A stretch of 64,000 nt of DNA, taken from NCBI GenBank assembly GCA_964465735.1, contig CAYXKT010000002.1, forward strand, positions 472 to 64,471, given 5' to 3'. The first letter of the stretch is position 1, and the number at the start of each line of letters is the position of its first letter. The notes under the pieces were generated by a model that saw nothing but the letters and a program-made list of their open reading frames with translations, had not been told where the DNA came from and did no database searches. The translations under genes were made by a program, and so were the position numbers. Of this stretch, positions 1 to 64,000 are shown in pieces. This DNA is from an uncultured bacterium. Its GTDB lineage: Bacteria > Auribacterota > Erginobacteria > Erginobacterales > Erginobacteraceae.

Positions 1-66
1 AATAAACCGATTGCTTCGTCATCCCGCACCGCAGTGGCCTGGTTTTCCGGGTTGCGGTTCAGGCAC
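1..66 (+). repeat. Intergenic nested-hairpin repeat element, copy A (3' half, truncated by the window edge)
   Basis: GATTGCTTCGTC..CC.C...GCAGTGGCCTGGTTTTCCGGGTTGCGGTTCAGGCAC matches the 3' part of the elements at 2455-2565 and 4895-5004. Confidence 0.5.
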
Positions 67-129
67 TTTTTATCCCTGACTTGGCTTGCCCCTGTGTCCT
101 TCTTCGCCTCTGCGGTTCAATTTTCAGGA

Positions 130-2361
130 CTAATTCTCAGTGTTCTCTGTGGTCTTGTCGTTTTCCATAATATCTTTTTCTGTAACCGGAAGCGAGAGAC
201 GGAGGTTGGTAAGCCGGCGGGCCCGGGAACTGGGGACTCCTCCCCGGGAGTAGAACATTGTCTCCCCAAAACCTCCTTCCGGCCAGGGGGGAGCGCCAAT
301 AAAGACCCAGGCGCCCAGCGGCCAGCGACTGCCGACAAAGATCCTTCCTCCGGGCGCGGTAAATTCCCAGCGGGACCACTGATCGGGAGCATCCGCCCGA
401 AGCAGGGGTGACTCTCCAACCAGGCGGTCCGGAAGACCATCATCTTCAGTATCGGCATAAACCACGAACCGGAACGCCCCTTCCTCACCACCTCGGGCGT
501 GGGCCAGTTCAACCACCACACTGGCCCCCTTTTCCGGAGGCGGGATAACTTCCCAGACTCCGGAGTCGAAGTAGGTGGCGTGCTCCTCGCCCACGGCCCA
601 GAGCCCGGAATGGGAGGGAGCGAGAATCTTCCCCTCATCCATCCCTCGACCGGTCTCCGAATCGAGAACCTCGACAATCAAGGACTCCAGGGTCTGCCGT
701 TGGAAACGCTGATCCCAGCAGACCGGGTCATTGGCTCGGCGAGGAAGACGCCGACCGGCCCAATCAACAATGTCGTCGGCCAGCAACGGGCGAAGTTCGA
801 CGCGTTCCCGATTAATCTCCCTCAGGGGATAGCGGGAAGTAAGGTAGCGCAGCTCGGTGCTGAGGTTGGTATGCCAGCCAACCAGAAGGACATAATCCCC
901 GGGCCGGACATTGCCCCGGGAGTTCCGGGTATAACCTCGGATCGGGGTCTTCGCCCACCAGCCGACCTTGCGCAGTTCGCTGGAGTAAACTGTCCGCCCC
1001 GAGAGGTTATCCCGGATATATTCGGCCGAACGACGGATATCAGCGAAACTATCCCGCGACCAATAAAGAGCAAAACCGGTAAAGACCGTAGAGGCAAGCA
1101 GAGAGATAGCGATAACAATCCAGCCGGCCAAACGGAGAAACCGTTTCCGAAAAGAGACCAGAAAGTCGGCCCCGTAACCGGCCAGGGGGAGAGTGGCCGC
1201 GGCCAGCATATAGAGGTAGCGCGGGGTCCACCACTTGTTGACTACCAGGGTGTAGAAAACGGCGGCAAACAAATAGAGAAAGCAGACTGTCCAACCGAAC
1301 CGGAGGGGATGACGGCGGGAACGGAAGAGGGAGAGGATCAGTCCCAGTCCGGCCAGAACCGCCACCGGATAGACGAGGACATAGGGATAGGCCTTGAGAT
1401 AGTAACTAAGCCAGATCATCCAGCGGCCGGAGATCGAACGCATCGAGGTCCGCATACCTTCCTGGTACCAGGTACTCATTGCCAGGTGATGCTGCCAGAC
1501 ATAGAGAAATATATAGGGTCCGGCGGAGATCAGCAGCCCGAACAGGGCGAGCGGACGGCGGTACCACCATCCGGCCCTCCGGCCTGATCCGGGGGCAAGA
1601 TAGGAGATCACAAGCAGAACCAACCCCCAGATCGCGCCCAAAAAGAGCAGGCGGCTGATCAGCACCGGTCCGGGGAGAGTGACCGGAAAGAAACCGAGGA
1701 GGAAATCAAACGCGCAGACAGTGAGATTCTCCACCCCGGGGAGAAAGTGGAAGCCAAGGGCAAGGAGACCCCAACCGGACAATAAAATACTCAAAACCGG
1801 AAGGAGAGTCCGCTCCCGACGGGCAGTAAGGAGAAAATAGAGAAAGACGGCCACCACCGCCACCGGGACCAGGACCAGACCGGTCGGGTAAGTGAGAAGC
1901 GCCACCCCACCGGAGAAGACCCCGACCGCCAGCCACCAGGGAGAACGGATTTCAAAGGCACGGAAGATCCCATAGAAAAAGAGGAGAACAAAGAAAGAGT
2001 ACATCCCGTGGGGGAAGATCCGCAGCGACCAGCGGAAGATCAGGGGAGAAACTGTATAAAAGAGAATGGTTAGAAACGCCGCCCGCCGGTTATAGACCGC
2101 CCGAGCCAGTCCGGAGAGGGGAAAGACGGCCAGAGAGGCAAAGATAATCGAGACCAGACGGCCAGCCAGTTCAAGATCGCCGCCGAGGTGGTTGAGCGAT
2201 TTCAGGGCAAAAGGGTACGCGGGGAGAATGATTGTCCCCCGGATCCGTTCCAGCGCGGTCATATAGTCCACACTGTCGGTATAGGCCGCCGGATGCCAGT
2301 TGAGGAAGAGCAACCGGGCGACCAGATTAACCCCAAAAATCAGCAGTACCCACTTTCTCAT
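130..2361 (-). CDS. GT-C fold integral-membrane glycosyltransferase (ArnT/PMT-like, GT39/GT83-type) with a C-terminal periplasmic domain of about 140 aa
   Basis: 743 aa. The N-terminal two-thirds has more than 10 predicted TM helices with an ArnT/PMT-like layout. The C-terminal soluble domain is homologous to the C-termini of 2696..4774 and 5166..5879. ATG at 2361 in an intergenic context. Confidence 0.6.
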   Translation of the reverse strand: MRKWVLLIFGVNLVARLLFLNWHPAAYTDSVDYMTALERIRGTIILPAYPFALKSLNHLGGDLELAGRLVSIIFASLAVFPLSGLARAVYNRRAAFLTILFYTVSPLIFRWSLRIFPHGMYSFFVLLFFYGIFRAFEIRSPWWLAVGVFSGGVALLTYPTGLVLVPVAVVAVFLYFLLTARRERTLLPVLSILLSGWGLLALGFHFLPGVENLTVCAFDFLLGFFPVTLPGPVLISRLLFLGAIWGLVLLVISYLAPGSGRRAGWWYRRPLALFGLLISAGPYIFLYVWQHHLAMSTWYQEGMRTSMRSISGRWMIWLSYYLKAYPYVLVYPVAVLAGLGLILSLFRSRRHPLRFGWTVCFLYLFAAVFYTLVVNKWWTPRYLYMLAAATLPLAGYGADFLVSFRKRFLRLAGWIVIAISLLASTVFTGFALYWSRDSFADIRRSAEYIRDNLSGRTVYSSELRKVGWWAKTPIRGYTRNSRGNVRPGDYVLLVGWHTNLSTELRYLTSRYPLREINRERVELRPLLADDIVDWAGRRLPRRANDPVCWDQRFQRQTLESLIVEVLDSETGRGMDEGKILAPSHSGLWAVGEEHATYFDSGVWEVIPPPEKGASVVVELAHARGGEEGAFRFVVYADTEDDGLPDRLVGESPLLRADAPDQWSRWEFTAPGGRIFVGSRWPLGAWVFIGAPPWPEGGFGETMFYSRGGVPSSRARRLTNLRLSLPVTEKDIMENDKTTENTEN

Positions 2362-2454
2362 AACCGGTAATTCGGACTCCGGTCCGGAATCCTATCAAAG
2401 CATTTCGTTGGTTTTATTAACTAATGTCTGGACGTAAACCCGATATCACGGAGA

Positions 2455-2565
2455 GTCTGTCGTCGCAAGAAACGAAGTCACGGGGCAATCTCATCACAAA
2501 ATAAACAGATTGTTTCGTCGTCCCTCCTCGTAATGACCTGGTTTTTGAGATTTCCGTTCAGAACC
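2455..2565 (+). repeat. Intergenic nested-hairpin repeat element, copy B (full length)
   Basis: tctgtcGTCGCAAGaaACGAAGtca...TCTCATCACaaaATAAACAGATTGTTTCGTCGTCCCTCCTCGTAATGACCTGGTTTTT...CGTTCAGAACC. Inverted pairs CGCAAG/CTCGTAATGAC-type and ACGAAG/CTTCGT around a conserved loop of about 23 nt. Confidence 0.6.
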
Positions 2566-2695
2566 TAACTAAACTTACTCTTTGAAGCTGGTTAAAACCT
2601 TTTCCCACTTCTTCTCACCGTCACAATATCAGTTCGTCACCACCGGTTTCATCCTTTCATAAAACTTTTGACAGTACCCCCGCTAAGTTTGCCGG

Positions 2696-4774
2696 CTATC
2701 CCTCCTCCGGTTTTTCCCCGGGGGGAAGGATCTCGATAACCAGATTGGTGGAACGAGGGCCGGTGGAGAGAGTCGGAGGTCCGGAGGTGGAATAATACAT
2801 CGTCGGCGACAGATCCCGGTGGCCCCAGCCGGTCCGGTCAAAGAAGACCCGGGCGCCTTCATTCCAGGTATTGCCCACGAACAGCCTACCTTCCGGAGCG
2901 GGCAGAGTCCAGTAACTCCAGTCACCGGCCGAGCGGGCGGTGAGAAAAGATGACCTCCCCAGTTCCAGATCGGGGCGGCCGTCGTTATTCTTATCTCCAT
3001 AGGCCACGATAAAGAATCCACCTTCGTTGCCGGAAGCGGCGTGCTGGACCTTAACGGTGACTATATCTCCGGTTGAATATGGCTTGACCACCTCCCAGAC
3101 CTGGAGATTATGGCCGGGTGTAGTCCTCAGCTGGATATGCGGGGCCGGTACCCGCTCACCGCTGACCCGAAAGGCCCCCGCCCCGCTCAACTCCTTCAGC
3201 GTCGATTGGAGCTGGAGTTGAGAGATCAAGTTGAATATTCCCAGTGCCAGAAGACCAATCAGGGTTATCCAGACCGCCCTCATCATCCCCGGCGAGGATC
3301 CGGCCCCCGGTCCTCCAGGCAGATCGTCCCCCCGTTTCCTGCTGAAATTCATCATCACGACACCTCCGGTCAGCCAGATTAAGTACAGCGGCAGGAGACT
3401 GAGCTGTCCCCGCAAACCCGCCATCTGTCCCAGGTTGAAAGCGTTAAAAGAACTGGAGACGACGGAATTGCTCTGGAAGGTCGTCTCCGGGTTGATTGAA
3501 AGATAGCCCCCGAAAAAGGAGTGAAAGTAAAGATCCCGGAAAGGATGCCGGGCATACTCCTCGAAACGGACGGCGGTGGCGGTCAGAACTAAAAAGATCG
3601 AGACCGCCGCCAGAAGGGCCGAGATCCGCGGAAAGCGGACCACGAAAAAGAAGGCCAACAGCACCATATACGGCAGCATCTCCATCGCGTGCCGCGGACC
3701 AAATGCTTTTCCCCCATAGTAATAAGGATAGAGGGTATTGATAAAGAAATACCCCGAAATCAGGACTATCAGAATCGGCAAAAGGGACCGCGACCCTTTC
3801 TCTCGGGCCAGATAAAAACCGCCGGGGAAGAGCAGGATGAGAAAGGGAGAGAGATGAAAAAATCCGCGGAAAGGACCAAAGGAGGTCTGGTAGAGGGCCT
3901 CCATCAACTTCCGAGTCTGGAAGCCGAGGAGGGGTCCGTCCTTGTAGGCGCTATGGGCAGCGGCCCGCTTGTCGAAGTAGGCGATATACCAGGGGTTATG
4001 GAAAACCAGGTAGTTATATCCGATCAAGATGGCGGCCGGCAAAATCAGGCCGGCCAGAAACCAGCCGAAACGGAAAGTTCGGCTCCCGTTCCGGAAAAAC
4101 CCTCGAACCAGGCAATAGACCGAGAGCAGGGTGACGATAGCCGCCACGGGATACTCGGTCACCACCGCCCAGCCCCCGGCCAGTCCGGAGAGAAAGATAA
4201 AGAGCGATCCCCGGGGAGCGTCCGGCTCCAGAACCAGGTATTTCAGGAGGAGATAAAACGAGATCACGGTCAGAACCGAACTGACCATATGGCCGTAGAT
4301 CACGGTGGAATAGGCAAAAGCGGAGGTACCGAGAAAAAGGGCCAGAGTAGAGATCAACCTCGGGGCGATGGCTGAATGGAAGAGGCCGAGCAATCGGAAG
4401 AAGACCACCCCGCCTAAAGCGCAGGGCAGGCCGACGATCAGCACCCCCACCAGCCAGCAGGAGAAGAGATGGTAGAAATCCTCCGAGAAGAGACCGGTCA
4501 GGGTACCCTTCAGCCGGGAGATCAGATAGTAGGGGCCGACCCCGACCAGACTCATCCCCGGCGCCTTGTTGGGATAGTTCTTTCCCTCGACATTGACGAT
4601 ATCGTGGGTGGGAACCCGGACACCCCCGAAATGGAGCTGCCCCTGCTCCACCACTGCCCGCATCTGGCCCAGCCGAGCGTTCTGATTCGCCCCCCCGCCC
4701 TGATAGAAATAGGCGAAGCTGAAGAACAAGACGAAAAAGAGAGTTATCTCCAATTTATAATTTCGCAAAATCAA
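2696..4774 (-). CDS. GT-C fold integral-membrane glycosyltransferase (ArnT/PMT-like) with the shared C-terminal domain
   Basis: Multi-TM N-terminal region followed by the conserved C-terminal domain (VxVxHAAxG..GGFxIxAY.D...DG.PD...S.FLT...W). I trimmed the ORF-track start (4972) to the TTG at 4772-4774 (on the minus strand, GAGGA sits 5 nt upstream), because the longer N-terminus would be encoded by the intergenic repeat element at 4895-5004. Confidence 0.5.
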   Translation of the reverse strand: MILRNYKLEITLFFVLFFSFAYFYQGGGANQNARLGQMRAVVEQGQLHFGGVRVPTHDIVNVEGKNYPNKAPGMSLVGVGPYYLISRLKGTLTGLFSEDFYHLFSCWLVGVLIVGLPCALGGVVFFRLLGLFHSAIAPRLISTLALFLGTSAFAYSTVIYGHMVSSVLTVISFYLLLKYLVLEPDAPRGSLFIFLSGLAGGWAVVTEYPVAAIVTLLSVYCLVRGFFRNGSRTFRFGWFLAGLILPAAILIGYNYLVFHNPWYIAYFDKRAAAHSAYKDGPLLGFQTRKLMEALYQTSFGPFRGFFHLSPFLILLFPGGFYLAREKGSRSLLPILIVLISGYFFINTLYPYYYGGKAFGPRHAMEMLPYMVLLAFFFVVRFPRISALLAAVSIFLVLTATAVRFEEYARHPFRDLYFHSFFGGYLSINPETTFQSNSVVSSSFNAFNLGQMAGLRGQLSLLPLYLIWLTGGVVMMNFSRKRGDDLPGGPGAGSSPGMMRAVWITLIGLLALGIFNLISQLQLQSTLKELSGAGAFRVSGERVPAPHIQLRTTPGHNLQVWEVVKPYSTGDIVTVKVQHAASGNEGGFFIVAYGDKNNDGRPDLELGRSSFLTARSAGDWSYWTLPAPEGRLFVGNTWNEGARVFFDRTGWGHRDLSPTMYYSTSGPPTLSTGPRSTNLVIEILPPGEKPEEG

Positions 4775-4894
4775 GGTATCCTCAGCTTGACTTAAAGAAT
4801 GACTGAAAATACAATCAGTCAGTAGTGGCCTGAACCGCTCGTCAGCAAAAGAATATACTATAGCGACTGAACGAAAACCTAAAATCTCACAGGC

Positions 4895-5004
4895 TCTGTC
4901 ATTGCGAGGGACAAAGTGACGAAGCAGTCTCATCACCAGATAAACAGATTGCTTCGTCGTCCCTCCTCGCAATAACCTGGTTTTCGGGGTTTTCGTTCCG
5001 GCAC
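4895..5004 (+). repeat. Intergenic nested-hairpin repeat element, copy C (full length, best-conserved stems)
   Basis: TCTGTCATTGCGAGGGACaaagtGACGAAGCAgTCTCATCACcagATAAACAGATTGCTTCGTCGTCCCTCCTCGCAATAACCTGGTTTTCGGGGTTTTCGTTCCGGCAC. Stems CATTGCGAGGGAC/GTCCCTCCTCGCAAT and GACGAAGCA/TGCTTCGTC. Confidence 0.65.
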
Positions 5005-5165
5005 TACTATAGGTTCTACTCCAGCGGCTGTCTATCCTAACCCGCCGGATTTGAATAATATTTCATTGGTTCGGGAAAATACAGGTTGTGGTTTGTGGTG
5101 TAATCGATTAGAGATAAAACGGTTTTAAGAAGAACAAGTCGGCCAAGGGAGCACGCGAATTTAAT

Positions 5166-5879
5166 ATGAAAATATTCGACCGTAATTTCTGGGGGACAAT
5201 TTTGATCTGGGTGGGGGTGGTTATCTTCCTGGTAGTAATTTACGACATTATCCGGCCGGTCTTTCCCGGACACCCCCCCTACCCGATTATCCAGTCGATC
5301 CAAAACTTTTTCTCCCCCTCTCGGGGACCGAATAAACCACCGCCCGCTGCCAAAAAGGCCCGGGCACGCCGCCCGACGGTGGCGAAAATCCCGCCAAAGT
5401 TTGCCGGCGACGCGCGGATGATGACCGCCAATTCTTATTCTCCGGCGGGGCATTACTCACAGTGGGTCTGGGCGGTTAAACCGGACCGGCAAACTGAGGA
5501 CACGGTCCGGGTCGAGGTTGCCCACGCCGCCCCGGGAATGCCGGGGGGGTTTTCGATCATTGCTTACGCCGACACCATCGGTGACGGTTGGCCCGACCAG
5601 AAGGTGGCGGAATCGGAATTCCTCACCGGTGACCAGGCCGGCCAATGGTCGATCTTTAACTTCACCGCCGGGGAAGAACCTCTGTTCATCGGGTATTCCT
5701 GGGCGGAGGGCCAGGATACTGTCATCTTCCGAAGTAACGGGGGATGGCCTGAGAAAGATTTTCCCCTGGAAGACCGATTCTTTTACCTGATCGACGGACC
5801 TGGTTCCAAGTCGGCCGGGCCGGCCTATACCAATCTCCGGGTATCATTCTCCCGGCAATCAACCCAGGAGAATTCTTAA
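5166..5879 (+). CDS. Small signal-anchored protein carrying the same C-terminal domain as the two neighbouring GT-C enzymes
   Basis: 237 aa. One N-terminal TM helix (FWGTILIWVGVVIFLVVIY), a Pro/Ala/Lys-rich linker, then a domain of about 130 aa that aligns with the C-termini of 130..2361 and 2696..4774. Confidence 0.5.
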   Translation: MKIFDRNFWGTILIWVGVVIFLVVIYDIIRPVFPGHPPYPIIQSIQNFFSPSRGPNKPPPAAKKARARRPTVAKIPPKFAGDARMMTANSYSPAGHYSQWVWAVKPDRQTEDTVRVEVAHAAPGMPGGFSIIAYADTIGDGWPDQKVAESEFLTGDQAGQWSIFNFTAGEEPLFIGYSWAEGQDTVIFRSNGGWPEKDFPLEDRFFYLIDGPGSKSAGPAYTNLRVSFSRQSTQENS

Positions 5880-5880
5880 A

Positions 5881-6606
5881 TTGACGAATATATTCAGCAG
5901 GACTTTGATCGCTGTCGGCATCTTTGTCTCCGTGGGGGTTATCTGCCAAATCCTCTTCGAGCGCGCTGACCAGCCAGGCACGCCACGGCCCCGGATCGCC
6001 CCAGATCGACCACGGATAGAACCGCAGTCGGTGGAAAGCGGTGCCGCCCTGGAGAAGACCGCGAACTACCTGCGAAAAACCGCAACGCAGATAGTGTCGG
6101 GCTGGACCGAGACCGTGGACTTCTCCCACTCCGGCCACTATGATTCCTGAGACGGCAAAGTCCTATCCTGGTGGGAGTACAACGACCAGGACAAACAAAA
6201 GGTAATCTGGAAGTCGGCGCCCTGCCCGGAGAAGCGAACCACCACCCTGGTATTCAGCGGGGTCCTGGGGACTGCTGGAGGAGAAGCGAAACTTTGCGTC
6301 AACGGTCGCCCGGCTCTCTCTTTAAATACCGGGGTCGGACCGGCAACTGAAGAATGGGGAAGAGGAGACTACCACCTGAAGTTTTTCTCCATAGTCGTCA
6401 AACCAAACCAGGAACGGCTGGGGATCTTCGCTCTGAGCATACCGAAAGAAGATGTCACCTCCGGAGAGCCTATCACTCTGGAGGTAAGAGCGGAGGGGCT
6501 TTATAAGTCCGGTAACGGCAACAGATTTTTTCTGCTCAGTTCGATCCCCGAAATTTTAAAGAAACTGCCTCCAAAGAAGCAGGCCCTCGTCTCGTCCACC
6601 GTTCGA
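5881..6606 (+). CDS. Signal-anchored protein whose reading frame is interrupted by an in-frame TGA at 6148-6150 (readthrough, recoding, pseudogene or sequencing error)
   Basis: A TTG-initiated ORF 5881..6150 (89 aa, one TM) is followed in the same frame by 152 further sense codons ending at the TAA at 6604-6606. That stretch contains no ATG, GTG or TTG, so the downstream part has no start codon of its own. Confidence 0.35.
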
Positions 6607-6647
6607 TAACGGAAAGTTACCGGGAAAAACAAAAACTCCAAGATGAT

Positions 6648-8774
6648 ATGCCCTGGAATCCAACAGTCAGACTGATCTTCCTCTTCAGCGGGGTATTTTA
6701 TATCCTGATCGGGATCGGCTTGAAGGGTGGCTTCACTTTTCCCCGCTACCGGCAGCGCCGGATCGGCGGCCTGATCTGGACAATCACCGGGGGGGTGATC
6801 GTTTTTCTCGCCGCCGCCACCGCCGGAGCTGTCGGCTTCCCAGCCCAGCGGATGATGGGGCGCCTGGTTCTCCCGGCGATCAAGCTGGGGGAACTGCTTG
6901 CCGCCTGGGTCCCGCCGCATTCGGCTTCCATTACCGCCGAGGGGTTGACGCTGGTCATCCTGATCGCCGGCGGACTCCTCCTCGGGAAGAAGAAGACCGC
7001 CCGCCCCCTGATCCTGATCCTCTTCGCCGGCGGAGCGGCCCTGGCCGGAGGTTTCTTTCTCAGCCGTTACTCCCTGCCCTCGGCCTATCTCCTTTTCGGG
7101 TTGGCGGTTCTCTACGCCGCGATGAGCGTCCGAACCGGGGACAGCCGGCGGACCGGCAAAGAACCTTTTCTCTCCCCGACCGCCGCGATGCTGACCGTGT
7201 CGGCAATTATTCTCCTCGGCTTTATTCTGAGAACCTACGGACTGGGCGAGGTCTCCTATCGCTTTGATCACTACGAGGCCGATTATGGACGGGAAGCACT
7301 GAAAGTCCTGGCCGGACACCATAACGCCAATCTCTGGACTTCCACGATCTGGCGAGGCTTGGGGCACCTCAACTATTCCCCGGTTTACACTTACCATACC
7401 GCCCTCTTCTTTCAACTCTTCGGGGCCACCATCGTCTCCCTGAAGCTGGTCTCCGTGACCTGGGGGTTGGCGGCCCTGCTTTTGACCTACGCAATCGCCT
7501 CCACTCTCTTCGGGAGAAAGACCGCCCTGATTACCATCTTTTTCCTGGCCGTCTCCCCGCTGCATATAAATTACAGCCGTTTGGGCCTCCTCCTCGGCTC
7601 CACGTTGACAATCAGCCTGCTGATCGTCTTCCTGCTCCTGCGGGCCCTCTTGAAGGAGAAGGTGATCTATTATCTTCTTCTGGGGGTGGCGGCCGGATTC
7701 GCCGGATATTTCTACTCCCCGGCCAAGTACCCGGTCCTGCTGGCCGCGGTTCTGATGGCCGCCTACACGATCTTCAAGCGAAGATGGATTTTACGGAACT
7801 GGCCAGGGTTGATCGTCCTCGGGCTGACGGTGATCATCCTGATGACCGCGCTCAATATCCCGGCCCTGGACCTGATGGCGCCCCGCTTCGCCGGCTACGA
7901 ATCAGTCTGGCACCGGACGGCCGACCATCAATATTCTTCCCAGGCCAATTACCGGAGGGGGATCCCCCTGGTCTGGGAAAACTGGGTGAAACTGGTCCGA
8001 AGTTTCTTCCTGGAGAGAAACTTCAGCTACGACCCCTGGCCCCAAGGCAACCTCTACTTCAACCCGGTCATCCCCCCCCTGGTCCTGCTCGGGATCGCCA
8101 TCAGCCTGGCCCGAATCCGGAAGGCAAATTACCGACTGCTCCTCTTCCTCGCGGCGGCCTTTTTGGTCCCCAACCTCCTCTCCCGGCCGCCGGTAATGGT
8201 CCGACGGATGATGGTCTCCTGGCCTTTCCTCTATTGTCTGGCAGCGATCCCCTTAGCCGAGCTGATCGGGCAAGCCGGTCAACAGGCGGGGCGGGCGGCG
8301 GGGCGGACAGCGGGCGCGATCATTATCGGGGGCCTAATCCTGTTCGGGGCCTACAACACCACCATCTTCTTCCAGAGCCGCGAGCCGGCGGGGAGATGGG
8401 AGGAAGAACGCTTCTTCGACGAGTACGCCAAGAGCCTGATCGACGATTATTATCTCTTCATCGTCCCCATTCAGCGGGGGCTGAGCGAGGAGACAATCCG
8501 CTTCCTCCTCCACGAGAAGATCGAGGCCGGGGTGCGGGGCTACCGCTTTCTCCCCCCCCGGGAGGTTGAAGATTTGTCCCGGGAAGAAGTGCAAAAACAT
8601 CTCCCGGCCGCGGTCGTCGCCGCTTCGGGCACGGTTGCCCGGGCGGTTCTGGAAAAGACCGGGGAGAGACTGGGAAAAGACCGGATCGAGGAGTTCCGGG
8701 ACAAGTTCAACCGGCCCCGAGCCGTCACCATCTTCTTTGAAAGTCCCGGGGGCACACACCTGATTGTTGAATAA
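6648..8774 (+). CDS. GT-C fold integral-membrane glycosyltransferase (ArnT/PMT-like, GT39/GT83-type)
   Basis: 708 aa with many TM helices. The region RFDHYEADYG...GHHNANLW...YSPVYTY...AVSPLHINYSRLG is typical of the ArnT/PMT N-terminal catalytic loop and TM organisation. Soluble C-terminal region of about 150 aa. Confidence 0.6.
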   Translation: MPWNPTVRLIFLFSGVFYILIGIGLKGGFTFPRYRQRRIGGLIWTITGGVIVFLAAATAGAVGFPAQRMMGRLVLPAIKLGELLAAWVPPHSASITAEGLTLVILIAGGLLLGKKKTARPLILILFAGGAALAGGFFLSRYSLPSAYLLFGLAVLYAAMSVRTGDSRRTGKEPFLSPTAAMLTVSAIILLGFILRTYGLGEVSYRFDHYEADYGREALKVLAGHHNANLWTSTIWRGLGHLNYSPVYTYHTALFFQLFGATIVSLKLVSVTWGLAALLLTYAIASTLFGRKTALITIFFLAVSPLHINYSRLGLLLGSTLTISLLIVFLLLRALLKEKVIYYLLLGVAAGFAGYFYSPAKYPVLLAAVLMAAYTIFKRRWILRNWPGLIVLGLTVIILMTALNIPALDLMAPRFAGYESVWHRTADHQYSSQANYRRGIPLVWENWVKLVRSFFLERNFSYDPWPQGNLYFNPVIPPLVLLGIAISLARIRKANYRLLLFLAAAFLVPNLLSRPPVMVRRMMVSWPFLYCLAAIPLAELIGQAGQQAGRAAGRTAGAIIIGGLILFGAYNTTIFFQSREPAGRWEEERFFDEYAKSLIDDYYLFIVPIQRGLSEETIRFLLHEKIEAGVRGYRFLPPREVEDLSREEVQKHLPAAVVAASGTVARAVLEKTGERLGKDRIEEFRDKFNRPRAVTIFFESPGGTHLIVE

Positions 8775-9129
8775 ATTAACTGGCTATATCCGGATTTCCC
8801 AAAGCCTATTGGTAGCCTTAATCAATGCTGGAGGAGCGTTAGAGGCGGCTTTGAAAGTTCAGAGATAAACAGATTTTTGCTCAAAGTTAACATTCACAAC
8901 TCCTGATACGGGACATCGTTCTTCCCTCACAAAAGGGGAGATCGCCGATCAATCGCCAAAAGCAATTTCTGATCAATTCCCGAACAGCAACAGGTTACCT
9001 GCCGCCTTTTCCCGGGGAAAGTTCAATCTTCCGTGATGAATTCGAGCGGGCGGAAGCGAGAACCTTCCCGGGGAACTTGGGCCCGTCCGGTCGGCCTCCG
9101 GGGGATTATTGGGAAGCCGGAAGCTCCCG

Positions 9130-10314
9130 TTAAAATTCAAACGCCAGCTGGGCGGTGAACAAGTTTCGCTGGTCGTCGTTCTTGAACTCGCCGTAGAGAT
9201 ACTCAGCCGCCAGGGTGGTATTGGGGAAGATCCCCCAGGATATGCAGATCCCGCCCTGATTTTCCGGGAACCCCGGGAAATCGTTGGAGCCTTCATAGCG
9301 GAGGGCGGTCTCCCAGTTCCCGGAAAACTCCCAGGCCAACTCGATGTTCCAGGCCCGCGGCGCCTTGCCCTCGAGGTCGCTCTCCTCCCCTTCCGGAACG
9401 GGGATATCCTTAAACCTCTTCAACGCGCCCAGGTATTCGGCGCTGAGAGTCAACGAATCGAACTCAAAGATGAAATAGGCGCTGAGGCCGCCCAAGAACT
9501 CGTTGATCTCGCCCAGGGGAAGCATTTCAGCCAGGCCATCGCTATCGGCGATGTCGCTCAGATAGGAAACTCCGGTTGTCAGACCATTGACCGGAGTGAG
9601 ATCAAGGGAGGCTACCAGGTTGTTGATCCGGGAGCCTTGATCTACTTTTTGAATATCGCCCTTGAACGCGCCGACCGAGACGGCGAAGAGGTCGTCTTCC
9701 ATCCCGAGGAGAACCGCGGTCTCCCGCGTCTCGCCCAGCTCCAGGGTCAGGGGGGCGCTGATGAAGCGGCTCTCGAAAACGCCAAAGGGGACATAGAGCT
9801 TTCCGGCCGAGAGGTAATAGGGAAAATCCTCTTCCGCTCCCAGGGTGATGACCCCCTCATCGAGATCGATCGGTTCGGTGGAGTCTTCCTCCCAGAGCAG
9901 AAGGGCCCGGCCGCGGACGTATTTGATCACGTCGACGTCCAGTCCGAGCTCGAAGGTGGCCAGCGTAAGATCGCTGTTGTGCTCATACACCCCTCCGGCT
10001 TTCTTCAACATCTCGTAATTGGCCTCGATCTCGAGAAGTCCCGAAAGCATCACGCCGGGCCAGATCTCGATCCCCTCTTCGAGAAATTTCTTCCCGGCCA
10101 GGGTATCATAGAGCCGGGGCTTCTCTTTCGGTTCCGAGACCCCGGCGGCTTCCGACGGAACGGCAGGGACCCTTGACTCCAGGACTTCGATTCTCTCGGT
10201 GAGGTCACGGATGGCCGGGTCATCCTGCGCCTCAACCGCTGGGGTTGTCAGTACGGCCGCGGAAACCGCGCCAATCAATATTGAAAAAACTATTTTCATC
10301 CTTCTCATCGGCAT
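9130..10314 (-). CDS. Outer-membrane beta-barrel protein (porin-like)
   Basis: 394 aa. Signal peptide MPMRRMKIVFSILIGAVSAAVLTTPAVEA. Alternating amphipathic beta-strand pattern, rich in aromatic residues and Gly. C-terminus ...QLAFEF ends in Phe, the usual OMP beta-signal. Confidence 0.5.
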   Translation of the reverse strand: MPMRRMKIVFSILIGAVSAAVLTTPAVEAQDDPAIRDLTERIEVLESRVPAVPSEAAGVSEPKEKPRLYDTLAGKKFLEEGIEIWPGVMLSGLLEIEANYEMLKKAGGVYEHNSDLTLATFELGLDVDVIKYVRGRALLLWEEDSTEPIDLDEGVITLGAEEDFPYYLSAGKLYVPFGVFESRFISAPLTLELGETRETAVLLGMEDDLFAVSVGAFKGDIQKVDQGSRINNLVASLDLTPVNGLTTGVSYLSDIADSDGLAEMLPLGEINEFLGGLSAYFIFEFDSLTLSAEYLGALKRFKDIPVPEGEESDLEGKAPRAWNIELAWEFSGNWETALRYEGSNDFPGFPENQGGICISWGIFPNTTLAAEYLYGEFKNDDQRNLFTAQLAFEF

Positions 10315-10457
10315 TTCTCCTTTTTACAGCCTAATTTTATCGGTTTCGGGTGCTTCCCGCGTTTTACATTATTCTCATCTCCTTCCCTCGCAGTCCGGCA
10401 ACCGCAATTGATTATCTCTTTCAACCAACCTCGAAAAAATTTTCTGGAACGGACGGA

Positions 10458-10688
10458 TTACCCGATCCAGCGATACAAGACCGCTGCGGACGAACGGCAA
10501 CCATTCATACCGCAGCAACCGCAGGAGCCGCCGCGGCATTCGATCCTCTCCTTCTCCACCGACCCCTTACGGGTCAGCATCTCCATCATCTTCTCCAGCG
10601 CCGATTCCTCGATGCTGAAACGGATCGCGAGGTCGGAGAGGGAGACGGAATCCCGTTCCTTGATCAATGCCTTAATTTCGCTCAGCAT
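10458..10688 (-). CDS. feoC: FeoC-like ferrous-iron transport regulator
   Basis: 76 aa lying directly downstream of feoB (3-nt gap). Winged-helix-like N-terminus plus the Cys cluster CRGGSCGCCGMNGC, as in FeoC. Confidence 0.55.
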   Translation of the reverse strand: MLSEIKALIKERDSVSLSDLAIRFSIEESALEKMMEMLTRKGSVEKERIECRGGSCGCCGMNGCRSSAAVLYRWIG

Positions 10689-10691
10689 TGT

Positions 10692-13001
10692 TCAGCCCGT
10701 CTTCTTTTGGCTCTTTTTTATCATTCCCAGGACAAAGACGATCAGGATCGCCGCCACCATTCCGATCCAGAACAGGGATGTCCCCGGATGGAGGCCGAAC
10801 CGCGCCACCTGGTAGAAGAGGGTCGAGGTCAGCCAGGCCAGGCCCGAAAGGTAAAGGGCGCTGAAGAGCGTCCACTGCCAGTTCAGCTCCCGGTAGACGG
10901 CGGCGATGGCAGCCACGCAGGGCATATAGAGCAAAATCATCAGGAGATAGGCGTAGGCCCCCGCCCGGCCGTCGAACCGCCTCGTCAGGGCCGAGGGGGT
11001 CGAGGTTTCGACCTCCAGTCCCGCGGCGGCTTTATCCAAACTGCCGTATTCCTCAACTTCCGCCCCCAGCAGTCCGGAGACCGAGAAGGGCAGGGTCAGC
11101 TCCGCCAGCGCGACCGGGATTGTCGCGAACGACTCCCCGATTCCTCCCCAGAAGTCGAAATTTTCTCCTTCGCCGGCCGCCGCTTCATCCGGACCGGCGT
11201 CGAGCCGGGAGTAGAGCGCGTCGAGCGTCCCGATCACCGCTTCCTTGGCGAAGATCCCGGTGAAGATGCCGACCGCGGCCGGCCAGTTGGATTCCTTCAT
11301 ACCCATCGGCTGAAATATCGGGACGATCCCCTTCCCGATCGCGCTCAGGATCGAGTTCTCGCTGTCCTCATTCCCGAAGGAACCGTCCGGGCCGAGGGAG
11401 TTGAGAAAGTTCAGGACGATCACCACCAGGATGATGACTTTCCCGGCCCGGAGCATAAACGCCTTCAGCCGGTCCCAGGTATGAAACAGGATCCCCCGGA
11501 GGGCGGGGATATGATAGGGCGGAAGTTCCATCAGGAAGGCGGAGGGTTTCCCCTGTAAGACCGTCCGGTTGAGCAGAACCCCGGTCAGGACGGCGAGAAC
11601 GATCCCCGCCAGGTAGAGCGAGAGCACCACCCAGCCCCCGATCCCGGGGAAGAACGCGGCGGCGAAGAGCGCGTAGACCGGCATCCTCGCCCCGCAGGAC
11701 ATAAAGGGGTTCATCATAATCGTCATCACCCGGTCCTTTTCACTCTCCAGCGTCCGGGTGGCCATAATCGCCGGGACGTTGCAGCCGAAACCGATCAGCA
11801 TCGGGACGAAGGATTTTCCCGGCAGGCCGATCGCCCGCATCAGCCGGTCCATCACGAAGGCGGCCCGCGCCATATACCCGGAGTCCTCCAGAAGGGAGAG
11901 GCAGAGGAAGATGAAGAAGATCGGCGGGATGAAGGTGGCCACGGTCTGGATCCCCCCGCCGATACCCCCGGCCAGCAGGGTGACCAGGAACCCGGGCGCG
12001 CCGATTTTCTCCAGGAGATTTCCGAAGCCATCGACAAAGATGGTCCCGGCGAAGCCGTCAAAAAAATCTATGAAACAGCCGCCGAGGTTGATGGTGGCCC
12101 AAAAGGTGAAGTACATCGCCGCCAGGAAGATCGGGATCCCTAAAAATCGGTTCAGAACCACCCGGTCGATAACGTCGCTCACCGTTTTGCGGACAACGTC
12201 CTTGCGGTCCACCGCCTTGCGGCAGACCGCGCTGATAAATCCGTAGCGACTGTCGGCGATGACGATATCGGTGTCCTCCCCGTTAACAGCCTCGATCCTC
12301 TTCCGGAGGCCGGGGACTATTTCCCGAACCGCCGCCGGAACCGCGAACTTTCCGGGATCGATATCCCCCTCCAGCAGCTTGACCGCCAGCCAGCGGGGGT
12401 CAAACTCCCTCCCCGCCGGATCGGCCGGAAGCCGGGCGATGATCTCCGTTATCGCCTCCTCGACCTCGGGGGGGTAGTAGATCTCCACCGAGGAGACCGG
12501 CCGGTCTTTTAGGCCTCGGTTGACGGCCGATTTCAGTTCGTCGATCCCCTCCCGCCGGGAGGCGACTATGGGCACCACCGGGCAGCCCAGAAGCCCGGCC
12601 AGCTCGTCCACCTTGATCTTGAGGCGCTTGACCCGGGCCAGATCGACCATATTCAGGGCGATCACCATCGGCACCTTCATCCCGATCAGCTGGGTGGTCA
12701 GGTAGAGGTTCCGCTCCAGGTTGGAGGCGTCAACGATGTTGACGATCAGCTCCGGCCGGTCCTGGAGGATATAATCGCGGGCGATCTCCTCGTCGAGCGA
12801 CGAGGTCGAGAGAGAATAGATCCCCGGGAGATCGACGACCTCGATCTCTTGGCCGTCGCGGGAATAGTTGCCGCTCTTGCGCTCGACGGTCACCCCGGGC
12901 CAGTTGCCGACCCGCTGCTTGCCGCCGGTCAGCGCGTTGAAGAGCGTGGTCTTGCCGCAGTTGGGGTTGCCGGCGATACCGATTCTGTATTTTTTGCTCA
13001 T
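10692..13001 (-). CDS. feoB: Ferrous iron transporter FeoB
   Basis: 769 aa. N-terminal G-domain motifs GNPNCGKTTLFNALTG and DLPGIYSL, followed by the polytopic membrane domain. GGGAGG ribosome-binding site 9 nt upstream. 4-nt overlap with feoA. Confidence 0.95.
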   Translation of the reverse strand: MSKKYRIGIAGNPNCGKTTLFNALTGGKQRVGNWPGVTVERKSGNYSRDGQEIEVVDLPGIYSLSTSSLDEEIARDYILQDRPELIVNIVDASNLERNLYLTTQLIGMKVPMVIALNMVDLARVKRLKIKVDELAGLLGCPVVPIVASRREGIDELKSAVNRGLKDRPVSSVEIYYPPEVEEAITEIIARLPADPAGREFDPRWLAVKLLEGDIDPGKFAVPAAVREIVPGLRKRIEAVNGEDTDIVIADSRYGFISAVCRKAVDRKDVVRKTVSDVIDRVVLNRFLGIPIFLAAMYFTFWATINLGGCFIDFFDGFAGTIFVDGFGNLLEKIGAPGFLVTLLAGGIGGGIQTVATFIPPIFFIFLCLSLLEDSGYMARAAFVMDRLMRAIGLPGKSFVPMLIGFGCNVPAIMATRTLESEKDRVMTIMMNPFMSCGARMPVYALFAAAFFPGIGGWVVLSLYLAGIVLAVLTGVLLNRTVLQGKPSAFLMELPPYHIPALRGILFHTWDRLKAFMLRAGKVIILVVIVLNFLNSLGPDGSFGNEDSENSILSAIGKGIVPIFQPMGMKESNWPAAVGIFTGIFAKEAVIGTLDALYSRLDAGPDEAAAGEGENFDFWGGIGESFATIPVALAELTLPFSVSGLLGAEVEEYGSLDKAAAGLEVETSTPSALTRRFDGRAGAYAYLLMILLYMPCVAAIAAVYRELNWQWTLFSALYLSGLAWLTSTLFYQVARFGLHPGTSLFWIGMVAAILIVFVLGMIKKSQKKTG

Positions 13002-13246
13002 CCGTCCGAACCTCCCATCTTTTCGACCTGAACCACCCCGGCCTCCTCCTTGCGGAGGCTAAGGCGGTAATCCTTCAGCTCGATCTCCACCGGATCGCCC
13101 AGGGGGGCCACCCTGGTGACGGTGAATTCCGTCCCCTTGATCAACCCCATAGGCAGGAGCCGGGCCCGGTAGCCTTTCTCGCCCGGCGCCAGGGCCGTCA
13201 CCCGGGCCCGGTCTCCCGGTTTTAAATCACCCAATGTCAAAGGCAT
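12998..13246 (-). CDS. feoA: FeoA ferrous iron transport protein
   Basis: 82 aa SH3-like FeoA (LGDLKPGDRARV...RLLPMGLIKGTEFTVTRVAPLGDPVEIEL). ATGA overlap with feoB. GAGGAGG ribosome-binding site. Confidence 0.85.
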   Translation of the reverse strand: MPLTLGDLKPGDRARVTALAPGEKGYRARLLPMGLIKGTEFTVTRVAPLGDPVEIELKDYRLSLRKEEAGVVQVEKMGGSDG

Positions 13247-13263
13247 CGTATTCCTCCTCTTCT

Positions 13264-13290
13264 ATTATAATTAATTGATTATCTTTATCA
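13264..13290 (-). promoter_or_regulatory. Fur-box-like sequence upstream of feoA-feoB
   Basis: On the minus strand: TGATAAAGATAATCAATTAAT, about 15 of 19 matches to GATAATGATAATCATTATC. Lies 17-40 nt upstream of the feoA ATG (13246), in an AT-rich intergenic region with a GAGGAGG ribosome-binding site. Confidence 0.5.
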
Positions 13291-13312
13291 GTTGTTCCGG
13301 AAAAAAATTTTG

Positions 13313-13636
13313 TCAGCCCAGAACTGACTGATCCCGGGGAAAACCCCGTCTCTCCTCCCGGACCATAACCTTGTTCGCCTCTCCCCTGCCGATGGCCAGG
13401 CGGGTATCCTTCACTTCGATAACAATCGGACCGCTGCCGGAGTTCCTGATCACCCGTAACGGCTCGCCCGGAAGCAACCCGAGCGCGGTCAGCCGTTTCT
13501 TGAAATGCCATCCGCCCTCGAGAGCGGCCAGCGTGACAAGATCGTCCTCACGGGCAAAGGTGACCGGGACGGTATTCCCGCGCGCGCGGATAACGCGGCT
13601 ATTACGCCGGTGAAAAGCAGAATTTCGATAGATCAT
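13313..13636 (-). CDS. feoA: Second FeoA-domain protein
   Basis: 107 aa. FeoA-like core (LAALEGG...KKRLTALGLLPGEPLRVIRNSGSGPIVIEVKDTRLAIGRGEA) directly upstream of feoA/feoB. Confidence 0.7.
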   Translation of the reverse strand: MIYRNSAFHRRNSRVIRARGNTVPVTFAREDDLVTLAALEGGWHFKKRLTALGLLPGEPLRVIRNSGSGPIVIEVKDTRLAIGRGEANKVMVREERRGFPRDQSVLG

Positions 13637-13697
13637 TTGACTATGCTCCTGAGATTTTCATAACCCGAATTATTCATCATCACTTTAATTTATGGCG

Positions 13698-13765
13698 AAC
13701 AGATTAAATTGCTTCGTCGGCCAGAAAGCTTTCGGGCCTCCTCGCAATGATATGTATCATTGCGA
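13698..13765 (+). repeat. Repeat element copy D (partial, diverged) carrying the 11-bp-arm palindrome TCGCAATGATA-tg-TATCATTGCGA
   Basis: GAACAGATTAAATTGCTTCGTCGG....CCTCCTCGCAATGATATGTATCATTGCGA. About 105-130 nt upstream of the second feoA start (13636). Confidence 0.5.
13742..13765. promoter_or_regulatory. Fur-box-like palindrome (AATGATAtgTATCATT) upstream of the second feoA
   Basis: Perfect 11-bp inverted arms TCGCAATGATA/TATCATTGCGA separated by TG. The core resembles the Fur box half-sites AATGATA/TATCATT. Lies within repeat element copy D. Confidence 0.4.
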
Positions 13766-13940
13766 CCGCGATCACACCACGGGGGGAAACAATCTCTATA
13801 ATCTCTATCGACTTGCCCGACAATATTGTTTTTCGCCGATAATCCCGGTTGATGCATTGCGGTATTTAATTCCGTCGGCCCGGAATAAGGTCGAGGGGAT
13901 AATACTGCGATCGATATTCATTCTCAATCGATTTCCGAGT

Positions 13941-13965
13941 AAAAAAAATCCCGGCCGGCTCACTT
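13941..13965 (-). terminator. Possible weak intrinsic terminator downstream of fur
   Basis: The minus strand reads GAGCCGGCCGGGATTTTTTTT: a short GC palindrome CCGGCCGG followed by a T8 run directly after the fur stop (13960). Confidence 0.35.
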
Positions 13966-14388
13966 TCGGCACTCAGCACAGATCCCCCGTATCCCCAACC
14001 GGTGTTCCAGAGGCTGGAAATTGAATTTGTCGCAGACACTCTGCTGGAGCCGCTCAATCTCGTCATTCCTGAACTCATAGACTCTTCCGCACTTCACGCA
14101 AACCAGGTGATCGTGATGCTCGTGACCGTAGGTATGCTCGTAGGTGACGTTCCCCCGGCACATAACGGCCTCCTTGGCCATCCCGCTCTCGAGGAGCAGG
14201 GGGATGAACCGATAGATCGTCGGCATCGAGACCCTCTCCCCCACCGCCTTCAGCCGGTCAAAGAGATCCTCCACGGTGAAGTGGTGGTGAATCTCAAACA
14301 CTTCCCGCAGGAGAATCCTTCTCTCGGGGGTGAACTGCAATCCCCGCGACTTGAGAAAGGCGCCAAATTTATCTTCTGGGGCATCCAT
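13960..14388 (-). CDS. fur: Fur-family transcriptional regulator (ferric uptake regulator)
   Basis: 142 aa. DNA-binding helix region TPERRILLREVFEIHHHFTVEDLFDRL. Metal sites HTYGHEHHDHLVCVKCGRV and CAEC. Sits upstream of the feo genes. Confidence 0.85.
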   Translation of the reverse strand: MDAPEDKFGAFLKSRGLQFTPERRILLREVFEIHHHFTVEDLFDRLKAVGERVSMPTIYRFIPLLLESGMAKEAVMCRGNVTYEHTYGHEHHDHLVCVKCGRVYEFRNDEIERLQQSVCDKFNFQPLEHRLGIRGICAECRK

Positions 14389-14401
14389 CGTTTATAACTG
14401 T

Positions 14402-14423
14402 AATTGATAATCAGTGGCAATAT
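14402..14423 (-). promoter_or_regulatory. Possible Fur-box-like site (TTGATAATCAGT) immediately upstream of fur (autoregulation candidate)
   Basis: AATTGATAATCAGTGGCAATAT, 14-35 nt upstream of the fur ATG at 14388. This match is partial only. Confidence 0.3.
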
Positions 14424-14593
14424 ACCAGCCTCTGAAATCAGGTCAACAGTTTTTTTAAACGATCTGGTCCGGAGTTTCTTCGTCGAGGAAAACTTCAATT
14501 ACGACCCCTAACCCCGGGGTAACGAATCCGCCCGGGACATAACCTGTTGTTTCGCGAAACGTAATAGTTTGTCTTGAGAAATCCGGATTGAGC

Positions 14594-16819
14594 CTATTTC
14601 GGGGATAAACCGGACTGGTCTATAATCAGGGGTTTCCCTTCGATCAGGAAGTAGTAACCGGCCGGTTGGCCGTCGAGACCAAGCAATTCTCGCGGTTGGT
14701 CCGGGAGAGCGAATTCTTCCATCACTTTCCGGATGGCGTCCCGGTTGGAAACAACCCCGATCACCGCGGCCGCCTGCCCCGTCTCCTTATGTTCCTTCAG
14801 GAACTCTCTCATTCCATCCTCCCCGGCCCGGTATTGCCGCCAGGGGTCGGGCACTACCTCCCGGTAGTCGTAATAACGGTTGATGGTAGTACGATGACGG
14901 TGAAGTCGTCCGGTGGCGGAGTAGCTGAGAAAATCCACCACCCGGCCCAGCCCAAGCTGGGTCATAATACGGGGACAATGGATAGAAAGGCGGTAGCCTT
15001 CCTGAAGCAGGGTGTCAGAGAGCCGGCCGATCGCGGTCTGGTCGGGCTCCCGGCGGTTGAAGAACCGCTCCAGACCGAAGAGAGCGATTACCGACAGAAA
15101 AGCTGTCAGGAACAGAACCCCGCAGCCGAACGGCAGTTTTCGCAGTCGGCCGGGAAAGATATCGGTCAGCGCCCGGCCGGTCTCCTGAATGAACGCCCCG
15201 GCCAGGAGGGCGGCCAGGGGAATGCCGAGAATGAGATGCCGGGGAACCGACCCGATCGGCCGAACCAGAATCATAAACGGGCCCAGGGCCGGAACCAGCC
15301 AGAGAAGGAGGACGGCCCCCCGGGTCCGCTTCCAGTTGCCCAGGCTCCAGCCCAACCCGAGCAGGGCCAGAAGGAAGGAGGCCCGGTTGAGCAGCCCCCT
15401 TCTCGGGGGATAAGTAAAACTCCCCGAATCCCGGGCCCGGCAGAGGTTCCGGTAGAGAATATCCAGGTTCTCCATTAACTGGCCGGGGATCAGTTCCCAG
15501 CGGATCGACATATCCGCCCGGGATTGGCTGCCGATAAAGGGGTAGATGCTCCCCCCCTTGGAGCTGGTGTAGGCGGTATCGGCCACCATCTGGATATCCC
15601 CGGCCTGGATTATGAAGAAGACCGCGAAGACGGCGCCGAAGGCCGCCATCTTGGCCCAGTCGCGGCGAAAAAATCCCCGGTAGAAAATGCTCCGGTGAAT
15701 CAGAACCGCCGCCGCCAGGGGGACCAGAAACCGGGTTGGAAGATAAAAGAAGTGGTTAAAACTCAGCAAAAATCCAAGGGCCAGGTAGATGACGATCCGC
15801 CCGCTCCGGACGGCTTTCAGGAGCAGGAGGAGAACCAGCAGAGTAAAGGCAATGCTCATACTCCCGAACATCCCGGCCCGATAGATGGTCAGATGCCAGG
15901 GCGAAAAGGTGAGCAGCACCCCCGCCGTTATCCCCGCCGTCTCCCCGATCAGGCTTCTCCCCAGCAGATAGATAAGAAAAACACTCACCACCGCCCAGAA
16001 GACGGAACTGGCCCGAAAGACCACCAGGTGGACCCCGCCCAGCCGCATCAGAAAGGCCGCCGGGATGGTGAAGAGCGCCGAAGTGGACGAGTCGGCCCCA
16101 TAGGAACGGGGAAAATAGCTCCAGATCATCTCCCGGGTCGGCTGACTGCCCTCCAGGAACTGGACCGCGGCCAGGGCATTGGTAGCCTCGAACTCGTCGA
16201 ACCGAGGGTTGCGATCCAGGGCGTGAAAACCGATGGCCAGGTTCAGGACCATCAGGATCAATAACACCGGGAGGACAGAAAGGAGCCAACGCTTCCTCTC
16301 CATCGCCTGCTTCCTCTTCCCCCAAACCGCGCCCAGCAACGCGGTCAGAACCGCCACCAGGTAAAACCAGCGGGCGGAGGCGTTGTCTTTTCCGGTGATC
16401 AGCATCTCCGCCCGAACCCCGGAGAGCAGGGCGAGGGCATACCAGAAAAAAGCCGGCCGGCCTCGGGTCAGGGCAAACAGACCCAGTAGCAGGAAGAGGA
16501 CCGCCCCCCCCACGATCAGGTTAGCCGAGTGGGCTAAAAAATACTCCTGGAGGAGATGGGCCGCTTTCCACGCCTCCCGGAGGATGGGTTCGAGAGAAGG
16601 AAGAGAACCGCCGGGGTAAAAGGCGGTCCGTTTGGCCTGGTTAAGCACCAGGGCGAAACTCAGCCCAAAGAGCAGCACCCCCCCAACGACCAAAAGAATC
16701 GCTCCTCTGATCCAGGCAGTTTTCCCCCGGCGAAGGAACAGCCCCACTATGATCAAAACTAACCCGATCAGGGCCGGAACAAAGAGCGGGTTATCAATCA
16801 AACCGGGAGTGGCGGACAT
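14594..16819 (-). CDS. GT-C fold integral-membrane glycosyltransferase (ArnT/PMT-like)
   Basis: Polytopic membrane protein of about 740 aa (TLLVLLLLLKAVRSGR..., SPWHLTIYRAGMFG loop) directly downstream of a soluble GT2 polyprenyl-P-sugar synthase. I set the start at the ATG 16817-16819 (GAGGAGAG 5 nt upstream). The ORF-track start at 16951 would overlap the upstream gene by 120 nt. Confidence 0.55.
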   Translation of the reverse strand: MSATPGLIDNPLFVPALIGLVLIIVGLFLRRGKTAWIRGAILLVVGGVLLFGLSFALVLNQAKRTAFYPGGSLPSLEPILREAWKAAHLLQEYFLAHSANLIVGGAVLFLLLGLFALTRGRPAFFWYALALLSGVRAEMLITGKDNASARWFYLVAVLTALLGAVWGKRKQAMERKRWLLSVLPVLLILMVLNLAIGFHALDRNPRFDEFEATNALAAVQFLEGSQPTREMIWSYFPRSYGADSSTSALFTIPAAFLMRLGGVHLVVFRASSVFWAVVSVFLIYLLGRSLIGETAGITAGVLLTFSPWHLTIYRAGMFGSMSIAFTLLVLLLLLKAVRSGRIVIYLALGFLLSFNHFFYLPTRFLVPLAAAVLIHRSIFYRGFFRRDWAKMAAFGAVFAVFFIIQAGDIQMVADTAYTSSKGGSIYPFIGSQSRADMSIRWELIPGQLMENLDILYRNLCRARDSGSFTYPPRRGLLNRASFLLALLGLGWSLGNWKRTRGAVLLLWLVPALGPFMILVRPIGSVPRHLILGIPLAALLAGAFIQETGRALTDIFPGRLRKLPFGCGVLFLTAFLSVIALFGLERFFNRREPDQTAIGRLSDTLLQEGYRLSIHCPRIMTQLGLGRVVDFLSYSATGRLHRHRTTINRYYDYREVVPDPWRQYRAGEDGMREFLKEHKETGQAAAVIGVVSNRDAIRKVMEEFALPDQPRELLGLDGQPAGYYFLIEGKPLIIDQSGLSPK

Positions 16820-16830
16820 AACTTCTCTCC

Positions 16831-17619
16831 TCAGACTTCCCCGTCCCGATAAGCCGCGCTCTGCCGACGCCCGCGGAGAAATAATATTCGCAGGTAACCC
16901 CGGGCGGTCCGGATGATTTTCATCTTGCTCTTTCCCTGCCGTCGGGACCAATCAACCTTGAATTCAACCTCGGAGATGGACAGACGCAGCTCGACCATCT
17001 TGTAGAGCAACTCCACCATACATTCAAAACCCGGACTCTCAACGATCCCGGGACCGAAAACTTCCTGGAGCCGGAGAATAGCTCCACCCCGGAAAAGCCG
17101 AAAAAAACTACTGAAAGTATTGAGCCCCCCCAAGCCAAGACCGACCTTGACCAGGGCGTTGGCCAGATGACTGATCAGGAGCCTGAAGGTCGAGACCTCA
17201 GAAAAGCCGCCCCCATAAGTATAGGGACTGGCCAGAACGACATCGTAACCTTCCCGGATCCGGACCAGCATCCGGGAGAGGGTCTCCAATCCGGAAGTAT
17301 TATCAGCTTCCAATGTCGCCACCAGATCGTTTCTCCGCAGACTCCTCGAAAGCCGGGAAAAAGCGGCGGCAAAGGAACGGCCAGGGCCAAGATTGCGGAC
17401 GTTGGTAATAAGATCGCAGCTCAGGCTGGACCCCTGTTGGCGGATGATATCCCCTCCCCGATCCGAACTCCCATCGTCCACAGCCAGGACCCGAACCCGG
17501 TACCGGGGATGATTGGCGGCAAATTTTTCGATCTCTGAAAGTAACCGGGGAAGATTGGGGGCCTCATTATAAAAGGGAAAGACCAGATAGAGACACTGAG
17601 CAGCGGAAGAATCAGTCAC
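16831..17619 (-). CDS. GT2 polyprenyl-phosphate glycosyltransferase (Dpm1/ArnC/GtrB-like, soluble form)
   Basis: 262 aa. LYLVFPFYNEAPNL, VLAVDDGSSD and the DxD region. No C-terminal TM helices. 8-nt overlap with the upstream epimerase gene. Confidence 0.7.
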   Translation of the reverse strand: MTDSSAAQCLYLVFPFYNEAPNLPRLLSEIEKFAANHPRYRVRVLAVDDGSSDRGGDIIRQQGSSLSCDLITNVRNLGPGRSFAAAFSRLSRSLRRNDLVATLEADNTSGLETLSRMLVRIREGYDVVLASPYTYGGGFSEVSTFRLLISHLANALVKVGLGLGGLNTFSSFFRLFRGGAILRLQEVFGPGIVESPGFECMVELLYKMVELRLSISEVEFKVDWSRRQGKSKMKIIRTARGYLRILFLRGRRQSAAYRDGEV

Positions 17620-18598
17620 GGTTCCCCTCCCGCACCGCCTTGATGGTCATCTTCAGGGCGTCTTCAAAGGAAACCTGCGGGTGGTAGCCTAAGATTTCCT
17701 GGGCCCTGGTCAGATCCGGACACCGCCGAGTTATGTCCCGATACCGGCCGAAAACTTCGGAGAAAGGTATAAACTTCAGTTTCAAATCCTTCCCGGTGGC
17801 GGCCAGCCGGTGAATTATCCGAGCGGCCTTGACGACGCTGACCTCCTCGGTATTGCCCAGGTTGATGATATTCCCCACCGCCGCCGGCTGCTCCATCGCC
17901 AACACCGTTCCCCGCACCAGGTCAGAGACATAAGCCATTGAGCGGGTCTGGCTGCCGTCGCCGTGGATCACCACTTCCCGGTCATTGAGGACCGCCCGGA
18001 CAAAGATCGGGATATGCCCCCCCGACCACTGAAAACTGGAACGGGAGCTAAATCCTCCGAAATATCTCAAGACCACCACCGGCAGTCCGTACTGCTGGTG
18101 ATAACCAAAGGCCAGCTGTTCGGCGTAAAGCTTGGAGACGGCGTAACTCCAGCGTTTGATCATACTCGGCCCGATCAACAGGTCCCCATCCTCCTGGAAA
18201 GGGAGATCGGGGGACATCCCGTAAACATCGGAGGTGGAGGCGAAGATTACCTTGGCGCCGGTGGAGCGGGCCGCTTCCAAAACATTCTCGGTCCCCCGGT
18301 TATTGACCAGCAGGGTGGGAAGTCGGAAGTCCTTCTCCCCGATCTTCTTCACCGCCGCCAGATGGACTATGGTCTGCACATCGCGGGCAAGTTCCCGGAC
18401 CAGACCGCTATCGAGGACATCCCCCTGAACAAACCGGGAATTGGGATCATTCCGCCAACGGGCGATATTCTCCAACCGGCCAAAACTCAGGTTATCCAGA
18501 CCGATAACCCGGTAATTACCGCTCTCCAAGAGAGTGTCGAGAAGATGAGAACCGATCATCCCCGCCACCCCGGTTATCAGGATCTGTTTCTTGCTCAT
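17612..18598 (-). CDS. NAD-dependent sugar-nucleotide epimerase/dehydratase (extended SDR)
   Basis: 328 aa. Rossmann motif ILITGVAGMIGSHL. Catalytic YAVSK (YxxxK). Typical UDP-sugar epimerase/decarboxylase length. Confidence 0.8.
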   Translation of the reverse strand: MSKKQILITGVAGMIGSHLLDTLLESGNYRVIGLDNLSFGRLENIARWRNDPNSRFVQGDVLDSGLVRELARDVQTIVHLAAVKKIGEKDFRLPTLLVNNRGTENVLEAARSTGAKVIFASTSDVYGMSPDLPFQEDGDLLIGPSMIKRWSYAVSKLYAEQLAFGYHQQYGLPVVVLRYFGGFSSRSSFQWSGGHIPIFVRAVLNDREVVIHGDGSQTRSMAYVSDLVRGTVLAMEQPAAVGNIINLGNTEEVSVVKAARIIHRLAATGKDLKLKFIPFSEVFGRYRDITRRCPDLTRAQEILGYHPQVSFEDALKMTIKAVREGNRD

Positions 18599-18647
18599 TC
18601 TTTCCAGATAAGGTTTGAACCCGCTTGTGTACCCGATAAAGGATATA

Positions 18648-18810
18648 ACCTAAGTTGAGCGATTATTGCGGATGAAATGTGCTAAGATTTTGCTGGCCGA
18701 CGGGTTGCGAAAACCGCAGCCATATCCAGGAGATATGGCGAGGATTTTCAATATCCGTTCGGACGCAAAAGATTGGTGCAGTTCGCCGCATAGAATCGCT
18801 CAATTTAGGT
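18648..18810. mobile_element. MITE-like element of about 163 bp with 15-17 bp terminal inverted repeats (copy 1 of 2)
   Basis: acCTAAGTTGAGCGATT...AATCGCTCAATTTAGGt. AT-rich relative to its flanks. Near-identical copy at 52258-52420 (2 mismatches). Intergenic. Confidence 0.6.
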
Positions 18811-18883
18811 ATAATACTATCTTAGTCTGGGTAAAGCAAAAATAAATCGTTGAGAAAGATAACCCGAGGAAGACGACTACCGG

Positions 18884-19777
18884 TTGACAATTCGGGGTCC
18901 GTTCTCCTATTATACAAGTATGAAAGATATTTCTGTCATTATACCGGCTTACAACGAAGAGGCGGGGATCGGGCAAGTGCTGGCGGAGGTGGAGGAAGTT
19001 ATGCGGGGTAGCGGACTTGACTTCGAGATCATCGTGGTCAACGACGGGTCGACCGACCGGACAGCGGAGATTGTCCAGAAGACCGGAGCGGTTCTCCTGG
19101 AGCAGCCGGCCAACCGGGGCTACGGGGCCTCGCTGAAGCTGGGGATCCATCGGGCGAAGTTCGAACGGGTCCTGATCCTGGACGCCGATGGAACCTACCC
19201 GCCGGAAGCGATCCCCCGGTTGCTGGAAAAAGCCGATGACTTCGAGATGGTAGTGGGGTCCCGAACCGGGGAGAACGTTGCCATCCCGGCCTTCCGGCGG
19301 TTCCCCAAATGGCTGCTGAAGAAGCTGGCGGATTACCTGGTGGGGATGAAGATACCCGACCTCAACTCCGGGCTGCGGATCTTCCGGAAGTCGGCGGCGG
19401 AAAAATTTCTTCCCATCCTCCCCGACGGCTTCTCCTTCACGACCACGATCACGGTCGCCTTCCTTTCCAGCAGTCTTCCGGTACACTATGCCCCGATCGA
19501 CTACTACAAGCGTTCCGGGCGTTCCAAGTTCCGCCCGCTTCAGGATACCCTCAATCTTTTAAACCTGATCATCCGGACCAGCCTCTACTTCAACCCCCTG
19601 AAGATCTTCGTCCCTGCCGGCACCTCCCTGCTGGTGGCCGGGTTGGCCCTTCTGGTCCACCGGCTGATCGCCGGGGGGGGAGGGATGGTAACCACGGTGG
19701 TATTGCTGATGGCCGGACTCCAGCTCCTCGCCCTGGGGTTGCTGGCCGACCTGATTGATAAAAGATCCTCCCAATGA
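18884..19777 (+). CDS. GT2 polyprenyl-phosphate glycosyltransferase (ArnC/Dpm1/GtrB-like, membrane-anchored)
   Basis: ISVIIPAYNEEAGIGQVL, IIVVNDGSTD, LDADGTYPPE, and two C-terminal TM helices. The start is either the TTG at 18884 (GAGGAAG 11 nt upstream) or the ATG at 18920 (MKDISVII). Confidence 0.8.
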   Translation: MTIRGPFSYYTSMKDISVIIPAYNEEAGIGQVLAEVEEVMRGSGLDFEIIVVNDGSTDRTAEIVQKTGAVLLEQPANRGYGASLKLGIHRAKFERVLILDADGTYPPEAIPRLLEKADDFEMVVGSRTGENVAIPAFRRFPKWLLKKLADYLVGMKIPDLNSGLRIFRKSAAEKFLPILPDGFSFTTTITVAFLSSSLPVHYAPIDYYKRSGRSKFRPLQDTLNLLNLIIRTSLYFNPLKIFVPAGTSLLVAGLALLVHRLIAGGGGMVTTVVLLMAGLQLLALGLLADLIDKRSSQ

Positions 19778-21195
19778 AGGTTCTTCTGATCAACCCGCCC
19801 CGGGAGAATGAACTGACCGGGAACAATCCGGCCCTGATCGACGAAAGCCGGGGATATAACCCACCCCTGGGTCTGCTTTATCTGGCCGGCTACCTGGAAG
19901 CAAAAACCTCTTATCAAGTCGTGATCTGCGACGCGCAGGTTGAGGAGATCTCCTACCCGCAACTGGGAGAGCGGATCCGGGAGGCCGCGCCCGACCTGGT
20001 CGGACTGACCGCGATGACCTTCACTCTCCTTGACGTGATCAAAACCGCTCGGCTGGTCAAGGAAATCTCCCCTTCCCTGCCGGTGATGGTCGGCGGGGTC
20101 CACGCCTTTCTCTACCCGGAGGAGACCGTTAACCTCCCTGAGATTGATTATGTCTTGAGCGGTGAGGGAGAAGAGAGTTTCGCCCTTCTCCTGGACCGGC
20201 TGGAGAATCAGGGCGACCTCAATACCGTTCCCGGCCTGACCTACCAGAAAGACGGCCGGATCTGTTCCAGCCCAGCCCCGCCGCTCTGCGCCGATCTCGA
20301 CTCCCTCCCCTTCCCCGCGCGGCAGCTCACTCCCTGGCAAAAATACAGTTCGGTGATGGCCAAACGGCAGCCGATCACCACGATGTTCACCAGTCGGGGC
20401 TGTCCCTTCCGCTGCTCCTTCTGCGCCCGCCCCCACCTGGGAAAACAGTTCCGCTACCGTTCGGCTGAAAACGTGGTCGATGAGATGGAAGAGTGCGTAA
20501 AGTTGGGGATCCAGGAATTTCTGATCTACGATGACACCTTCACCGTCAACCGCGACCGGGTGCTGGCGGTCTGTGAGGAGATCCGCCGCCGGAAGCTGGC
20601 GATCGGCTGGGATATCCGGGCGAGGGTGGATTGTGTGGACGAAGAGATGCTAAAGCAGCTTAAAGCCACCGGTTGCGAACGGATCCACTACGGGGTGGAG
20701 GCGGGGACGGAGAAGATTTTGCGGGTCCTGAACAAGGGAATCACCAGGAAACAGGCTCGGGATACGATCGCCCTGACCCGGCAGATCGGGATCGAGACTC
20801 TGGCCTACTTTATGATCGGATCCCCAACCGAGACCCGGGAGGATATCCTGACAACAATCCGGTTCGCGCTGGAGCTGAAACCGGACTTCGTGCATATTAC
20901 TATCCTCTGTCCCTTTCCAGGGACCGCAATCTATGAGCAAGGACTAAAGGAAGGCGTCTTCTCCCGGGACCACTGGCGGGATTTCGCCGCCAACCCGACC
21001 CCCGACTTCTCCCCGCCTTACTGGAATGAGCTTCTCTCTGATACCGAGCTACAGGAACTCTTGCAATTAGCCTATAAAAAATTCTATACTCGCCCGTCTT
21101 ATCTCCTGAAAAGAGCTCTCCAGGTCAGATCTCTGCGGGAGTTTAAAACCAAGTTCAATGCCGGCTGGAAAATTTTCCGGATGAAAAATCGGTAA
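19774..21195 (+). CDS. Cobalamin (B12)-binding radical SAM enzyme (class B)
   Basis: 473 aa. N-terminal B12-binding/Rossmann-like region. CxxxCxxC radical SAM motif in TSRGCPFRCSFCARP. ATGA overlap with the upstream GT2. Confidence 0.8.
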   Translation: MKVLLINPPRENELTGNNPALIDESRGYNPPLGLLYLAGYLEAKTSYQVVICDAQVEEISYPQLGERIREAAPDLVGLTAMTFTLLDVIKTARLVKEISPSLPVMVGGVHAFLYPEETVNLPEIDYVLSGEGEESFALLLDRLENQGDLNTVPGLTYQKDGRICSSPAPPLCADLDSLPFPARQLTPWQKYSSVMAKRQPITTMFTSRGCPFRCSFCARPHLGKQFRYRSAENVVDEMEECVKLGIQEFLIYDDTFTVNRDRVLAVCEEIRRRKLAIGWDIRARVDCVDEEMLKQLKATGCERIHYGVEAGTEKILRVLNKGITRKQARDTIALTRQIGIETLAYFMIGSPTETREDILTTIRFALELKPDFVHITILCPFPGTAIYEQGLKEGVFSRDHWRDFAANPTPDFSPPYWNELLSDTELQELLQLAYKKFYTRPSYLLKRALQVRSLREFKTKFNAGWKIFRMKNR

Positions 21196-21416
21196 GGATT
21201 CAAGACCCCCGATCGGCTTATCTCGTCGGATCCAAATGAACACCCGGAATGCTTTGAACTGATTCACCTGCCGGATAAACTGGCAGGAGCCTGGAGAAAA
21301 TAGGGGGGCCGAAATAGCGCCCCCGGCGGGCTTCTCCGGCCGGAGCAAAAATTCTCAGACTACCAGCAGGTAAAACCAAATAAGCTATTATCGGAAAAAC
21401 GGATAAATTAAATCAA

Positions 21417-23474
21417 ATGGCGAAGAAACGGAAAATACGGCCGGAGGCGACGACCCCGGCAGCGATATCTTTTAAGTACCGGCCGACGGCAAAGAAAATT
21501 ATCACCGGCCTCTTTCTGCTGGCAGTGGTTCTCTCTTTCTTTCTCCGATTCTACGACCTGGAACTTAAGCCACTCCACCACGACGAGGGGGTCAACTCCT
21601 GGTTCTTGCTCAACCTGAAAGCTGACTTCCCCGGCGGCTGGACCTACGACCCCTCAAACTATCACGGGCCCTTCCTCTTCTTCACCCATATCATTCCCCT
21701 GGCCATTTACGAAAGCGTCTTTTCGCTACGCTGTATGGTGGCCCTCTTCGGCTCCCTGACCATCTGGCTCCTCTGGCCGCTGCGGCGAAAAATCGGCCGG
21801 GTCGGGGTAACGGCGGCCGCCTTTCTCCTCGCCATCTCTCCCTCCCATCTCTTCTTCTCCCGGACCAACATTCACGAAATTTACCTGGTCTTTTTCACCC
21901 TGGGGACAGTGGTCGGGATTGTCCGACTCTGGGAGACTAAGAAACCAATTTATCTGATCCTGGCCGTCGCCTGCTGGGCCTGGGTGATCACGGTCAAGGA
22001 GACCTACATCATCACCGCCGGGTCCTGGTTCTGGGCCGCAGTCGGGACCTACATCTGGTTCTCCATCACCCGCCGGAATGACGAAATTCCACCCAAATAC
22101 GCGGCCCGAGAAATGGGGGGGTGGCTGAAGACTCACTATGCGGCGATCTGGTTAGCGGCGGGAGTCTTCGTCCTGATTATCATCATCTATTATTCCTCCC
22201 TCTTCACCAGCCTGAAAGGAACCACCAGCGATCTGATCGAAAGCCTGATGATCTGGCAGAAGACCGGGACCAAGGGTGCCGGACACGAGAAACCTTTCTT
22301 TTACTGGTGGTGGCTGCTGCGGGACTTTGAGCTACCGATCTTCATCATCGGGGTCCTCGGACTCGCTCTGGCGACAGTCCGGAGAAACGCCTTTGCCGTC
22401 TTCTGTGTCATCTGGGCGGTAGTGATGTTTTTAATCCATTCCTCAATCGCCTACAAGACCCCCTGGCTGGCGCTTAACTTTATGCTTCCCCTGGTTCTCC
22501 TGGCCGGTTTCTTCTGCGAGCAGCTTTATCGTTCTCTGAGAAAGACCCCGGTACTGGCCGGGGCGGCCGGAGTCATCTTCGCCGGTGGACTTCTGGCCTG
22601 GGGGACCGGGATCAGCCGGACAGTCAATTTCATCGAATACGACGATGATCGCCATATGATCGTCTATTCCCAGACCCGACGCGACCTCAACGACCTGGTC
22701 GCGGCGATCGAGGAGTACGCCCACGAGCAGGGCCAGGGCTACACCACCGAGATCAAGATCGTCTCCGACGAGTACTGGCCGCTCCAGTGGTATTTAAGGG
22801 AATATCCCCGGGTAGGTTTCTGGGGAAAGGTGCTCCCCGATTCCGATGGACCGATCGTGATCGGCCGTTCCACCACCCGGAACGAACTGGAAAAAGTTCT
22901 CCAGGACACCTACTCCTCCGAACTCTACAGTGTCCGGCCGGGGCTGGATCTTTATCTCTACACCCGCCTCCACCGGGGGAGAGTCCCGAAAGAAGAACTC
23001 CCGGCCCCGGAGCCGATGGGGATAACAAAGGCTGATCTCCAACCGGGACTGGTCGGCAGTTACTTCAACAAGGTTAATCCGGTCGGCCGGGCCGACGATA
23101 CCCGGATTGAGGATCAGTTTGAATTTCACTATAACAGCCCGGCGGAGACCAGGGCCGGGCTCGGGTTTTCGCCGCCCTTAAGCATTCTCTGGGAAGGAAT
23201 AATCGAGATCCCCCGGGCAGGGACCTATGTTTTTGCCACCGAGTCCGACGACGGCTCCTGGATCTTTATCGGCGAGCGGCAGGTAGTCGATAACGGCGGG
23301 GCCCACGCAATGCAGTATCGCTCCGGAGAGATCACCCTGGAGGAAGGGTTTTATCCACTGAAGATCAAGTACTTCGAAGTCGGCGGCGGGGCGGTCCTCA
23401 AGGTCTTCTGGTCCCCCCCGGGGGAGAGCGAGGAGCCGATCCCTCCCGGGCGCCTCTTCCACCAGAAACGGTAA
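21417..23474 (+). CDS. Polytopic membrane protein (GT-C-like, LKPLHHDEGVNSWF motif) fused to a C-terminal PA14 carbohydrate-binding domain
   Basis: 685 aa. About 11 TM helices in the N-terminal 400 aa. The C-terminal 145 aa (GLVGSYFNK...DDGSWIFIGERQVVDNGGAH...GFYPLKIKYFEVGGGAVLKVFWSPPG) matches the PA14 domain pattern. The PA14 part spans about 23040-23474. Confidence 0.6.
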   Translation: MAKKRKIRPEATTPAAISFKYRPTAKKIITGLFLLAVVLSFFLRFYDLELKPLHHDEGVNSWFLLNLKADFPGGWTYDPSNYHGPFLFFTHIIPLAIYESVFSLRCMVALFGSLTIWLLWPLRRKIGRVGVTAAAFLLAISPSHLFFSRTNIHEIYLVFFTLGTVVGIVRLWETKKPIYLILAVACWAWVITVKETYIITAGSWFWAAVGTYIWFSITRRNDEIPPKYAAREMGGWLKTHYAAIWLAAGVFVLIIIIYYSSLFTSLKGTTSDLIESLMIWQKTGTKGAGHEKPFFYWWWLLRDFELPIFIIGVLGLALATVRRNAFAVFCVIWAVVMFLIHSSIAYKTPWLALNFMLPLVLLAGFFCEQLYRSLRKTPVLAGAAGVIFAGGLLAWGTGISRTVNFIEYDDDRHMIVYSQTRRDLNDLVAAIEEYAHEQGQGYTTEIKIVSDEYWPLQWYLREYPRVGFWGKVLPDSDGPIVIGRSTTRNELEKVLQDTYSSELYSVRPGLDLYLYTRLHRGRVPKEELPAPEPMGITKADLQPGLVGSYFNKVNPVGRADDTRIEDQFEFHYNSPAETRAGLGFSPPLSILWEGIIEIPRAGTYVFATESDDGSWIFIGERQVVDNGGAHAMQYRSGEITLEEGFYPLKIKYFEVGGGAVLKVFWSPPGESEEPIPPGRLFHQKR

Positions 23475-23616
23475 CTCAAAGCGAACCTTTCGGGGCCCGC
23501 CAGGAAAGTTGATCTCACTTGACACCGGGACTGAAGATCGGGTATCTTTTAATATCTATGGTTGTTTGCCTGAAACCAATTCCGGAGCCCCCACATTCGG
23601 GGAAAAGGAGGAACAG

Positions 23617-24213
23617 ATGCGGATAAAATCATCGAACAGGGCCAAGCGGTTGGCAACAGTTATCCTGACCGCGATCTTTTTCTCCATCGGACTGGGGGGG
23701 TGCCAGGAAACGGGACCGGAGGCTACAACCATTGATGTCGAGAAAATTATCGACTTTACCGGGGTCATCTCGATTACCCTGCCTTCCGGGGAGACCACCC
23801 GGCTCGCTGTCGGCCAGACCCTGATCCCTCTTCCCGCGGATACTCTGGTCGAGATAGTCTCCGGAGAGTCCACCGGGATGCTGGCGGGAAAGATCATTCT
23901 CCTCCGGGAAGATCAGGTTGCCCGGATCATCCGGCCGGGGGTGACCGCCCACCACGTGATCCGTTTCACCGGGGAGTTGAAGATCGTCCTCCCCGACGGC
24001 ACCGTGATCTTCGTTAAGGAGGGGGATCCTCTGCCCATCCTCCCTGCCGGAACCCGGATCGAGGTGATCTCGGGCGAACTGGTAGTACTCTGGGGCGACG
24101 AGCGGATTACCCTGGTCGCCGGCAATGTCGCCTGGATCGAGTTGCGGCCCAAAGACCGACTGTTGGAACTGGAGAGAGGCGACATCAGCCCGGCCAGCCC
24201 GTTTAGACCTTAA
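23617..24213 (+). CDS. Lipoprotein with an internal duplication (two repeats of about 50 aa)
   Basis: Start ATG 23617 with AAGGAGG 6 nt upstream (the ORF-track start at 23509 is less likely). Lipobox LGGC in MRIKSSNRAKRLATVILTAIFFSIGLGGC. Repeats I.LP.G....G..L..LPA.T..E..SGE occur twice. Confidence 0.5.
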   Translation: MRIKSSNRAKRLATVILTAIFFSIGLGGCQETGPEATTIDVEKIIDFTGVISITLPSGETTRLAVGQTLIPLPADTLVEIVSGESTGMLAGKIILLREDQVARIIRPGVTAHHVIRFTGELKIVLPDGTVIFVKEGDPLPILPAGTRIEVISGELVVLWGDERITLVAGNVAWIELRPKDRLLELERGDISPASPFRP

Positions 24214-24236
24214 AACCTTGAGGATGAGGGCGGCCT

Positions 24237-25430
24237 TTGAAACAGTTCAGATCCTTGAACGCTATTCTCCGAGGTGGGTTGGCTCTGGGACTCTTGCTTC
24301 TGCCGGCCCTTTCGGCTCTCGCCCTGGAAATCGGTTCGCCAGGACACGGCATCAGTCAGGGAAGCCTGGTCATCCATCCCCGGATTCAACTCCAGGGAGA
24401 ATATGACGACAATATCTTCCTCACCGACCGGGACCGAAAACAGGACCTGATCGGTATCCTGGTCCCGGGGGTAACCTTGGAATTCCCCTGGGAGAATAAT
24501 CTCCTGCTCCTCGACTACCAGGCCTTGCTCTATTATTATCGGGACTATCCTGATCAGAACCATCAGGACCACCGCCTCCAAGGTCGGATCAGCCTGCTGG
24601 CCGCCCCCTTCTCCCTGAAGGCGGAAGACACCTTCCTCAAAACTTCCTCTCGGGAAAATACCGACTACACCGACCGAGTAGAACGAATTGAGAATATTGC
24701 CCGAGCGGAGCTGATATATTTGGCAAATAAATTCCAGGTCCAGGGGGGATACGAAAATTATCTCTACCGCTACGATGAGCGACCCTACCGTCCCTACGAC
24801 CATACCGAACACCGGGGAATCCTGACCGGGTTTTATCAGGCAGCGCCCAAGACCAAGGCCCTTCTGGAGTACACCCACTCCCGGATCATCTACCGCGATT
24901 ACAAGGATCGCAACGGATACTACAATGAAGTCCGGGCCGGATTTATTGGGGAGATCACCTCCAAGCTGACCGGGACGGCCAAGATCGGTTACCAGGAGCG
25001 GCGCTACCGGGAAGATTCAATCTGGGACGACTATCGGGGGATCGTCGGCTACGCCCTGCTGGAACAGGTTTTTTCGCCTGAGCACGACCTCCGCCTGGCC
25101 TGGGAACGTTCGGTCCAGGAATCAACTTTTTCCGGCAACAGCTATTACCTGCTCAACCGGGCCTGGATCTATTACAGCCGCCAACTCACCCATAAGATCC
25201 GCGGCTTTGCCCGCCTCCAGTACAGCAACTACCGCTACCCCGAAACTTCCTTGGACCGCGGCGGGAAAAGACGGGATAATACCTGGGAACCGGAGATCGG
25301 GGTCAGGTACCAGGTTCAGCCCTGGCTGGCGGCCGAATTCAAGTACCGCTACCGAAACCGCGACTCCAACTGGCCGGATAAGGATTATTTGAATAACCGG
25401 TTTTACCTGGAAATATCGGCGGCGTATTGA
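24237..25430 (+). CDS. Outer-membrane beta-barrel protein, possibly associated with polysaccharide export
   Basis: 397 aa. Signal peptide ...LLLLPALSALALE. Tyr/Arg-rich alternating strand pattern. C-terminus ...LEISAAY ends in an aromatic residue. Located immediately upstream of wza/wzc-like genes. Confidence 0.5.
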   Translation: MKQFRSLNAILRGGLALGLLLLPALSALALEIGSPGHGISQGSLVIHPRIQLQGEYDDNIFLTDRDRKQDLIGILVPGVTLEFPWENNLLLLDYQALLYYYRDYPDQNHQDHRLQGRISLLAAPFSLKAEDTFLKTSSRENTDYTDRVERIENIARAELIYLANKFQVQGGYENYLYRYDERPYRPYDHTEHRGILTGFYQAAPKTKALLEYTHSRIIYRDYKDRNGYYNEVRAGFIGEITSKLTGTAKIGYQERRYREDSIWDDYRGIVGYALLEQVFSPEHDLRLAWERSVQESTFSGNSYYLLNRAWIYYSRQLTHKIRGFARLQYSNYRYPETSLDRGGKRRDNTWEPEIGVRYQVQPWLAAEFKYRYRNRDSNWPDKDYLNNRFYLEISAAY

Positions 25431-25486
25431 CCCTGAATTTTGGCCCTGAAGCGATTTCAGTCCGGACGATAAAAAAGGAGCACAGA

Positions 25487-25540
25487 CGTTCCTGTCTGTG
25501 GAAGCTGGACCACAGGCAGGAACGTCTGCTACTATGGCCG
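25487..25540. repeat. 19-bp near-perfect inverted repeat (hairpin) between the OMP gene and the Wza-like gene
   Basis: CAGACGTTCCTGTCTGTGG (8-nt spacer) CCACAGGCAGGAACGTCTG, one mismatch. Not followed by a T-run. Confidence 0.6.
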
Positions 25541-25620
25541 CCGGTCAGCCTCCTGATGGGTGAATCCGGAAAATATTTATTTTGCCCGGACAATTTGTTT
25601 TCATTATATGACATCAGAAA

Positions 25621-26427
25621 ATGCTATTCTTACGGAACTACAGGACCAACCGGATAAATCGAGAACTTGGATTTATGTTTTTTAAAAAAAAGTCAATTGA
25701 TACGGCTCCCCAGATCCGGCAGGGAATATTCCTTAATCGGACGGGTTTTGTCTTCACGGCATTGTTGATTACCCTCAGTGGCGCTCCTTTTTTCCTGGGA
25801 GGCTGCGGAGGTACTCCGGAGCCCCAGCCGGGTTCCGAAACCATCGATGACAGGAACTTTTTTTACTCGCGGCCGGACGAAGCGGCCGGGGTGAAGCCAA
25901 AAGCCGGGGAGATTGCCGAACCGGTGGACGAGGGGGAGAGCTACCTGATCAATCCCCACGATCTGCTGGATATCTCCGTCCTCGGGGAGAGCGATCTCTC
26001 GCTCACCGTCCGAGTCTCGGAACGGGGTCAGATTTCCTTTCCTCTCCTGGGAGAAGTCCGGGCGGCGGGCTATTCCCCCCTGCAACTCGAACGACAGCTG
26101 GAAGAACTGCTGGGAGCGGATTTCCTGGTCTCTCCCTCGGTCAATGTCACCGTCAAAGAGTCCGGAACGATCTCGGTCCTGGGTCAGGTCAATAAGCCGG
26201 GGGCCTTCGAGATCAAGGGCCGCCTCACCGTCACCCGGGCGATCGCCCAGGCCGGCGGGTTGACCAGTATTGCCAGTCCTAACGGGACCCGTCTGATCCG
26301 CAGGTATAACGGCCGGGAGGAGACCATCCTGATCCGTTTAAACGATATCCTCAAGGATGGAGACCTGGCCCACGACCTCCCCCTCCGCCCCGGGGATTTG
26401 ATCGTGGTCCCGGAAAGCTTTTTTTAA
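25621..26427 (+). CDS. Polysaccharide export protein, Wza/EpsA family (Poly_export + SLBB domains), lipoprotein
   Basis: Lipobox LGGCGG. Poly_export-like YLINPHDLLDISVLGESDLSLTVRVSERGQISFPLLGEVRAAGYSPLQLE. SLBB-like ISVLGQVNKPGAFEIKG...LIRL...GDLIVVPE. An alternative start lies at the ATG of about 25675. Confidence 0.8.
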   Translation: MLFLRNYRTNRINRELGFMFFKKKSIDTAPQIRQGIFLNRTGFVFTALLITLSGAPFFLGGCGGTPEPQPGSETIDDRNFFYSRPDEAAGVKPKAGEIAEPVDEGESYLINPHDLLDISVLGESDLSLTVRVSERGQISFPLLGEVRAAGYSPLQLERQLEELLGADFLVSPSVNVTVKESGTISVLGQVNKPGAFEIKGRLTVTRAIAQAGGLTSIASPNGTRLIRRYNGREETILIRLNDILKDGDLAHDLPLRPGDLIVVPESFF

Positions 26428-26435
26428 AGGAGATT

Positions 26436-28478
26436 TTGATGGACAGGTTTCACGACATCAACACCGGCCTGCGGGAAAGAATCTATATTATTCACCGCCG
26501 GAGATGGGTCCTGATCACCGTCCTGGTGATTATCTTCACCGTAACCGCGATCGCCAACTTCGCCGCCACTCCGCTCTACCAGGCCGCCAGCCGAATCCGG
26601 ATCGAACCCCAGATGCCTGATGTCGTTCCCTTCCAGGATCCTCGCGCGATCTCCTCCGGACGACAGCTTGATTATTACAATACCCAGTACCGGATGCTGA
26701 AGTCCCCGTCACTGGCCAAGCTGGTCCGGGAAAATCTCCCCATTGAGGCAGCGGAAGTTTTAAGCCCCGACCGGCTGCTTTCGATGGTGGAGATCAAGCC
26801 GATCACCCAGAGCGAGCTGGTCGATATCGTGGCGATCGGACCCGACCCCGAACTGGCGGCCCTGGTCGCCAACATCTGGGCCGACCAGTTTATCCGGATG
26901 TCGATCCAAGCCAAGTTCGAATCGGTCCAGACCGCCCTCTCCCAGTTAAACCGGCAACTGGAAGAACAGAACCAGAAAGTCATCGACGCCCAAACGGAAC
27001 TGATGGACTACAAGGAACGGGAACGGATCATCTCCCTGGAGGACATCGAGAAACAGTTAAGTCAACTCTCCGGGGACTATTCCGCGATCCGCCAGCAAGC
27101 CGAGGAGAAGGAGCTTCATCTCCAGCACCTGGCCAAGTACCAGGGTCAGGATCTCTCACTGGAGAACTTCCCCCAGGTCCGCTACCATTCAATTATTCTC
27201 CAGTTGAGAAACCGCCTGGTCCAGCTCCAGGCCACCCGGGGGGAATATTCCCAGCGCTACCGGGAGCGCCACCCGAGGATGATCCAGCTCGAAGCCGAGA
27301 TCGCCACCGTCGAGGCCGGGCTCCAGGAAGAGATCGGCAAAATCGTCGAAGGATTAAGGAGGGAGCGGGACCTGGCCCGGGATCAGGAGGAGATCCTCCG
27401 GCGGGAGCTGGAGAAACAGAAAACTTTATTCTTCACGATGGAAAGAAAAATCAAAGATATCGAGGGACTAAGTGCCAAGGTGGACATTGACCGGGAAGTC
27501 CAGCAGGCCCTCCTCTCCCGGGTCAGCGAGGCCACGATGACCAAGGGGATCGAGATCACCAATATCCAAGTGGTCGATTACGGTGAAGTCCCCCGCCAGC
27601 CGTTCAAACCCCGAAAGACTTTCAATCTGATCCTCTCCCTGATAATCGGGACCGGAGGTGGGATAGCGGCGATCTTCTTTCTGGAGAATCTCGACACCAG
27701 CGTCAAAACTACGGGCGAAGCTAAAAAGATTCTAAAAATCCCCTTTCTTGGCACCATCCCCCTTTATTCCCAGGTCAGCATCCGCAACGGCCTCTCCATC
27801 CGCAACGGCCTCTCCCCCCTGGAGATAATGAAAAACCCAATGGGATTGATCCCGGAAGCCTACCGGGCGATCCGGACCGGGATCTATTACGCTTCTTGCG
27901 ACTCCTCTCCCCGGACCATCCTGGTCACCAGCTCACTTCCCCAGGAAGGGAAGACCGACGTCTCCACTCTCCTCGCCCTCTCCCTGGCCCAGGGACAGGA
28001 GCGGGTCCTCCTGATCGACGCCGATCTGAGAAAACCCCGGATCGGGAAAATTTTTGGTGTTAACCGGGAACAACCGGGCTTAAGCACGATCCTTTCCGGC
28101 CGGGCCGGGCTCGACGAAGCGGTCCGGCCGACCGATTTTCCGGGCCTCGATTTCATCCCCGGAGGGCGGATCCCCCCCAACCCCGCCGAACTGATCAACT
28201 CCCGGCGTTTCGGTGAACTGCTGGAGGAAGCGCGGGGGAAGTGGGACCGGATCATCCTCGACTCCCCTCCCCTCCTCTCGGTCACCGACGCGGTGATTAT
28301 AGGCCGGATGGTCGATGGAGTCGTAATGGTCCTCCGCGCCGGCGAGACCCGGGGGAAGATCGCCGCTTACTGCCGGGAAAAGCTGGAGCACGTCAACGCC
28401 CGGATGATCGGGGTGATCCTCAACGGCGCCGACATCCACCGGGGCGAGAACTATTACTACCAGTCCTACTATGCTTGA
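26436..28478 (+). CDS. Polysaccharide co-polymerase / BY-kinase (Wzc/EpsB-like, fused Wzz domain plus tyrosine autokinase)
   Basis: 680 aa. N-terminal TM plus periplasmic coiled-coil Wzz-like region, then a second TM. Walker A' TSSLPQEGKT, Walker B VLLIDADLR. C-terminal Tyr cluster YYYQSYYA. AGGAG ribosome-binding site. Confidence 0.8.
   Translation: MMDRFHDINTGLRERIYIIHRRRWVLITVLVIIFTVTAIANFAATPLYQAASRIRIEPQMPDVVPFQDPRAISSGRQLDYYNTQYRMLKSPSLAKLVRENLPIEAAEVLSPDRLLSMVEIKPITQSELVDIVAIGPDPELAALVANIWADQFIRMSIQAKFESVQTALSQLNRQLEEQNQKVIDAQTELMDYKERERIISLEDIEKQLSQLSGDYSAIRQQAEEKELHLQHLAKYQGQDLSLENFPQVRYHSIILQLRNRLVQLQATRGEYSQRYRERHPRMIQLEAEIATVEAGLQEEIGKIVEGLRRERDLARDQEEILRRELEKQKTLFFTMERKIKDIEGLSAKVDIDREVQQALLSRVSEATMTKGIEITNIQVVDYGEVPRQPFKPRKTFNLILSLIIGTGGGIAAIFFLENLDTSVKTTGEAKKILKIPFLGTIPLYSQVSIRNGLSIRNGLSPLEIMKNPMGLIPEAYRAIRTGIYYASCDSSPRTILVTSSLPQEGKTDVSTLLALSLAQGQERVLLIDADLRKPRIGKIFGVNREQPGLSTILSGRAGLDEAVRPTDFPGLDFIPGGRIPPNPAELINSRRFGELLEEARGKWDRIILDSPPLLSVTDAVIIGRMVDGVVMVLRAGETRGKIAAYCREKLEHVNARMIGVILNGADIHRGENYYYQSYYA
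27780..27815 (+). repeat. In-frame 18-bp tandem duplication (ATCCGCAACGGCCTCTCC x2) inside the Wzc-like gene
   Basis: Encodes SIRNGL-SIRNGL in the linker before the kinase domain. Perfect direct repeat. Confidence 0.7.
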
Positions 28479-28607
28479 ATAGTCGCCCCCAATCCAAACC
28501 ACCCCGCTCGTTTTTTGTCCCTACCCGTCATCCTGCGTCGTGGATGCGGGGTTTAGCGCGGGTTGTTTCTTCCATCGTCGAGAGGGATCCGGAGAGCATA
28601 AATCGTA

Positions 28608-29579
28608 TTGGAGAACGGGTATTTGCAGATGGAAACCACTGACGATAGCTTGAACCGGGAAGAAACCCCATACCAATGCCCGTATTTTGATAACCGGGAT
28701 TGTCCACGTTATTGTCTGGATTTTATTTTTTACCAGAACCCGGAAACAACGACGGCCCTGGGAAGGTGTCCCCGGTTCGAAGATTCATACGTTCTCTTCT
28801 CCACCCCCGCCACCGGTTTGAAGGATTACTACGATCCGAAAAGATTGCAGGAGTATTGTTCCTACTACGAACCATTCCGCCGGAGGCGTTTTCACGAGAT
28901 ATTCCGGATCTCCACCCTGCGAAATTTCCCCGGAAACTCCGCTCTTGATATCGGCTGCGGTTTCGGCTGGTTCTTGGAAGAGTTGCATAGTCGGGGATGG
29001 AAACGATTGGTCGGCATAGATTACTCTCCCGTCAGCCACCGGGACAACGGGAAAGGTCTGGAGATCATCAACGAGAAGTTCAGTCCAACGCTGGAACTGG
29101 AGGAAAGATTCGACCTGATCATCCTCTCCAATGTCCTGGAACATCTCTGGCAGCCGCTGGATTGCCTGCGCTGGATCAGGAACCACCTCCGCCAAGAGTC
29201 CGGCGGTCTCCTGCTCCTGGTAGTCCCCACGGCGGACGGGATGCTGATGCGGTTATCCCACCGGTTTATCCAAGCTTTCCCCCGCCTCTCCGATGGAATG
29301 GTTGAGGATATATACCAGATCGGCAGCACGATGGGGCACCGGGTCCTTTACACTACTGCCGGGGTGATCAAGCTTTGCCGGATGGCCGGACTGACCGTCC
29401 TGGACCGGGAAGAAACCCCGATCATAGACGCCGGAAACATCAGGCAACGAATGTTGATCGAAAAGGACCACCTGACCGGGTCGGATCACCTGAAGGCTTT
29501 CCTGCTGGAGCGACTGTCCCGGCTGGCCTCCCGGAGAGGGGAGAACGATGAACTGGCTCTGGTCTTAACCCCCGCTTGA
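28608..29579 (+). CDS. Class I SAM-dependent methyltransferase with an N-terminal Cys-rich region
   Basis: SAM motif I LDIGCGFGWFLEEL. Post-I acidic residue in GIDYSP. Motif LIILSNVLEHL. N-terminal CPYFDNRDCPRYC. Confidence 0.7.
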   Translation: MENGYLQMETTDDSLNREETPYQCPYFDNRDCPRYCLDFIFYQNPETTTALGRCPRFEDSYVLFSTPATGLKDYYDPKRLQEYCSYYEPFRRRRFHEIFRISTLRNFPGNSALDIGCGFGWFLEELHSRGWKRLVGIDYSPVSHRDNGKGLEIINEKFSPTLELEERFDLIILSNVLEHLWQPLDCLRWIRNHLRQESGGLLLLVVPTADGMLMRLSHRFIQAFPRLSDGMVEDIYQIGSTMGHRVLYTTAGVIKLCRMAGLTVLDREETPIIDAGNIRQRMLIEKDHLTGSDHLKAFLLERLSRLASRRGENDELALVLTPA

Positions 29580-30340
29580 TGATCAACGTGATGAAACCGA
29601 AACAGGATATACAGGCGGAACAGGAGTTTTTCGCGGGTCCGATGGAGAACTTTGAACCCTTCGACTGGCGGGCCAAGGAACTGCTTTACTTCTGGCTCTC
29701 ACGGCGAAACCGTCCCGCCACTGACAGCCTGATCCTCGACCTGGCCGCGGGCAGCGGCAACTTCACCAAAGTCCTCCTGGCCCGCGGTCACCGGGTGGTC
29801 GGGTTCGACATCGCCCACAACCTGATCCGCACCCTCCGCGAACGGACCGGCCTGCGGCAGGTCTTCGTCGGGAGAGCGGAGGAGATCGCCCTGGATTCCG
29901 ACTCTTTTGACCTGGTGACGATGTGCGGGGTTCTCCACCATTTCCCGGACATCCTGCCCCTCCTGGAGGAGATAGCCCGGGTACTGAAACCCGGTGGGTC
30001 GTTCTTCGCCATCGAGCCCAACCTCCATAACCCCTGGATGTTTCTCTTCCGGTCCCCCTCCAGCCCGCTGTACATACCCGAAGGAGTGACCCGGAACGAA
30101 CGGCCGCTGAGCCGGCGGGAACTGGATACCGCCCTGGCCCGGGTCTTCCCCCGCCGGCTGGTGGAGGGCATCTGTGGGGTTACCTTTCTCAAGTCGGGGA
30201 CGGTTCTCGATCCCCTGCTCTCGGGTTTTAACCTCTATTCCCGCCTGATGGGCAAACTCCTACCCCGGTCCCGCTGGGGCGAGTTCCTGATCTGCTCCGG
30301 CTGGAAGGGATCACAACCAACCATCGCCGACCGGATATGA
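29576..30340 (+). CDS. Class I SAM-dependent methyltransferase
   Basis: ILDLAAGSGNFTKVL, VVGFDIAHN, FDLVTMCGVLHHF, LKPGGSF. ATGA overlap with the upstream methyltransferase. Confidence 0.7.
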   Translation: MMINVMKPKQDIQAEQEFFAGPMENFEPFDWRAKELLYFWLSRRNRPATDSLILDLAAGSGNFTKVLLARGHRVVGFDIAHNLIRTLRERTGLRQVFVGRAEEIALDSDSFDLVTMCGVLHHFPDILPLLEEIARVLKPGGSFFAIEPNLHNPWMFLFRSPSSPLYIPEGVTRNERPLSRRELDTALARVFPRRLVEGICGVTFLKSGTVLDPLLSGFNLYSRLMGKLLPRSRWGEFLICSGWKGSQPTIADRI

Positions 30341-32133
30341 CCGGGAAGCTCCATCTGCCGATCTTCCTGCTGGGGGCGCTGTTTCTCCTGGCCCGACCCC
30401 TGATCTCACAACAACACCAGCTCCTGATCGGCCTCCGGCATTTTCTGGCGCCCGCCGCGCTCTTTCTCTTTTTCTCGGGAGCGGCGGCTTTTCGGCTCCG
30501 GCACCGGCCCGATCGGCTGCTCGGTTTATTCCGCCGCTGGTTTCTGGCCGTAACCGTCGCCGGGGCGCTGGTGCTCAGCCTGCTGCTGCTCTGGCTGGTC
30601 CGGTTGAACTTCAGCTCTCCCCTATTCCTGATCGACCACGTGGAGAGTACTCTCTACCTCCAGGCCCTGAACATCGCCCAGGACGGCAGTTTTCCCTATC
30701 CCCCCCCCAACCGTCTTCCCCTGATCTTTGACGCCTATAACCCCCTGTTTCAGTACCTGCTCGCCCTGCTGATCAGGATTTTTTCTCCGGGGACCGCGGC
30801 CGCCAAATCACTGGCGGTTTCTTTTTCCGCGTTCCTGATCGGCAGACTTCTTCTGACGGCGAAAAACCTCAGGTTGAACCGTTACGGCCTGGCCCTGGCG
30901 GTCTTTGCCTTCCTTTGCGCTTCTCCCCCGGCTTATCTGGTCTGGGCCCGCAATGACAGTATGCTGGCGTTCCTGATCGCCGGATTTATCTGCCGGCTTT
31001 ATCGGGCGAGGCGGCTCCGGCAATACCTGCTCTGTCTCCCCTGGCTCTATCTGGCATTTATGACCAAGCAGACGGGACTGCTCTGGGCGGGTTTCGCCAT
31101 CCTGGTCCTCCTTCACCGCCGGGCCGGATGGCGCAACCTGCTATTATTCTGTTCCGTCGGGATCATCCTGCTTGTCGCCACCGGTTACCTGCTCAACCTC
31201 GTGACTTCCGGTCATTACCTGTTCTGGACCACGACCCTCCCGGCCCGCCACCCGATGAAGCCACCGGCCGGAATAATGGAGGCGGTTCTCGCTTTCCTTC
31301 CCTTCCGCCTGCTTCCGCTGCCCCTGACTCTGGCTGCCCTGACCCTGCTCCAGGCCCGGGACCGGGCGCGACGCTTCCTTCTCCGGATCTCGGCCGGAGA
31401 GGAGACTCCGATGATCTTTTTCGGGGGGGCGGCGGTTTATGGAGTCCTGATCGGACTGATACCCCTGGCCAAGACCGGGGGGCTGGACAACAGTTTTCTC
31501 CCCGTCCTCTTTCCCCTCGCCTTGGCCACCGGCATCCTGGGACAGGTAATCTTCCGGATCGGAAAGAAAAGTTCCTCTCCATACTTCCCGGTGGCGACCG
31601 CGTTGATACTGAGCCTGGTTGTGCTGTTCTCGACCGTCAGTTCCGCTGGCCAAACGATAATCTCTGCCGGGAAAATCCGCCCCCGGGTCGGGGCGGTCAG
31701 CCGGGAGCAACTGGAAGAAATCGCCGAAATCTTAAGAGAACAGGGAATAACCCGGGCCTTCTTTCCTCCATCCCGGAAACCGGGACCGGGGGAAGAAAGG
31801 TTCGCCAGCCTCCAGGAAAACTTCGCGCCCCGGTTCGGCTATTACCTGGACGAAGCGGCTCTGAAAGACTACCTGGCTGCCGGTTTCTCCTTCCCGGATT
31901 CTTTCAACCGGGCCCTGGCGGAGGGAGAGATGGAAGCGATCATTGTCCCGAAAGGCTATCTTCCCTTCTCCGGAACCAACCCCTACGGCCGCTGGAGCAC
32001 TGCCCGCTGCAGTCGGGACCTTTATCCTCCCCTGACCCGGGAACTCTTCCGCCGATATTTTCAGCTCGTCGGGAGCCGGATAGACCGGTTTGATCTCTAC
32101 GTGTACAGCCTCCCGGAGGAAGAAAGTCGCTAA
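30337..32133 (+). CDS. Polytopic membrane protein of unknown function (possible GT-C-like or polymerase)
   Basis: 598 aa. At least 10 hydrophobic helices in the N-terminal 430 aa, then a soluble C-terminal domain of about 150 aa. ATGA overlap with the upstream gene. Confidence 0.4.
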   Translation: MTGKLHLPIFLLGALFLLARPLISQQHQLLIGLRHFLAPAALFLFFSGAAAFRLRHRPDRLLGLFRRWFLAVTVAGALVLSLLLLWLVRLNFSSPLFLIDHVESTLYLQALNIAQDGSFPYPPPNRLPLIFDAYNPLFQYLLALLIRIFSPGTAAAKSLAVSFSAFLIGRLLLTAKNLRLNRYGLALAVFAFLCASPPAYLVWARNDSMLAFLIAGFICRLYRARRLRQYLLCLPWLYLAFMTKQTGLLWAGFAILVLLHRRAGWRNLLLFCSVGIILLVATGYLLNLVTSGHYLFWTTTLPARHPMKPPAGIMEAVLAFLPFRLLPLPLTLAALTLLQARDRARRFLLRISAGEETPMIFFGGAAVYGVLIGLIPLAKTGGLDNSFLPVLFPLALATGILGQVIFRIGKKSSSPYFPVATALILSLVVLFSTVSSAGQTIISAGKIRPRVGAVSREQLEEIAEILREQGITRAFFPPSRKPGPGEERFASLQENFAPRFGYYLDEAALKDYLAAGFSFPDSFNRALAEGEMEAIIVPKGYLPFSGTNPYGRWSTARCSRDLYPPLTRELFRRYFQLVGSRIDRFDLYVYSLPEEESR

Positions 32134-32157
32134 CCACCCGATCCCGGTTTGACCGGG

Positions 32158-33156
<999 letters not shown>

Positions 33157-33176
33157 TTATTATACCAGTTTGCCCT

Positions 33177-34409
33177 TCAGTTTCTAAGGATAAAATCGAT
33201 CAGCCGGCCGGAGAGATCCGCCCCTGAGAACCGATTCCGGACATAAACCTTTGACTTCGCCACGATCCGTTCCAGTTCCTCCCTGCCCAGTTTCCTGACC
33301 TTCTCCACCAATGCCGCCATCCCTCGGGCGTCTCCAAGATCCACCCGCCAGCCCAGACCCGAACCGGCCATAATCTCCCCGATATGACTCTTCTCCGGAC
33401 CGACGTAAACAAAGGGCCGGCCGATCTCCAGTATCCCGTAGATCTTGCAGGTGTGGACAATCCCCGGGTATGACTCTCCCATCACCACCGCGTGGAGGTC
33501 AGCGGCGGAAAGGCTGTACTTGATCTCCGGCCGGGGAAGATAGTCGAGATAAACCACGTTATCAAGCCGGTGTTCCTCCCGGCAGCGGAGCACATCCCGG
33601 ACCCGCTCGCCCCCGCCGATAAAGACAAACACCACTTCCGGATCGTCCCGGAGAAGCACCGCCGCCCGGAGCAGGGTGTCCAGGGGATGGCAGACGCTGA
33701 GGTTCCCCGCGTACATCACGACAAACTTCTCCTCAAGCCGGTACTTTTTGCGGAAAGGATTAGCCCCGTGGGGAATGGTCCTAAGGTCCTCACTGTGGGG
33801 CCAGAGCGGAATGACTTCGATCCGGCCTTTTGGGGCGCCCTTGGCCTCCACCCGGTCTTGCATAAAACGGTCCAGGGCGACGATACCGTCGCTGTTCTTG
33901 AGGACGAACCGCAAAACCGCCTCCAGGAACCTCGCTCGGGTTCCCCCCCGCCGAATCCATCCGGCCTCGATGGCCTGGTCGGGGTTGAGATCCATCATCC
34001 AGTAGATCAGCCGTCCGCCCCGGATCCGGGTAAAAAGGAGAGCGGAGAAAGCCACCATCGGCGGGGTGGTCAGGACCACCACCCGGTCGTACCGGGGGAG
34101 GAAGGCCATCCGGACCGTGAAGGCCAGGTTGAGGAGGAGAGCGTCAATGACCCTGGTCAGGCGGTTTCTCCGGCCGAACCGGAACCGCCAGACCCGGACC
34201 ACCCGGATATCCCGGTAAACTTCACTCCGGGGGTAGAGGGGGTAAGGTTCGGCGTAGCCCCTCCTCCCGGCCAACACGGTCACCCGGCAGCCGCGTTGGA
34301 CCAGGGAAACCGCCAGGTCGGTCAGGTACTGAGCGGTGGAGACCACGTCCGGATAAAAGACCTGGTTGACCAGAAGCACCCGGGGAGGCTTTTCTCCCTT
34401 CCGGATCAT
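33177..34409 (-). CDS. GT4 glycosyltransferase (WcaI-like)
   Basis: GT-B, retaining-type C-terminal domain (ExFG-like ...GESYPGIVHTCKIYGILEIGRPFVYVGP). I set the start at the ATG 34407-34409, which forms an ATGA overlap with the upstream carbamoyltransferase stop. The ORF-track start is 34442. Confidence 0.75.
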   Translation of the reverse strand: MIRKGEKPPRVLLVNQVFYPDVVSTAQYLTDLAVSLVQRGCRVTVLAGRRGYAEPYPLYPRSEVYRDIRVVRVWRFRFGRRNRLTRVIDALLLNLAFTVRMAFLPRYDRVVVLTTPPMVAFSALLFTRIRGGRLIYWMMDLNPDQAIEAGWIRRGGTRARFLEAVLRFVLKNSDGIVALDRFMQDRVEAKGAPKGRIEVIPLWPHSEDLRTIPHGANPFRKKYRLEEKFVVMYAGNLSVCHPLDTLLRAAVLLRDDPEVVFVFIGGGERVRDVLRCREEHRLDNVVYLDYLPRPEIKYSLSAADLHAVVMGESYPGIVHTCKIYGILEIGRPFVYVGPEKSHIGEIMAGSGLGWRVDLGDARGMAALVEKVRKLGREELERIVAKSKVYVRNRFSGADLSGRLIDFILRN

Positions 34410-36151
34410 CTTCCTTTCTCCCCCTCCTTGCGCAGGAAACACCGGCCCAGAACCAGGACGTCGATCCTGGTCTTGAGGTAGCAGTTTACGGCCTCCTCCG
34501 GCGTGCAGACTATCGGCTCGTTCTCGTTGAAGGAGGTGTTGAGGACCATCGGAATTCCGGTCTGATTCCCGAACTCGTTGATCACCGCCCAGTAACGGGG
34601 GTTACTCGCCTTCGAGACTGTCTGGACCCGGGCCGTCCCGTCTCTATGGGTAACCGCCGGGATCAGGTCCCGTTTTTCCTCCCGGACCGGAAATACCTTG
34701 AGCATATAGGGAGAGGTCGGGCAGTCCATCTCGAAATACTCCCCCGCCTTCTCTTCCAACACCGAAGGGGCGAAGGGGCGGAAAGGCTCCCGACTCTTCA
34801 CCCGGTGGTTGAGGATATCCTTCATCTCCTTCCGGCGAGGATCAGCCAGAATACTCCGGTTCCCGAGCGCCCGGGGACCGTACTCCATCCGGCCCTGGAA
34901 CCAGCCGACCACCAGGCCCCGGGAAACCGCTTCGGCGGTCCGGCGGAATAATTCCTCCTCTCCCATTTTCCGGAAGAACAGACCGGCGGCGGTCAGCGCC
35001 GCCTCAAACCGTTGTTCGGAAAACCCGGGCCCAAGATAGGAGTGATCCATCGTGAAGTTCCGGGGCTTTCCTTCCCGACAGTGATAAACATAGGCGGCCG
35101 CCCCGAGCGCCGTCCCGGAATCCCCGGCCGCCGGCTGGATATAGACATTCTTAAACGGGGTGCGGGCCGTAATCTTCCCGTTGGCCAGACTGTTAAAGGC
35201 CACGCCGCCGGCCAGGGCGAGGTTCTCCTCCCCGGTGGCCCGGTGGAGGCAGTTGAGGTTATGGACGAGGATCTCCTCCAGGGCCGCCTGGAGAGAGGCC
35301 GCCAGATTCCGGTCCCGGTCGCTCAGATCGTCGCCGGGGTTCCGGGACGGGCCGAAGACCCGGGACCAGGTTTCGGAGAAGAGGATATCCTGTTCCGGTG
35401 CTCCCCCCTGCCAGTGGACCTTGGCCTGTCCCTGGTGATGGGTGAAATAATCAAGGTTGAGCCGGAATCCGCCACCCGGCAGCAAGGTGAACATTCTCCT
35501 GAATTCCTCGAGAAATACCGGTTCGCCGTAGGCGGCCAGCCCCATCACCTTATATTCGTCCCCGAAACGCCTAAAGCCGAGAAACTGGGTGGCCGCCGTG
35601 TAGAGGAACCCGGCGGAATGGGGGAAATATACCCGCCCGGCGATCTCCAGGCGGCGGGCTTCCCCCCGGCCCCAGACCGCCGAAGAGAAATCCCCCATCC
35701 CGTCGATCGAGAGAAAGGCGGCCCGCTCGAACCCGGAGAGGAAGAAGCTGCTGGCGATATGGGCCCGGTGATGCTCGACGTTGACGAAACGGGCCCTCAG
35801 GGCGGCTGGGGAGATGCCAAGGGCGGCGGTAAAATCCCCGGAGAACGACGAGGAACGGCGAAAGGCCCTCAGGCGGTCACAGACCAGGGACCGGTCGGGC
35901 CGGTGCCGGAGGACGAAGAGAACTTTCCGCCCCAGGTTGGCCCAGGGGTTTTTCGAGATCGCGACCACGTCGATCTCGGCGGGGTCGAGATCGAGGTCTT
36001 CCAGGCAGCGTCGGAGGGCCCCTCCCGGAAATCCGGAGATATGCTTGATCCGGCTGAACCTCTCCTCTTCCGCGGCCCAGACCGGAACCCCGTCCCGGAG
36101 CAGGGCGACGGAGGCATCGGGGTGATAAGCGTTGATACCCAGTATATTCAT
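34406..36151 (-). CDS. Carbamoyltransferase (NodU/CmcH/TobZ family)
   Basis: 581 aa. MNILGINAYHPDASVALLRDG...AAEEERFSRIKH N-terminal ASKHA/Kae1-like region and a C-terminal YrdC-like region. Characteristic of O-carbamoyltransferases. Confidence 0.85.
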   Translation of the reverse strand: MNILGINAYHPDASVALLRDGVPVWAAEEERFSRIKHISGFPGGALRRCLEDLDLDPAEIDVVAISKNPWANLGRKVLFVLRHRPDRSLVCDRLRAFRRSSSFSGDFTAALGISPAALRARFVNVEHHRAHIASSFFLSGFERAAFLSIDGMGDFSSAVWGRGEARRLEIAGRVYFPHSAGFLYTAATQFLGFRRFGDEYKVMGLAAYGEPVFLEEFRRMFTLLPGGGFRLNLDYFTHHQGQAKVHWQGGAPEQDILFSETWSRVFGPSRNPGDDLSDRDRNLAASLQAALEEILVHNLNCLHRATGEENLALAGGVAFNSLANGKITARTPFKNVYIQPAAGDSGTALGAAAYVYHCREGKPRNFTMDHSYLGPGFSEQRFEAALTAAGLFFRKMGEEELFRRTAEAVSRGLVVGWFQGRMEYGPRALGNRSILADPRRKEMKDILNHRVKSREPFRPFAPSVLEEKAGEYFEMDCPTSPYMLKVFPVREEKRDLIPAVTHRDGTARVQTVSKASNPRYWAVINEFGNQTGIPMVLNTSFNENEPIVCTPEEAVNCYLKTRIDVLVLGRCFLRKEGEKGR

Positions 36152-36155
36152 CGTC

Positions 36156-37319
36156 TCAACCGATTACCTGTTTATAGACACTTTCCATCGAGCGGGCAAT
36201 CCCGCTCCAGGCAAAGCGCCGGGCCGCCAGTTCTCTTCCCCGCTCCCCCATCTCCCGCATCCGTCCGGGGTCGGCCAGCAGAGCTTTGATCCCCGGTCCG
36301 AGGACCCCGGGATCACCGTTGAGAACCAACCCGGCTCCGGCCTCCTCCACCTCCCGGGAGAGGCCCACCTCCGGGGTGACTACCACCGGCACCCCGGCCG
36401 CCATCGCCTCGAGGACGGCGATCCCGAAGTTCTCCGAATAAGAAGGCAGAAGAAAAACATCGGCCGCGCCGAAGAGCCGCCTCTTCTCCTCCCCGTAAAC
36501 CGGTCCGGCAAAGGTTATCCTCTCCAATACTCCGTTCCGTAAGGCCAGTTTGTCAAGTTGAATTCGGTAGTTGTCGTCGTCGTTGCCGGCCACCGCCAGG
36601 TGGGCCCCTTCCAGGTACCGGAGGGCCGGGATCAGGCGGTCCAGGCCCTTCTTCCAGTTGACCCGGCCAAGGAAGAGCAGTAAAGGCTTCTTCCGGACCA
36701 GGGCTTCAATCGCGGGAGAGACCGAACCCCCGGATTTGGGTGACGTATCTGACGGGTCTATCCCAATCGGAATGACAAAGATCTCGGGCAGATTGAAATG
36801 AAAACTCCGGATCTCTTTCTTTTCGATATCGGTAGTGACGTGGATCCGGGCCGCGCCCTCCACAACCCGGCGCCCGAAAAGTTGGATCCAGGCCGATTTC
36901 ACCAGGCGGCTCTTCCGCCGGACCAGGTCTTTAACCAGCATACCCCGGGGCGAGAGGATGTAGGGGACTCCGTGCCGGGCGGCGATGGTGGCCGCGATAT
37001 GGGTGGGCCAGGAGAAGAAGGTATGGATATGGACCAGATCGAACTCGCCGGTTCTCCGCTCCAGTTCCCTCTCCATCGGCGGGGAATAGAATATTTTTTT
37101 CAGACATCTGGAACGAAAATACCAAACTCTCACTCCATCCAGGTCAACCGGCACGCCTACCGGCCTATCGACCCGAAAAGGCCCGTCAAGATCGGTGGTG
37201 AAGACCTCGATGTCGTGCCCAATCCGGGCCAGATGCTTGCAGAGCCCGTGAACCGACCGGACCGGTCCCCCGTAGCGGAGCGCGGGATAGTAATAGGGTG
37301 TCACGTGCAGTATTTTCAT
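36156..37319 (-). CDS. GT4 glycosyltransferase
   Basis: MKILHVTPYYYPALRYGGPV N-terminus. C-terminal E..AMAAGVPVV motif (EX7E region). Confidence 0.8.
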   Translation of the reverse strand: MKILHVTPYYYPALRYGGPVRSVHGLCKHLARIGHDIEVFTTDLDGPFRVDRPVGVPVDLDGVRVWYFRSRCLKKIFYSPPMERELERRTGEFDLVHIHTFFSWPTHIAATIAARHGVPYILSPRGMLVKDLVRRKSRLVKSAWIQLFGRRVVEGAARIHVTTDIEKKEIRSFHFNLPEIFVIPIGIDPSDTSPKSGGSVSPAIEALVRKKPLLLFLGRVNWKKGLDRLIPALRYLEGAHLAVAGNDDDNYRIQLDKLALRNGVLERITFAGPVYGEEKRRLFGAADVFLLPSYSENFGIAVLEAMAAGVPVVVTPEVGLSREVEEAGAGLVLNGDPGVLGPGIKALLADPGRMREMGERGRELAARRFAWSGIARSMESVYKQVIG

Positions 37320-37340
37320 TTGGCCGGCGGAAATAATGAA

Positions 37341-38876
37341 TTATGCTCCCGGCGGAACCTGAATATTCTCTTCCGTCCCCACCACATCTCTCCCCCGGAG
37401 CCGGAACCAATACCGGGCGAGGGCCAGGGCGCTGTTCAGGGCCATTATTATCAGGACCCAGCGGGCCCAGAGCAAGACATACCGCGTAAGATAACTCTCG
37501 AATGACATCAGGGGGAGGAGGGAGGCCAGGTAAACGATCAAGCCGTCCCGGCGAACCAGGATTAACCGGAGCGCCAGGGCAAAAACCACTCCCAGGAAGC
37601 CAAAGCCGCTCAGGACGCCAACCCACCCCCAGTCAGCGTAGGACGAACCCAGGACCGTAACCAACTGGTCGAACCGGGCCAGTTCGAAATGCCGGTTCAC
37701 TGTACCCGCCACCACCATCGGGGGCTTGCCGGGCCACAACACCCTCGGCACGACCGCAGCCGCGGCTTCCAGGTTGTGCCTGCCCCCAAGGAAGGAGACC
37801 CCAAAGCGGTTGTGGGACTCCATCAGGGCCGCCGGCCAGTCGAAACCGTTGAAACGGACCACCATACTCTGCCGGAGCAAGATATCCACCGGCTCCAGGT
37901 CGAAAAACTCGGGATTGGCCACGATCAGCCGAGCACGACGAAAAATATTCCTCTCTTCGGCAATATGCCTCCGGAGAGAGGGATCGGTGCGAGTCAAGTG
38001 TTTGGCCGAAGTCATCAGGAAAAATCCGCCAAGCAGCAGGAAAAATCCCCAGACCACGACTTTCAATCTGATCGACCGGCGAGGATAGAGATAATAGACC
38101 GCGAACGATATGATCAGACAGTAGATTATGATCCGCCGGTTTTCGTAGGCCAGCATCACCGGCAGCAGGAGAGCAAAAAAGATAAAGATCAATTTCGGGG
38201 AGATGCGCCGGGGTCCGGTCCGAGCCAGGAGCAGACTCAGCATTATCCAGGCGGTTCCCAGCAACCAGGGACCTCCCTGCAGAAATATGTTCTCGATTGC
38301 GCCCTCCACCCCGGCAAAGCCGAAGGAGTGCATAACAAATGAACGGGTCATATATCCGAAAATCCCCAAGCAGAGGAAATACCAGAAGAGGGCGGTCCAG
38401 GGGAGAAAGCCCTGCATCATCGGGGAGTAGAAACTTTCCAGGGCGGATTCCAGCGACCGGTCCAAATCAGACATCCGGACCGCCCAGCGATACATTAGGT
38501 CGAAGACCAGCAGCCCGGCCAGGCAGAGCGCGAGCGCCGGGATGTAATATTCATCGGCGCCAAGATTGAAGTATCCGATGATCCCGGCATTGGGAAACGC
38601 CAGCCGGGGGAGCGGGCCGAGGCCGAAATAAACGAACGAGTTGACCAGGACAATACCGTGGGGAGAAAGAAAACCCATAATTCCCGGGTGAACCGGACTG
38701 GTCAGCCAGCGGAAACAGATCATCGTCATCACGATCAACCCGACGGAATACTGCAGGGAGTATGCCGCACCACGGGACGGCAAAAGGAGAAAAAAGCCCC
38801 CCGCTCCGAGACCACAGGCCAGCCAGGCGACCACCCTCCGGCCCAGCTTCAGGTCAACCAGTTCCATAACGGCCAA
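37341..38876 (-). CDS. Polytopic membrane protein, Wzy-like oligosaccharide repeat-unit polymerase candidate
   Basis: 511 aa with about 12 TM helices and one large loop. Position in the operon between the GT4 and kinase genes. Confidence 0.45.
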   Translation of the reverse strand: MAVMELVDLKLGRRVVAWLACGLGAGGFFLLLPSRGAAYSLQYSVGLIVMTMICFRWLTSPVHPGIMGFLSPHGIVLVNSFVYFGLGPLPRLAFPNAGIIGYFNLGADEYYIPALALCLAGLLVFDLMYRWAVRMSDLDRSLESALESFYSPMMQGFLPWTALFWYFLCLGIFGYMTRSFVMHSFGFAGVEGAIENIFLQGGPWLLGTAWIMLSLLLARTGPRRISPKLIFIFFALLLPVMLAYENRRIIIYCLIISFAVYYLYPRRSIRLKVVVWGFFLLLGGFFLMTSAKHLTRTDPSLRRHIAEERNIFRRARLIVANPEFFDLEPVDILLRQSMVVRFNGFDWPAALMESHNRFGVSFLGGRHNLEAAAAVVPRVLWPGKPPMVVAGTVNRHFELARFDQLVTVLGSSYADWGWVGVLSGFGFLGVVFALALRLILVRRDGLIVYLASLLPLMSFESYLTRYVLLWARWVLIIMALNSALALARYWFRLRGRDVVGTEENIQVPPGA

Positions 38877-39939
38877 CTCCCCGGTTACCGGATATCCGCG
38901 GCAGGCAATATCCCGGCCGCGGTCTTCCGTGATCCCGGACTGCCTTGTTCAGAAGATGCTCCACCCCCTTGAGAGCGGCGATCGAAACGGGCAGAAGCAG
39001 GGCCCGGCCGATCCTGACCGGGATGACAGCCTGTTCCAACAGATATAGTGAGGTTAGGGCCTTGAGCTGGCCGGGAACCTCCTCGAGGAAGGATTGTAGG
39101 GAGACCTCCGAATCGGTACAGAGCCATCTTTCGTTGACGAAAAAATCGAGCAGGTCACGGCAACGGCAGAAGCAGCCGGAGTTCTCCCAATCAATAATCC
39201 TGATCGAGCCATCGGGAGCGAAGAACAGCTGATCCGGCCGCAAATCCCCGTGCGAAAAGACCAGCTCCACCCGGTCCAGGCGGGAGGCCGAGTTTTTCAG
39301 GGACCGGACATACCGCCGGACCTCCTTGTCGGCTTCCGGCCGGGAAAGGATCTCTCCGGACAGGCCGGCAAGATAATCTTCGGTTTCGACCACCCGGACC
39401 GGCGCCGAATCTTGCACCTTCCGGACAATCTCTTTCAGGCGGCCGGCGAAGCCAGCCGCGTCGAGGTCGCGCAGAGATCCCGACTTGAAGGGGCGCTCGC
39501 AGATGAATTCCTCGCTGAAGACCCCGGCCTTCCGATCGACAGCGAACAGCCGGGGGATAAAGTCGGCCCCAGCCAGCCGCTGGCGGGCCGTTACCTCGTT
39601 ATCGAAGAACGGCGACAGATCTTTATTTTTCAGAATATTTACCACCTTACGGCGGTCGAAATCAATTATCCGGAAAAATCGCCGGGCATCGATGATCACC
39701 TCGGGCTTTGCCCGGTCGAGAAAAGGGCGGAGCCGCTCAAACCGGAGGTGGTTCTCCAATCTCTCCTTTCCCCGTTTCCGGATCCAGGGAACCGCCGGCC
39801 GGGCCAGGCGCTTCAAGAGACGCCTCGACCGGGTCCGCGATCGGATCGCCCAGAAATGCTTCATCACGTAACCGACGGCCCGGGGCGATTCCGGGTCGAA
39901 GAAGACCGGATAGGAGAGAAACCGGATCAGTTTTGTCAC
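38854..39939 (-). CDS. APH/choline-kinase-fold phosphotransferase
   Basis: Catalytic loop SHGDLRPDQLFF and metal-binding IIDWENSG. The start is probably the GTG at 39937-39939, overlapping the upstream stop (GTGA). The ORF-track N-terminal extension of 160 aa is low-complexity and overlaps the upstream gene. Confidence 0.55.
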   Translation of the reverse strand: MTKLIRFLSYPVFFDPESPRAVGYVMKHFWAIRSRTRSRRLLKRLARPAVPWIRKRGKERLENHLRFERLRPFLDRAKPEVIIDARRFFRIIDFDRRKVVNILKNKDLSPFFDNEVTARQRLAGADFIPRLFAVDRKAGVFSEEFICERPFKSGSLRDLDAAGFAGRLKEIVRKVQDSAPVRVVETEDYLAGLSGEILSRPEADKEVRRYVRSLKNSASRLDRVELVFSHGDLRPDQLFFAPDGSIRIIDWENSGCFCRCRDLLDFFVNERWLCTDSEVSLQSFLEEVPGQLKALTSLYLLEQAVIPVRIGRALLLPVSIAALKGVEHLLNKAVRDHGRPRPGYCLPRISGNRGVGRYGTG

Positions 39940-41174
39940 CGCGACTGTTCCTCCCCCCGGCTGACGATTCCGGCCAGCATCTCTTCGGCGATCACCGCCG
40001 GCGGTCGATCGGTCTTGATAACCAGGCGGTATCGGGACCGACGGCTCATTCCGTCCAGGACCAGGGCGTGGGCGGCCGCTTCTCGGGGGGTCAACTCCCC
40101 CTTGCGCCGGGCGATCTCCTCCGGCTCGTTCCACAACAATATAAATAGGTCCGGGCGGGGAAGCAGGAGGTAAAGAACCCTGATCAGTCCTTCCGGAACC
40201 GCAAAACCCATCGACCGGGACTTGACCGCGTAGGTGAAAAACTTGTCGGCGATAAACCACCCGCCGGACGCCTGAAACTTCCTGATCACCAGCCACTGAT
40301 AGAGCTGGATATCGAGAAAATGATAAAGCAGCCGGGGAATATCCAGGACCGCCGGCCAGACCCGGGGCGGAGCCGGCGGCGAGGTTGAGCCGGGGGGACA
40401 AGCGGGTAATACCCCCTGCCGGAAGGGACGTTCCGGAAGCATCCCGGTCTTTCCCCCGAGATGCCGGATCCGAAAACAGATTCCCAGTCCTTCCAGCCGG
40501 TCCCCGAGCTCGGCCAAGGCGGTGGTTTTCCCCACTCCGTCGGGGCCGTTGACCACCACGTAAAGTCCCGCGGGGAAGAGAAAATCCATCCAGAACCGGA
40601 TATCACCCACCCAGCGGAAAAACCGGTGGAGGGGACGCTCCCGGTATCTGGCCGCCAGCTCCTTTAGCCGGTTTTCGATCCGGATCTCCAAGGCCCGATC
40701 CTCTCGGAAAGCCGATTCCAGGATCCGAAGATAGTCCGGCTTGGGCTTGCGCCGGTGATGGATAAAAAGGCAGGTCAGGAATTCTTCCCTCCCCAACAAA
40801 CTGAATCCCTGCCGGGTCCATCGGCGGCCGACGAGAAAGATTCGGGCGGGAACCATCCCGGAGTCGAGACGGACGACCGAGCGAAGATCGAAAATCGCCG
40901 AATAGCCGTGCCAGTGGAGGGCAACCACCCTTCTCCCGTAACGGCTTCGGACCACCTGGACGAATCTCCACCCCGTATCCAGACGCGCGGCTTCGACAAC
41001 CAGTGAGGAAAACCGCTCAAGATCTCCGCCCGAGACCAGGATATCGGCGTCCTTGGCGGTCCCGGACAAAACCTGACGGAAATTCCTCATCAGGGCATAG
41101 TTGATCTTCCGCCGACCGGCCGACCGCAGAACTTCTCGGATCAGCTCAGCCCGGTTTTCTTGGAGAGTCTTCAT
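39936..41174 (-). CDS. Two-domain protein: N-terminal nucleotidyltransferase-like region plus C-terminal thymidylate-kinase-like P-loop kinase
   Basis: 412 aa. P-loop VVVNGPDGVGKTTALAELG (Tmk-like GxDGxGKTT). N-terminal region GTAKDADILVSGGD. Function not assignable. Confidence 0.45.
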   Translation of the reverse strand: MKTLQENRAELIREVLRSAGRRKINYALMRNFRQVLSGTAKDADILVSGGDLERFSSLVVEAARLDTGWRFVQVVRSRYGRRVVALHWHGYSAIFDLRSVVRLDSGMVPARIFLVGRRWTRQGFSLLGREEFLTCLFIHHRRKPKPDYLRILESAFREDRALEIRIENRLKELAARYRERPLHRFFRWVGDIRFWMDFLFPAGLYVVVNGPDGVGKTTALAELGDRLEGLGICFRIRHLGGKTGMLPERPFRQGVLPACPPGSTSPPAPPRVWPAVLDIPRLLYHFLDIQLYQWLVIRKFQASGGWFIADKFFTYAVKSRSMGFAVPEGLIRVLYLLLPRPDLFILLWNEPEEIARRKGELTPREAAAHALVLDGMSRRSRYRLVIKTDRPPAVIAEEMLAGIVSRGEEQSR

Positions 41175-41178
41175 ATAT

Positions 41179-42594
41179 TCAATTCCACCAGTACCGCTTC
41201 AGCCAGAGCAATTCCGGACGGCAGGCCGTCCATAACAGTCCCAGGTAAATCAAGCATACTACAACCGAAACGGCCGGGGAAGGCAATCCGGAGTAAACCA
41301 GAAGGCCCCAGCCGACCAGTCCGGCCGAAACCGCCAGGACCAGCGGCTTGACCAGTAAGGCCGGTTGAAGCTGCTGCAAACGGAGAAGGATAGCCAGCAG
41401 GTATCCAACCCCGGCCAGCTGGGAGAACCCCAGGTTCAGCGCCATCAGGTAAATCGGAGACGGTCCGTCTTCCGCGCCCGCCAGACGGTAAATCCCCAGG
41501 GATATCAGGAGAAAGATCGCGATCTCCATCAGGCGGCCCCAGGCGACGTGGAGCGGATCCTTGACGGCGAAAAACACCTGCTGAATGAACACGGCGGGGA
41601 CGATCACGACCAGGTAAAGACTGAAGAAGGGAAGCGCTCGAGCGGTGGGGACCCACCGGGCTCCGAGAACCAGAACGATCAGGTCCCGGAGAAAGAAGAT
41701 CGCGGCCAGGGCAAAAAAGGAACCCAGGGCCAGGTTGAGAAATATCCCCAGGTTGATCAGCGAATCCAGCCGGCGGAGATCGCTCTTGAGCCGGTTGATC
41801 AGGGAAAAGGCGAACCGGGCGTTGATCTCCCTGACCAGCCCGACGGCCGAAGAAACAATCATCAGGCCCCGCTCGTAAGCTCCCACGAAAGCCACCGGGA
41901 CCATCAACCCCAGGATCAGCTTATCCAGGGACTGCATCATCGTCGCGCAGATCCGGACAACAAACTTTTTCGAACCGTAAACCAGCACCACCCGGAGAAC
42001 TTCTTTTTCCCAGCCAACCCCGTATTCCCAGCGGCAGCATTTGAAGAAGATCACTGTCTCCAGAAGCACCCGGACGTACATCCCGGCCACCAGGCTGTAA
42101 ACCCCGGCGCCGGCCAGGGCCAGCCCCAGCGTGGCCAGGATACCGGCCGTCCGTGCGAGGAAATGCACGATCTCGGTCGTCTTGAAATCAAGGTTTCTCT
42201 CGATGACGAACTGGAAAATCAGGCTGAAAAAAGTTAGGATATGCCCGGCGATCAGCAGGAGATATATCCGGGAGATCTGCTCGCCGTAAACCCGGCTGAC
42301 GATCAACGCCCCGGGTACGGTCAGAACCGCGTAGGCGGCGGCCTGGAGAATCGTAATTCCGAGAACGTTTCTCTCGATGTTTTTCACCTCCTGGAACTGG
42401 ATTACGCAATGAGCGAAACCGAAGGAGATAAACATCGCGATAAACCCCAGAGAGGACTCGGCCAGGGCGAACACCCCGAAGACCTCCGGGGAGAGGATCC
42501 GCATAATCAGCAGGTGGAAGAAGAGAGAGACAACAAATTGCCCCTGTCTGCCGATCAAAATCCACTTAACACTCTGCTTGATCTTGGCTTTCAC
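41179..42594 (-). CDS. Wzx-like polysaccharide flippase (MOP superfamily)
   Basis: 471 aa with about 12-14 TM helices. N-terminus MKAKIKQSVKWILIGRQGQFVVSLFFHLLIMRIL, as in polysaccharide biosynthesis protein family flippases. Confidence 0.7.
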   Translation of the reverse strand: MKAKIKQSVKWILIGRQGQFVVSLFFHLLIMRILSPEVFGVFALAESSLGFIAMFISFGFAHCVIQFQEVKNIERNVLGITILQAAAYAVLTVPGALIVSRVYGEQISRIYLLLIAGHILTFFSLIFQFVIERNLDFKTTEIVHFLARTAGILATLGLALAGAGVYSLVAGMYVRVLLETVIFFKCCRWEYGVGWEKEVLRVVLVYGSKKFVVRICATMMQSLDKLILGLMVPVAFVGAYERGLMIVSSAVGLVREINARFAFSLINRLKSDLRRLDSLINLGIFLNLALGSFFALAAIFFLRDLIVLVLGARWVPTARALPFFSLYLVVIVPAVFIQQVFFAVKDPLHVAWGRLMEIAIFLLISLGIYRLAGAEDGPSPIYLMALNLGFSQLAGVGYLLAILLRLQQLQPALLVKPLVLAVSAGLVGWGLLVYSGLPSPAVSVVVCLIYLGLLWTACRPELLWLKRYWWN

Positions 42595-42667
42595 GTTCCC
42601 AGTGGAAGATAAATGGTTGGCGGGCCGGTCCGCGGATGGGTCACCGCTTTCCGGCCCCGGAGAGATA

Positions 42668-43720
42668 TCACTCCCGGCCGATAATATCCAGCATTCTCTC
42701 TGCCCGGTCCCGGATGGTATGACCTCCCGCCCTCACCCTTTCGAACCCGGCCCGGGAGACGGTTTCCCGTTCTCGTTCGTGCTCCAGGTAATAGCGGGCT
42801 TTATCCCGCAATTCTTCCGGGGAAGAGAAAAAGGCCATCTCCTTACCCTCGGTGAAGAATTCCCCCAACTCCTCCGAACGCTCCGAGAGAGTAAAGACCC
42901 CGCAGGCCGGCAGTTCGAACGAACGGTGATTATGGGTATCCCGATTCTCCCCCCGGAGGAAATTGAGGCCGATCGGGGAGGCGTTGAGAATGGCTGAGAG
43001 CTCGGCGCCCCGGACGATCCGGCCGTTTCCAGTCCGCTTTACGGCCAACCGGAGGCCGGACTCCAACTTCGCCCGGCCCCAGTACGCTCCCCAGATCGAA
43101 CGGGAAAACCCGCTGAGGGCCTCGAGCAGCCGGGCCCGATCCGAGGTATAGGTTCCGGCAAAGACCAGCTGGCGGCCGTACGTATCGCGGATTTCCTTCG
43201 ACGGTCGGACCGGGAAATGGGCCGAACCGTCGTAACCGAGGGGGAGATAGCGGACCCTTTCCGCTCCCAAACCGCGCAGTTCCTCAACATTGACCTGTTT
43301 AGCGGGGAAGATCCAGTGATAGAGCGGGACAATCCCTTCCAGGTCCGGGAAGCGGTTGCCAGGCGAGAGGGAGAAAAAATCGTCATAGTTGACGTTGACC
43401 AGGATCGTCCCCGGCAGTTCCCGGCGGATCAGGCGGAGGATCTCCGGCTTGACCAGGTTGCCCTTGACGACCAGGAGGAGATCGGGTTTCAGCCGGAGCG
43501 CGTTATCCCGAATGGCCCGGTTATATCGATCCGTCAGGCGGTTCCGGTTGAGGCGCCTCAGCAACCGCCCGGCCGGGCCGTAACCGAGCGGAAAGTACTC
43601 CAGGGTGTTGACGAAGGCCGCCCGCCGCCCCGCTCCGCCTAAAGCGCGGAGGAAACTCTCGCCGATCGCGAACGGGCCGACCGGAGCGACCAGGAGCACA
43701 TTTTCAATCCTCTTATTCAT
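42668..43720 (-). CDS. CgeB-family (DUF3880-like) glycosyltransferase
   Basis: 350 aa. C-terminal FLEGKEMAFFSSPEELRDKARYYLEHERERE...GHTIRDR, as in the CgeB/GT1-like family. Confidence 0.55.
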   Translation of the reverse strand: MNKRIENVLLVAPVGPFAIGESFLRALGGAGRRAAFVNTLEYFPLGYGPAGRLLRRLNRNRLTDRYNRAIRDNALRLKPDLLLVVKGNLVKPEILRLIRRELPGTILVNVNYDDFFSLSPGNRFPDLEGIVPLYHWIFPAKQVNVEELRGLGAERVRYLPLGYDGSAHFPVRPSKEIRDTYGRQLVFAGTYTSDRARLLEALSGFSRSIWGAYWGRAKLESGLRLAVKRTGNGRIVRGAELSAILNASPIGLNFLRGENRDTHNHRSFELPACGVFTLSERSEELGEFFTEGKEMAFFSSPEELRDKARYYLEHERERETVSRAGFERVRAGGHTIRDRAERMLDIIGRE

Positions 43721-44870
43721 TGTTCGCTCCCCCCAGGAGCCGCAGGTATTCCCCGGTCACCCGGGAACCGTAATCATCCCAGGAAAAGCCGCTGCGGACC
43801 TTCAGTTTCGCCCGCTCCCCCATCTCCCGCCGGAGATCCGGGTCCCGGTAGAGCCGGAGCAGCTTCTCCTGGATAGCTTCCACGTCCCGGACCGGGACGA
43901 TAAACCCCTCTTTCCCCTCCTCGATAAGGTCTTCCCCTCCGGTGTTGGGCGTGCAGATCAACGGCAACCCGCAAGCCATCGCCTGGAGTTGGACCATCGC
44001 CATCCCCTCTTCCAGGGAAGGCATAACAAAGACGCTGCCCCGCGAGAGATACCGATACAGTTCAGATCGGGGCCGGGAGCCGATGTACCTGTATGTCCCG
44101 GCGTACTCTCTCATCATCGGCTTGATCTCATCCGAGATCGTGCCGATGAAGAGAAGCTCGGCCTCCGGCAGCCGCAGTTCCTGGAAGGCCCGCAGGAGAT
44201 ACTGCACTCCCTTGCGCAGGCTCAGGCAGCCAGCGAAGACCACCCGGAAGACCGAATCCCGGCGGGGAACCTGCCGGAATTCCCCGAGGTCGACCCCGAG
44301 GAAGCACCGGATAATCTTCTCCGGAGGAACTCCCTGCCGGAGAAAGGAATCACGGGCGAAAGAACTGGGGACCGCGATATAATCGGTCTCTTCATACTCC
44401 CGCAGTTCTTTCTCCACCAGGGCCGGATGCGGCAGAACACCCCAGCAGCCGAGCCTCTCGTATTCTTCGGCCAAAATTTGCCTTTGGAAGAGGATATGGG
44501 AGCTGCCCCTCTCCAGGACGGTCTTCATCCCCCGGCGTTTCGCCTCCCGGATAGTCCGGAGGCCGAACGACGACCAACCGACCAGCAGATCTCCCCCCGC
44601 CAGCCTGCGGGATGCCTGGAGGTCGAACAGTTCACTGACCAGGCGAACGGGATCGGCCCGGGCGCTGACCGGCTTGGGGAGTTTCCGCCAGCCTCGGTAA
44701 ATCGCCTGGCAGAGAGGCAGGGATATCACCTTCCCGGGGGGGATTCCATATCCTCGGACCCGGGAAGCCGGGTAGCCGGTAATAATCCGCTCCAGACAGC
44801 CCCTCTGTTCCAGCTGCCGGGCCAGTTCAAAGGAATGGAACATCCCTCCCGTTGTCACGGTAACTTTCAT
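43713..44870 (-). CDS. GT4 glycosyltransferase
   Basis: FVMPSLEEGMAMVQLQAMACGLPLICT (EX7E). Start ATG 44868-44870 in an ATGA overlap with the upstream GT4 stop. The ORF-track start is 44954. Confidence 0.75.
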   Translation of the reverse strand: MKVTVTTGGMFHSFELARQLEQRGCLERIITGYPASRVRGYGIPPGKVISLPLCQAIYRGWRKLPKPVSARADPVRLVSELFDLQASRRLAGGDLLVGWSSFGLRTIREAKRRGMKTVLERGSSHILFQRQILAEEYERLGCWGVLPHPALVEKELREYEETDYIAVPSSFARDSFLRQGVPPEKIIRCFLGVDLGEFRQVPRRDSVFRVVFAGCLSLRKGVQYLLRAFQELRLPEAELLFIGTISDEIKPMMREYAGTYRYIGSRPRSELYRYLSRGSVFVMPSLEEGMAMVQLQAMACGLPLICTPNTGGEDLIEEGKEGFIVPVRDVEAIQEKLLRLYRDPDLRREMGERAKLKVRSGFSWDDYGSRVTGEYLRLLGGANNE

Positions 44871-46057
44871 AATTCGGGCAGCGCACGCAGGGCGCGCAAA
44901 ATCTCCTCCACCCCTTTTTGATAATTCCATCCAGAGACCCTCTCCTGGGCCCACACCCCCATCTCCTCCCGAAGTTCGGGAGACTGAGCAAGCCTTCGCA
45001 TCCGGTCGGCCAAGACCCCAACCTCTCCGACCGGACAGATGAAACCGTTCTCCCCTTCGACCACCAGGTCCCCGGCAGTACCGACCCCGTCGCTGACGAT
45101 AACCGGGAGGGAAAAATTCATCGCCTCGTTCAGGGCCCGGGGAGAAGGGTCGTACTCGGAGGGGAGAACGAAGACGTCCCCAGCGACATAGTATCGGGGC
45201 AGCTCAGTCTGGTTCCGGAACCCGGTGATGACAACATTGGTCAGGCGGCGGCGGGCGATCAGGTTCTCCAGGTCCCGGCGCTGCGCTCCTTCCCCAACGA
45301 AGACCAGGGAAGCTTCCGGCGGGTCACCCAGGAGGCGGTAGGCCTCGAGGAGATCAAGAGCGCGCTTGCGGGGATCGAGCTTCCCGGCGAAGAGAAAGAC
45401 CGGGAGACCGGCAGGGAGACCCAATGCGGTTTTGATCTCCTCCTTCCGCGGGGAGAGTTCCCGGGCCCGGGCCTGGAAATATTCATTATCCACCGCGGCC
45501 GGGTTCCAGTAAATCCTTCCCGGATCGGCCCCATAGGCAAGGTAGTAGTCGGCGTTTTTTTCGCACTCGCTCATAACCGCCGACGCCCGTCGGAAGAGAG
45601 GGGTAAGCACCGCCTTTTTTAAGACCCGGAGGGGGGCGGGGCGGCGGGGCCGGGAGACGACATTGCCCCCGATAAAGACCGGGATCCGGAATACCCCGGC
45701 CGCCAGGAAGGCCAGCCAGGCGGTCAGGTAATTGTAGCCCCAGACGAAGACGGCGTCGTAGCCTCCGGAGACAAGCGCGGGGACGATTCCCGGGTTGCAG
45801 AACCTTCCCAGGAGGGGAACCGGCCCCGAATAGAGACCAGCGAGAAACCGGTGGCGGTACCCTTCGAGCAGGGGGAGATCCCATTTGATATCCATCCGGA
45901 AGGTTCGGTCATACGCCGGTTTTTTTGCTCCGCCCTCCCAGCAATAATAGACCGTCAACTCGATCCCGGGATGCCGTTCCATCTCCTGGTAGAGACGGTA
46001 GTAGTACTGGATGGGATGGGTGACCAGGACCGCCAGACGGTATTTTTGTTTCATCAT
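44867..46057 (-). CDS. GT4 glycosyltransferase
   Basis: 396 aa. ...VLPSEYDPSPRALNEAMNFSLPVIVSDGVG (EX7E region). Confidence 0.75.
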   Translation of the reverse strand: MMKQKYRLAVLVTHPIQYYYRLYQEMERHPGIELTVYYCWEGGAKKPAYDRTFRMDIKWDLPLLEGYRHRFLAGLYSGPVPLLGRFCNPGIVPALVSGGYDAVFVWGYNYLTAWLAFLAAGVFRIPVFIGGNVVSRPRRPAPLRVLKKAVLTPLFRRASAVMSECEKNADYYLAYGADPGRIYWNPAAVDNEYFQARARELSPRKEEIKTALGLPAGLPVFLFAGKLDPRKRALDLLEAYRLLGDPPEASLVFVGEGAQRRDLENLIARRRLTNVVITGFRNQTELPRYYVAGDVFVLPSEYDPSPRALNEAMNFSLPVIVSDGVGTAGDLVVEGENGFICPVGEVGVLADRMRRLAQSPELREEMGVWAQERVSGWNYQKGVEEILRALRALPEL

Positions 46058-46065
46058 CGGGCCAC

Positions 46066-46821
46066 TCAGTTTGTTCCCCGGGCTGATGATATCCGGCGTT
46101 TTTCAGTGATCCCCCCCGGTTGCCGATCCTCCCGGTAGGCGGCCAGCCATCGGTTGATCTCACCGTGCCTCTGTTCCGGGACCGCGATCCTCCACCAGGC
46201 GTTGGGGATGATCCGGGTAACATACCCGTGCCCGGCGAGCAGTTCGATACAGCCCCTCTCCAGGTCGAGTGAATGGGTCTCGATCAGCCAGCGGACCCCG
46301 GGCGACTCCAAGAAATCCGCTGCTCCCTGAAGAGCCTCGACCTCGCCGCCGTCGATGTCGATCTTGATCAGACAGGGAAAGTCCACCCGGTCGCGAAAGG
46401 AATCCAGACTAACCCGGTCGCCCCCATCGGTTGAGCCGACAAACTTCCGGGAGATCACGACCTTCTTTTCCCCGGCGGCGGGGTTGAGGGACAGATTCTT
46501 CCTGATCCGGAGACAATGGTCGGCAGAAGGTTCGAAAGCGTAGACCTTCCCAGCCCCGGTTTTGGTCGCGAAGTAGAGAGTGTGTTCCCCGCAGGCGGCG
46601 CCGATATCGATAGCCGTCCTGGCTATCCGGGAAAACTTTTTCAGCCAGGGGTGGGTCTCGGCCTCCCACAGGCCGAGATACAATTGGCACTGATGGCTGA
46701 AATCGATCTCCATCCGGATCCCCCGGTATAACCCGAAGGGTATGGTTCTGGGCTTGCTTCCCTTCGGGAGCCGGAGAATCCGGTTCTTAAGAAAACGGTT
46801 GAAAGCGCTGCCTCGTGTCAT
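46066..46821 (-). CDS. FkbM-family methyltransferase
   Basis: 251 aa. AIDIGAACGEHTLYFA, VYAFEPS, CLIKIDIDGGEVEALQGA, typical of the FkbM family. Confidence 0.75.
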   Translation of the reverse strand: MTRGSAFNRFLKNRILRLPKGSKPRTIPFGLYRGIRMEIDFSHQCQLYLGLWEAETHPWLKKFSRIARTAIDIGAACGEHTLYFATKTGAGKVYAFEPSADHCLRIRKNLSLNPAAGEKKVVISRKFVGSTDGGDRVSLDSFRDRVDFPCLIKIDIDGGEVEALQGAADFLESPGVRWLIETHSLDLERGCIELLAGHGYVTRIIPNAWWRIAVPEQRHGEINRWLAAYREDRQPGGITEKRRISSARGTN

Positions 46822-46849
46822 ATTTTTCTCTTCGTTGGAGAGTTCCCCA

Positions 46850-47581
46850 TCACTTCCGGGCCGCCGTGACCAGGTTGGCGGTGAAGATCCCCCTCCCCTG
46901 CCCGCTCTCCACCATCAGGGCGAACCGCCAGAGGCCCTCGATACCCTTCCAGAATATGGTCCGGACGGCCGACTTCAGGCTGTAGCCAAAGACCGGGGGA
47001 GCGGAAAAGGTGGCGGCACCCCGGAACCCGGCCAGCAGCAGCGCGGCTTCCAGGCTGTAACTGGTAAACCCCGACTCGTGGGTCAGATCTCCCCAGCGGT
47101 AGCGGAGCGAAAAGGGACTCTCAAGGTTGACGGTCTGAATCAGCAGCACACCACCGGTGATCAGGGATTGGCGGACCAGGATCAGCAGATCGATGACTTC
47201 CTCCCGGGTAAAGTGCTCGATCAGGTCCCGGGCGACCACCGCCCCGTAAGTCCCGGGGTGGTCGGCCAGGTGATCCCTGACGTCCCCCCGGATTATACCC
47301 TCGATCCCCAGCGAGCGGGCAACGGCCACCTGTTCCCCGCTGATATCGATACCCCTGACGTCGGAATATCCGGCCCGGCGGAGATAGTGGACAAAGCCGC
47401 CGCTTCCGCAGCCGACATCGATCAACGGTGTGGAGAGATCCCGGGGAAGATGCCGCCGGAACCGGTTCTCCCAGACCGGAAACTGCCTCTCGATCGCCTC
47501 CAGGGTGATCTCCGGCCGAGCCGGTCGAGGCCGGATCTCATAGTTCTCGTACAACCTCTTCCTGTACTCTTCTCTCTCCAT
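46850..47581 (-). CDS. Class I SAM-dependent methyltransferase
   Basis: 243 aa. LIDVGCGSGGFVHYL, VRGIDIS, LIEHFTREE. Confidence 0.75.
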   Translation of the reverse strand: MEREEYRKRLYENYEIRPRPARPEITLEAIERQFPVWENRFRRHLPRDLSTPLIDVGCGSGGFVHYLRRAGYSDVRGIDISGEQVAVARSLGIEGIIRGDVRDHLADHPGTYGAVVARDLIEHFTREEVIDLLILVRQSLITGGVLLIQTVNLESPFSLRYRWGDLTHESGFTSYSLEAALLLAGFRGAATFSAPPVFGYSLKSAVRTIFWKGIEGLWRFALMVESGQGRGIFTANLVTAARK

Positions 47582-47715
47582 CTGACCCTCCCGGATTCCG
47601 CCGCCGGTGAAGAACAGCGGGGCGGGGTTTTCCCGCTTTGAATACTATACACGGCCCGGGCCGGCAATCAAGGATAGAGTAGCCAGGCGCCCCCTTACCG
47701 GGCGTCCCTATCCGG

Positions 47716-49194
47716 TCACCGCCCGGGGAAAATCCGGCCCGCCGCCAGGGACAGCAGGACCGTCAAAAGAAGGGCATTGGCGGGGATGGCGAAGTTGAAG
47801 TTAAGCGCACTCTGGAGAAGCAGACCCAGAACCCCGGCGGAACAGCCGGCGACCAGCCCTCGTCCAGCTATCGGCCATCCCCCCGGACGTTTCCGCGGGT
47901 GCCCCGGGTAAGTACTGTCCGGTTTCCAGAACAAAACCGAACCAAAGAATACCAGGAAGAACCCGGTCAGGCCCACCAATCCCCAGGTCCCCATCTCCGC
48001 CGCAACCTGGAGGTAATCGTTCTCGGCGTGGGTAAACGGTTTGCGGCGATCAAAGGACTTGTAATAGGGATATAACTTCTCGAATCCCCCCAGACCGATC
48101 CCCAGGAGCGGGAAATCCCCGTAGATCCGGATGGTATCCCGCCAGATGTCCCGCCGGTACTCCACCTCCTTCCCCTTTCCTCCGATCGTCTCAAAACGAT
48201 GGACCAGGTCGGCGGTCCCGAAGTAGGCCAAGCCCAGGGCGATCAGGACCAGAGAGACAACGAAGATCATCAGGGACTGCTTCCGGTCGATCAGCCGGAA
48301 GCGGCGGGAGATCAAGATCAAATATACAAAGGCGAGAAGACCGGCCAGTATCCCGCTCCGGGAATAGGAGAGAAAGAGGGAAACCGCCATCACCAGGGCC
48401 ATAAAGCCGAGCAGGAGACGCCGGGGTTCGGACCGGACCATCCGGTCCCGAAAAAGCTCCCCGGCCGGCCGGGGCCGACGGCTCAGGAGCAGGCCCAGGG
48501 CGAGGGGGATGACCATTATGATATAGCCGGCAAAATGGTTGCGGTTGACGAAGGGACCGAAGGGATTCCCGAAGCGGATCGGGCGGAGCCAGTAAATCAT
48601 ACCCTGCCAGGAGTACTTCTGGAGAATCCCGATCACCGAGACGGCAAAACCGGTAGCGACAACCGCGGTCAGCAGCCGGGCGGTGAATCCCATCCAGTTC
48701 CCCTCCGCCGGCCGGTAGCCTTTCAGGGTGTAAAAGATCGCTCCGTAGGCCGCCAGCCTGACCAGCTCCCCGGCGGTCCGGGAAGGGTAAAGGGAGAATA
48801 CCGTCCAGGAACCGGAGGTGACCCGCCCGGTCAAAAGCCAGAACCGGGCGGTCCGGGGACTGATCGCGGAGACCAGGGTGACCGGAAGCGGGATCAGCTG
48901 GACCAGCGGGCCGAGGAGAAACAGAATTCCGAACCCGCAGAGCAGATAATCGGCGACCGGGCGGCACGCCGTTGGCGAAAGAGCCCCCGAAAGAGAAGGA
49001 ATTCGGACGAGCAGATGCCGGCGGTAACGTTCGGTCGCGGCAATCAGGAAGCAGCCCGCGGACAGGATAATCCAGGCCCAGGTCTCGACCGCCCCGAAGG
49101 CCAGGGGGGAGAAGACCACCAGGAAGACGGCTCCCCACTCGACAATCCGCTCGCACCGGCGGATCTCCTTCGGAATTGTTAAACGCTCATCCAT
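47716..49194 (-). CDS. O-antigen ligase family (Wzy_C domain) membrane protein
   Basis: Polytopic membrane protein. Large periplasmic loop carrying FLSYSRSGILAGLLAF (the SRSG motif typical of the WaaL/O-antigen-ligase family). I chose the start at the ATG of about 49194 (MDERLT...) to avoid overlap with the upstream GT4. The ORF-track start is 49305. Confidence 0.55.
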   Translation of the reverse strand: MDERLTIPKEIRRCERIVEWGAVFLVVFSPLAFGAVETWAWIILSAGCFLIAATERYRRHLLVRIPSLSGALSPTACRPVADYLLCGFGILFLLGPLVQLIPLPVTLVSAISPRTARFWLLTGRVTSGSWTVFSLYPSRTAGELVRLAAYGAIFYTLKGYRPAEGNWMGFTARLLTAVVATGFAVSVIGILQKYSWQGMIYWLRPIRFGNPFGPFVNRNHFAGYIIMVIPLALGLLLSRRPRPAGELFRDRMVRSEPRRLLLGFMALVMAVSLFLSYSRSGILAGLLAFVYLILISRRFRLIDRKQSLMIFVVSLVLIALGLAYFGTADLVHRFETIGGKGKEVEYRRDIWRDTIRIYGDFPLLGIGLGGFEKLYPYYKSFDRRKPFTHAENDYLQVAAEMGTWGLVGLTGFFLVFFGSVLFWKPDSTYPGHPRKRPGGWPIAGRGLVAGCSAGVLGLLLQSALNFNFAIPANALLLTVLLSLAAGRIFPGR

Positions 49195-49231
49195 ATTCTC
49201 GGGTTTTCGCGCCGCGGAAGGGGGATCGACC

Positions 49232-50359
49232 TCAGGGGAGCCCGAACTCCGCCAGGAGCCCGGCGACTTTTTCCCGGAAGGCTTTTCTCCCGAAGTACCG
49301 GTCAACCCGATCGTGGAGCTCGGCCGGGTCCGGAGCGGTCTCGGTCAATAACCGCCGCAACCCCACCTCGAGTTCTTTCGGACTCTCCGGATCGACCAGG
49401 ATGCCCAGTTCCCCTCCCCGCAGGGCGTCCGCTGCCGCGTCCCGGTTCCCGCCCAGGCACCGCTTTCCGCATCCCATCGCCTCCAGGAAAACAATCCCGA
49501 ACCCTTCCCGGAGACTGGGCATCGCGAAACCGTCGGCCATCCGGTAATGATCGGGCAGTTCTTCGTCGGAAATATACCCGGTTAGGATCACCCTCCCCTC
49601 CAGCCCCAGCTCACGGACTCTCCGTTCGACGTTGGGGCGATCGTCTCCCTCCCCTACGATTAAAAAGCGCAGTCCCGGAAAATCCGGAAGCAGACGGGGC
49701 AGGATCTCAATGACTCGGGAGTATCCCTTGTCCAGCCGGGAGACCACCAGGCGACAGACGCTGATCAACACCCTGTCTTTAGGATCAATCCCATAGCGCT
49801 GCCGCAGCCCGGCCGGGGCCGGTCCGGGCGAGAACCGTTCCCCGTCAAATGTGACCGGGATCACCCGGAACCTTTCTTCCGGGATACCGATCCCGGCCTC
49901 CATCTTTCCCCGGGTAAAATTGCTGATCGGCAGAATCATATCCACCCGGCCCAGCGCCCGGCGGACCCGGCCCCGGGGCAGGTCCCAGACCTCAACCCCG
50001 TAGGCGCTGACCGCCGCCGGGATCGAGAGAGTTCTCTTCAGCCAGGCTGCCGCCGGAGCAAAGTGGGGATGGGCGGAGATGACCAGCGCCGGTCTTTCCC
50101 GCCGGGCGGCCCGCAGCAGCCGGGCCGCGAAGATCGGGGTCCGGACTCGCTCGGGCATATCCCCCGAGGCGGAGATCCCGACGCTCTCCCCGTAGCGCTC
50201 CTCCAGCTCTCCCGGCCGGTCGGACTTGCTCAACAGGCGGATCCGGCCGGGCCCGAGAACGGCCAGGGCCGCCTCCGTCAGCTCCGCCGAGTAATTCTGG
50301 ATACCCCCCACCCGGGACAACAGTTCCGGCACCCAGATATGGAGTACCCCGCTGTTCAT
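49232..50359 (-). CDS. GT4 glycosyltransferase (first gene of the long minus-strand operon)
   Basis: 375 aa. ...MPSLREGFGIVFLEAMGCGKRCL (EX7E). Confidence 0.8.
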   Translation of the reverse strand: MNSGVLHIWVPELLSRVGGIQNYSAELTEAALAVLGPGRIRLLSKSDRPGELEERYGESVGISASGDMPERVRTPIFAARLLRAARRERPALVISAHPHFAPAAAWLKRTLSIPAAVSAYGVEVWDLPRGRVRRALGRVDMILPISNFTRGKMEAGIGIPEERFRVIPVTFDGERFSPGPAPAGLRQRYGIDPKDRVLISVCRLVVSRLDKGYSRVIEILPRLLPDFPGLRFLIVGEGDDRPNVERRVRELGLEGRVILTGYISDEELPDHYRMADGFAMPSLREGFGIVFLEAMGCGKRCLGGNRDAAADALRGGELGILVDPESPKELEVGLRRLLTETAPDPAELHDRVDRYFGRKAFREKVAGLLAEFGLP

Positions 50360-50551
50360 AACTTCAATCCATTACCTCTCTCTTCCATCATCCCCGATTT
50401 CCGGTTAATCAGGAGAAACTCTGGTCATCGGGAAATTTGAGTCTAACGCCCCTCTGACCGACCATCAGCGGATAATGCCGACGGCCTTCACTGATATCAG
50501 GATACCGGGACAACGGTGGGAATTGTATCTATTCTCTCCCGAACCGGAAAG

Positions 50552-50586
50552 AAAAAAACCGGGCCCGCCTCTTGGCGGGCCCGGTT
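50552..50586 (-). terminator. Rho-independent terminator downstream of 50616..52037
   Basis: On the minus strand: perfect 11-bp GC-rich stem CCGGGCCCGCC / GGCGGGCCCGG with a 5-nt loop, followed by TTTTTTT. Confidence 0.8.
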
Positions 50587-50615
50587 CTTCCTGACTTGCT
50601 GTTATGTTGCGGTTA

Positions 50616-52037
50616 TTAGTAGCCCGTGGCTCCGGTGACGATCACCGCGGCCGACTCATTGGGCGCGAGGGTATCGGTACCGACATTCCGGATAATCCAC
50701 TGGTCGGGCGAACGGAAGACCGTCAGGTCGACAACTCCGTCCCCGTCAAAATCTCCCACCACCGGGACGTCGCCGCTATTGCCCCAGACTGCGGTATCAT
50801 AGCCGCCGACCCCGTCGCGCCGGATCCACCAGAACCTGTTGTCGGCCGGCCGGTAGGCGCCAAGGCAAGAATACCCCGAGACATAGGCGCCCGGGACCGG
50901 GATATCGCCGCTCAGACCCCAGGCCCGGCTGCCGGGCACGCCGTTGACGAACCAGCGCCAGGTGCCGTAATCATCCGTGTTGATGACGGCGATGTCGGTC
51001 GTCCCGTCGCCGGTGTAGTCGCCCGGAACCGGGATCACACCGTCATAACCGTAGAGGATTGAGGTAATGTTCTTGACGTACCAGTAACCGTTGGAGGGCC
51101 GCCAGACAGCCAGGTCGGTCGTTCCGTCGCCGTCGTAATCGCCCGGCACCGGAACGTCGCCGGCAATACCCCAGACTTCGCCATCGATGATGGCTCCGCC
51201 GCCCACGCTCTGGGCAAACCATTCTCCGGTACCCCGGTCGAAGTAACCCAGGTCGGCTCTGCCGTCACCGTCATAGTCGCCGGGGGCCGGGACATCGTAC
51301 TCACCACCGCCGAAGGTCTCGGTGCCGATCCCTTCCAGCTGCCAATCGCCGCTGGATTGGTTGTAAAAGGCGGCATCGGTCATCCCGTCTCCACTGTAGT
51401 CGTCACTGGCTTTGACCAGATAAATCGGGGAAGGCGCGGGCGCCGGGGGTGCCGGCGGGGCCACGGTGGTAACATTGGTGATCGCCACATCGTCGATCAC
51501 GACATTGTCGGCATCGACCTTCAAGTACTCGATCTCCACCTGCTGGGAGGAACTGGCGTTGAGGGCCATAGTAATGATTCCGCCGCCGAGGCTGTGAGGC
51601 CCGGGCAGCCAGGAAAGAACGGACCAGTCGGCGCCGTTATATTCCCGGACCTGGATCGCGCTGCTCGGGTTGGCGCCAATGGCCTGGAGGTAGAAGCTCA
51701 GGTCGCTGTCGCCCGGGACGCCGTCCAGAGTGTACTCCTCGGTAATGATCCGGGAGCGGGCGGTCCGGCCCAGCTGGATACTCGGTACACCAGACAACGG
51801 ACCACCATATAACATATCAGCGTCCGAGTTCCGGTTGCAATTGATGAATTCCCAGCCGTCGGGGCGGACCCCGATCTGGAAGTTGTCGAAGCCCTCATTG
51901 ATCTGGGCCGTGGCCGACAGGCTGAGACAGACTGACACCACAATCATTACCGCCAATACCATTATTCCACGCTTCATACTAACCCCCTTCAGGTAGGGTT
52001 GTGTCCCGTTGCGGGGACTTGGTAATATGAAATACAC
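50616..52037 (-). CDS. Secreted protein: N-terminal unassigned domain of about 135 aa plus FG-GAP/VCBS-like repeats, C-terminal ...VTGATGY
   Basis: 473 aa with a signal peptide. N-domain INEGFDNFQIGVRPDGWEFINCNRNSD..., homologous to four copies in the giant protein. Repeats [60 protein letters not shown]. Confidence 0.7.
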   Translation of the reverse strand: MYFILPSPRNGTQPYLKGVSMKRGIMVLAVMIVVSVCLSLSATAQINEGFDNFQIGVRPDGWEFINCNRNSDADMLYGGPLSGVPSIQLGRTARSRIITEEYTLDGVPGDSDLSFYLQAIGANPSSAIQVREYNGADWSVLSWLPGPHSLGGGIITMALNASSSQQVEIEYLKVDADNVVIDDVAITNVTTVAPPAPPAPAPSPIYLVKASDDYSGDGMTDAAFYNQSSGDWQLEGIGTETFGGGEYDVPAPGDYDGDGRADLGYFDRGTGEWFAQSVGGGAIIDGEVWGIAGDVPVPGDYDGDGTTDLAVWRPSNGYWYVKNITSILYGYDGVIPVPGDYTGDGTTDIAVINTDDYGTWRWFVNGVPGSRAWGLSGDIPVPGAYVSGYSCLGAYRPADNRFWWIRRDGVGGYDTAVWGNSGDVPVVGDFDGDGVVDLTVFRSPDQWIIRNVGTDTLAPNESAAVIVTGATGY

Positions 52038-52163
52038 CTAATTCCCGATTATTTACCATTTTCCTCCTGATCGTCCCAGAGGTCAAGAGAAAAATTGATT
52101 TTTTTGAAAATATTTGAACATTTGTAAAACTTTAGCCTTTGTTGCTATCTGCAGCACTTCTGA

Positions 52164-52225
52164 TTGTCATTGCGAAAAATCTCAACCTGAAGATTGCTTC
52201 GTCGCCTTCGGCTCCTCGCAGTGAC
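52164..52225 (+). repeat. Repeat element copy E (diverged)
   Basis: TGTCATTGCGAAAAATCTCAACCTGAAGATTGCTTCGTCGCCTTCGGCTCCTCGCAGTGAC. Same architecture: GTCATTGCGA ... GATTGCTTCGTCG ... CCTCGCAGTGAC. Confidence 0.5.
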
Positions 52226-52257
52226 AATTGCAGACTTATAAAACTGTAGAGACTTTT

Positions 52258-52420
52258 ACCTAAGTTGAGCGATTATTGCGGATGAAATGTGCTAAGATTT
52301 TGCTGGCCGACGGGTTGCGGAAACCGCAGCCATATCCAGGAGATATGGCGAGGATTTTCAATATCCGTTCGGAGGCAAAAGATTGGTGCAGTTCGCCGCA
52401 TAGAATCGCTCAATTTAGGT
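52258..52420. mobile_element. MITE-like 163-bp element with terminal inverted repeats (copy 2 of 2)
   Basis: Same sequence as 18648-18810, differing at 2 positions. Lies between the two tandem paralogous genes. Confidence 0.6.
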
Positions 52421-52526
52421 TTTATAGAGTTGAAGTGTTACTGACATTTTAACCATCGCACATAAAATCCAGCGATGTCGAGAGTCAAACCTGATTTATT
52501 TCCTGGCTTCGGTTTGCGGCTCCGTT

Positions 52527-53900
52527 TTAGTATCCCGGAGCCCCGGTGACGATCACGTCATTGAAGAGATCGGCGGATAAAGTAACTTCGAAGCCGGAGG
52601 TCGGGCCATCCGGTCCGGTCCGCCCCAGCCACCGGTCCGGCGACCGGAATACGGCCGGGTAAACCACCCCGTCCCCGTTAAAGTCGCCCACCACCGGGAC
52701 GTCACCGGTCAGACCCCACAGTGCGGTACCATAGCCGCCGACGCCGTCGCGCCGGATCCACCAAAACCTGTTGTCGGCGGGCCGGTAGGCGCCCAAGTAG
52801 GTATGCCCGTCAGCAAAGTAAACACCCGGGACCGGGATATCGCCGCTCAGACCCCAGGCCCGGCTGCCGGGCACGCCGTTGACGAACCAGCGCCAGGTGC
52901 CGTAATCATCCGTGTTGATGACGGCGATGTCGGTCGTCCCGTCGCCGGTGTAGTCGCCCGGAACCGGGATCACACCGTCATAACCGTAGAGGATTGAGGT
53001 AATGTTCTTGACGTACCAGTAACCGTTGGAGGGCCGCCAGACAGCCAGGTCGGTCGTTCCGTCGCCGTCGTAATCGCCCGGCACCGGAACGTCGCCGGCA
53101 ATACCCCAGACTTCGCCATCGATGATGGAGTGGCTGCCCGGTTTCTGGGCGAACCACTGCCCGGTACCCCGGTCGAAGTAACCCAGGTCGGTCCAGCCGT
53201 TGCCGTTATAGTCGCCGGGCGCCGGGACGTCGTAGTCGCCGCCGCCAAAGGTTATTTTGCCGAACCCGTCAATCCGCCAGTCTCCTTTGGCGGTGTTGTA
53301 AACCGCGATATCGGAAGTCCCGTCTCCAGTGTAGTCGTCACTGGCTTTTACAAGATAAAACGGAGAAGGGGCCGGCGCCGGGGGCGCCGGCGGGGGCGCG
53401 GTGTCCACATTGGTGATCACCACATCGTCGATCACAACGTGACCGTCTCCACCAGCCTTCAAATATTCAATCTCCACCTGCTGGGAGGAGCTGGCGTTGA
53501 GGACCATAGTAATGGTTTCGCCGCTGTTGTTGTGAGGACCTGGCAGCCAGGTCAGCACAGACCAGGCACCACCGACAAACTCGCGGACCTGGATGGCGCT
53601 GATCGGGTTGGGGGTGATCGCCTGGAGCCAAAAACTCAACTGACTGGCACCGGTCAGGGTGAACTTCTCGGTCAAGATCCGGGAGCGAGTGGTCCGGCCC
53701 AGCTGGATACTCGGTACACCAGACAACGGACCACCATATAACATATCAGCGTCCGAGTTCCGGTTACAGTTGAAAAAACACCAGCGCGCCGGCCTGACCC
53801 CGATCTGGAAAGAATCGAATCCTTCATCGATCTGGGCCAGGGCCGGCAACCCCGCACAGAAAACAAGCGCCAGGGCCAATACCAATAAATCACACTTCAT
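52527..53900 (-). CDS. Secreted paralog of 50616..52037 (N-domain plus FG-GAP-like repeats, C-terminal ...VTGAPGY)
   Basis: 457 aa with a signal peptide. Same architecture as the neighbour. Contains a 304-bp block that is 100% identical at the DNA level to the neighbouring paralog. Confidence 0.7.
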   Translation of the reverse strand: MKCDLLVLALALVFCAGLPALAQIDEGFDSFQIGVRPARWCFFNCNRNSDADMLYGGPLSGVPSIQLGRTTRSRILTEKFTLTGASQLSFWLQAITPNPISAIQVREFVGGAWSVLTWLPGPHNNSGETITMVLNASSSQQVEIEYLKAGGDGHVVIDDVVITNVDTAPPPAPPAPAPSPFYLVKASDDYTGDGTSDIAVYNTAKGDWRIDGFGKITFGGGDYDVPAPGDYNGNGWTDLGYFDRGTGQWFAQKPGSHSIIDGEVWGIAGDVPVPGDYDGDGTTDLAVWRPSNGYWYVKNITSILYGYDGVIPVPGDYTGDGTTDIAVINTDDYGTWRWFVNGVPGSRAWGLSGDIPVPGVYFADGHTYLGAYRPADNRFWWIRRDGVGGYGTALWGLTGDVPVVGDFNGDGVVYPAVFRSPDRWLGRTGPDGPTSGFEVTLSADLFNDVIVTGAPGY

Positions 53901-54063
53901 CCTTACCCCCTTGGTGGATGCGACCCGTTGCGAGGACCTGTTAAAAACAACATTAACTCTGTGAAATCCAAATATTCCTGATGATAATCCATTTTCCCCC
54001 TTATCATCCCGACGGTCAAGAGAAAGATTGTTTTTGTTATTTAGTGTCTGAACGAAAACCCCT

Positions 54064-54154
54064 GAAACCAGATCATTACGAGGAGGGACGACGAAGCAAC
54101 CTGTTTACCCTGTGATGAGATGGCTTCTTCGCTCCGTTTTTCGCAATGACAGAC
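54064..54154 (-). repeat. Repeat element copy F (minus orientation)
   Basis: The reverse complement reads TCTGTCATTGCGAAAAACGGAGCGAAGAAGCCATCTCATCACAGGGTAAACAGGTTGCTTCGTCGTCCCTCCTCGTAATGATCTGGTTT. About 160 nt upstream of the 52527..53900 gene start. Confidence 0.6.
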
Positions 54155-54435
54155 GCGATATAATTGGAGGTTTTTTTCAGACACCATTTACTATTTCGAC
54201 CGACCTTCCGTTTCGGATTCAATGTTGACCGGATACCCTTAGGTGTTCCGCGGACCACTCGCCGGCGGCGCCGCTTTTGCTATCTTTGCCGGAATATTTC
54301 TGCTACTTTCTCCCCGGGTGGACAAATTTTGGCCGGGAATTGCTGCTGGACCAGACCCCATCTCGGGGGCAGACAGGAATACCTGGCCCGCCATAAGTTC
54401 CTCAAATAATCCCAAATCAATAATTTTAACGCCGA

Positions 54436-55341
54436 ATGAAAACCACGAGAGAGAAAATTCTTCTTCCCCTGATCGACCTCGTCCCCTGGTCGGTCCGGAA
54501 CCTCTTCTACCGCCTCCCCGGCGTCGCTCCGATCCTCCGGGGTTTACTCAATCGGGCCCTCCCGGCCGAGGGCCGGCTGACCCCGGTCCGGATCTCGGCC
54601 GGCCCCCTGAAAGGATTTCAGCTGGAAATCGATTGCCGGAAGGAAAAATTCTTCTGGCTGGGCACCCACGAACCATCAGTCCAGAAAGCGCTGTGTCGAC
54701 TGGCCCAACCCGGGATGACCGCCTATGACGTCGGAACCTATATCGGTTTCTTTACCCTCCTGCTCTCGCGGGCAGTTGGGGATACGGGCCGAGTTATTGC
54801 CCTGGAACCCAATCCGGATACTTATCGACGTCTGCTTAGCAATCTCCGCCTCAACCACCGGGAGAATGTCCAGGCCCTGCTCCTGGCGGCCGCCGATAAG
54901 TCCGGGCGGGAACTCTTCCAGACGGCGAAACACGACCTGGCCCCGGAGGCCCACCTGGTCGCCTCGGCCACCGTCCCCGAGCCCGACCCGGCCCCGAAAG
55001 TCGAGGTGGAGACCGTCTCCCTCGACGACCTGGTCTTCGACCGGGGTTTCCCCCGACCGGACCTGTTGAAGATCGACGTCGAGGAGAGCGAGGTTCGGGT
55101 GCTGGCCGGGATGGACCGGATACTGAAGGAGTGCCGCCCGGTCATCATCTGCGAGACCCACAGCGAAGAGGCCTCCCGCGAGGGGGCGCGGGCGCTGTGC
55201 GGTCACCACTATTCGTTGCGCGATTTGGAGCGCGATGTACCGATACCGGACGGGATCGACCCGCGGCCGGGAAGACTTTATCTTTTGGCGACGCCCGAAA
55301 ACCCGATGGTAGGTCAGGCATTCCTGCCTGACCTACGATAA
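54436..55341 (+). CDS. FkbM-family methyltransferase
   Basis: 301 aa. AYDVGTYIGFFTLLLS, VIALEPNPDTY, LLKIDVEESEVRVLAGM. Confidence 0.7.
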   Translation: MKTTREKILLPLIDLVPWSVRNLFYRLPGVAPILRGLLNRALPAEGRLTPVRISAGPLKGFQLEIDCRKEKFFWLGTHEPSVQKALCRLAQPGMTAYDVGTYIGFFTLLLSRAVGDTGRVIALEPNPDTYRRLLSNLRLNHRENVQALLLAAADKSGRELFQTAKHDLAPEAHLVASATVPEPDPAPKVEVETVSLDDLVFDRGFPRPDLLKIDVEESEVRVLAGMDRILKECRPVIICETHSEEASREGARALCGHHYSLRDLERDVPIPDGIDPRPGRLYLLATPENPMVGQAFLPDLR

Positions 55342-55352
55342 ACGAGAGGCTT

Positions 55353-56057
55353 ATGAAGATCCACGTCGGCTGCGGAGATTCCCCGATTTCGGGGTGGCGG
55401 AATTTCGACAACTCGATCAGCCTCCGGCTGGCCGGGATCCCTCTCCTGCCCCGGCTCCTCCGCCGGTGCGGAATCCTCAACCCCCGCCAGTACGCCTTTA
55501 TCGAGTTTGCCCGGTTACACCGGATCGAGTACGGCGACGGGGTCAAGGGGCTCCCGGTCCCCGACTGCTCCGCCGAGGCTCTCTACAGCTGCCATATGAT
55601 CGAGCACCTCAGCCGGGCCGACGCCGGACGTTTCCTGGAGGAAGCGAAGAGGGTCTTAATCCCCGGGGGAGTCATCCGGCTGGCGGTCCCCGATCTCCGG
55701 AGACTGGCCGGCCGCTACCTGGAGACCGGCGATGCCGACGGTTTTATCGCCGCCACCTACCTGGGCCGAGAGAACGACGGATCCGTGGCCGGGAGGATGG
55801 CAACGCTGATCGCCGGGCCGCGGCTCCACGGGTGGATGTACGATGAAAGATCGTTGGGCCGACTTTTGCGGGACCACGGATTTTCCGAGGTCGTCGCGGT
55901 CCCGCCGGGCGAGACGGGGATCCGGGAACCAGGAGAGTTGGACCTGAGAGAGAAAGAAGATGAGAGCGTCTATGTTGAGGCGGTAAAACCGGCCGGGGAA
56001 TCGGAAGCCCAAATCGCCTCCAACCGCCCGGTCGGGCCGGTAGAACCGGCTCAATAA
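55353..56057 (+). CDS. SAM-dependent methyltransferase (Methyltransf_11/23-like)
   Basis: 234 aa. [42 protein letters not shown]. Its 3' end overlaps the giant gene convergently by 7 nt. Confidence 0.65.
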
Positions 56058-59000
56058 GCAGTCGCCCCGGTGACGAAGGAGTCGGTGGACTGGGCGGTGA
56101 AATCAACGTAGTAGTACGGCCCGAAGGAAGACAGGATATACCAGCGATTCTCGCCCGGCCGGAAGACGGTCGGATCAGCCAGACCGTCCCCGTCGAAGTC
56201 TCCCACTACCGGGATATCTCCCCGCCCGGGAAGTCCCCAGCGGAACGACTCGGTATAGCTCCCGTCCAGTTTCCGGATAAACCAGTGTCCGGAGGTCGGG
56301 CGATATACCGCCAGCTCGGTGGCCCCGTCACCGGTATAGTCCATCGGCATTGCCAGGTCACCCTCCAGGTACCACCTCCGGGAACCGACCCCCCGGACGA
56401 ACCAATCTCCGGTCGACGGGCGGAGCATCGTGATGTCGGTCGTCCCATCCCCATTGTAATCTCCCGGTACCGGAATATCGCCCTCCCATCCCCAGTGAGC
56501 CACGGTCAGGTTCCGGATCCACCAGCGGTTGGTCGAGGACCTAAAGACGGCCAGTTCGGCGGTCCCATCCCCGGTATAATCCCCTGGGACCGGCAGATCC
56601 CCCCATTCCCCCCACTGCTCTTCGTCCAGTAAAACTCCCCCGGTCAGGCTCAGGACATACCACTTCCCGGAGAAACGGTCGAAGTAGCCGACGTCGGCCG
56701 TCCCGTCCCCGTCGTAGTCGCCGGGCACCGGAATATCACCCTCTCCCCCGCCCCAGACCAGTCCTGAAGTCACCCCCCGGATATCCCATTCCCCGCTGGC
56801 TGGGTCGTAGACCGCGGTATCGCTCGCCCCGTCCCCGTTATAATCGTCCCAATCCACCACCAGGTGGGCCGGGGTCAACCGGACCTCCGGGGTTGGGCTC
56901 GGGGTAGGCGTCGGCGTCGGGGTCCGGTAACCTTCGGGGGTCTGGCTTGGAGCGACGGTCGGTGTCGGACTCAAATACCCGGCCGGAGTCGGGCTTGGCG
57001 AAGCGGTCGGGGAAGGAGTCGCGCTGGGCGCCGGCGTCGGGGTGGTCAGGTATCCGACCTTCTCCAGCCGGGAGATGAAGATATCCTCCGCGCCCCCACC
57101 GAAGACGGACTGGAAAGCGTTCTCGACCGGGAAGTCAGTCGAAACAGTATCCCCGACCAGGTAGAACCTCCGCGAGCCGTCGAGGGCCGCGCCCAAGCTG
57201 GATTCCGTTCCGCTCCCTCCCAGGTAGGTGGAATAAGCCAGCGCATCCCCGACGGGATAGAGACTGGCCGCGAAGGCGTCCCGGTTGCCCCCCCCGTAAA
57301 CGGACTGGTAAGGGCGATAGAGCGGGAAATCGGTCGAGGTGGTCCAGCCGGCCAGGTAAACGTATCCGGAGCCATCGACCGCGATCCCTCGTCCGCGCTC
57401 CTCTCCGCTCCCTCCCAGATAGGTCGAATAGACCAGGGCATCCCCGGCGGCGGCGAGCCGGGCAACGAATACGTCCCCATAACTTGTCCCGCCACTCAAG
57501 ACCGACTGCAGGGCGTCCCGGGTGGGGAAGTCGGCGGAGAGGGTGTTACCGACTATCAGCGCCTCCCCGGTGGCGAGCAGCGCGATATCCTCCGCTCCAT
57601 CCTTACCGGCGCCACCGAGATATGTCGCATAGAGCGGTTCCGAACCGTCGGCAGCGAACCGAACCACGAACGCGTCGGCCTGCCCACCGCCAAAAGCGGC
57701 CTGGAAGGAGGACGCGGTGGGAAAGTCCTCGGACTCGGTCCGCCCGGTCAGGTAAGCCGAACCGGACCCGTCGACCGCGATCGCTTCCGCGTAATCGGCG
57801 GCGGCGCCGCCGAGGAAAGTCGAATAGACCAGGCCGGAGCCGTCACCGGACATCTTGCTGACGAAAATATCCCAGAACGAAGTCCCGGCGTGGGCCGGCT
57901 GCCAGGAATTCAGGGTCGGGAAATCCGCCGACCCGGTGCAGCCGGCCAGGTAGATGTCCCCTTCCCCGTCGACCGCGATACCCCGGACGGAGTCAGTTCC
58001 GGAACCGCCCAGATAGGTGGAGAAGACAAGGGTATCCCCGGAGGAAGATAGCTTGCTGACAAAGGCGTCGTAATCCCCGCCTGCTCGCCCGGCCTGGTAG
58101 GCCGCCGCGGTCGGAAAGTCTTCCGAAGATGTGTAACCGGCCACCAGGGCGTTGCCGTCCCCGTCAAGAGCAATATCCCACCCGACGTCTTCCCCCGAAC
58201 CGCCCAGATAGGTGGAGTAGAGCAAATTCTGCCCGTTTGAGGAGAACCTGGTAACCACTGTATCCCAGGAGCTGGAATAGGCGGGCTGGAGAGCGGAGGC
58301 GGTGGGGAAATCGGCCGAGGTGGTCACCCCGGCCAGGTAAGCCTCTCCCCCGGAGTTAACCGCGATGGCGAAACCCCGATCCCTCCCCTCCTCCCCCAGG
58401 TAGGTCGAGTAGTCGAGGACCAGACGATACATATAGTTATCCGGGGTCGGGGTCGGCGAGGGAGCCGGGGTCGGGGTGTCCGTCGGCGGAGGCGAGACCG
58501 TCGGGGTTGCCGACGGCGTTGGGGTTGCCGACGGCGTCGGGGTAATTGAAGGGGTCGGGGTCATCGAGGCGGTCGGGATTGCCGAAGGCGTCGGGGTCAC
58601 CGTCGAGGTCGGCGTGGCGGATGGCGTCGGCGTTACCGAGGGTGTCGGCACCAGGGAAGGCGTTGGCGTAATGGACGATGTCGGCGCCGGTGACGGTGTC
58701 GGCGTCACCGTGAGCGTCGGGGTTGCCGACGGTGTCGGGGTAATCGAGGGCGTCGGGGTGATCGACGGCGTTGGGGAAATTGATGGCGTCGGTGTAATTG
58801 ACGGTGTCGGTGTCACGCTCGGGGTCGGAGTTGGCGTGACCGAGGGCGACGGCGTCACCGTCGCCGTCGGCGTCACACTCGGGGTCGGCGTTACTGAAGG
58901 CGTCGGAGTAACCGACGGTGTCGGCACCACGGAAGGCGTCGGCGTAATGGATGATGTCGGCGCCGGTGACGGTGTCGGCGTCACCGAAGGAGTCGGGGTC

Positions 59001-62000
59001 ACCGTCGGCGTCACCGTGAGGGTCGGGGTCACCGTCGCCGTCGGGGTAATCGAGGGCGTCGGGGTGATCGACGGCGTCGGGGAAATTGATGGCGTCGGTG
59101 TAATTGACGGTGTCGGCGTGATTGATGGCGTCGGTGAGGGCGTCGGAGTTATCGACGGCGTGGGCGTAATTGAGGGTGTCGGCGGCGCGGTGGGCGTCGG
59201 AGTCACCGAAGGCGTCGGCGTCACCGTCGCCGTCGGCGTCACGCTCGGGGTCGGCGTCAGTGTCGGCGTCGGACTCGGCGTCGGCGTCGGCGTGATCAGG
59301 CACTTGACCAGGACATCGTCCAGGGCCAGGTCGCCGAGGCTCTTCTGATAGGTGAACTGGACCTGGCTGCTCGAGGGGTTGAGAACCAGGCCAGTGAAGA
59401 CCGTCCCGGTCGCGGGGATGGGGAGAAGATCGGTCACGGCGGCCCAGCCGACGGTGGCGGCGTACTCCTCGACCAGGAGACTGCTCAAGGAGTCGGTCCC
59501 CTGCCCCTTGACCCAGAACTGGAGCCACTCCCCGGGCAGGAACTCCGCCGTCCGGATGTAGTAACCGTCGGTGTCGAGCTTGAGCGAGGGCGAGAGATGG
59601 CCGTAGTCCCCGGAGGTGGTATAGACGTCCCCGGCCGCCACCCCGGAGAAGTTCCAGCCCGCCGGGATATCCCAGAGCGGGGCGGTGAACCCGTCAAACC
59701 CCTCGTCCAGCCGGGTGCAGATCGCCGGTGTCGGCGTAGCCGTCGGCTCTGCCGTAGGAGTCGGGGTCGCAGTGGCACTGGGCGCAATCGAGGGAGTCGA
59801 GGTCGCAGTCGGGGCTACGGTCGGTGTCGGAGTTCGCGTCGGGGCCACCGTCGGGGTCGCTGTCGGCGGAACGGTCGGCGGTGGAGTCTTGACCGGGGTA
59901 AGAGTCGGGGCCGGAGATGGCGTGGTCAGGCAGCTGACTAAAACATCATCAAAAGCAAGATCTCCCGCGGACTTATTATAAGTAAAGCGCAATCGTGTAG
60001 TGGAAGTGAGCAGATTAAAAGCTCCCAGGGTAGTCCCGGTTGTCGGGAGCGAACTGATATCGGTAACCGTACTCCAGCTGTCAATCGAGTAGTACTCTTC
60101 TACCAAAAGATGACTGGATGAGTCGGTACCCTGGCCTTTAACCCAGAACTGGAGCCAGTTTCCTTCGGCCAAAGCTGCCGTCTCGATAATATCCCCGGTA
60201 TTGTCCAGTTTGATCGACGGGGAAAGATGTCCAAAACTCCCCACCGCGGTATAGGTATCGGAGTTCAGGTTACAGCCGGTAAAGGTCCAGCCGGACGGCC
60301 GGGTCCCGGTATTAAAACCGTCAAACCCTTCGTCCAGCCGGGTACAGATCTCCGGGGTCGGGGTCGGGGTGACCACCCGGGGAGTGGGCGTAACCGTCGG
60401 GGTCGGGGTCGGGGTGATCACCCGGGGAGTGGGCGTAACCGTCGGGGTCGGAGATGGGAAGTCGGCCGGGAAGTTGAAGCGGGCGGCAAAGGCGTCGTAA
60501 TCTCCGGACCGGGAGGACTGGTAGGCGTTGAGGACCGGGAAGTTGGAGGATTTGGTATAACCGCCGATCGCGATATCGGGGGAATCGTCCGCCAGCGCCC
60601 GGCCCCGGTCGACTCCCGAACCGCCCAGGTAGCTGGAATACTCCAGGGCCGAACCGGCGGGGTTGAACCGGGCCAGATAAGCGTCCCAGTCACCCCCGGA
60701 AGTGGACTGGTAGGCGTTGACCACCGGGAAGTCGGTAGACTTCGTGGCCCCGACCACGGAAACCCGGCCGTCGGTCACTCGCAGGGCGTGGCATTCCTCC
60801 AGGCCGCTCCCCCCGAGATAGGTGGAGTAACCAAGAGTGGAACCGTCGGGGGCCAACCGGGCAACAAAGGTGTCACTGGTGCCGGAGAGGCTCCCCTGAT
60901 AAGCAGCGGAGGTGGGGAAGTTAGCCGAGAAGGTATCTCCCGCCAGGTAAACATTCCCCCCGGAATCAAGGCCGACCCCGCTGGCGGAATCGGCGTCGTT
61001 GCCGCCGAGATAGGTGGAGAAGACCAGGGAAGTCCCCCCGGAGGAAAACCGGGCAACAAAGGCGTCATAGCCACCGGCCATCGCCGGCTGGTAGGCAGAC
61101 ACAGTGGGAAAATCTCCAGAGTAAGTCAGACCGGCCAGATAGATTTCACCGCTGGAAACCGTGACCGCCAACCCCTGGTCTTCATCCGACCCCCCAAAAT
61201 AGGTGGAATAAAGCAGGGATTGTCCGTCCGCGGCAAAACGGGCAACAAAAGCGTCGTAATCGCCCCCGGGCGTCCCTCCGTGCGCGGACTGATAGGCACC
61301 GACGACCGGGAAATCGCCGGAATTGGTGTACCCGGCCAGATAGGGGGTGTCGTTTTCGACGAAGATGCCGTAGCCACGGTCATTCTCATTCCCCCCCAGA
61401 TAGGTGGAGTAGAGAAGATCGGTGCCCCCGGAAGAGAACTTGGCGAGAAAGGCATCGCTGGAACCGGACCGAGACGACTGGTAGGCGTTGACAGCAGGGA
61501 AATTATAGGAAAATGTGGTCCCGATTATGTAGGCCTGGCCGGAGGAGTCGACCGCCAGAGCATTGACATAATCGGATGAAGATCCTCCCAGGTAGGTGGA
61601 GTAACTCAGGCTCTGCCCATCGGAGGAGAACTTGGCCAGGAAAACATCGTAATTACCGGCGTTGCCGGATTGATAGGCGTTGGCGGACGGAAAATTGCTC
61701 GACCGGGTATAGCCGGTCAGGTAGATCGAACCATCAACGATCTCAATCCCCCGGGTATAGTCCTTCCCGGTTCCGCCGAGATAAGTGGAATACTCCAGGG
61801 CCAGGTTAACCGGGGTCGGGGTCGGTCCGGACGGGGTCAGGGTGGGGACCGGGGTCAAGGTAGCAGTCGGCGGCGGGGTCGGGGTGGCGGTCGGCGGCGG
61901 GGTCAGGGGGAGCGATGGAGTCGGGGTCGGGGTTTTGTAGTCCCCCGGGGTCACCGTCGCCGTCGGCGGCACGCTGGAGGACGGCGACGGTGTCGGAGAT

Positions 62001-63901
62001 TTGTAATCTACCGGGGTCGGCGTGGTCAGGGAAGGGTTGCCCCGGATGATGATGTCGTCGAGAGCGATGTTGCCCTTCTCTTTATTCAAAGTAAACCGGA
62101 TCCGGTCGGTGGGGTTGTAGAGATTGATCGGACCCACCGTAACCCCCTGCTTGGTATCGGGAAGATAGGTAAACTCGCCCAGCGGATACCACTGGTCGTT
62201 ATAGTGGTCCTCAACCAGCAGGGAAGTGGTGGTATCGGTGCCGGCCCCCCGCATCCAGAACTGGAGCGAGGTGGCGTCATAAAGGACCTCGGTGGTGATC
62301 TGGGCCCCGTTGGTATCGAGCTTGATCGAGGGAGGCGACTGACCGCAGTAATCGGGGTTGGAATAAGTATCGCTGTTAAGGTTGCAATAAAGGAATGTCC
62401 AGCCGGCTGGTCGGACGCCCGCGGCAAATCCGGTAAAATCTTCCTCGACCACAACCTCGTGCGCGGTGACGTGAAAGGTCTTGGTCACGGGTTTGTGAGT
62501 AATCCCAGGATAGTAGAGGTCGTCGTATTTGATCGGCGGGACCGCCGAGAGGGGGGCAAAGATATGGTCGTCGAAGACGTGGCCGGCGGTAAAGGTCTGG
62601 AACGAGGTATAAGTCTGGCCGACATTGGTGGTGATGGTCCGGTTATCGAGGAGAACGTTGGGCATTATCCAGTCGTAGGGGTAGCTGCGGGGGGTAGTCG
62701 AATTGGTGTTGTCGTTCCCCTCCCGGTCCATCGGGATGTAGTTATTGTAGTTGAGGAAGGTCGAGAAGACGGCCAGGCAGGGTTCACTGGCCGGGGAGCG
62801 GGAAAAGCAGTTCAAATCACCGGCCAGGACCGCGTAATGGTTCTGCAGATCAAACTCAGTCTGCATATAATCCTTGAGCTGGTAAGCCTGGTCCTCCCGG
62901 ATCAGCCGGTCCGAGGTGGTATTGCCGGCCTTGAGATGAACGGAGACGATCTGGAGGTCCCGGTCGCCGGGGATATCGACCACCGCCCAGGCAAAATTCC
63001 TCCCCAGCGTCTCGTGGCCGACATCCTCCCAGGTCCCGGCGGTCAGGATCGACCATCGGCTGATGATCCCGTTGGCGGCGCCGGCGGACTCGATATAGTA
63101 ATCGAAATCACTCCCGAAGGCGGTATCCACCCATTCCCGGACCCCGGAGTAGGTGGACTGGACGCTGAACTCCTGGACGCTGGTAATATCCGGTCCCAGG
63201 CCCTGGAAGATCCGGGCCGCCGGATCTCCGTAACGGTACTTGAAGGCCATAATGTTAGTGGTACAGACGGTCAGGGACTCATAGTGGGAGATCGGGGTCG
63301 GCGGGGGCGTCGGGGACTTGTAGCCAACCGGGGTCGGAGTGGTGACACCGGCGGTCGGGGTCGGAACCGGGGTTGAGGTCGGGATCGGGGTCGGGGTCTT
63401 GAAAAGGGAGGTAATCAGGACATCATCAATACCCAGATTGCCGCTCCGTTTGGCGTAAGTAAATTTCAGCTGGCTGGTCGAGGGATTGAGGGCGAGGTCG
63501 CCGATCGTCGTCCCGGAGGTGGGGAGATAACTGACCTGAGTCAGGGTGTGCCAGGTACTGAAATACTCTTCGACCAGGAGGCTGCTGGTGATGTCCGTCC
63601 CCTGGCCCTTGATCCAGAATCGGAGCCAGTCCGGGTCGGAGAAGCTGGAGGTGGTGACGGCGTCGCCGGTGGCGTCAAGCTTGATCGAGGGGGAGGCGGC
63701 GCCGTAATCTCCGGCCATAATATAGGTATCGGCATCCTGGTTGCAACCCGTGAACGTCCAGCCGGCCGGTCGGGTCCCGGTATCGAAACCGTCAAACCCC
63801 TCCTCAATCAGGGCACCCCGGGAAGAAGAGATAACCGCGAAAGAAGCCAACAAGGCAACGGAGGCAAGAAAGACTCGAAAAAGACGCTTGGAGATCTTCA
63901 T
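56051..63901 (-). CDS. Giant secreted multidomain surface protein (2616 aa): 4x unassigned N-domain, EEP-like domain, 2x SBBP-type propeller repeat blocks, Pro/Thr/Ser linkers, C-terminal FG-GAP-like repeats ending ...VTGATAY
   Basis: Signal peptide [29 protein letters not shown]-like region at about 62500-63290 ([13 protein letters not shown]...VSVHLKAG...GDLNCF...[10 protein letters not shown]). SBBP-like repeats ([24 protein letters not shown]) at about 60100-61800 and 56730-58410. PT linkers, the largest at 58437-59330. FG-GAP-like repeats at 56054-56620. Confidence 0.85.
58437..59330. repeat. Low-complexity tandem-repeat DNA encoding a (T/S)PTP(S/T)(V/I/A) linker of about 300 aa
   Basis: 6-, 9- and 15-bp periodic GTCGGGGT / GACGGCGTCGG repeats. 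On the minus strand they read [17 protein letters not shown].... On the plus strand they produce the spurious [13 protein letters not shown]. Confidence 0.8.
60364..60447. repeat. 42-bp perfect tandem duplication within a PT linker of the giant gene
   Basis: GGGGTGA(C/T)CACCCGGGGAGTGGGCGTAACCGTCGGGGTCGG x2. Encodes [11 protein letters not shown](I/V)T twice. Confidence 0.7.
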
Positions 63902-64000
63902 CTATAGTTATCCTGTCAACCGGCTGATATAAATCCCACCTGCCCCACAGTCCTCCCGAAACGACCAGGATGAATACCACTGAGAGGATACTCTCTCCGT

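Follow-up and report, generated by a model that had tools for sequence, protein, structure and literature searches.

Two tandem genes in the window (the whole 64,000-nucleotide stretch of DNA that was analysed) are diverged along most of their length but contain an internal block without a single nucleotide difference, which raises the question of how this block came to be identical. The genes lie on the minus strand, B upstream and A downstream, inside a polysaccharide-biosynthesis cluster of an Auribacterota-like genome (Ca. Auribacterota or a relative). The genes and their associated signals are as follows.

50616..51977, minus strand: gene A, 453 aa, an open reading frame identical to database protein P0002, with Pfam FG-GAP and FG-GAP_3 matches above cut-off.
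52527..53900, minus strand: gene B, 457 aa, an open reading frame with Pfam matches and an AlphaFold2 model, of the same architecture as A.
52058..52086, minus strand: promoter-like site of gene A, TTGACC-17-GAAAAT with an A-rich tract before it, from a consensus scan.
53991..54019, minus strand: promoter-like site of gene B, TTGACC-17-GAAAAT, from a consensus scan.
50552..50584, minus strand: intrinsic terminator of gene A, CCGGGCCCGCC-AAGA-GGCGGGCCCGG followed by T7, read from the sequence and the downstream alignment.

The length of 457 aa that a preliminary description of this DNA had given for B was correct, but its 473 aa for A is most likely 453 aa, with the start at the ATG at 51977, which has a conserved AAGGGGG ribosome-binding site and agrees with the orthologue starts and with P0002. 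Both genes matched PF01839 (38.7-39.8 bits; cut-off 22.1) and PF13517 (35.9-39.4 bits; cut-off 26.9), and the AlphaFold2 model of B (pLDDT 83) placed a propeller at residues 183-445 and matched UmbA4 (9oee) and the PVL lectin (4up4) in Foldseek. By Pfam profile and modelled fold, A and B are assigned as FG-GAP/VCBS beta-propeller proteins, and their products are predicted to be secreted and lectin-like, with a Sec-type signal peptide, a CBM/MAM-like beta-sandwich, a Pro-rich linker and the FG-GAP beta-propeller. Both genes are intact, each being full length with a conserved promoter-like site, ribosome-binding site, start codon and signal peptide. The promoter-like site of A recurs at the matching position, with conserved sequence, at B and in 5/5 orthologues; its presence at B indicates that the duplicated unit takes in the promoter and the 5' UTR. 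The terminator of A is kept in all orthologues, and none follows B. This terminator was missed by the terminator scan and was read directly from the sequence. The base composition of the two genes is similar (GC 0.61 in B and 0.62 in A), and no compositional sign of foreign origin was found for B (GC3 0.745 vs 0.773 in A).

Comparison of the two genes delimited the identical block, which occurs in two copies only within the window.

50890..51193, minus strand: 304-nt block, gene A copy, codons 262-363, exact match, putative donor.
52825..53128, minus strand: 304-nt block, gene B copy, codons 258-359, exact match, putative recipient.

The two copies match exactly over 304 nt at an offset of 1935. 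The preliminary description had the identity and the A interval right and placed the B interval at 52826-53127, one base off at each end. The edges of the block are abrupt. Outside it the genes are 76.7% identical, and when the difference positions were shuffled 20,000 times the longest identical run was 71 nt. Third codon positions are 100% identical inside the block (n=101) and 66.9% identical outside (n=347), and among codons for the same amino acid synonymous differences number 0/100 in the block vs 72/244 outside. The dS between A and B is 0 within the block vs 0.63 in the flanks, and the true block identity could be ~99% if an assembler popped small bubbles. The remainder of the genes is thus clearly diverged, as had been described, and uniform identity across both genes, which had been named as the sign of a simple recent duplication, is absent, ruling such a duplication out.

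We compared these differences with the variation in five orthologues, each present as a single copy in another genome. No other part of the family is as conserved as the block, which has 89-94% nucleotide identity to the closest orthologues vs 70-88% in the flanks; in B it covers blades 3 and 4 of the predicted propeller together with the beginning of blade 5, and contains the two canonical DxDGDGxxD loops. Between orthologues, however, block dS is still 0.20-0.34 (flank dS between genomes, 0.37-0.95), and about 13 or more silent differences between A and B would be expected in the block under the most conservative scaling. At sites variable among the five orthologues, A and B differ at 0/113 in the block vs 174/474 outside, and agreement at all 113 has P = 3.6e-23 (Fisher 3.6e-20), so purifying selection cannot explain the identity of the block. 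Paralogue identity is significantly above that of the flanks and homogenisation reaches silent and freely variable sites, as in an interlocus gene conversion tract. Because block dS is unusually low even between genomes, some constraint on the nucleotide sequence, or some exchange between genomes, may also have played a part.

By position, gene A is orthologous to the gene that the relatives carry in single copy. It shares 84-89% nucleotide identity in the flanks, the same terminator and the GT4 neighbour with the orthologue of Ca. Erginobacter occultus (hereafter Erginobacter). Every relative found has a single copy at the syntenic site, and genome and metagenome contig scans turned up just relatives already known, and no second genome with a tandem pair. 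Outside the converted tracts dS is 0.63 between B and A and 0.72 between B and Erginobacter, and B branches outside the A-Erginobacter pair. Judged from these distances the copies are old or of different origin, since the dS of 0.63 exceeds that between A and the Erginobacter orthologue. Outside the tract the A-Erginobacter distance is 0.11-0.16 and the A-B distance 0.22-0.32, and inside it A equals B. The topologies therefore conflict, with A nearest to Erginobacter in most windows and identical to B in the block. Window distances also showed that the lectin-like family is mosaic between genomes: the signal-peptide region of B is nearest to orthologue P4 (0.18-0.22), the distance between P4 and P7 is 0.15 in the C-terminal part vs 0.31 elsewhere, and other orthologues are mosaic too.

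The second-longest identical run between the genes lies in the N-terminal domain.

51762..51836, minus strand: 75-nt identical tract, gene A copy, putative recipient.
53691..53765, minus strand: 75-nt identical tract, gene B copy, putative donor.

None of 50,000 permutations reached 75 nt (maximum 56). Within this tract A is 33% diverged from Erginobacter vs 14-16% in the flanks, and a 2-codon insertion (LYGGPLSGVPS) is common to A and B alone. A third identical run of 31 nt (51226-51256) was rejected as a tract, the permutation mean maximum of about 30 placing it in the range of chance.

The direction of transfer was examined with outgroup distances. The block lies at a distance of 0.05-0.07 from Erginobacter, and in neighbouring propeller windows the A-Erginobacter distance is 0.04-0.09 and the B-Erginobacter distance 0.14-0.25. 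Three-taxon branch lengths in the block are 9 for the block, 10 for Erginobacter and 22 for P4, and the block/P4 ratio of 0.41 fits the A-type value of 0.36 and not the B-type value of 0.86. These distances, of 19-32 differences, point with statistically modest strength to A as the donor and B as the recipient of the 304-nt block, and the 75-nt tract apparently went the opposite way, from B to A. Neither a native, unconverted B block nor an unconverted A tract was found in any sequence compared. The preliminary description had called the conversion ongoing; the 304-nt block does bespeak a recent event, and continued exchange is suggested by the 75-nt tract with its apparently opposite direction.

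Two elements were found in the spacer between the genes.

52258..52420, no strand assigned: MITE-like element, 163 bp, with 17-nt terminal inverted repeats ACCTAAGTTGAGCGATT / AATCGCTCAATTTAGGT, flanked by TTT/TTT.
52163..52233, no strand assigned: short palindromic repeat, GTCATTGCGA...TCGCAGTGAC, in the A-B spacer, from sequence and family alignment.

The MITE reported earlier between the genes is real: it is non-coding, its 17-nt inverted repeats have 1 mismatch, it carries 3-bp flanking duplications, and a second copy in the window at 18648-18810 has 3 mismatches and is flanked by ATA/ATA. The suggestion that it promotes conversion found no backing, as no link was found between the element, which lies 405 bp from the B block and 1,065 bp from the A block, and the tracts. 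The palindromic repeat was placed in the family of 54037-54154 by eye rather than with BLAST. No matches came from Rfam or tRNA scans of the whole window.

We then considered whether other assemblies agree with the repeat. An ENA contig from another sample (L001), 99.6% identical to the window, carries B with the block and has zero differences in the block; it terminates within the MITE, and it and the window may come from related samples of one study, so that their biological independence is incomplete. Logan contigs are built at k=31 (PMC12424806), and one of them (L015, run SRR29792785) is 100% identical to 49047-50919; coming from the A side, it stops after exactly 30 nt (k-1) of the block. 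Since a k=31 graph breaks k-1 past a one-sided repeat boundary, this end is as expected for a real repeat. On the methyltransferase side, three contigs (L017-L019) stop at 54070, 54378 and 53850, short of the 75-nt tract, and provide no test of it; four others (L012, L013, L014 and L016) end at 50841, 50504, 50638 and 50492, off the block edge, and are uninformative. Two assemblies are thus consistent with the repeat, and the presence of both copies in one molecule is supported indirectly.

These data bear on the possibility that the identity is an assembly artefact, either because variants were collapsed or popped so that one consensus fills both genes, or because two strains were joined into a chimera at the repeated MITE. 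The window is evidently metagenome-assembled, with P0002 and P0121 sharing one NCBI contig of 67.9 kb; all relatives are single-copy, and the end of L001 inside the MITE shows that this element breaks assemblies. Against this, an assembler has no way of turning roughly 80% identical sequence into a 304-nt identical run and would hide a few SNPs at most, B with its block was assembled independently, and the k=31 contig of another run branches exactly at 50889|50890. Moreover, the region upstream of A (52106-52257) has no homology to that upstream of B, nor has the tail that follows B any to the region downstream of A, so the two genes cannot both fill one single-copy slot. Even the 75-nt tract, shorter than typical final k-mers, is identical. 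We therefore consider an artefact very unlikely. The chance that the block stayed identical without recombination, through selection on the nucleotide sequence itself (extreme codon bias, an embedded RNA or a DNA signal), is negligible: the conservation of the block in the family, its lowered dS between genomes and its slightly higher GC3 (0.81 vs 0.72-0.78) would fit such selection, but 113/300 block sites vary among the five orthologues, A differs from Erginobacter at 19 block sites and from B at none, and no Rfam family matched anywhere in the window.

Recombination between genomes is a further alternative, in which B, or the unit containing it, arrived by lateral transfer from a related lineage and the identical patches derive from the incoming DNA or its integration, not from conversion between resident copies. 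The position of B outside the A-Erginobacter pair, the lack of any relative with two copies and the likeness of the B signal-peptide region to P4 are in keeping with it; this last likeness and the mosaic make-up of other orthologues indicate that lineages do exchange at this locus. It has only a slim probability, as the matching copy lies just 1.9 kb off in the genome itself and is the simplest donor of the patches, the opposite directions suggested for the two tracts require both copies to be resident, and the GC and GC3 of B resemble those of A; it also concerns how B arose more than how the block did, and conversion could still have followed.

The identity of the block is very probably the result of ordinary, apparently non-reciprocal interlocus gene conversion between the members of a lineage-specific tandem pair, with a 304-nt patch probably passing from A to B and a 75-nt patch apparently from B to A. 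The earlier proposal of recent intergenic conversion between diverged tandem paralogues is thereby upheld by the dS of 0 vs 0.63, the phylogenetic conflict, the non-uniform identity and the two consistent assemblies. That bacterial paralogues undergo gene conversion is well established (PMC6053082; PMC12046097). Homologous recombination would recently have copied the A patch, encoding a little over two blades of the propeller, into B, and the N-terminal-domain patch apparently from B into A. We infer that the conversion was RecA-dependent and intragenomic, with RecA-type strand invasion joining misaligned copies, on sister chromosomes or on the same one. The conversion may have started in the most conserved segment of the family, where uninterrupted identity sufficed, and probably ended at the highly divergent sequence on either side of the block. 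The effect would be homogenisation of the conserved propeller core, and the by-product a perfect direct repeat of 304 bp, with its copies 1,935 bp apart, through which deletion to form a B/A hybrid, or amplification, could occur.

A broader reading, which we offer as speculative and rather unlikely, is that the conserved two-blade core acts as a recombination hinge in a cycle of duplication, conversion and deletion that reassorts the N-terminal carbohydrate-binding module and C-terminal blades of the secreted lectin-like protein, both inside Auribacterota lineages and from one to another. The A/B pair seen here would be an intermediate before a B/A hybrid, and mosaic single-copy orthologues such as P4, with its B-like signal peptide and P7-like C-terminus, would be past products. 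If true, the cycle would give an uncultured phylum a simple way, requiring just two genes, of diversifying a protein associated with the cell envelope or with polysaccharide. Under interlocus gene conversion, the pair is a clean, well-delimited example of patchy conversion from an uncultured phylum, with no new mechanism, in which the extra lectin-like copy B is kept partly in step with the resident copy A. There are also practical consequences: a 304-bp perfect repeat breaks short-k assemblies and could mislead strain-level variant calling, and unmasked A/B tracts will confound phylogenies of the lectin-like family.

Reviewed cases of conversion between bacterial paralogues include duplicated tuf genes, rRNA operons and PE/PPE genes (PMC6053082; PMC12046097). 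As in interlocus conversion and concerted evolution, A and B are, as assembled, direct repeats close together on one replicon, contain a discrete tract of perfect identity with homogenised silent sites within otherwise diverged paralogues, and are closer to each other than to their orthologues in the tract only. Unlike concertedly evolving paralogues, they are converted in patches, 304 + 75 nt of about 1.36 kb, with an overall dS of 0.63. Unlike tuf- and rRNA-type cases, they encode not a housekeeping product but a predicted secreted lectin-like protein of an uncultured phylum, and the directions of their tracts appear to differ.

In cassette-based antigenic variation by gene conversion, known from Neisseria pilE/pilS, Borrelia vlsE and Opa-type mosaics, neighbouring homologues of an exported protein also recombine, as A and B do for a predicted exported protein whose family is mosaic between genomes. 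In contrast to those systems, the locus has no silent, promoterless or truncated cassettes, just two copies, both complete, and the exchanged segment is the most conserved part, so that diversity is reduced and not created. The exchange between A and B is homogenisation and not a silent-cassette variation system. The preliminary likening of this mosaicism to that of variable surface proteins is accordingly apt for the predicted secreted, lectin-like nature of the products and the mosaic family, and fails for the conserved exchanged block and the two complete copies.

At the protein level, A and B resemble the Psathyrella velutina lectin (4up4) and the Streptomyces umbrella toxin UmbA4 (9oee) in their predicted propeller and DxDGDG calcium-type loops, but the sequence identity of the family to solved structures is just 14-20%. 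The pairing of an N-terminal CBM/MAM-like domain with the conserved C-terminal ..V.GA.GY tail is specific to the small Auribacterota/PVC family to which A and B belong.

Genes A and B lie in tandem, with B upstream of A, and encode two-domain proteins predicted to be secreted and lectin-like, both of which exceeded the gathering scores of Pfam FG-GAP and FG-GAP_3. They share an identical stretch of 304 nt, the block.

50616-52037, minus strand: open reading frame of gene A as listed, with the block inside
52527-53900, minus strand: open reading frame of gene B, with the block inside

Gene A almost certainly begins with the ATG at 51977, because a conserved AAGGGGG ribosome-binding site precedes it, all orthologue starts align, and the protein equals database protein P0002; this would make A 453 aa long, not 473 aa as in the preliminary description. 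An AlphaFold2 model of B was built from a 53-sequence alignment (mean pLDDT 83), which gave the following architecture.

B residues 4-14: N-terminal signal-like helix, then an ALA-Q / ATA-Q cleavage-type motif
B residues about 23-165: beta-sandwich
B residues 166-182: PAPPAPAP linker
B residues 183-445: beta-propeller

Foldseek searches against the PDB matched the propeller to UmbA4 (9oee) and a Psathyrella lectin (4up4), and the N-domain to MAM domains, CBM4/16/22 modules and gingipain adhesin domains. Within B, the block spans residues 258-359, comprising blades 3-4, which hold two canonical loops (DYDGDGTTD and DYTGDGTTD), and the start of blade 5; blades 2 and 6, outside the block, have lost the canonical Asp (DYNGNGWTD and DFNGDGVVY). 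At the C-terminus of full-length family members (P0001-P0010, P0023) lies a conserved tail, [IV]V.GA.[GS]Y (50616-50645 in A, 52527-52556 in B), perhaps a closing strand or a signal for sorting; in the model of B it was of low confidence (pLDDT <50, residues 446-457).

We found that 50890-51193 equals 52825-53128 exactly over 304 nt, at an offset of 1935; the first interval had been described correctly, and the second, given as 52826-53127, fell short by one base on both sides. Nucleotide identity between A and B was 100% inside the block and 76.7% outside, confirming that the rest of the two genes is diverged. Third-codon-position identity was 100% inside (n=101) versus 66.9% outside (n=347), silent differences at codons for the same amino acid numbered 0/100 versus 72/244, and dS (NG86) was 0 versus 0.63. 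When the A/B difference positions were permuted 20,000 times, identical runs reached 71 nt at most. Because conservation within the family is highest in the block, where dS is low between genomes too (0.20 to Erginobacter, the Ca. Erginobacter occultus orthologue on contig L005; 0.27-0.34 to P4, the orthologue on L002), we conditioned on site variability. A and B differed at 0 of 113 orthologue-variable sites inside the block versus 174 of 474 outside (P = 3.6e-23; Fisher 3.6e-20). Together with the dS values, these results support intergenic conversion, as originally proposed.

The variable-site test also excluded protein-level or other constraint as the sole cause of the A/B identity. Between genomes, dS in the block columns of the orthologue alignment (window 50890-51193; L005, L002, L009, L011, L007) was 2-3x below that of the flanks (Erginobacter-P4, 0.27 vs 0.92), and GC3 was slightly raised (0.81 vs 0.72-0.78); codon constraint or inter-genome exchange may be the cause of the low dS.

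It is very improbable that the identity or the tandem pair is an assembly artefact. By popping bubbles an assembler could mask a few SNPs, but it has no way of turning sequences that are roughly 80% identical into 304 nt of perfect identity. Two contigs from independent data also lend support to the repeat. The ENA contig L001 (ERZ1761209, 2,456 bp), which stops inside the MITE between the genes, matches 52296-54752 at 99.6% identity and carries B with the block unchanged. The Logan contig L015, from run SRR29792785, matches 49047-50919 at 100% identity and, coming from the A side, stops exactly 30 nt into the block. In the de Bruijn graph behind Logan contigs (k=31), no 31-mer occurs twice (PMC12424806); a contig that stops k-1 nt past 50889/50890 therefore marks a one-sided branch precisely at the block boundary, indicating that the raw reads of SRR29792785 contain two different left flanks running into one shared sequence. 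The upstream spacer of A and the downstream tail of B are without homology to the matching regions of the other gene, which argues against A and B being mis-joined alleles of one slot.

Exactly one copy of the gene, at the same syntenic position, was present in each of five genomes or contigs from relatives (L002/3/4/8, L005/6, L007, L009/10, L011). Among named organisms, Ca. Erginobacter occultus, of Ca. Auribacterota (PMC9324843), is the nearest relative. With the converted tracts set aside, A and the Erginobacter gene are sisters and B falls outside the pair (dS 0.37 for A-Erginobacter, 0.63 for A-B, 0.72 for B-Erginobacter), suggesting that B is either an old paralogue that the relatives have lost or a xenologue acquired by lateral transfer.

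In propeller windows adjoining the block, the distance to Erginobacter was 0.04-0.09 for A and 0.14-0.25 for B; that of the block was 0.05-0.07. Three-taxon branch lengths in the block were 9 (block), 10 (Erginobacter) and 22 (P4), a block/P4 ratio of 0.41, with an A-type ratio of 0.36 and a B-type ratio of 0.86. The block thus appears A-type, pointing, on modest counts, to transfer from A to B. A second identical tract of 75 nt (51762-51836 = 53691-53765) was also found, a length reached by none of 50,000 permutations (maximum 56). It contains a 2-codon insertion common to A and B and present in no orthologue, and A-Erginobacter divergence there was 33% versus 14-16% in the flanks, which suggests, again from modest counts, transfer from B to A.

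Zero differences over 304 sites set an upper 95% bound of ~1% A/B divergence in the block, against 6.3% for A-Erginobacter, indicating that the conversion is recent on the scale of the latter divergence. It predates the split of the window and L001 strains, since L001 has the same block despite 9 differing positions in 2.46 kb.

The duplicated unit extends from ~130 nt upstream of the start codon, where an A-rich tract, a TTGACC-17-GAAAAT promoter-like site and a conserved 5' UTR are found, to ~35 nt beyond the stop codon. A retains a terminator of orthologue type and the GT4 neighbour. At 52427-52526, B lacks a counterpart of the strong GC-rich terminator found after A and every orthologue, so that transcription from B may continue across the MITE towards A. 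The 5' UTR of every family member contains a conserved small hairpin, GYCCC-loop-GGGRC (window 51978-52057 and 53901-53990, minus strand; L005:5068-5160, L002:7908-8003, L009:5910-6003, L011:386-468, L007:2950-3032). The AACCCU that follows can pair with the GGGGGUU ribosome-binding site, possibly forming an SD-sequestering helix; RNAalifold predicted both helices, although conservation of the sequence leaves hardly any covariation. The units are separated by ~390 nt containing a short palindromic repeat and the MITE.

52258-52420: MITE, 163 bp, with 17-nt TIR and 3-bp flanking duplications
52163-52233: short palindromic repeat, reversed copy, in the A-B spacer
54037-54154: palindromic repeat copy, just upstream of the B promoter
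4895-5006: palindromic repeat copy
2455-2572: palindromic repeat copy
3-67: palindromic repeat copy

These small intergenic repeats, with GTCATTGCGA...TCGCAATGAC-type ends, are 74-82% alike (BLAST) and occur in at least 5 copies in the window; the short copy at 52163-52233 was assigned to the family by eye. A second MITE copy (18648-18810, flanked by ATA/ATA) differs from the spacer copy by 3 mismatches, indicating recent mobility. The MITE lies 405 bp from the block in B and 1,065 bp from that in A; its presence between the genes was borne out, but nothing tied it to the conversion it had been suggested to promote.

The neighbours encode a GT4 glycosyltransferase, a Wzy_C protein, FkbM-type and other methyltransferases and a 2,616-aa SBBP/FG-GAP protein, making this a polysaccharide or cell-envelope cluster. 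The SBBP/FG-GAP gene (56051-63901, minus strand), kept beside the locus in relatives, contains many internal repeats (66-72% identical, 57092-59297), and its C-terminal FG-GAP part is 66% nt-identical to the A propeller (56432-56848 vs 50991-51404).

From general knowledge of bacterial recombination, the conversion would have involved RecA-type homologous, non-reciprocal exchange between A and B as misaligned direct repeats. Exchange would most likely have started within the best-conserved family stretch, where identity runs long enough, and would have ended where divergence jumps (SVGGGA vs KPGSHS on one side, AYVSGYSC vs VYFADGHTY on the other). The propeller core is thereby homogenised, and the perfect direct repeat of 304 bp could in turn give rise to amplification or to a deletion that leaves a B/A hybrid.

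The single-copy orthologues P4, P7 (on L009) and Erginobacter are themselves mosaic relative to A and B. B and P4 are nearest each other in the signal-peptide region, the C-terminal quarter of P4 (last ~90 codons) is nearest P7 (0.12-0.15 vs ~0.31 elsewhere), and at codons about 100-160 A is nearer B than Erginobacter. These patterns suggest recombination between lineages, extending beyond the A/B pair; on this basis a duplication-conversion-deletion shuffling cycle is conceivable, though improbable. The preliminary likening to variable surface proteins thus holds for mosaicism between genomes but not for cassette-type antigenic variation: the locus has two copies only, neither in a silent cassette, and the exchanged segment is conserved rather than variable. 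The A/B case fits ordinary interlocus gene conversion with partial concerted evolution of bacterial paralogues, a known phenomenon (PMC6053082; PMC12046097) of which it is a further instance, in an uncultured lineage.

Follow-up and report, generated by a model that had tools for sequence, protein, structure and literature searches.

The 2616-aa protein described here is probably a modular hydrolase that is exported by the Sec route and acts outside the cell or at its surface; it comes from an uncultured bacterium of Candidatus Auribacterota (PVC group), close to Ca. Erginobacter. Its gene occupies 12.3% of the analysed stretch of 64,000 nucleotides, which is called the window below. One catalytic module of the EEP (endonuclease/exonuclease/phosphatase) type is bracketed by two jelly-roll domains, ND1 and ND2, the latter fused to it without a linker, and behind this cassette Pro/Thr-rich linkers string together two SBBP propellers, two further jelly-roll domains (ND3 and ND4) and a C-terminal FG-GAP domain. 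How might such a protein work? In the mechanism we propose, the non-catalytic modules may bind polymeric or particulate material, or the envelope or exopolysaccharide of the cell itself, and would hold the EEP module at a distance from the cell. There it may cleave phosphodiester bonds of an extracellular substrate, which would lead to nutrient release or to matrix remodelling. Secretion, surface tethering, the binding functions, the catalytic activity and the substrate are what we infer for this protein.

If this reading is right, we have here a candidate for a phosphodiesterase that works outside the cells of an uncultured anaerobic phylum, for which DNA and other necromass are a predicted part of the diet, and it would help to account for the access of such cells to polymeric sources of phosphorus and carbon. 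The design as such is common, and the protein is a lineage-specific variant of it rather than a new and strange system. Current ideas are not overturned by it, as multidomain secreted EEP enzymes and large modular PVC exoenzymes are already known. Two by-products came with the analysis: a jelly-roll family outside Pfam and NCBIfam, by which secreted hydrolases of Auribacterota and other PVC genomes can be recognised, and a well-populated, uncharacterised EEP subfamily.

Organization and integrity of the gene

A single frame runs from ATG to stop on the minus strand at 56051-63901 (stop codon at 56051-56053 included), uninterrupted over 7.85 kb. This frame had been proposed in the first-pass annotation together with its domain inventory and their N-to-C order; the ORF list and the translation confirm the former, and the module map agrees with the latter. 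All modules are on the minus strand. The protein begins with a putative Sec-type signal peptide read from the sequence (residues 1-28; 63818-63901), which has no lipobox, no Cys being present at the cleavage region; comparable N-termini, basic and then hydrophobic, are found in its orthologues and paralogues. ND1 follows (residues 29-166; 63404-63817; N-domain HMM E=1.4e-68), and then linker 1, delimited by a composition scan (residues 167-204; 63290-63403). The EEP catalytic module (residues 205-482) spans 62456-63289, so that its previous placement at 62500-63290 was accurate, and ND2 comes directly behind it (residues 483-622; 62036-62455; E=2.1e-59). Linker 2 (residues 623-698; 61808-62035), with a 24-nt imperfect repeat at 61850-61933, leads to SBBP block 1 (residues 699-1143; 60473-61807), after which come linker 3 (residues 1144-1183; 60353-60472; a 45-nt repeat in 2.2 copies with 98% matches), ND3 with cysteines 1186 and 1324 near its ends (residues 1184-1325; 59927-60352), linker 4 (residues 1326-1393; 59723-59926) and ND4 (residues 1394-1535; 59297-59722; E=4.9e-59). 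The long linker 5 (residues 1536-1822, 287 aa; 58436-59296) is an imperfect 18-nt repeat corresponding to six residues of TPTPS[VI]-like sequence, for which TRF gives 44.5 copies with 67% matches, and its DNA falls in the internal repeat families D1 and D2. SBBP block 2 (residues 1823-2283; 57053-58435), linker 6 (residues 2284-2340; 56882-57052) and the C-terminal FG-GAP/VCBS-type domain of six repeats (residues 2341-2616; 56054-56881) complete the protein. The Pro/Thr-rich linkers alone make up 22% of it, and together with the non-catalytic modules they account for about 90% of the residues.

The two SBBP blocks exist as annotated before, but the span given to each extended some 320-370 nt too far towards low coordinates: that of block 1 intruded on the Pro/Thr-rich linker and ND3, and that of block 2 on the linker and the first FG-GAP repeats. 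A Pfam check, which had been suggested for these modules, was significant for all of PF06739, PF13517 and PF01839. PF06739 matches the full-length protein in 8 stretches (171 bits, E=3.4e-51), and motif dissection resolves seven YSTYLGG-type repeats of 63-67 aa in each block, which is consistent with a 7-bladed beta-propeller per block. Blocks 1 and 2 are 46% identical. The best NCBIfam match of the whole protein is NF047494, the LipL53 family of Leptospira (96 bits, E=1.8e-27), which stays far below the cutoff of 400. LipL53 shares the SBBP-repeat beta-propeller and is surface-exposed; the present protein differs in having no lipobox and in carrying the propeller as one module among fifteen. 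In the isolated C-terminus, both FG-GAP_3 (PF13517, 50.7 bits, E=2.9e-13) and FG-GAP (PF01839, 47.9 bits, E=1.1e-12) are above the cutoff, and the six repeats carry D-x-[DNT]-G-D-G motifs, i.e. D[YF][DNT]GDG, of the D-x-D-x-D-G type of calcium-binding loop.

Could such a repeat-rich frame be an assembly artefact, by chimerism or by a collapsed repeat, or a decaying pseudogene, instead of one functional gene? The orthologue of Ca. Erginobacter occultus is indeed split over two contigs (L004 and L020) inside near-identical ND4-like copies, and the number of N-domain copies varies among genomes (four in the window, at least seven in E. occultus and five in L007, another MAG), so that the exact number of copies and the linker length given here are provisional. 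At least three further copies in L004 share 86-94% identity with ND4. However, the frame is unbroken, the catalytic residues are intact and three independent assemblies agree fully in the order of the domains: the E. occultus orthologue is collinear, with 88% identity over residues 28-1535 and 85% over residues 1822-2616, and L007 has a complete ORF of 2599 aa, its domains in the same order, on a contig of 375 kb. Internal DNA repeats of the window gene are only 60-80% identical, except for the 45-nt repeat of 2.2 copies, and thus offer no obvious substrate for collapse. Since two assemblies independent of the window show a collinear architecture, an assembly chimera, which the first-pass annotation had named as a possible refutation, is very unlikely, and an artefact or pseudogene as a whole is highly improbable. 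Long plus-strand ORFs inside the gene (e.g. 61670-63376 and 60227-61579) were taken for antisense shadow ORFs, such as a GC-rich and repetitive gene gives, and not for genes. Neither the promoter nor the terminator scans, run at the two ends of the gene, were informative, with only 99 nt upstream in the window, and an Rfam scan of the entire window returned no RNA family.

The EEP module and its candidate substrates

In a Pfam scan of the full-length protein the EEP module was not detected. It is to be noted that both this module and the N-domain were missed in full-length Pfam and NCBIfam scans, and the modules were therefore scanned separately. The excised EEP module reaches 24.4 bits (E=2.8e-5) against PF03372, 0.1 bit short of the gathering cutoff of 24.5. 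Among its 62 clear homologues (best E=1e-53), 59 bear a precomputed PF03372 annotation, as do 68 of 69 multidomain relatives. It has the EEP alpha/beta sandwich fold, and its AF2 model is of pLDDT 92 and pTM 0.91. Loss of the catalytic His, Asp or Glu residues had been named beforehand as what would disprove the assignment; nine positions, N216, E244, H322, D362, N364, D410, D444, D461 and H469, are invariant across 43 family sequences, again in the 69 multidomain relatives, and intact here; the assignment is not disproved, and the EEP module is real. H322 aligns to the HL.A motif and D362/N364 to the GD.N motif of Bacillus cereus sphingomyelinase. Against an active enzyme count two near-invariant sites beside the catalytic His that differ, T468 (Q in the family) and L462 (S in the family). 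On balance, the residues argue for one apparently active, metal-dependent phosphodiesterase with a complete predicted active site. Compared with the L007 orthologue, the EEP module is the best-conserved part of the protein (77%, other modules 43-71%), which speaks for catalysis as the function under selection.

An EEP domain embedded in a giant adhesin-like scaffold had been considered unusual. This does not hold: an exhaustive profile search collects 631 clusters of the same subfamily, many of them multidomain, in proteins of up to 2314 aa. LTD is the commonest fusion partner (16 of 69 members), and further partners are Ig-like, He_PIG, PKD, PPC, MBG and cadherin-like domains. The nearest well-known design is that of ExeM of Shewanella oneidensis and Xds of Vibrio cholerae, in which a signal peptide is followed by LTD, an OB-fold (YhcR-like), EEP and a C-terminal anchor (PMC6085458). 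As in these nucleases, the present protein, supposedly Sec-exported, combines EEP with accessory domains, a Pro-rich stretch and a putative retaining C-terminal module (PMC6085458). Unlike them, it is three times longer and has N-domains, SBBP propellers and an FG-GAP domain in place of LTD, OB-fold, GlyGly-CTERM or a transmembrane anchor; Pfam scans of the full-length protein and of its modules gave neither LTD nor an OB-fold nucleic-acid-binding domain.

What would this enzyme cleave? Extracellular processing of nucleic acids or phospholipids, as had been suggested, would be plausible. By sequence profile, the nearest solved and curated relatives are sphingomyelinases and not nucleases. A PDB search with the single EEP sequence reaches bacterial sphingomyelinase C and beta-hemolysin at E=0.007, the family profile reaches them at 8.7e-10 to 1.5e-6, and the only other PDB sequence found by either is one uncharacterised EEP. 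The alignment to sphingomyelinase spans only the central catalytic motifs common to all EEPs. TIGR03395 (sphingomyelin phosphodiesterase) is weakly matched by 21 of the 43 family members (best E=3e-9), but the window EEP itself gives no match to it at E<=0.01. None of the 43 members matches an ExeM/NucH-type model of NCBIfam, and among the nuclease models a weak ExoIII match of one member (0.0074) is the sole hit at E<=0.01. Human neutral sphingomyelinase is among the best structural matches; the structural similarity to bacterial sphingomyelinase C is no better than that to TDP2, ExoIII and uncharacterised EEPs. For three stand-alone EEP homologues, located on long contigs, the genomic surroundings show no conserved neighbours and give no substrate hint. 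Literature searches found neither this protein nor the N-domain described, and no EEP of the subfamily that had been characterised.

DNA or RNA would be the first candidate, at somewhat less than an even chance, phospholipid or sphingolipid head groups a possible second, and other phosphodiesters (e.g. phosphoglycans) a less probable third. DNA is slightly favoured over lipid head groups on two grounds. First, LTD is the commonest partner in the subfamily and LTD plus EEP is the architecture of ExeM, a biochemically proven nuclease, the function of LTD itself being unresolved (PMC6085458). Second, MAGs of Ca. Erginobacter are predicted to catabolise DNA and to have nucleoside and nucleobase transporters (PMC9324843).

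The same matches allow an aggressive role, namely that EEP is a sphingomyelinase C or phospholipase C-like enzyme serving as a membrane-attacking surface weapon or a lipid scavenger against other cells, in line with the epibiotic or predatory lifestyle suggested for further PVC lineages that have giant proteins. In its favour are the PDB hits, the weak TIGR03395 matches in the family, the human neutral sphingomyelinase among the structural neighbours and the fact that giant surface proteins of related PVC phyla are read as predatory weapons (PMC12057145). The shared features, however, are the EEP fold and the central H...GD.N motifs; sphingomyelinase C and beta-hemolysin (B. cereus 2ddr, S. 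aureus beta-toxin 3i5v) are single-domain proteins of about 300 aa with identities of 14-19%. As the alignment is confined to motifs that all EEPs share, the window EEP lacks the TIGR03395 match, LTD dominates among the subfamily partners as in the nuclease ExeM, and Auribacterota are described as free-living fermenters (PMC9324843), we consider this role unlikely.

The idea that EEP is delivered into neighbour cells as part of a contact-dependent toxin (CDI, Rhs or T6SS effector), an effector role that the first-pass annotation had also raised, finds even less room. Pfam and NCBIfam scans gave no TPS, haemagglutinin-repeat, Rhs/YD, PAAR or pre-toxin domain, EEP is located near the N-terminus and not at a polymorphic C-terminal tip, its 77% conservation across distant orthologues is not that of a polymorphic toxin, and the genes directly downstream encode methyltransferases, with no immunity gene there. 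Such delivery is hardly to be believed.

The N-domain and its partners

The N-domain has a beta-jelly-roll fold of the galactose-binding-like or CBM type and resembles the cleaved-adhesin domains of gingipains as well as reelin, CBM and MAM domains. Its four copies match the family HMM at E=1e-58 to 1e-70 and are 43-57% identical to ND1; ND1 itself is 66% identical to ND1 of L007. ND2, which adjoins EEP, is 71% identical to ND2 of L007 and only 34-37% to the other L007 copies, and is thus, as judged from sequence, a position-specific variant. The junction of EEP and a following N-domain recurs in another protein (P0176), and the two domains also occur together in P0218.

None of the four copies matches any Pfam family, the copy scanned against NCBIfam has no match, and a sequence-profile search of PDB gave a chance nanobody match only. 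The signatures E-G-F...P-x-G-W near the N-terminus and DD[VI] near the C-terminus presumably resemble those of choice-of-anchor J (NF038128). That model is weakly matched by 2 of 13 N-domain sequences (E=3.3e-4), but by none of the four window copies. By sequence the N-domain would therefore be a family outside Pfam and NCBIfam, at best a distant sister of choice-of-anchor J. The gingipain/HagA polyproteins of Porphyromonas gingivalis likewise have several K/R domains of the 'cleaved adhesin' kind behind a catalytic one; they differ in that the catalytic domain is a cysteine protease and export is through the T9SS C-terminal domain, and Pfam and PDB sequence searches found no match between gingipain and the N-domain.

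Related loci were searched with an alignment of the four window copies. In other PVC genomes the N-domain is joined to S8 subtilases, a C1 (papain-type) protease and amidohydrolases, usually with a C-terminal FG-GAP domain. An initial impression that the domain is extremely rare (15 matches) had to be softened, as divergent copies in N-domain/FG-GAP proteins of about 450 aa are missed by the word-indexed search. Lineage specificity of the FG-GAP C-terminal domain was also considered and rejected: more than 5584 homologous domains exist in public data, it is a widespread partner of secreted enzymes across phyla, and only the tail motif is restricted. In the present protein it ends in the conserved tail ..VTGATAY. 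A tethering role for this domain is pure conjecture.

Long secreted multidomain proteins are a known concept in the same superphylum. Ca. Menyafoubacter, a relative of Auribacterota, has large extracellular catabolic proteins (PMC12057145), and these, like the giant surface proteins of Omnitrophota (bioRxiv 10.1101/2023.11.21.568195), combine catalytic, adhesin-like and disordered regions. They differ in being longer than 5000 aa and in carrying polysaccharide lyase, pectin-lyase-fold, Rhs or internalin domains (PMC12057145; bioRxiv 10.1101/2023.11.21.568195). A word search of the two texts found FG-GAP in neither, and neither SBBP nor a nuclease domain in the Omnitrophota preprint.

Neighbourhood and paralogues

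The gene lies next to a Wzx/Wzy exopolysaccharide locus, which includes GT4 glycosyltransferases, a Wzy-type protein, a flippase, a GNVR co-polymerase, a BBP2_2 porin and methyltransferases; the beta-barrel porin gene suggests a diderm envelope. At the edge of this locus or inside it are two paralogues on the minus strand. Paralogue 1 (457 aa; 52527-53900) has a signal peptide, a divergent N-domain (HMM E=8e-23) and the FG-GAP C-terminal domain (E=1.9e-65, also found by Pfam FG-GAP) with the tail ..VTGAPGY. Paralogue 2 (473 aa with GTG as start codon; 50616-52037; tail ..VTGATGY) is 75% identical to it. The FG-GAP domain is common to the giant protein and both paralogues (E=1e-65 and 1e-70).

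This location raises the possibility that the main role of the protein is structural, as an adhesin or a matrix component tied to the cell's own exopolysaccharide, and that EEP only remodels the matrix, e.g. by trimming matrix DNA or phosphodiester-linked glycans, and has no part in nutrient acquisition. The downstream synteny is kept in E. occultus, the great majority of residues are non-catalytic, and SBBP proteins such as LipL53 are annotated as surface lipoproteins. On the other hand, the EEP cassette is the best-conserved part, the N-domain/FG-GAP scaffold elsewhere carries proteases and amidohydrolases with no evident link to polysaccharide loci, and the downstream neighbours in L007 differ from those of the window. 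A mainly structural role thus appears rather doubtful, and a secreted hydrolase is preferred.

A more speculative extension of the hydrolase reading, to which we likewise give a low probability, is that the N-domain and the FG-GAP domain with its conserved tail (..VTGAxxY or ..D-x-P-V-T-R) act together as a display system peculiar to the lineage of Auribacterota and related PVC bacteria. It would tether varied secreted hydrolases to the cell's own Wzx/Wzy exopolysaccharide or envelope, with the tail as sorting or attachment signal. The cargo so far would be the EEP phosphodiesterase, S8 and C1 proteases and amidohydrolases, and the giant protein would be its most elaborate member. By analogy, such a system would be functionally like SLH, dockerin or T9SS C-terminal-domain anchoring.

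On the E. occultus contig L020 a single copy stands at the position of paralogue 2. In the window, an internal ATG about 20 codons downstream of the GTG is an alternative possible start of paralogue 2.

The reading frame and its modules

The giant secreted protein is encoded by a single unbroken reading frame on the minus strand, which runs from an ATG at 63901 to 56051 in the ORF list, translates into 2616 residues and takes up 12.3% of the window, in agreement with the 12% given in the first-pass annotation. When module borders are set from composition, HMMs and repeat motifs in the translation, a signal peptide (residues 1-28) is followed by the first of four N-domain copies (ND1, 29-166), a Pro/Thr-rich (PT) linker (167-204), an endonuclease/exonuclease/phosphatase (EEP) module (205-482), ND2 (483-622), a PT linker (623-698), SBBP block 1 (699-1143), a PT linker (1144-1183), ND3 (1184-1325), a PT linker (1326-1393), ND4 (1394-1535), a long PT linker (1536-1822), SBBP block 2 (1823-2283), a PT linker (2284-2340) and FG-GAP repeats (2341-2616). 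This order is identical to the one proposed earlier. The EEP coordinates given there are accurate; both SBBP blocks had been drawn about 320-370 nt too long at their low-coordinate ends. The SBBP (E=3.4e-51) and FG-GAP assignments are confirmed by Pfam. Each SBBP block consists of seven repeats of 63-67 aa, with 46% identity between the two blocks. In the C-terminal domain, six repeats bearing D-x-[DNT]-G-D-G loops were counted. PT linkers total 566 residues, or 22% of the protein.

The 3' end of the gene overlaps by 7 nt with that of a convergent methyltransferase gene (55353-56057, plus strand), and no convincing terminator was found between the two. Long plus-strand ORFs of 395-568 aa lie opposite the giant gene (56864-58051, 60227-61579 and 61670-63376). 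The most plausible view is that they are shadow ORFs arising opposite a repetitive, GC-rich gene, and their "match" to orthologous loci reflects DNA conservation alone.

The EEP module and its family

A full-length Pfam scan of the giant did not detect the EEP module, and the module in isolation scores 24.4 bits against PF03372, whose cutoff is 24.5. This borderline score appears to understate the case for it. A homology search retrieved 62 proteins, down to E=1e-53 and with 36-45% identity, 59 of which carry a precomputed PF03372 annotation. The classical EEP positions N216, E244, H322, D362, N364, D410, D444, D461 and H469 are invariant in a 43-sequence alignment and also across 69 multidomain relatives, and an AlphaFold2 model made with the same alignment reaches a pLDDT of 92.2 and a pTM of 0.91. 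The first-pass annotation had named a lack of the catalytic His/Asp/Glu residues as grounds for rejecting its EEP call; no such lack is seen. Fold and active site place the giant in the EEP superfamily.

How exceptional is such an enzyme within a large adhesin-like scaffold? The earlier view that it is unusual is not borne out. When 1.84 billion representatives were screened exhaustively with a profile, 3490 relatives came up (631 at E<=1e-30), the 150 best of which span 255-2314 aa, and in long members this EEP is joined to cadherin-like, LTD, Big_9, PKD, He_PIG, MBG, fn3 or BACON domains. Among the 69 multidomain members the most frequent partner is the lamin-tail domain (LTD), present in 16; Ig-like families and PPC come next. 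SBBP or FG-GAP motifs occur in none of 210 EEP-family proteins examined, and two proteins from outside the Auribacterota lineage have an N-domain. In P0176 a signal peptide is followed by EEP, an N-domain directly abutting it and a PT linker; in P0218 the N-domain is N-terminal and EEP lies close to the C-terminus. What is specific to the Auribacterota proteins is the particular set of companion domains.

Orthologues and the shared scaffold

In Ca. Erginobacter occultus the orthologue is divided between two contigs (L004 9899-17407 and L020 2-3010), with at least seven N-domain copies overall. L004 is collinear with residues 28-1535 of the giant at 88% identity and, past the equivalent of residue 1535, continues with at least three additional ND4-like copies (86-94% identical to ND4) up to the contig end; the start of L020 falls within an N-domain, and this contig covers residues 1822-2616 with 85% identity. 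N-domain copy number thus varies between close relatives. The public E. occultus assembly is broken inside the extra copies, and this gene is under-represented in public MAGs. In another MAG (L007), a complete ORF of 2599 aa on a 375-kb contig has the order SP-ND-EEP-ND-SBBP-ND-ND-ND-SBBP-FG-GAP. Module by module, identity to it is 77% for EEP, 71% for ND2, 66% for ND1, 63% for SBBP block 1, 62-65% for ND3 and ND4, 49% for the FG-GAP domain and 43-47% for SBBP block 2, and these values place the strongest constraint on the ND1-EEP-ND2 cassette. The architecture is conserved and the N-domain copy number variable. Could the reading frame instead be an assembly chimera? This is very unlikely, since the orthologue is collinear, the ORF in L007 is complete, and the internal DNA repeats of the gene within the window share just 60-80% identity. 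In the long linker an 18-nt unit recurs imperfectly, at 67% matches; the N-domain copy number in the window is taken from the assembly.

The other N-domain copies show 43-57% identity to ND1, and none of the four matches a Pfam model. A profile search yielded just 15 proteins, the majority of which lead from a signal peptide through an N-domain to a PT linker and are truncated near contig ends. In two of them, VSYTHL.. at the C-terminus of P0063 and MCIRD.. at the N-terminus of P0073 come from translated Nextera transposase adapter (CTGTCTCTTATACACATCT), which shows that public assemblies with fragments of this gene family contain adapter-derived contig ends. In a scan with one genome per species, the N-domain was also present in other "PVC group" MAGs, in the unclassified MAG MFD02416.bin.2.262, and in a few Verrucomicrobiota and Flavobacteriaceae. 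We therefore assign it to the adhesin/CBM/MAM-like jelly-roll class, as a distant member not yet filed as a family, and it is most likely a binding module.

Other hydrolases use the same parts. Elsewhere among PVC, Auribacterota and Verrucomicrobiota genomes, the catalytic part ahead of the N-domain is an S8 subtilase in L009 and L014, a C1 papain-type protease in L010 (Ca. Euphemobacter) and an amidohydrolase in L013 and L017, and PT linkers with an FG-GAP-type repeat domain close the protein in L009, L010, L013 and L017; L008 has seven consecutive N-domains before its FG-GAP domain. Directly downstream of the giant gene, two tandem minus-strand paralogues (52527-53900 and 50616-52037), 75% identical to each other, combine a signal peptide and a divergent N-domain with the giant's FG-GAP domain; they are flanked by Wzy/GT4 genes on one side and two methyltransferase genes on the other. 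In E. occultus the syntenic position is occupied by a single such gene (L020 5056-6519), and proteins of this kind, about 450 aa long, are met repeatedly in metagenomes. The FG-GAP domain itself has more than 5584 matches in many phyla and is regularly seen in fusion with secreted enzymes, among them subtilisins, trypsin-like proteases, M23, CHAP, CAP, GH5 and LTD proteins. The giant (56054-56080), its orthologue in E. occultus, the two paralogues and five N-domain/FG-GAP proteins from metagenomes share a C-terminal tail, ..[VI]VTGAxxY; among 120 generic FG-GAP matches it occurs in five, all with an N-domain, and is absent from the other 115. Eight other N-domain hosts end in ..D-x-P-[VAT]-[TA]-R, and the set with conserved tails includes L005, L006, L008-L011, L013, L017 and L020. 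The tail may supply the strand that closes a propeller, or it may act as a signal for sorting or anchoring. A lineage-specific system in which the N-domain and the tailed FG-GAP domain together display several hydrolases seems rather improbable to us.

Possible substrates and the genomic neighbourhood

The giant is real, well conserved and uncharacterised, and it fits none of the defining models of the sphingomyelinase C, ExeM/NucH, LipL53, choice-of-anchor J and polymorphic-toxin families. It carries an export signal, an intact and strongly conserved EEP active site and long PT spacers; its jelly-roll, propeller and FG-GAP modules are of kinds known to bind ligands in other proteins, and its non-catalytic modules are re-used with other hydrolases. 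It is probably an "enzyme on a stalk", either extracellular or retained at the surface, whose accessory modules would grip substrate-bearing material or the cell's own envelope or polysaccharide and whose EEP module would cut phosphodiester bonds. Its mode of action would match that of ExeM/Xds, secreted EEP enzymes that are likewise multidomain, and its design resembles gingipain/HagA polyproteins or CBM-decorated glycoside hydrolases; relatives of the Auribacterota are already known to have large extracellular catabolic proteins (PMC12057145). As to the substrate, we lean slightly towards nucleic acid, because LTD, the commonest partner in the subfamily, also occurs in ExeM, a proven nuclease (PMC6085458), and in large LTD-nuclease proteins of DNA-degrading Izemoplasmatales (PMC8289736), and because Ca. 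Erginobacter is predicted to catabolise DNA and import nucleosides (PMC9324843). A lipid head group is a serious rival, to which the sphingomyelinase-like sequence affinity points.

A phosphoglycan is a further possible substrate, in view of the CBM-like neighbouring domains and a polysaccharide locus. The neighbourhood seen here covers the 3' side of the giant gene, its 5' flank lying beyond the window, and contains a Wzx/Wzy-type exopolysaccharide locus from about 24 kb to 56 kb, with a BBP2_2 beta-barrel porin (24237-25430), a GNVR/AAA_31 co-polymerase (26436-28478), methyltransferases (28608-30340), GT4 glycosyltransferases (33177-34442, 36156-37319, 42668-46057 and 49232-50359), a carbamoyltransferase (34406-36151), a Polysacc_synt_3 flippase (41179-42594) and a Wzy_C protein (47716-49305). 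E. occultus shows synteny over the stretch that begins with the Wzy gene and reaches the giant gene. On the upstream side of the gene, L004 and L001 show a synteny that includes PriA, cytidine deaminase and hypothetical genes. Further upstream of the locus are FeoB and four PMT_2-family genes (GT-C, protein-O-mannosyltransferase/ArnT-like; 130-2361 and 14594-16951 on the minus strand, 6648-8774 and 21417-23474 on the plus strand), one with a C-terminal PA14 domain. With so many Pro/Thr linker residues in the giant, O-glycosylation of its linkers by these putative enzymes is conceivable. A methyltransferase (29576-30340) and a 598-aa protein without a Pfam match (30337-32133) have homologues of 52-70% identity at 17754-20290 of L007, directly downstream of the giant's orthologue there; the copies in the window lie about 24 kb from the giant gene.
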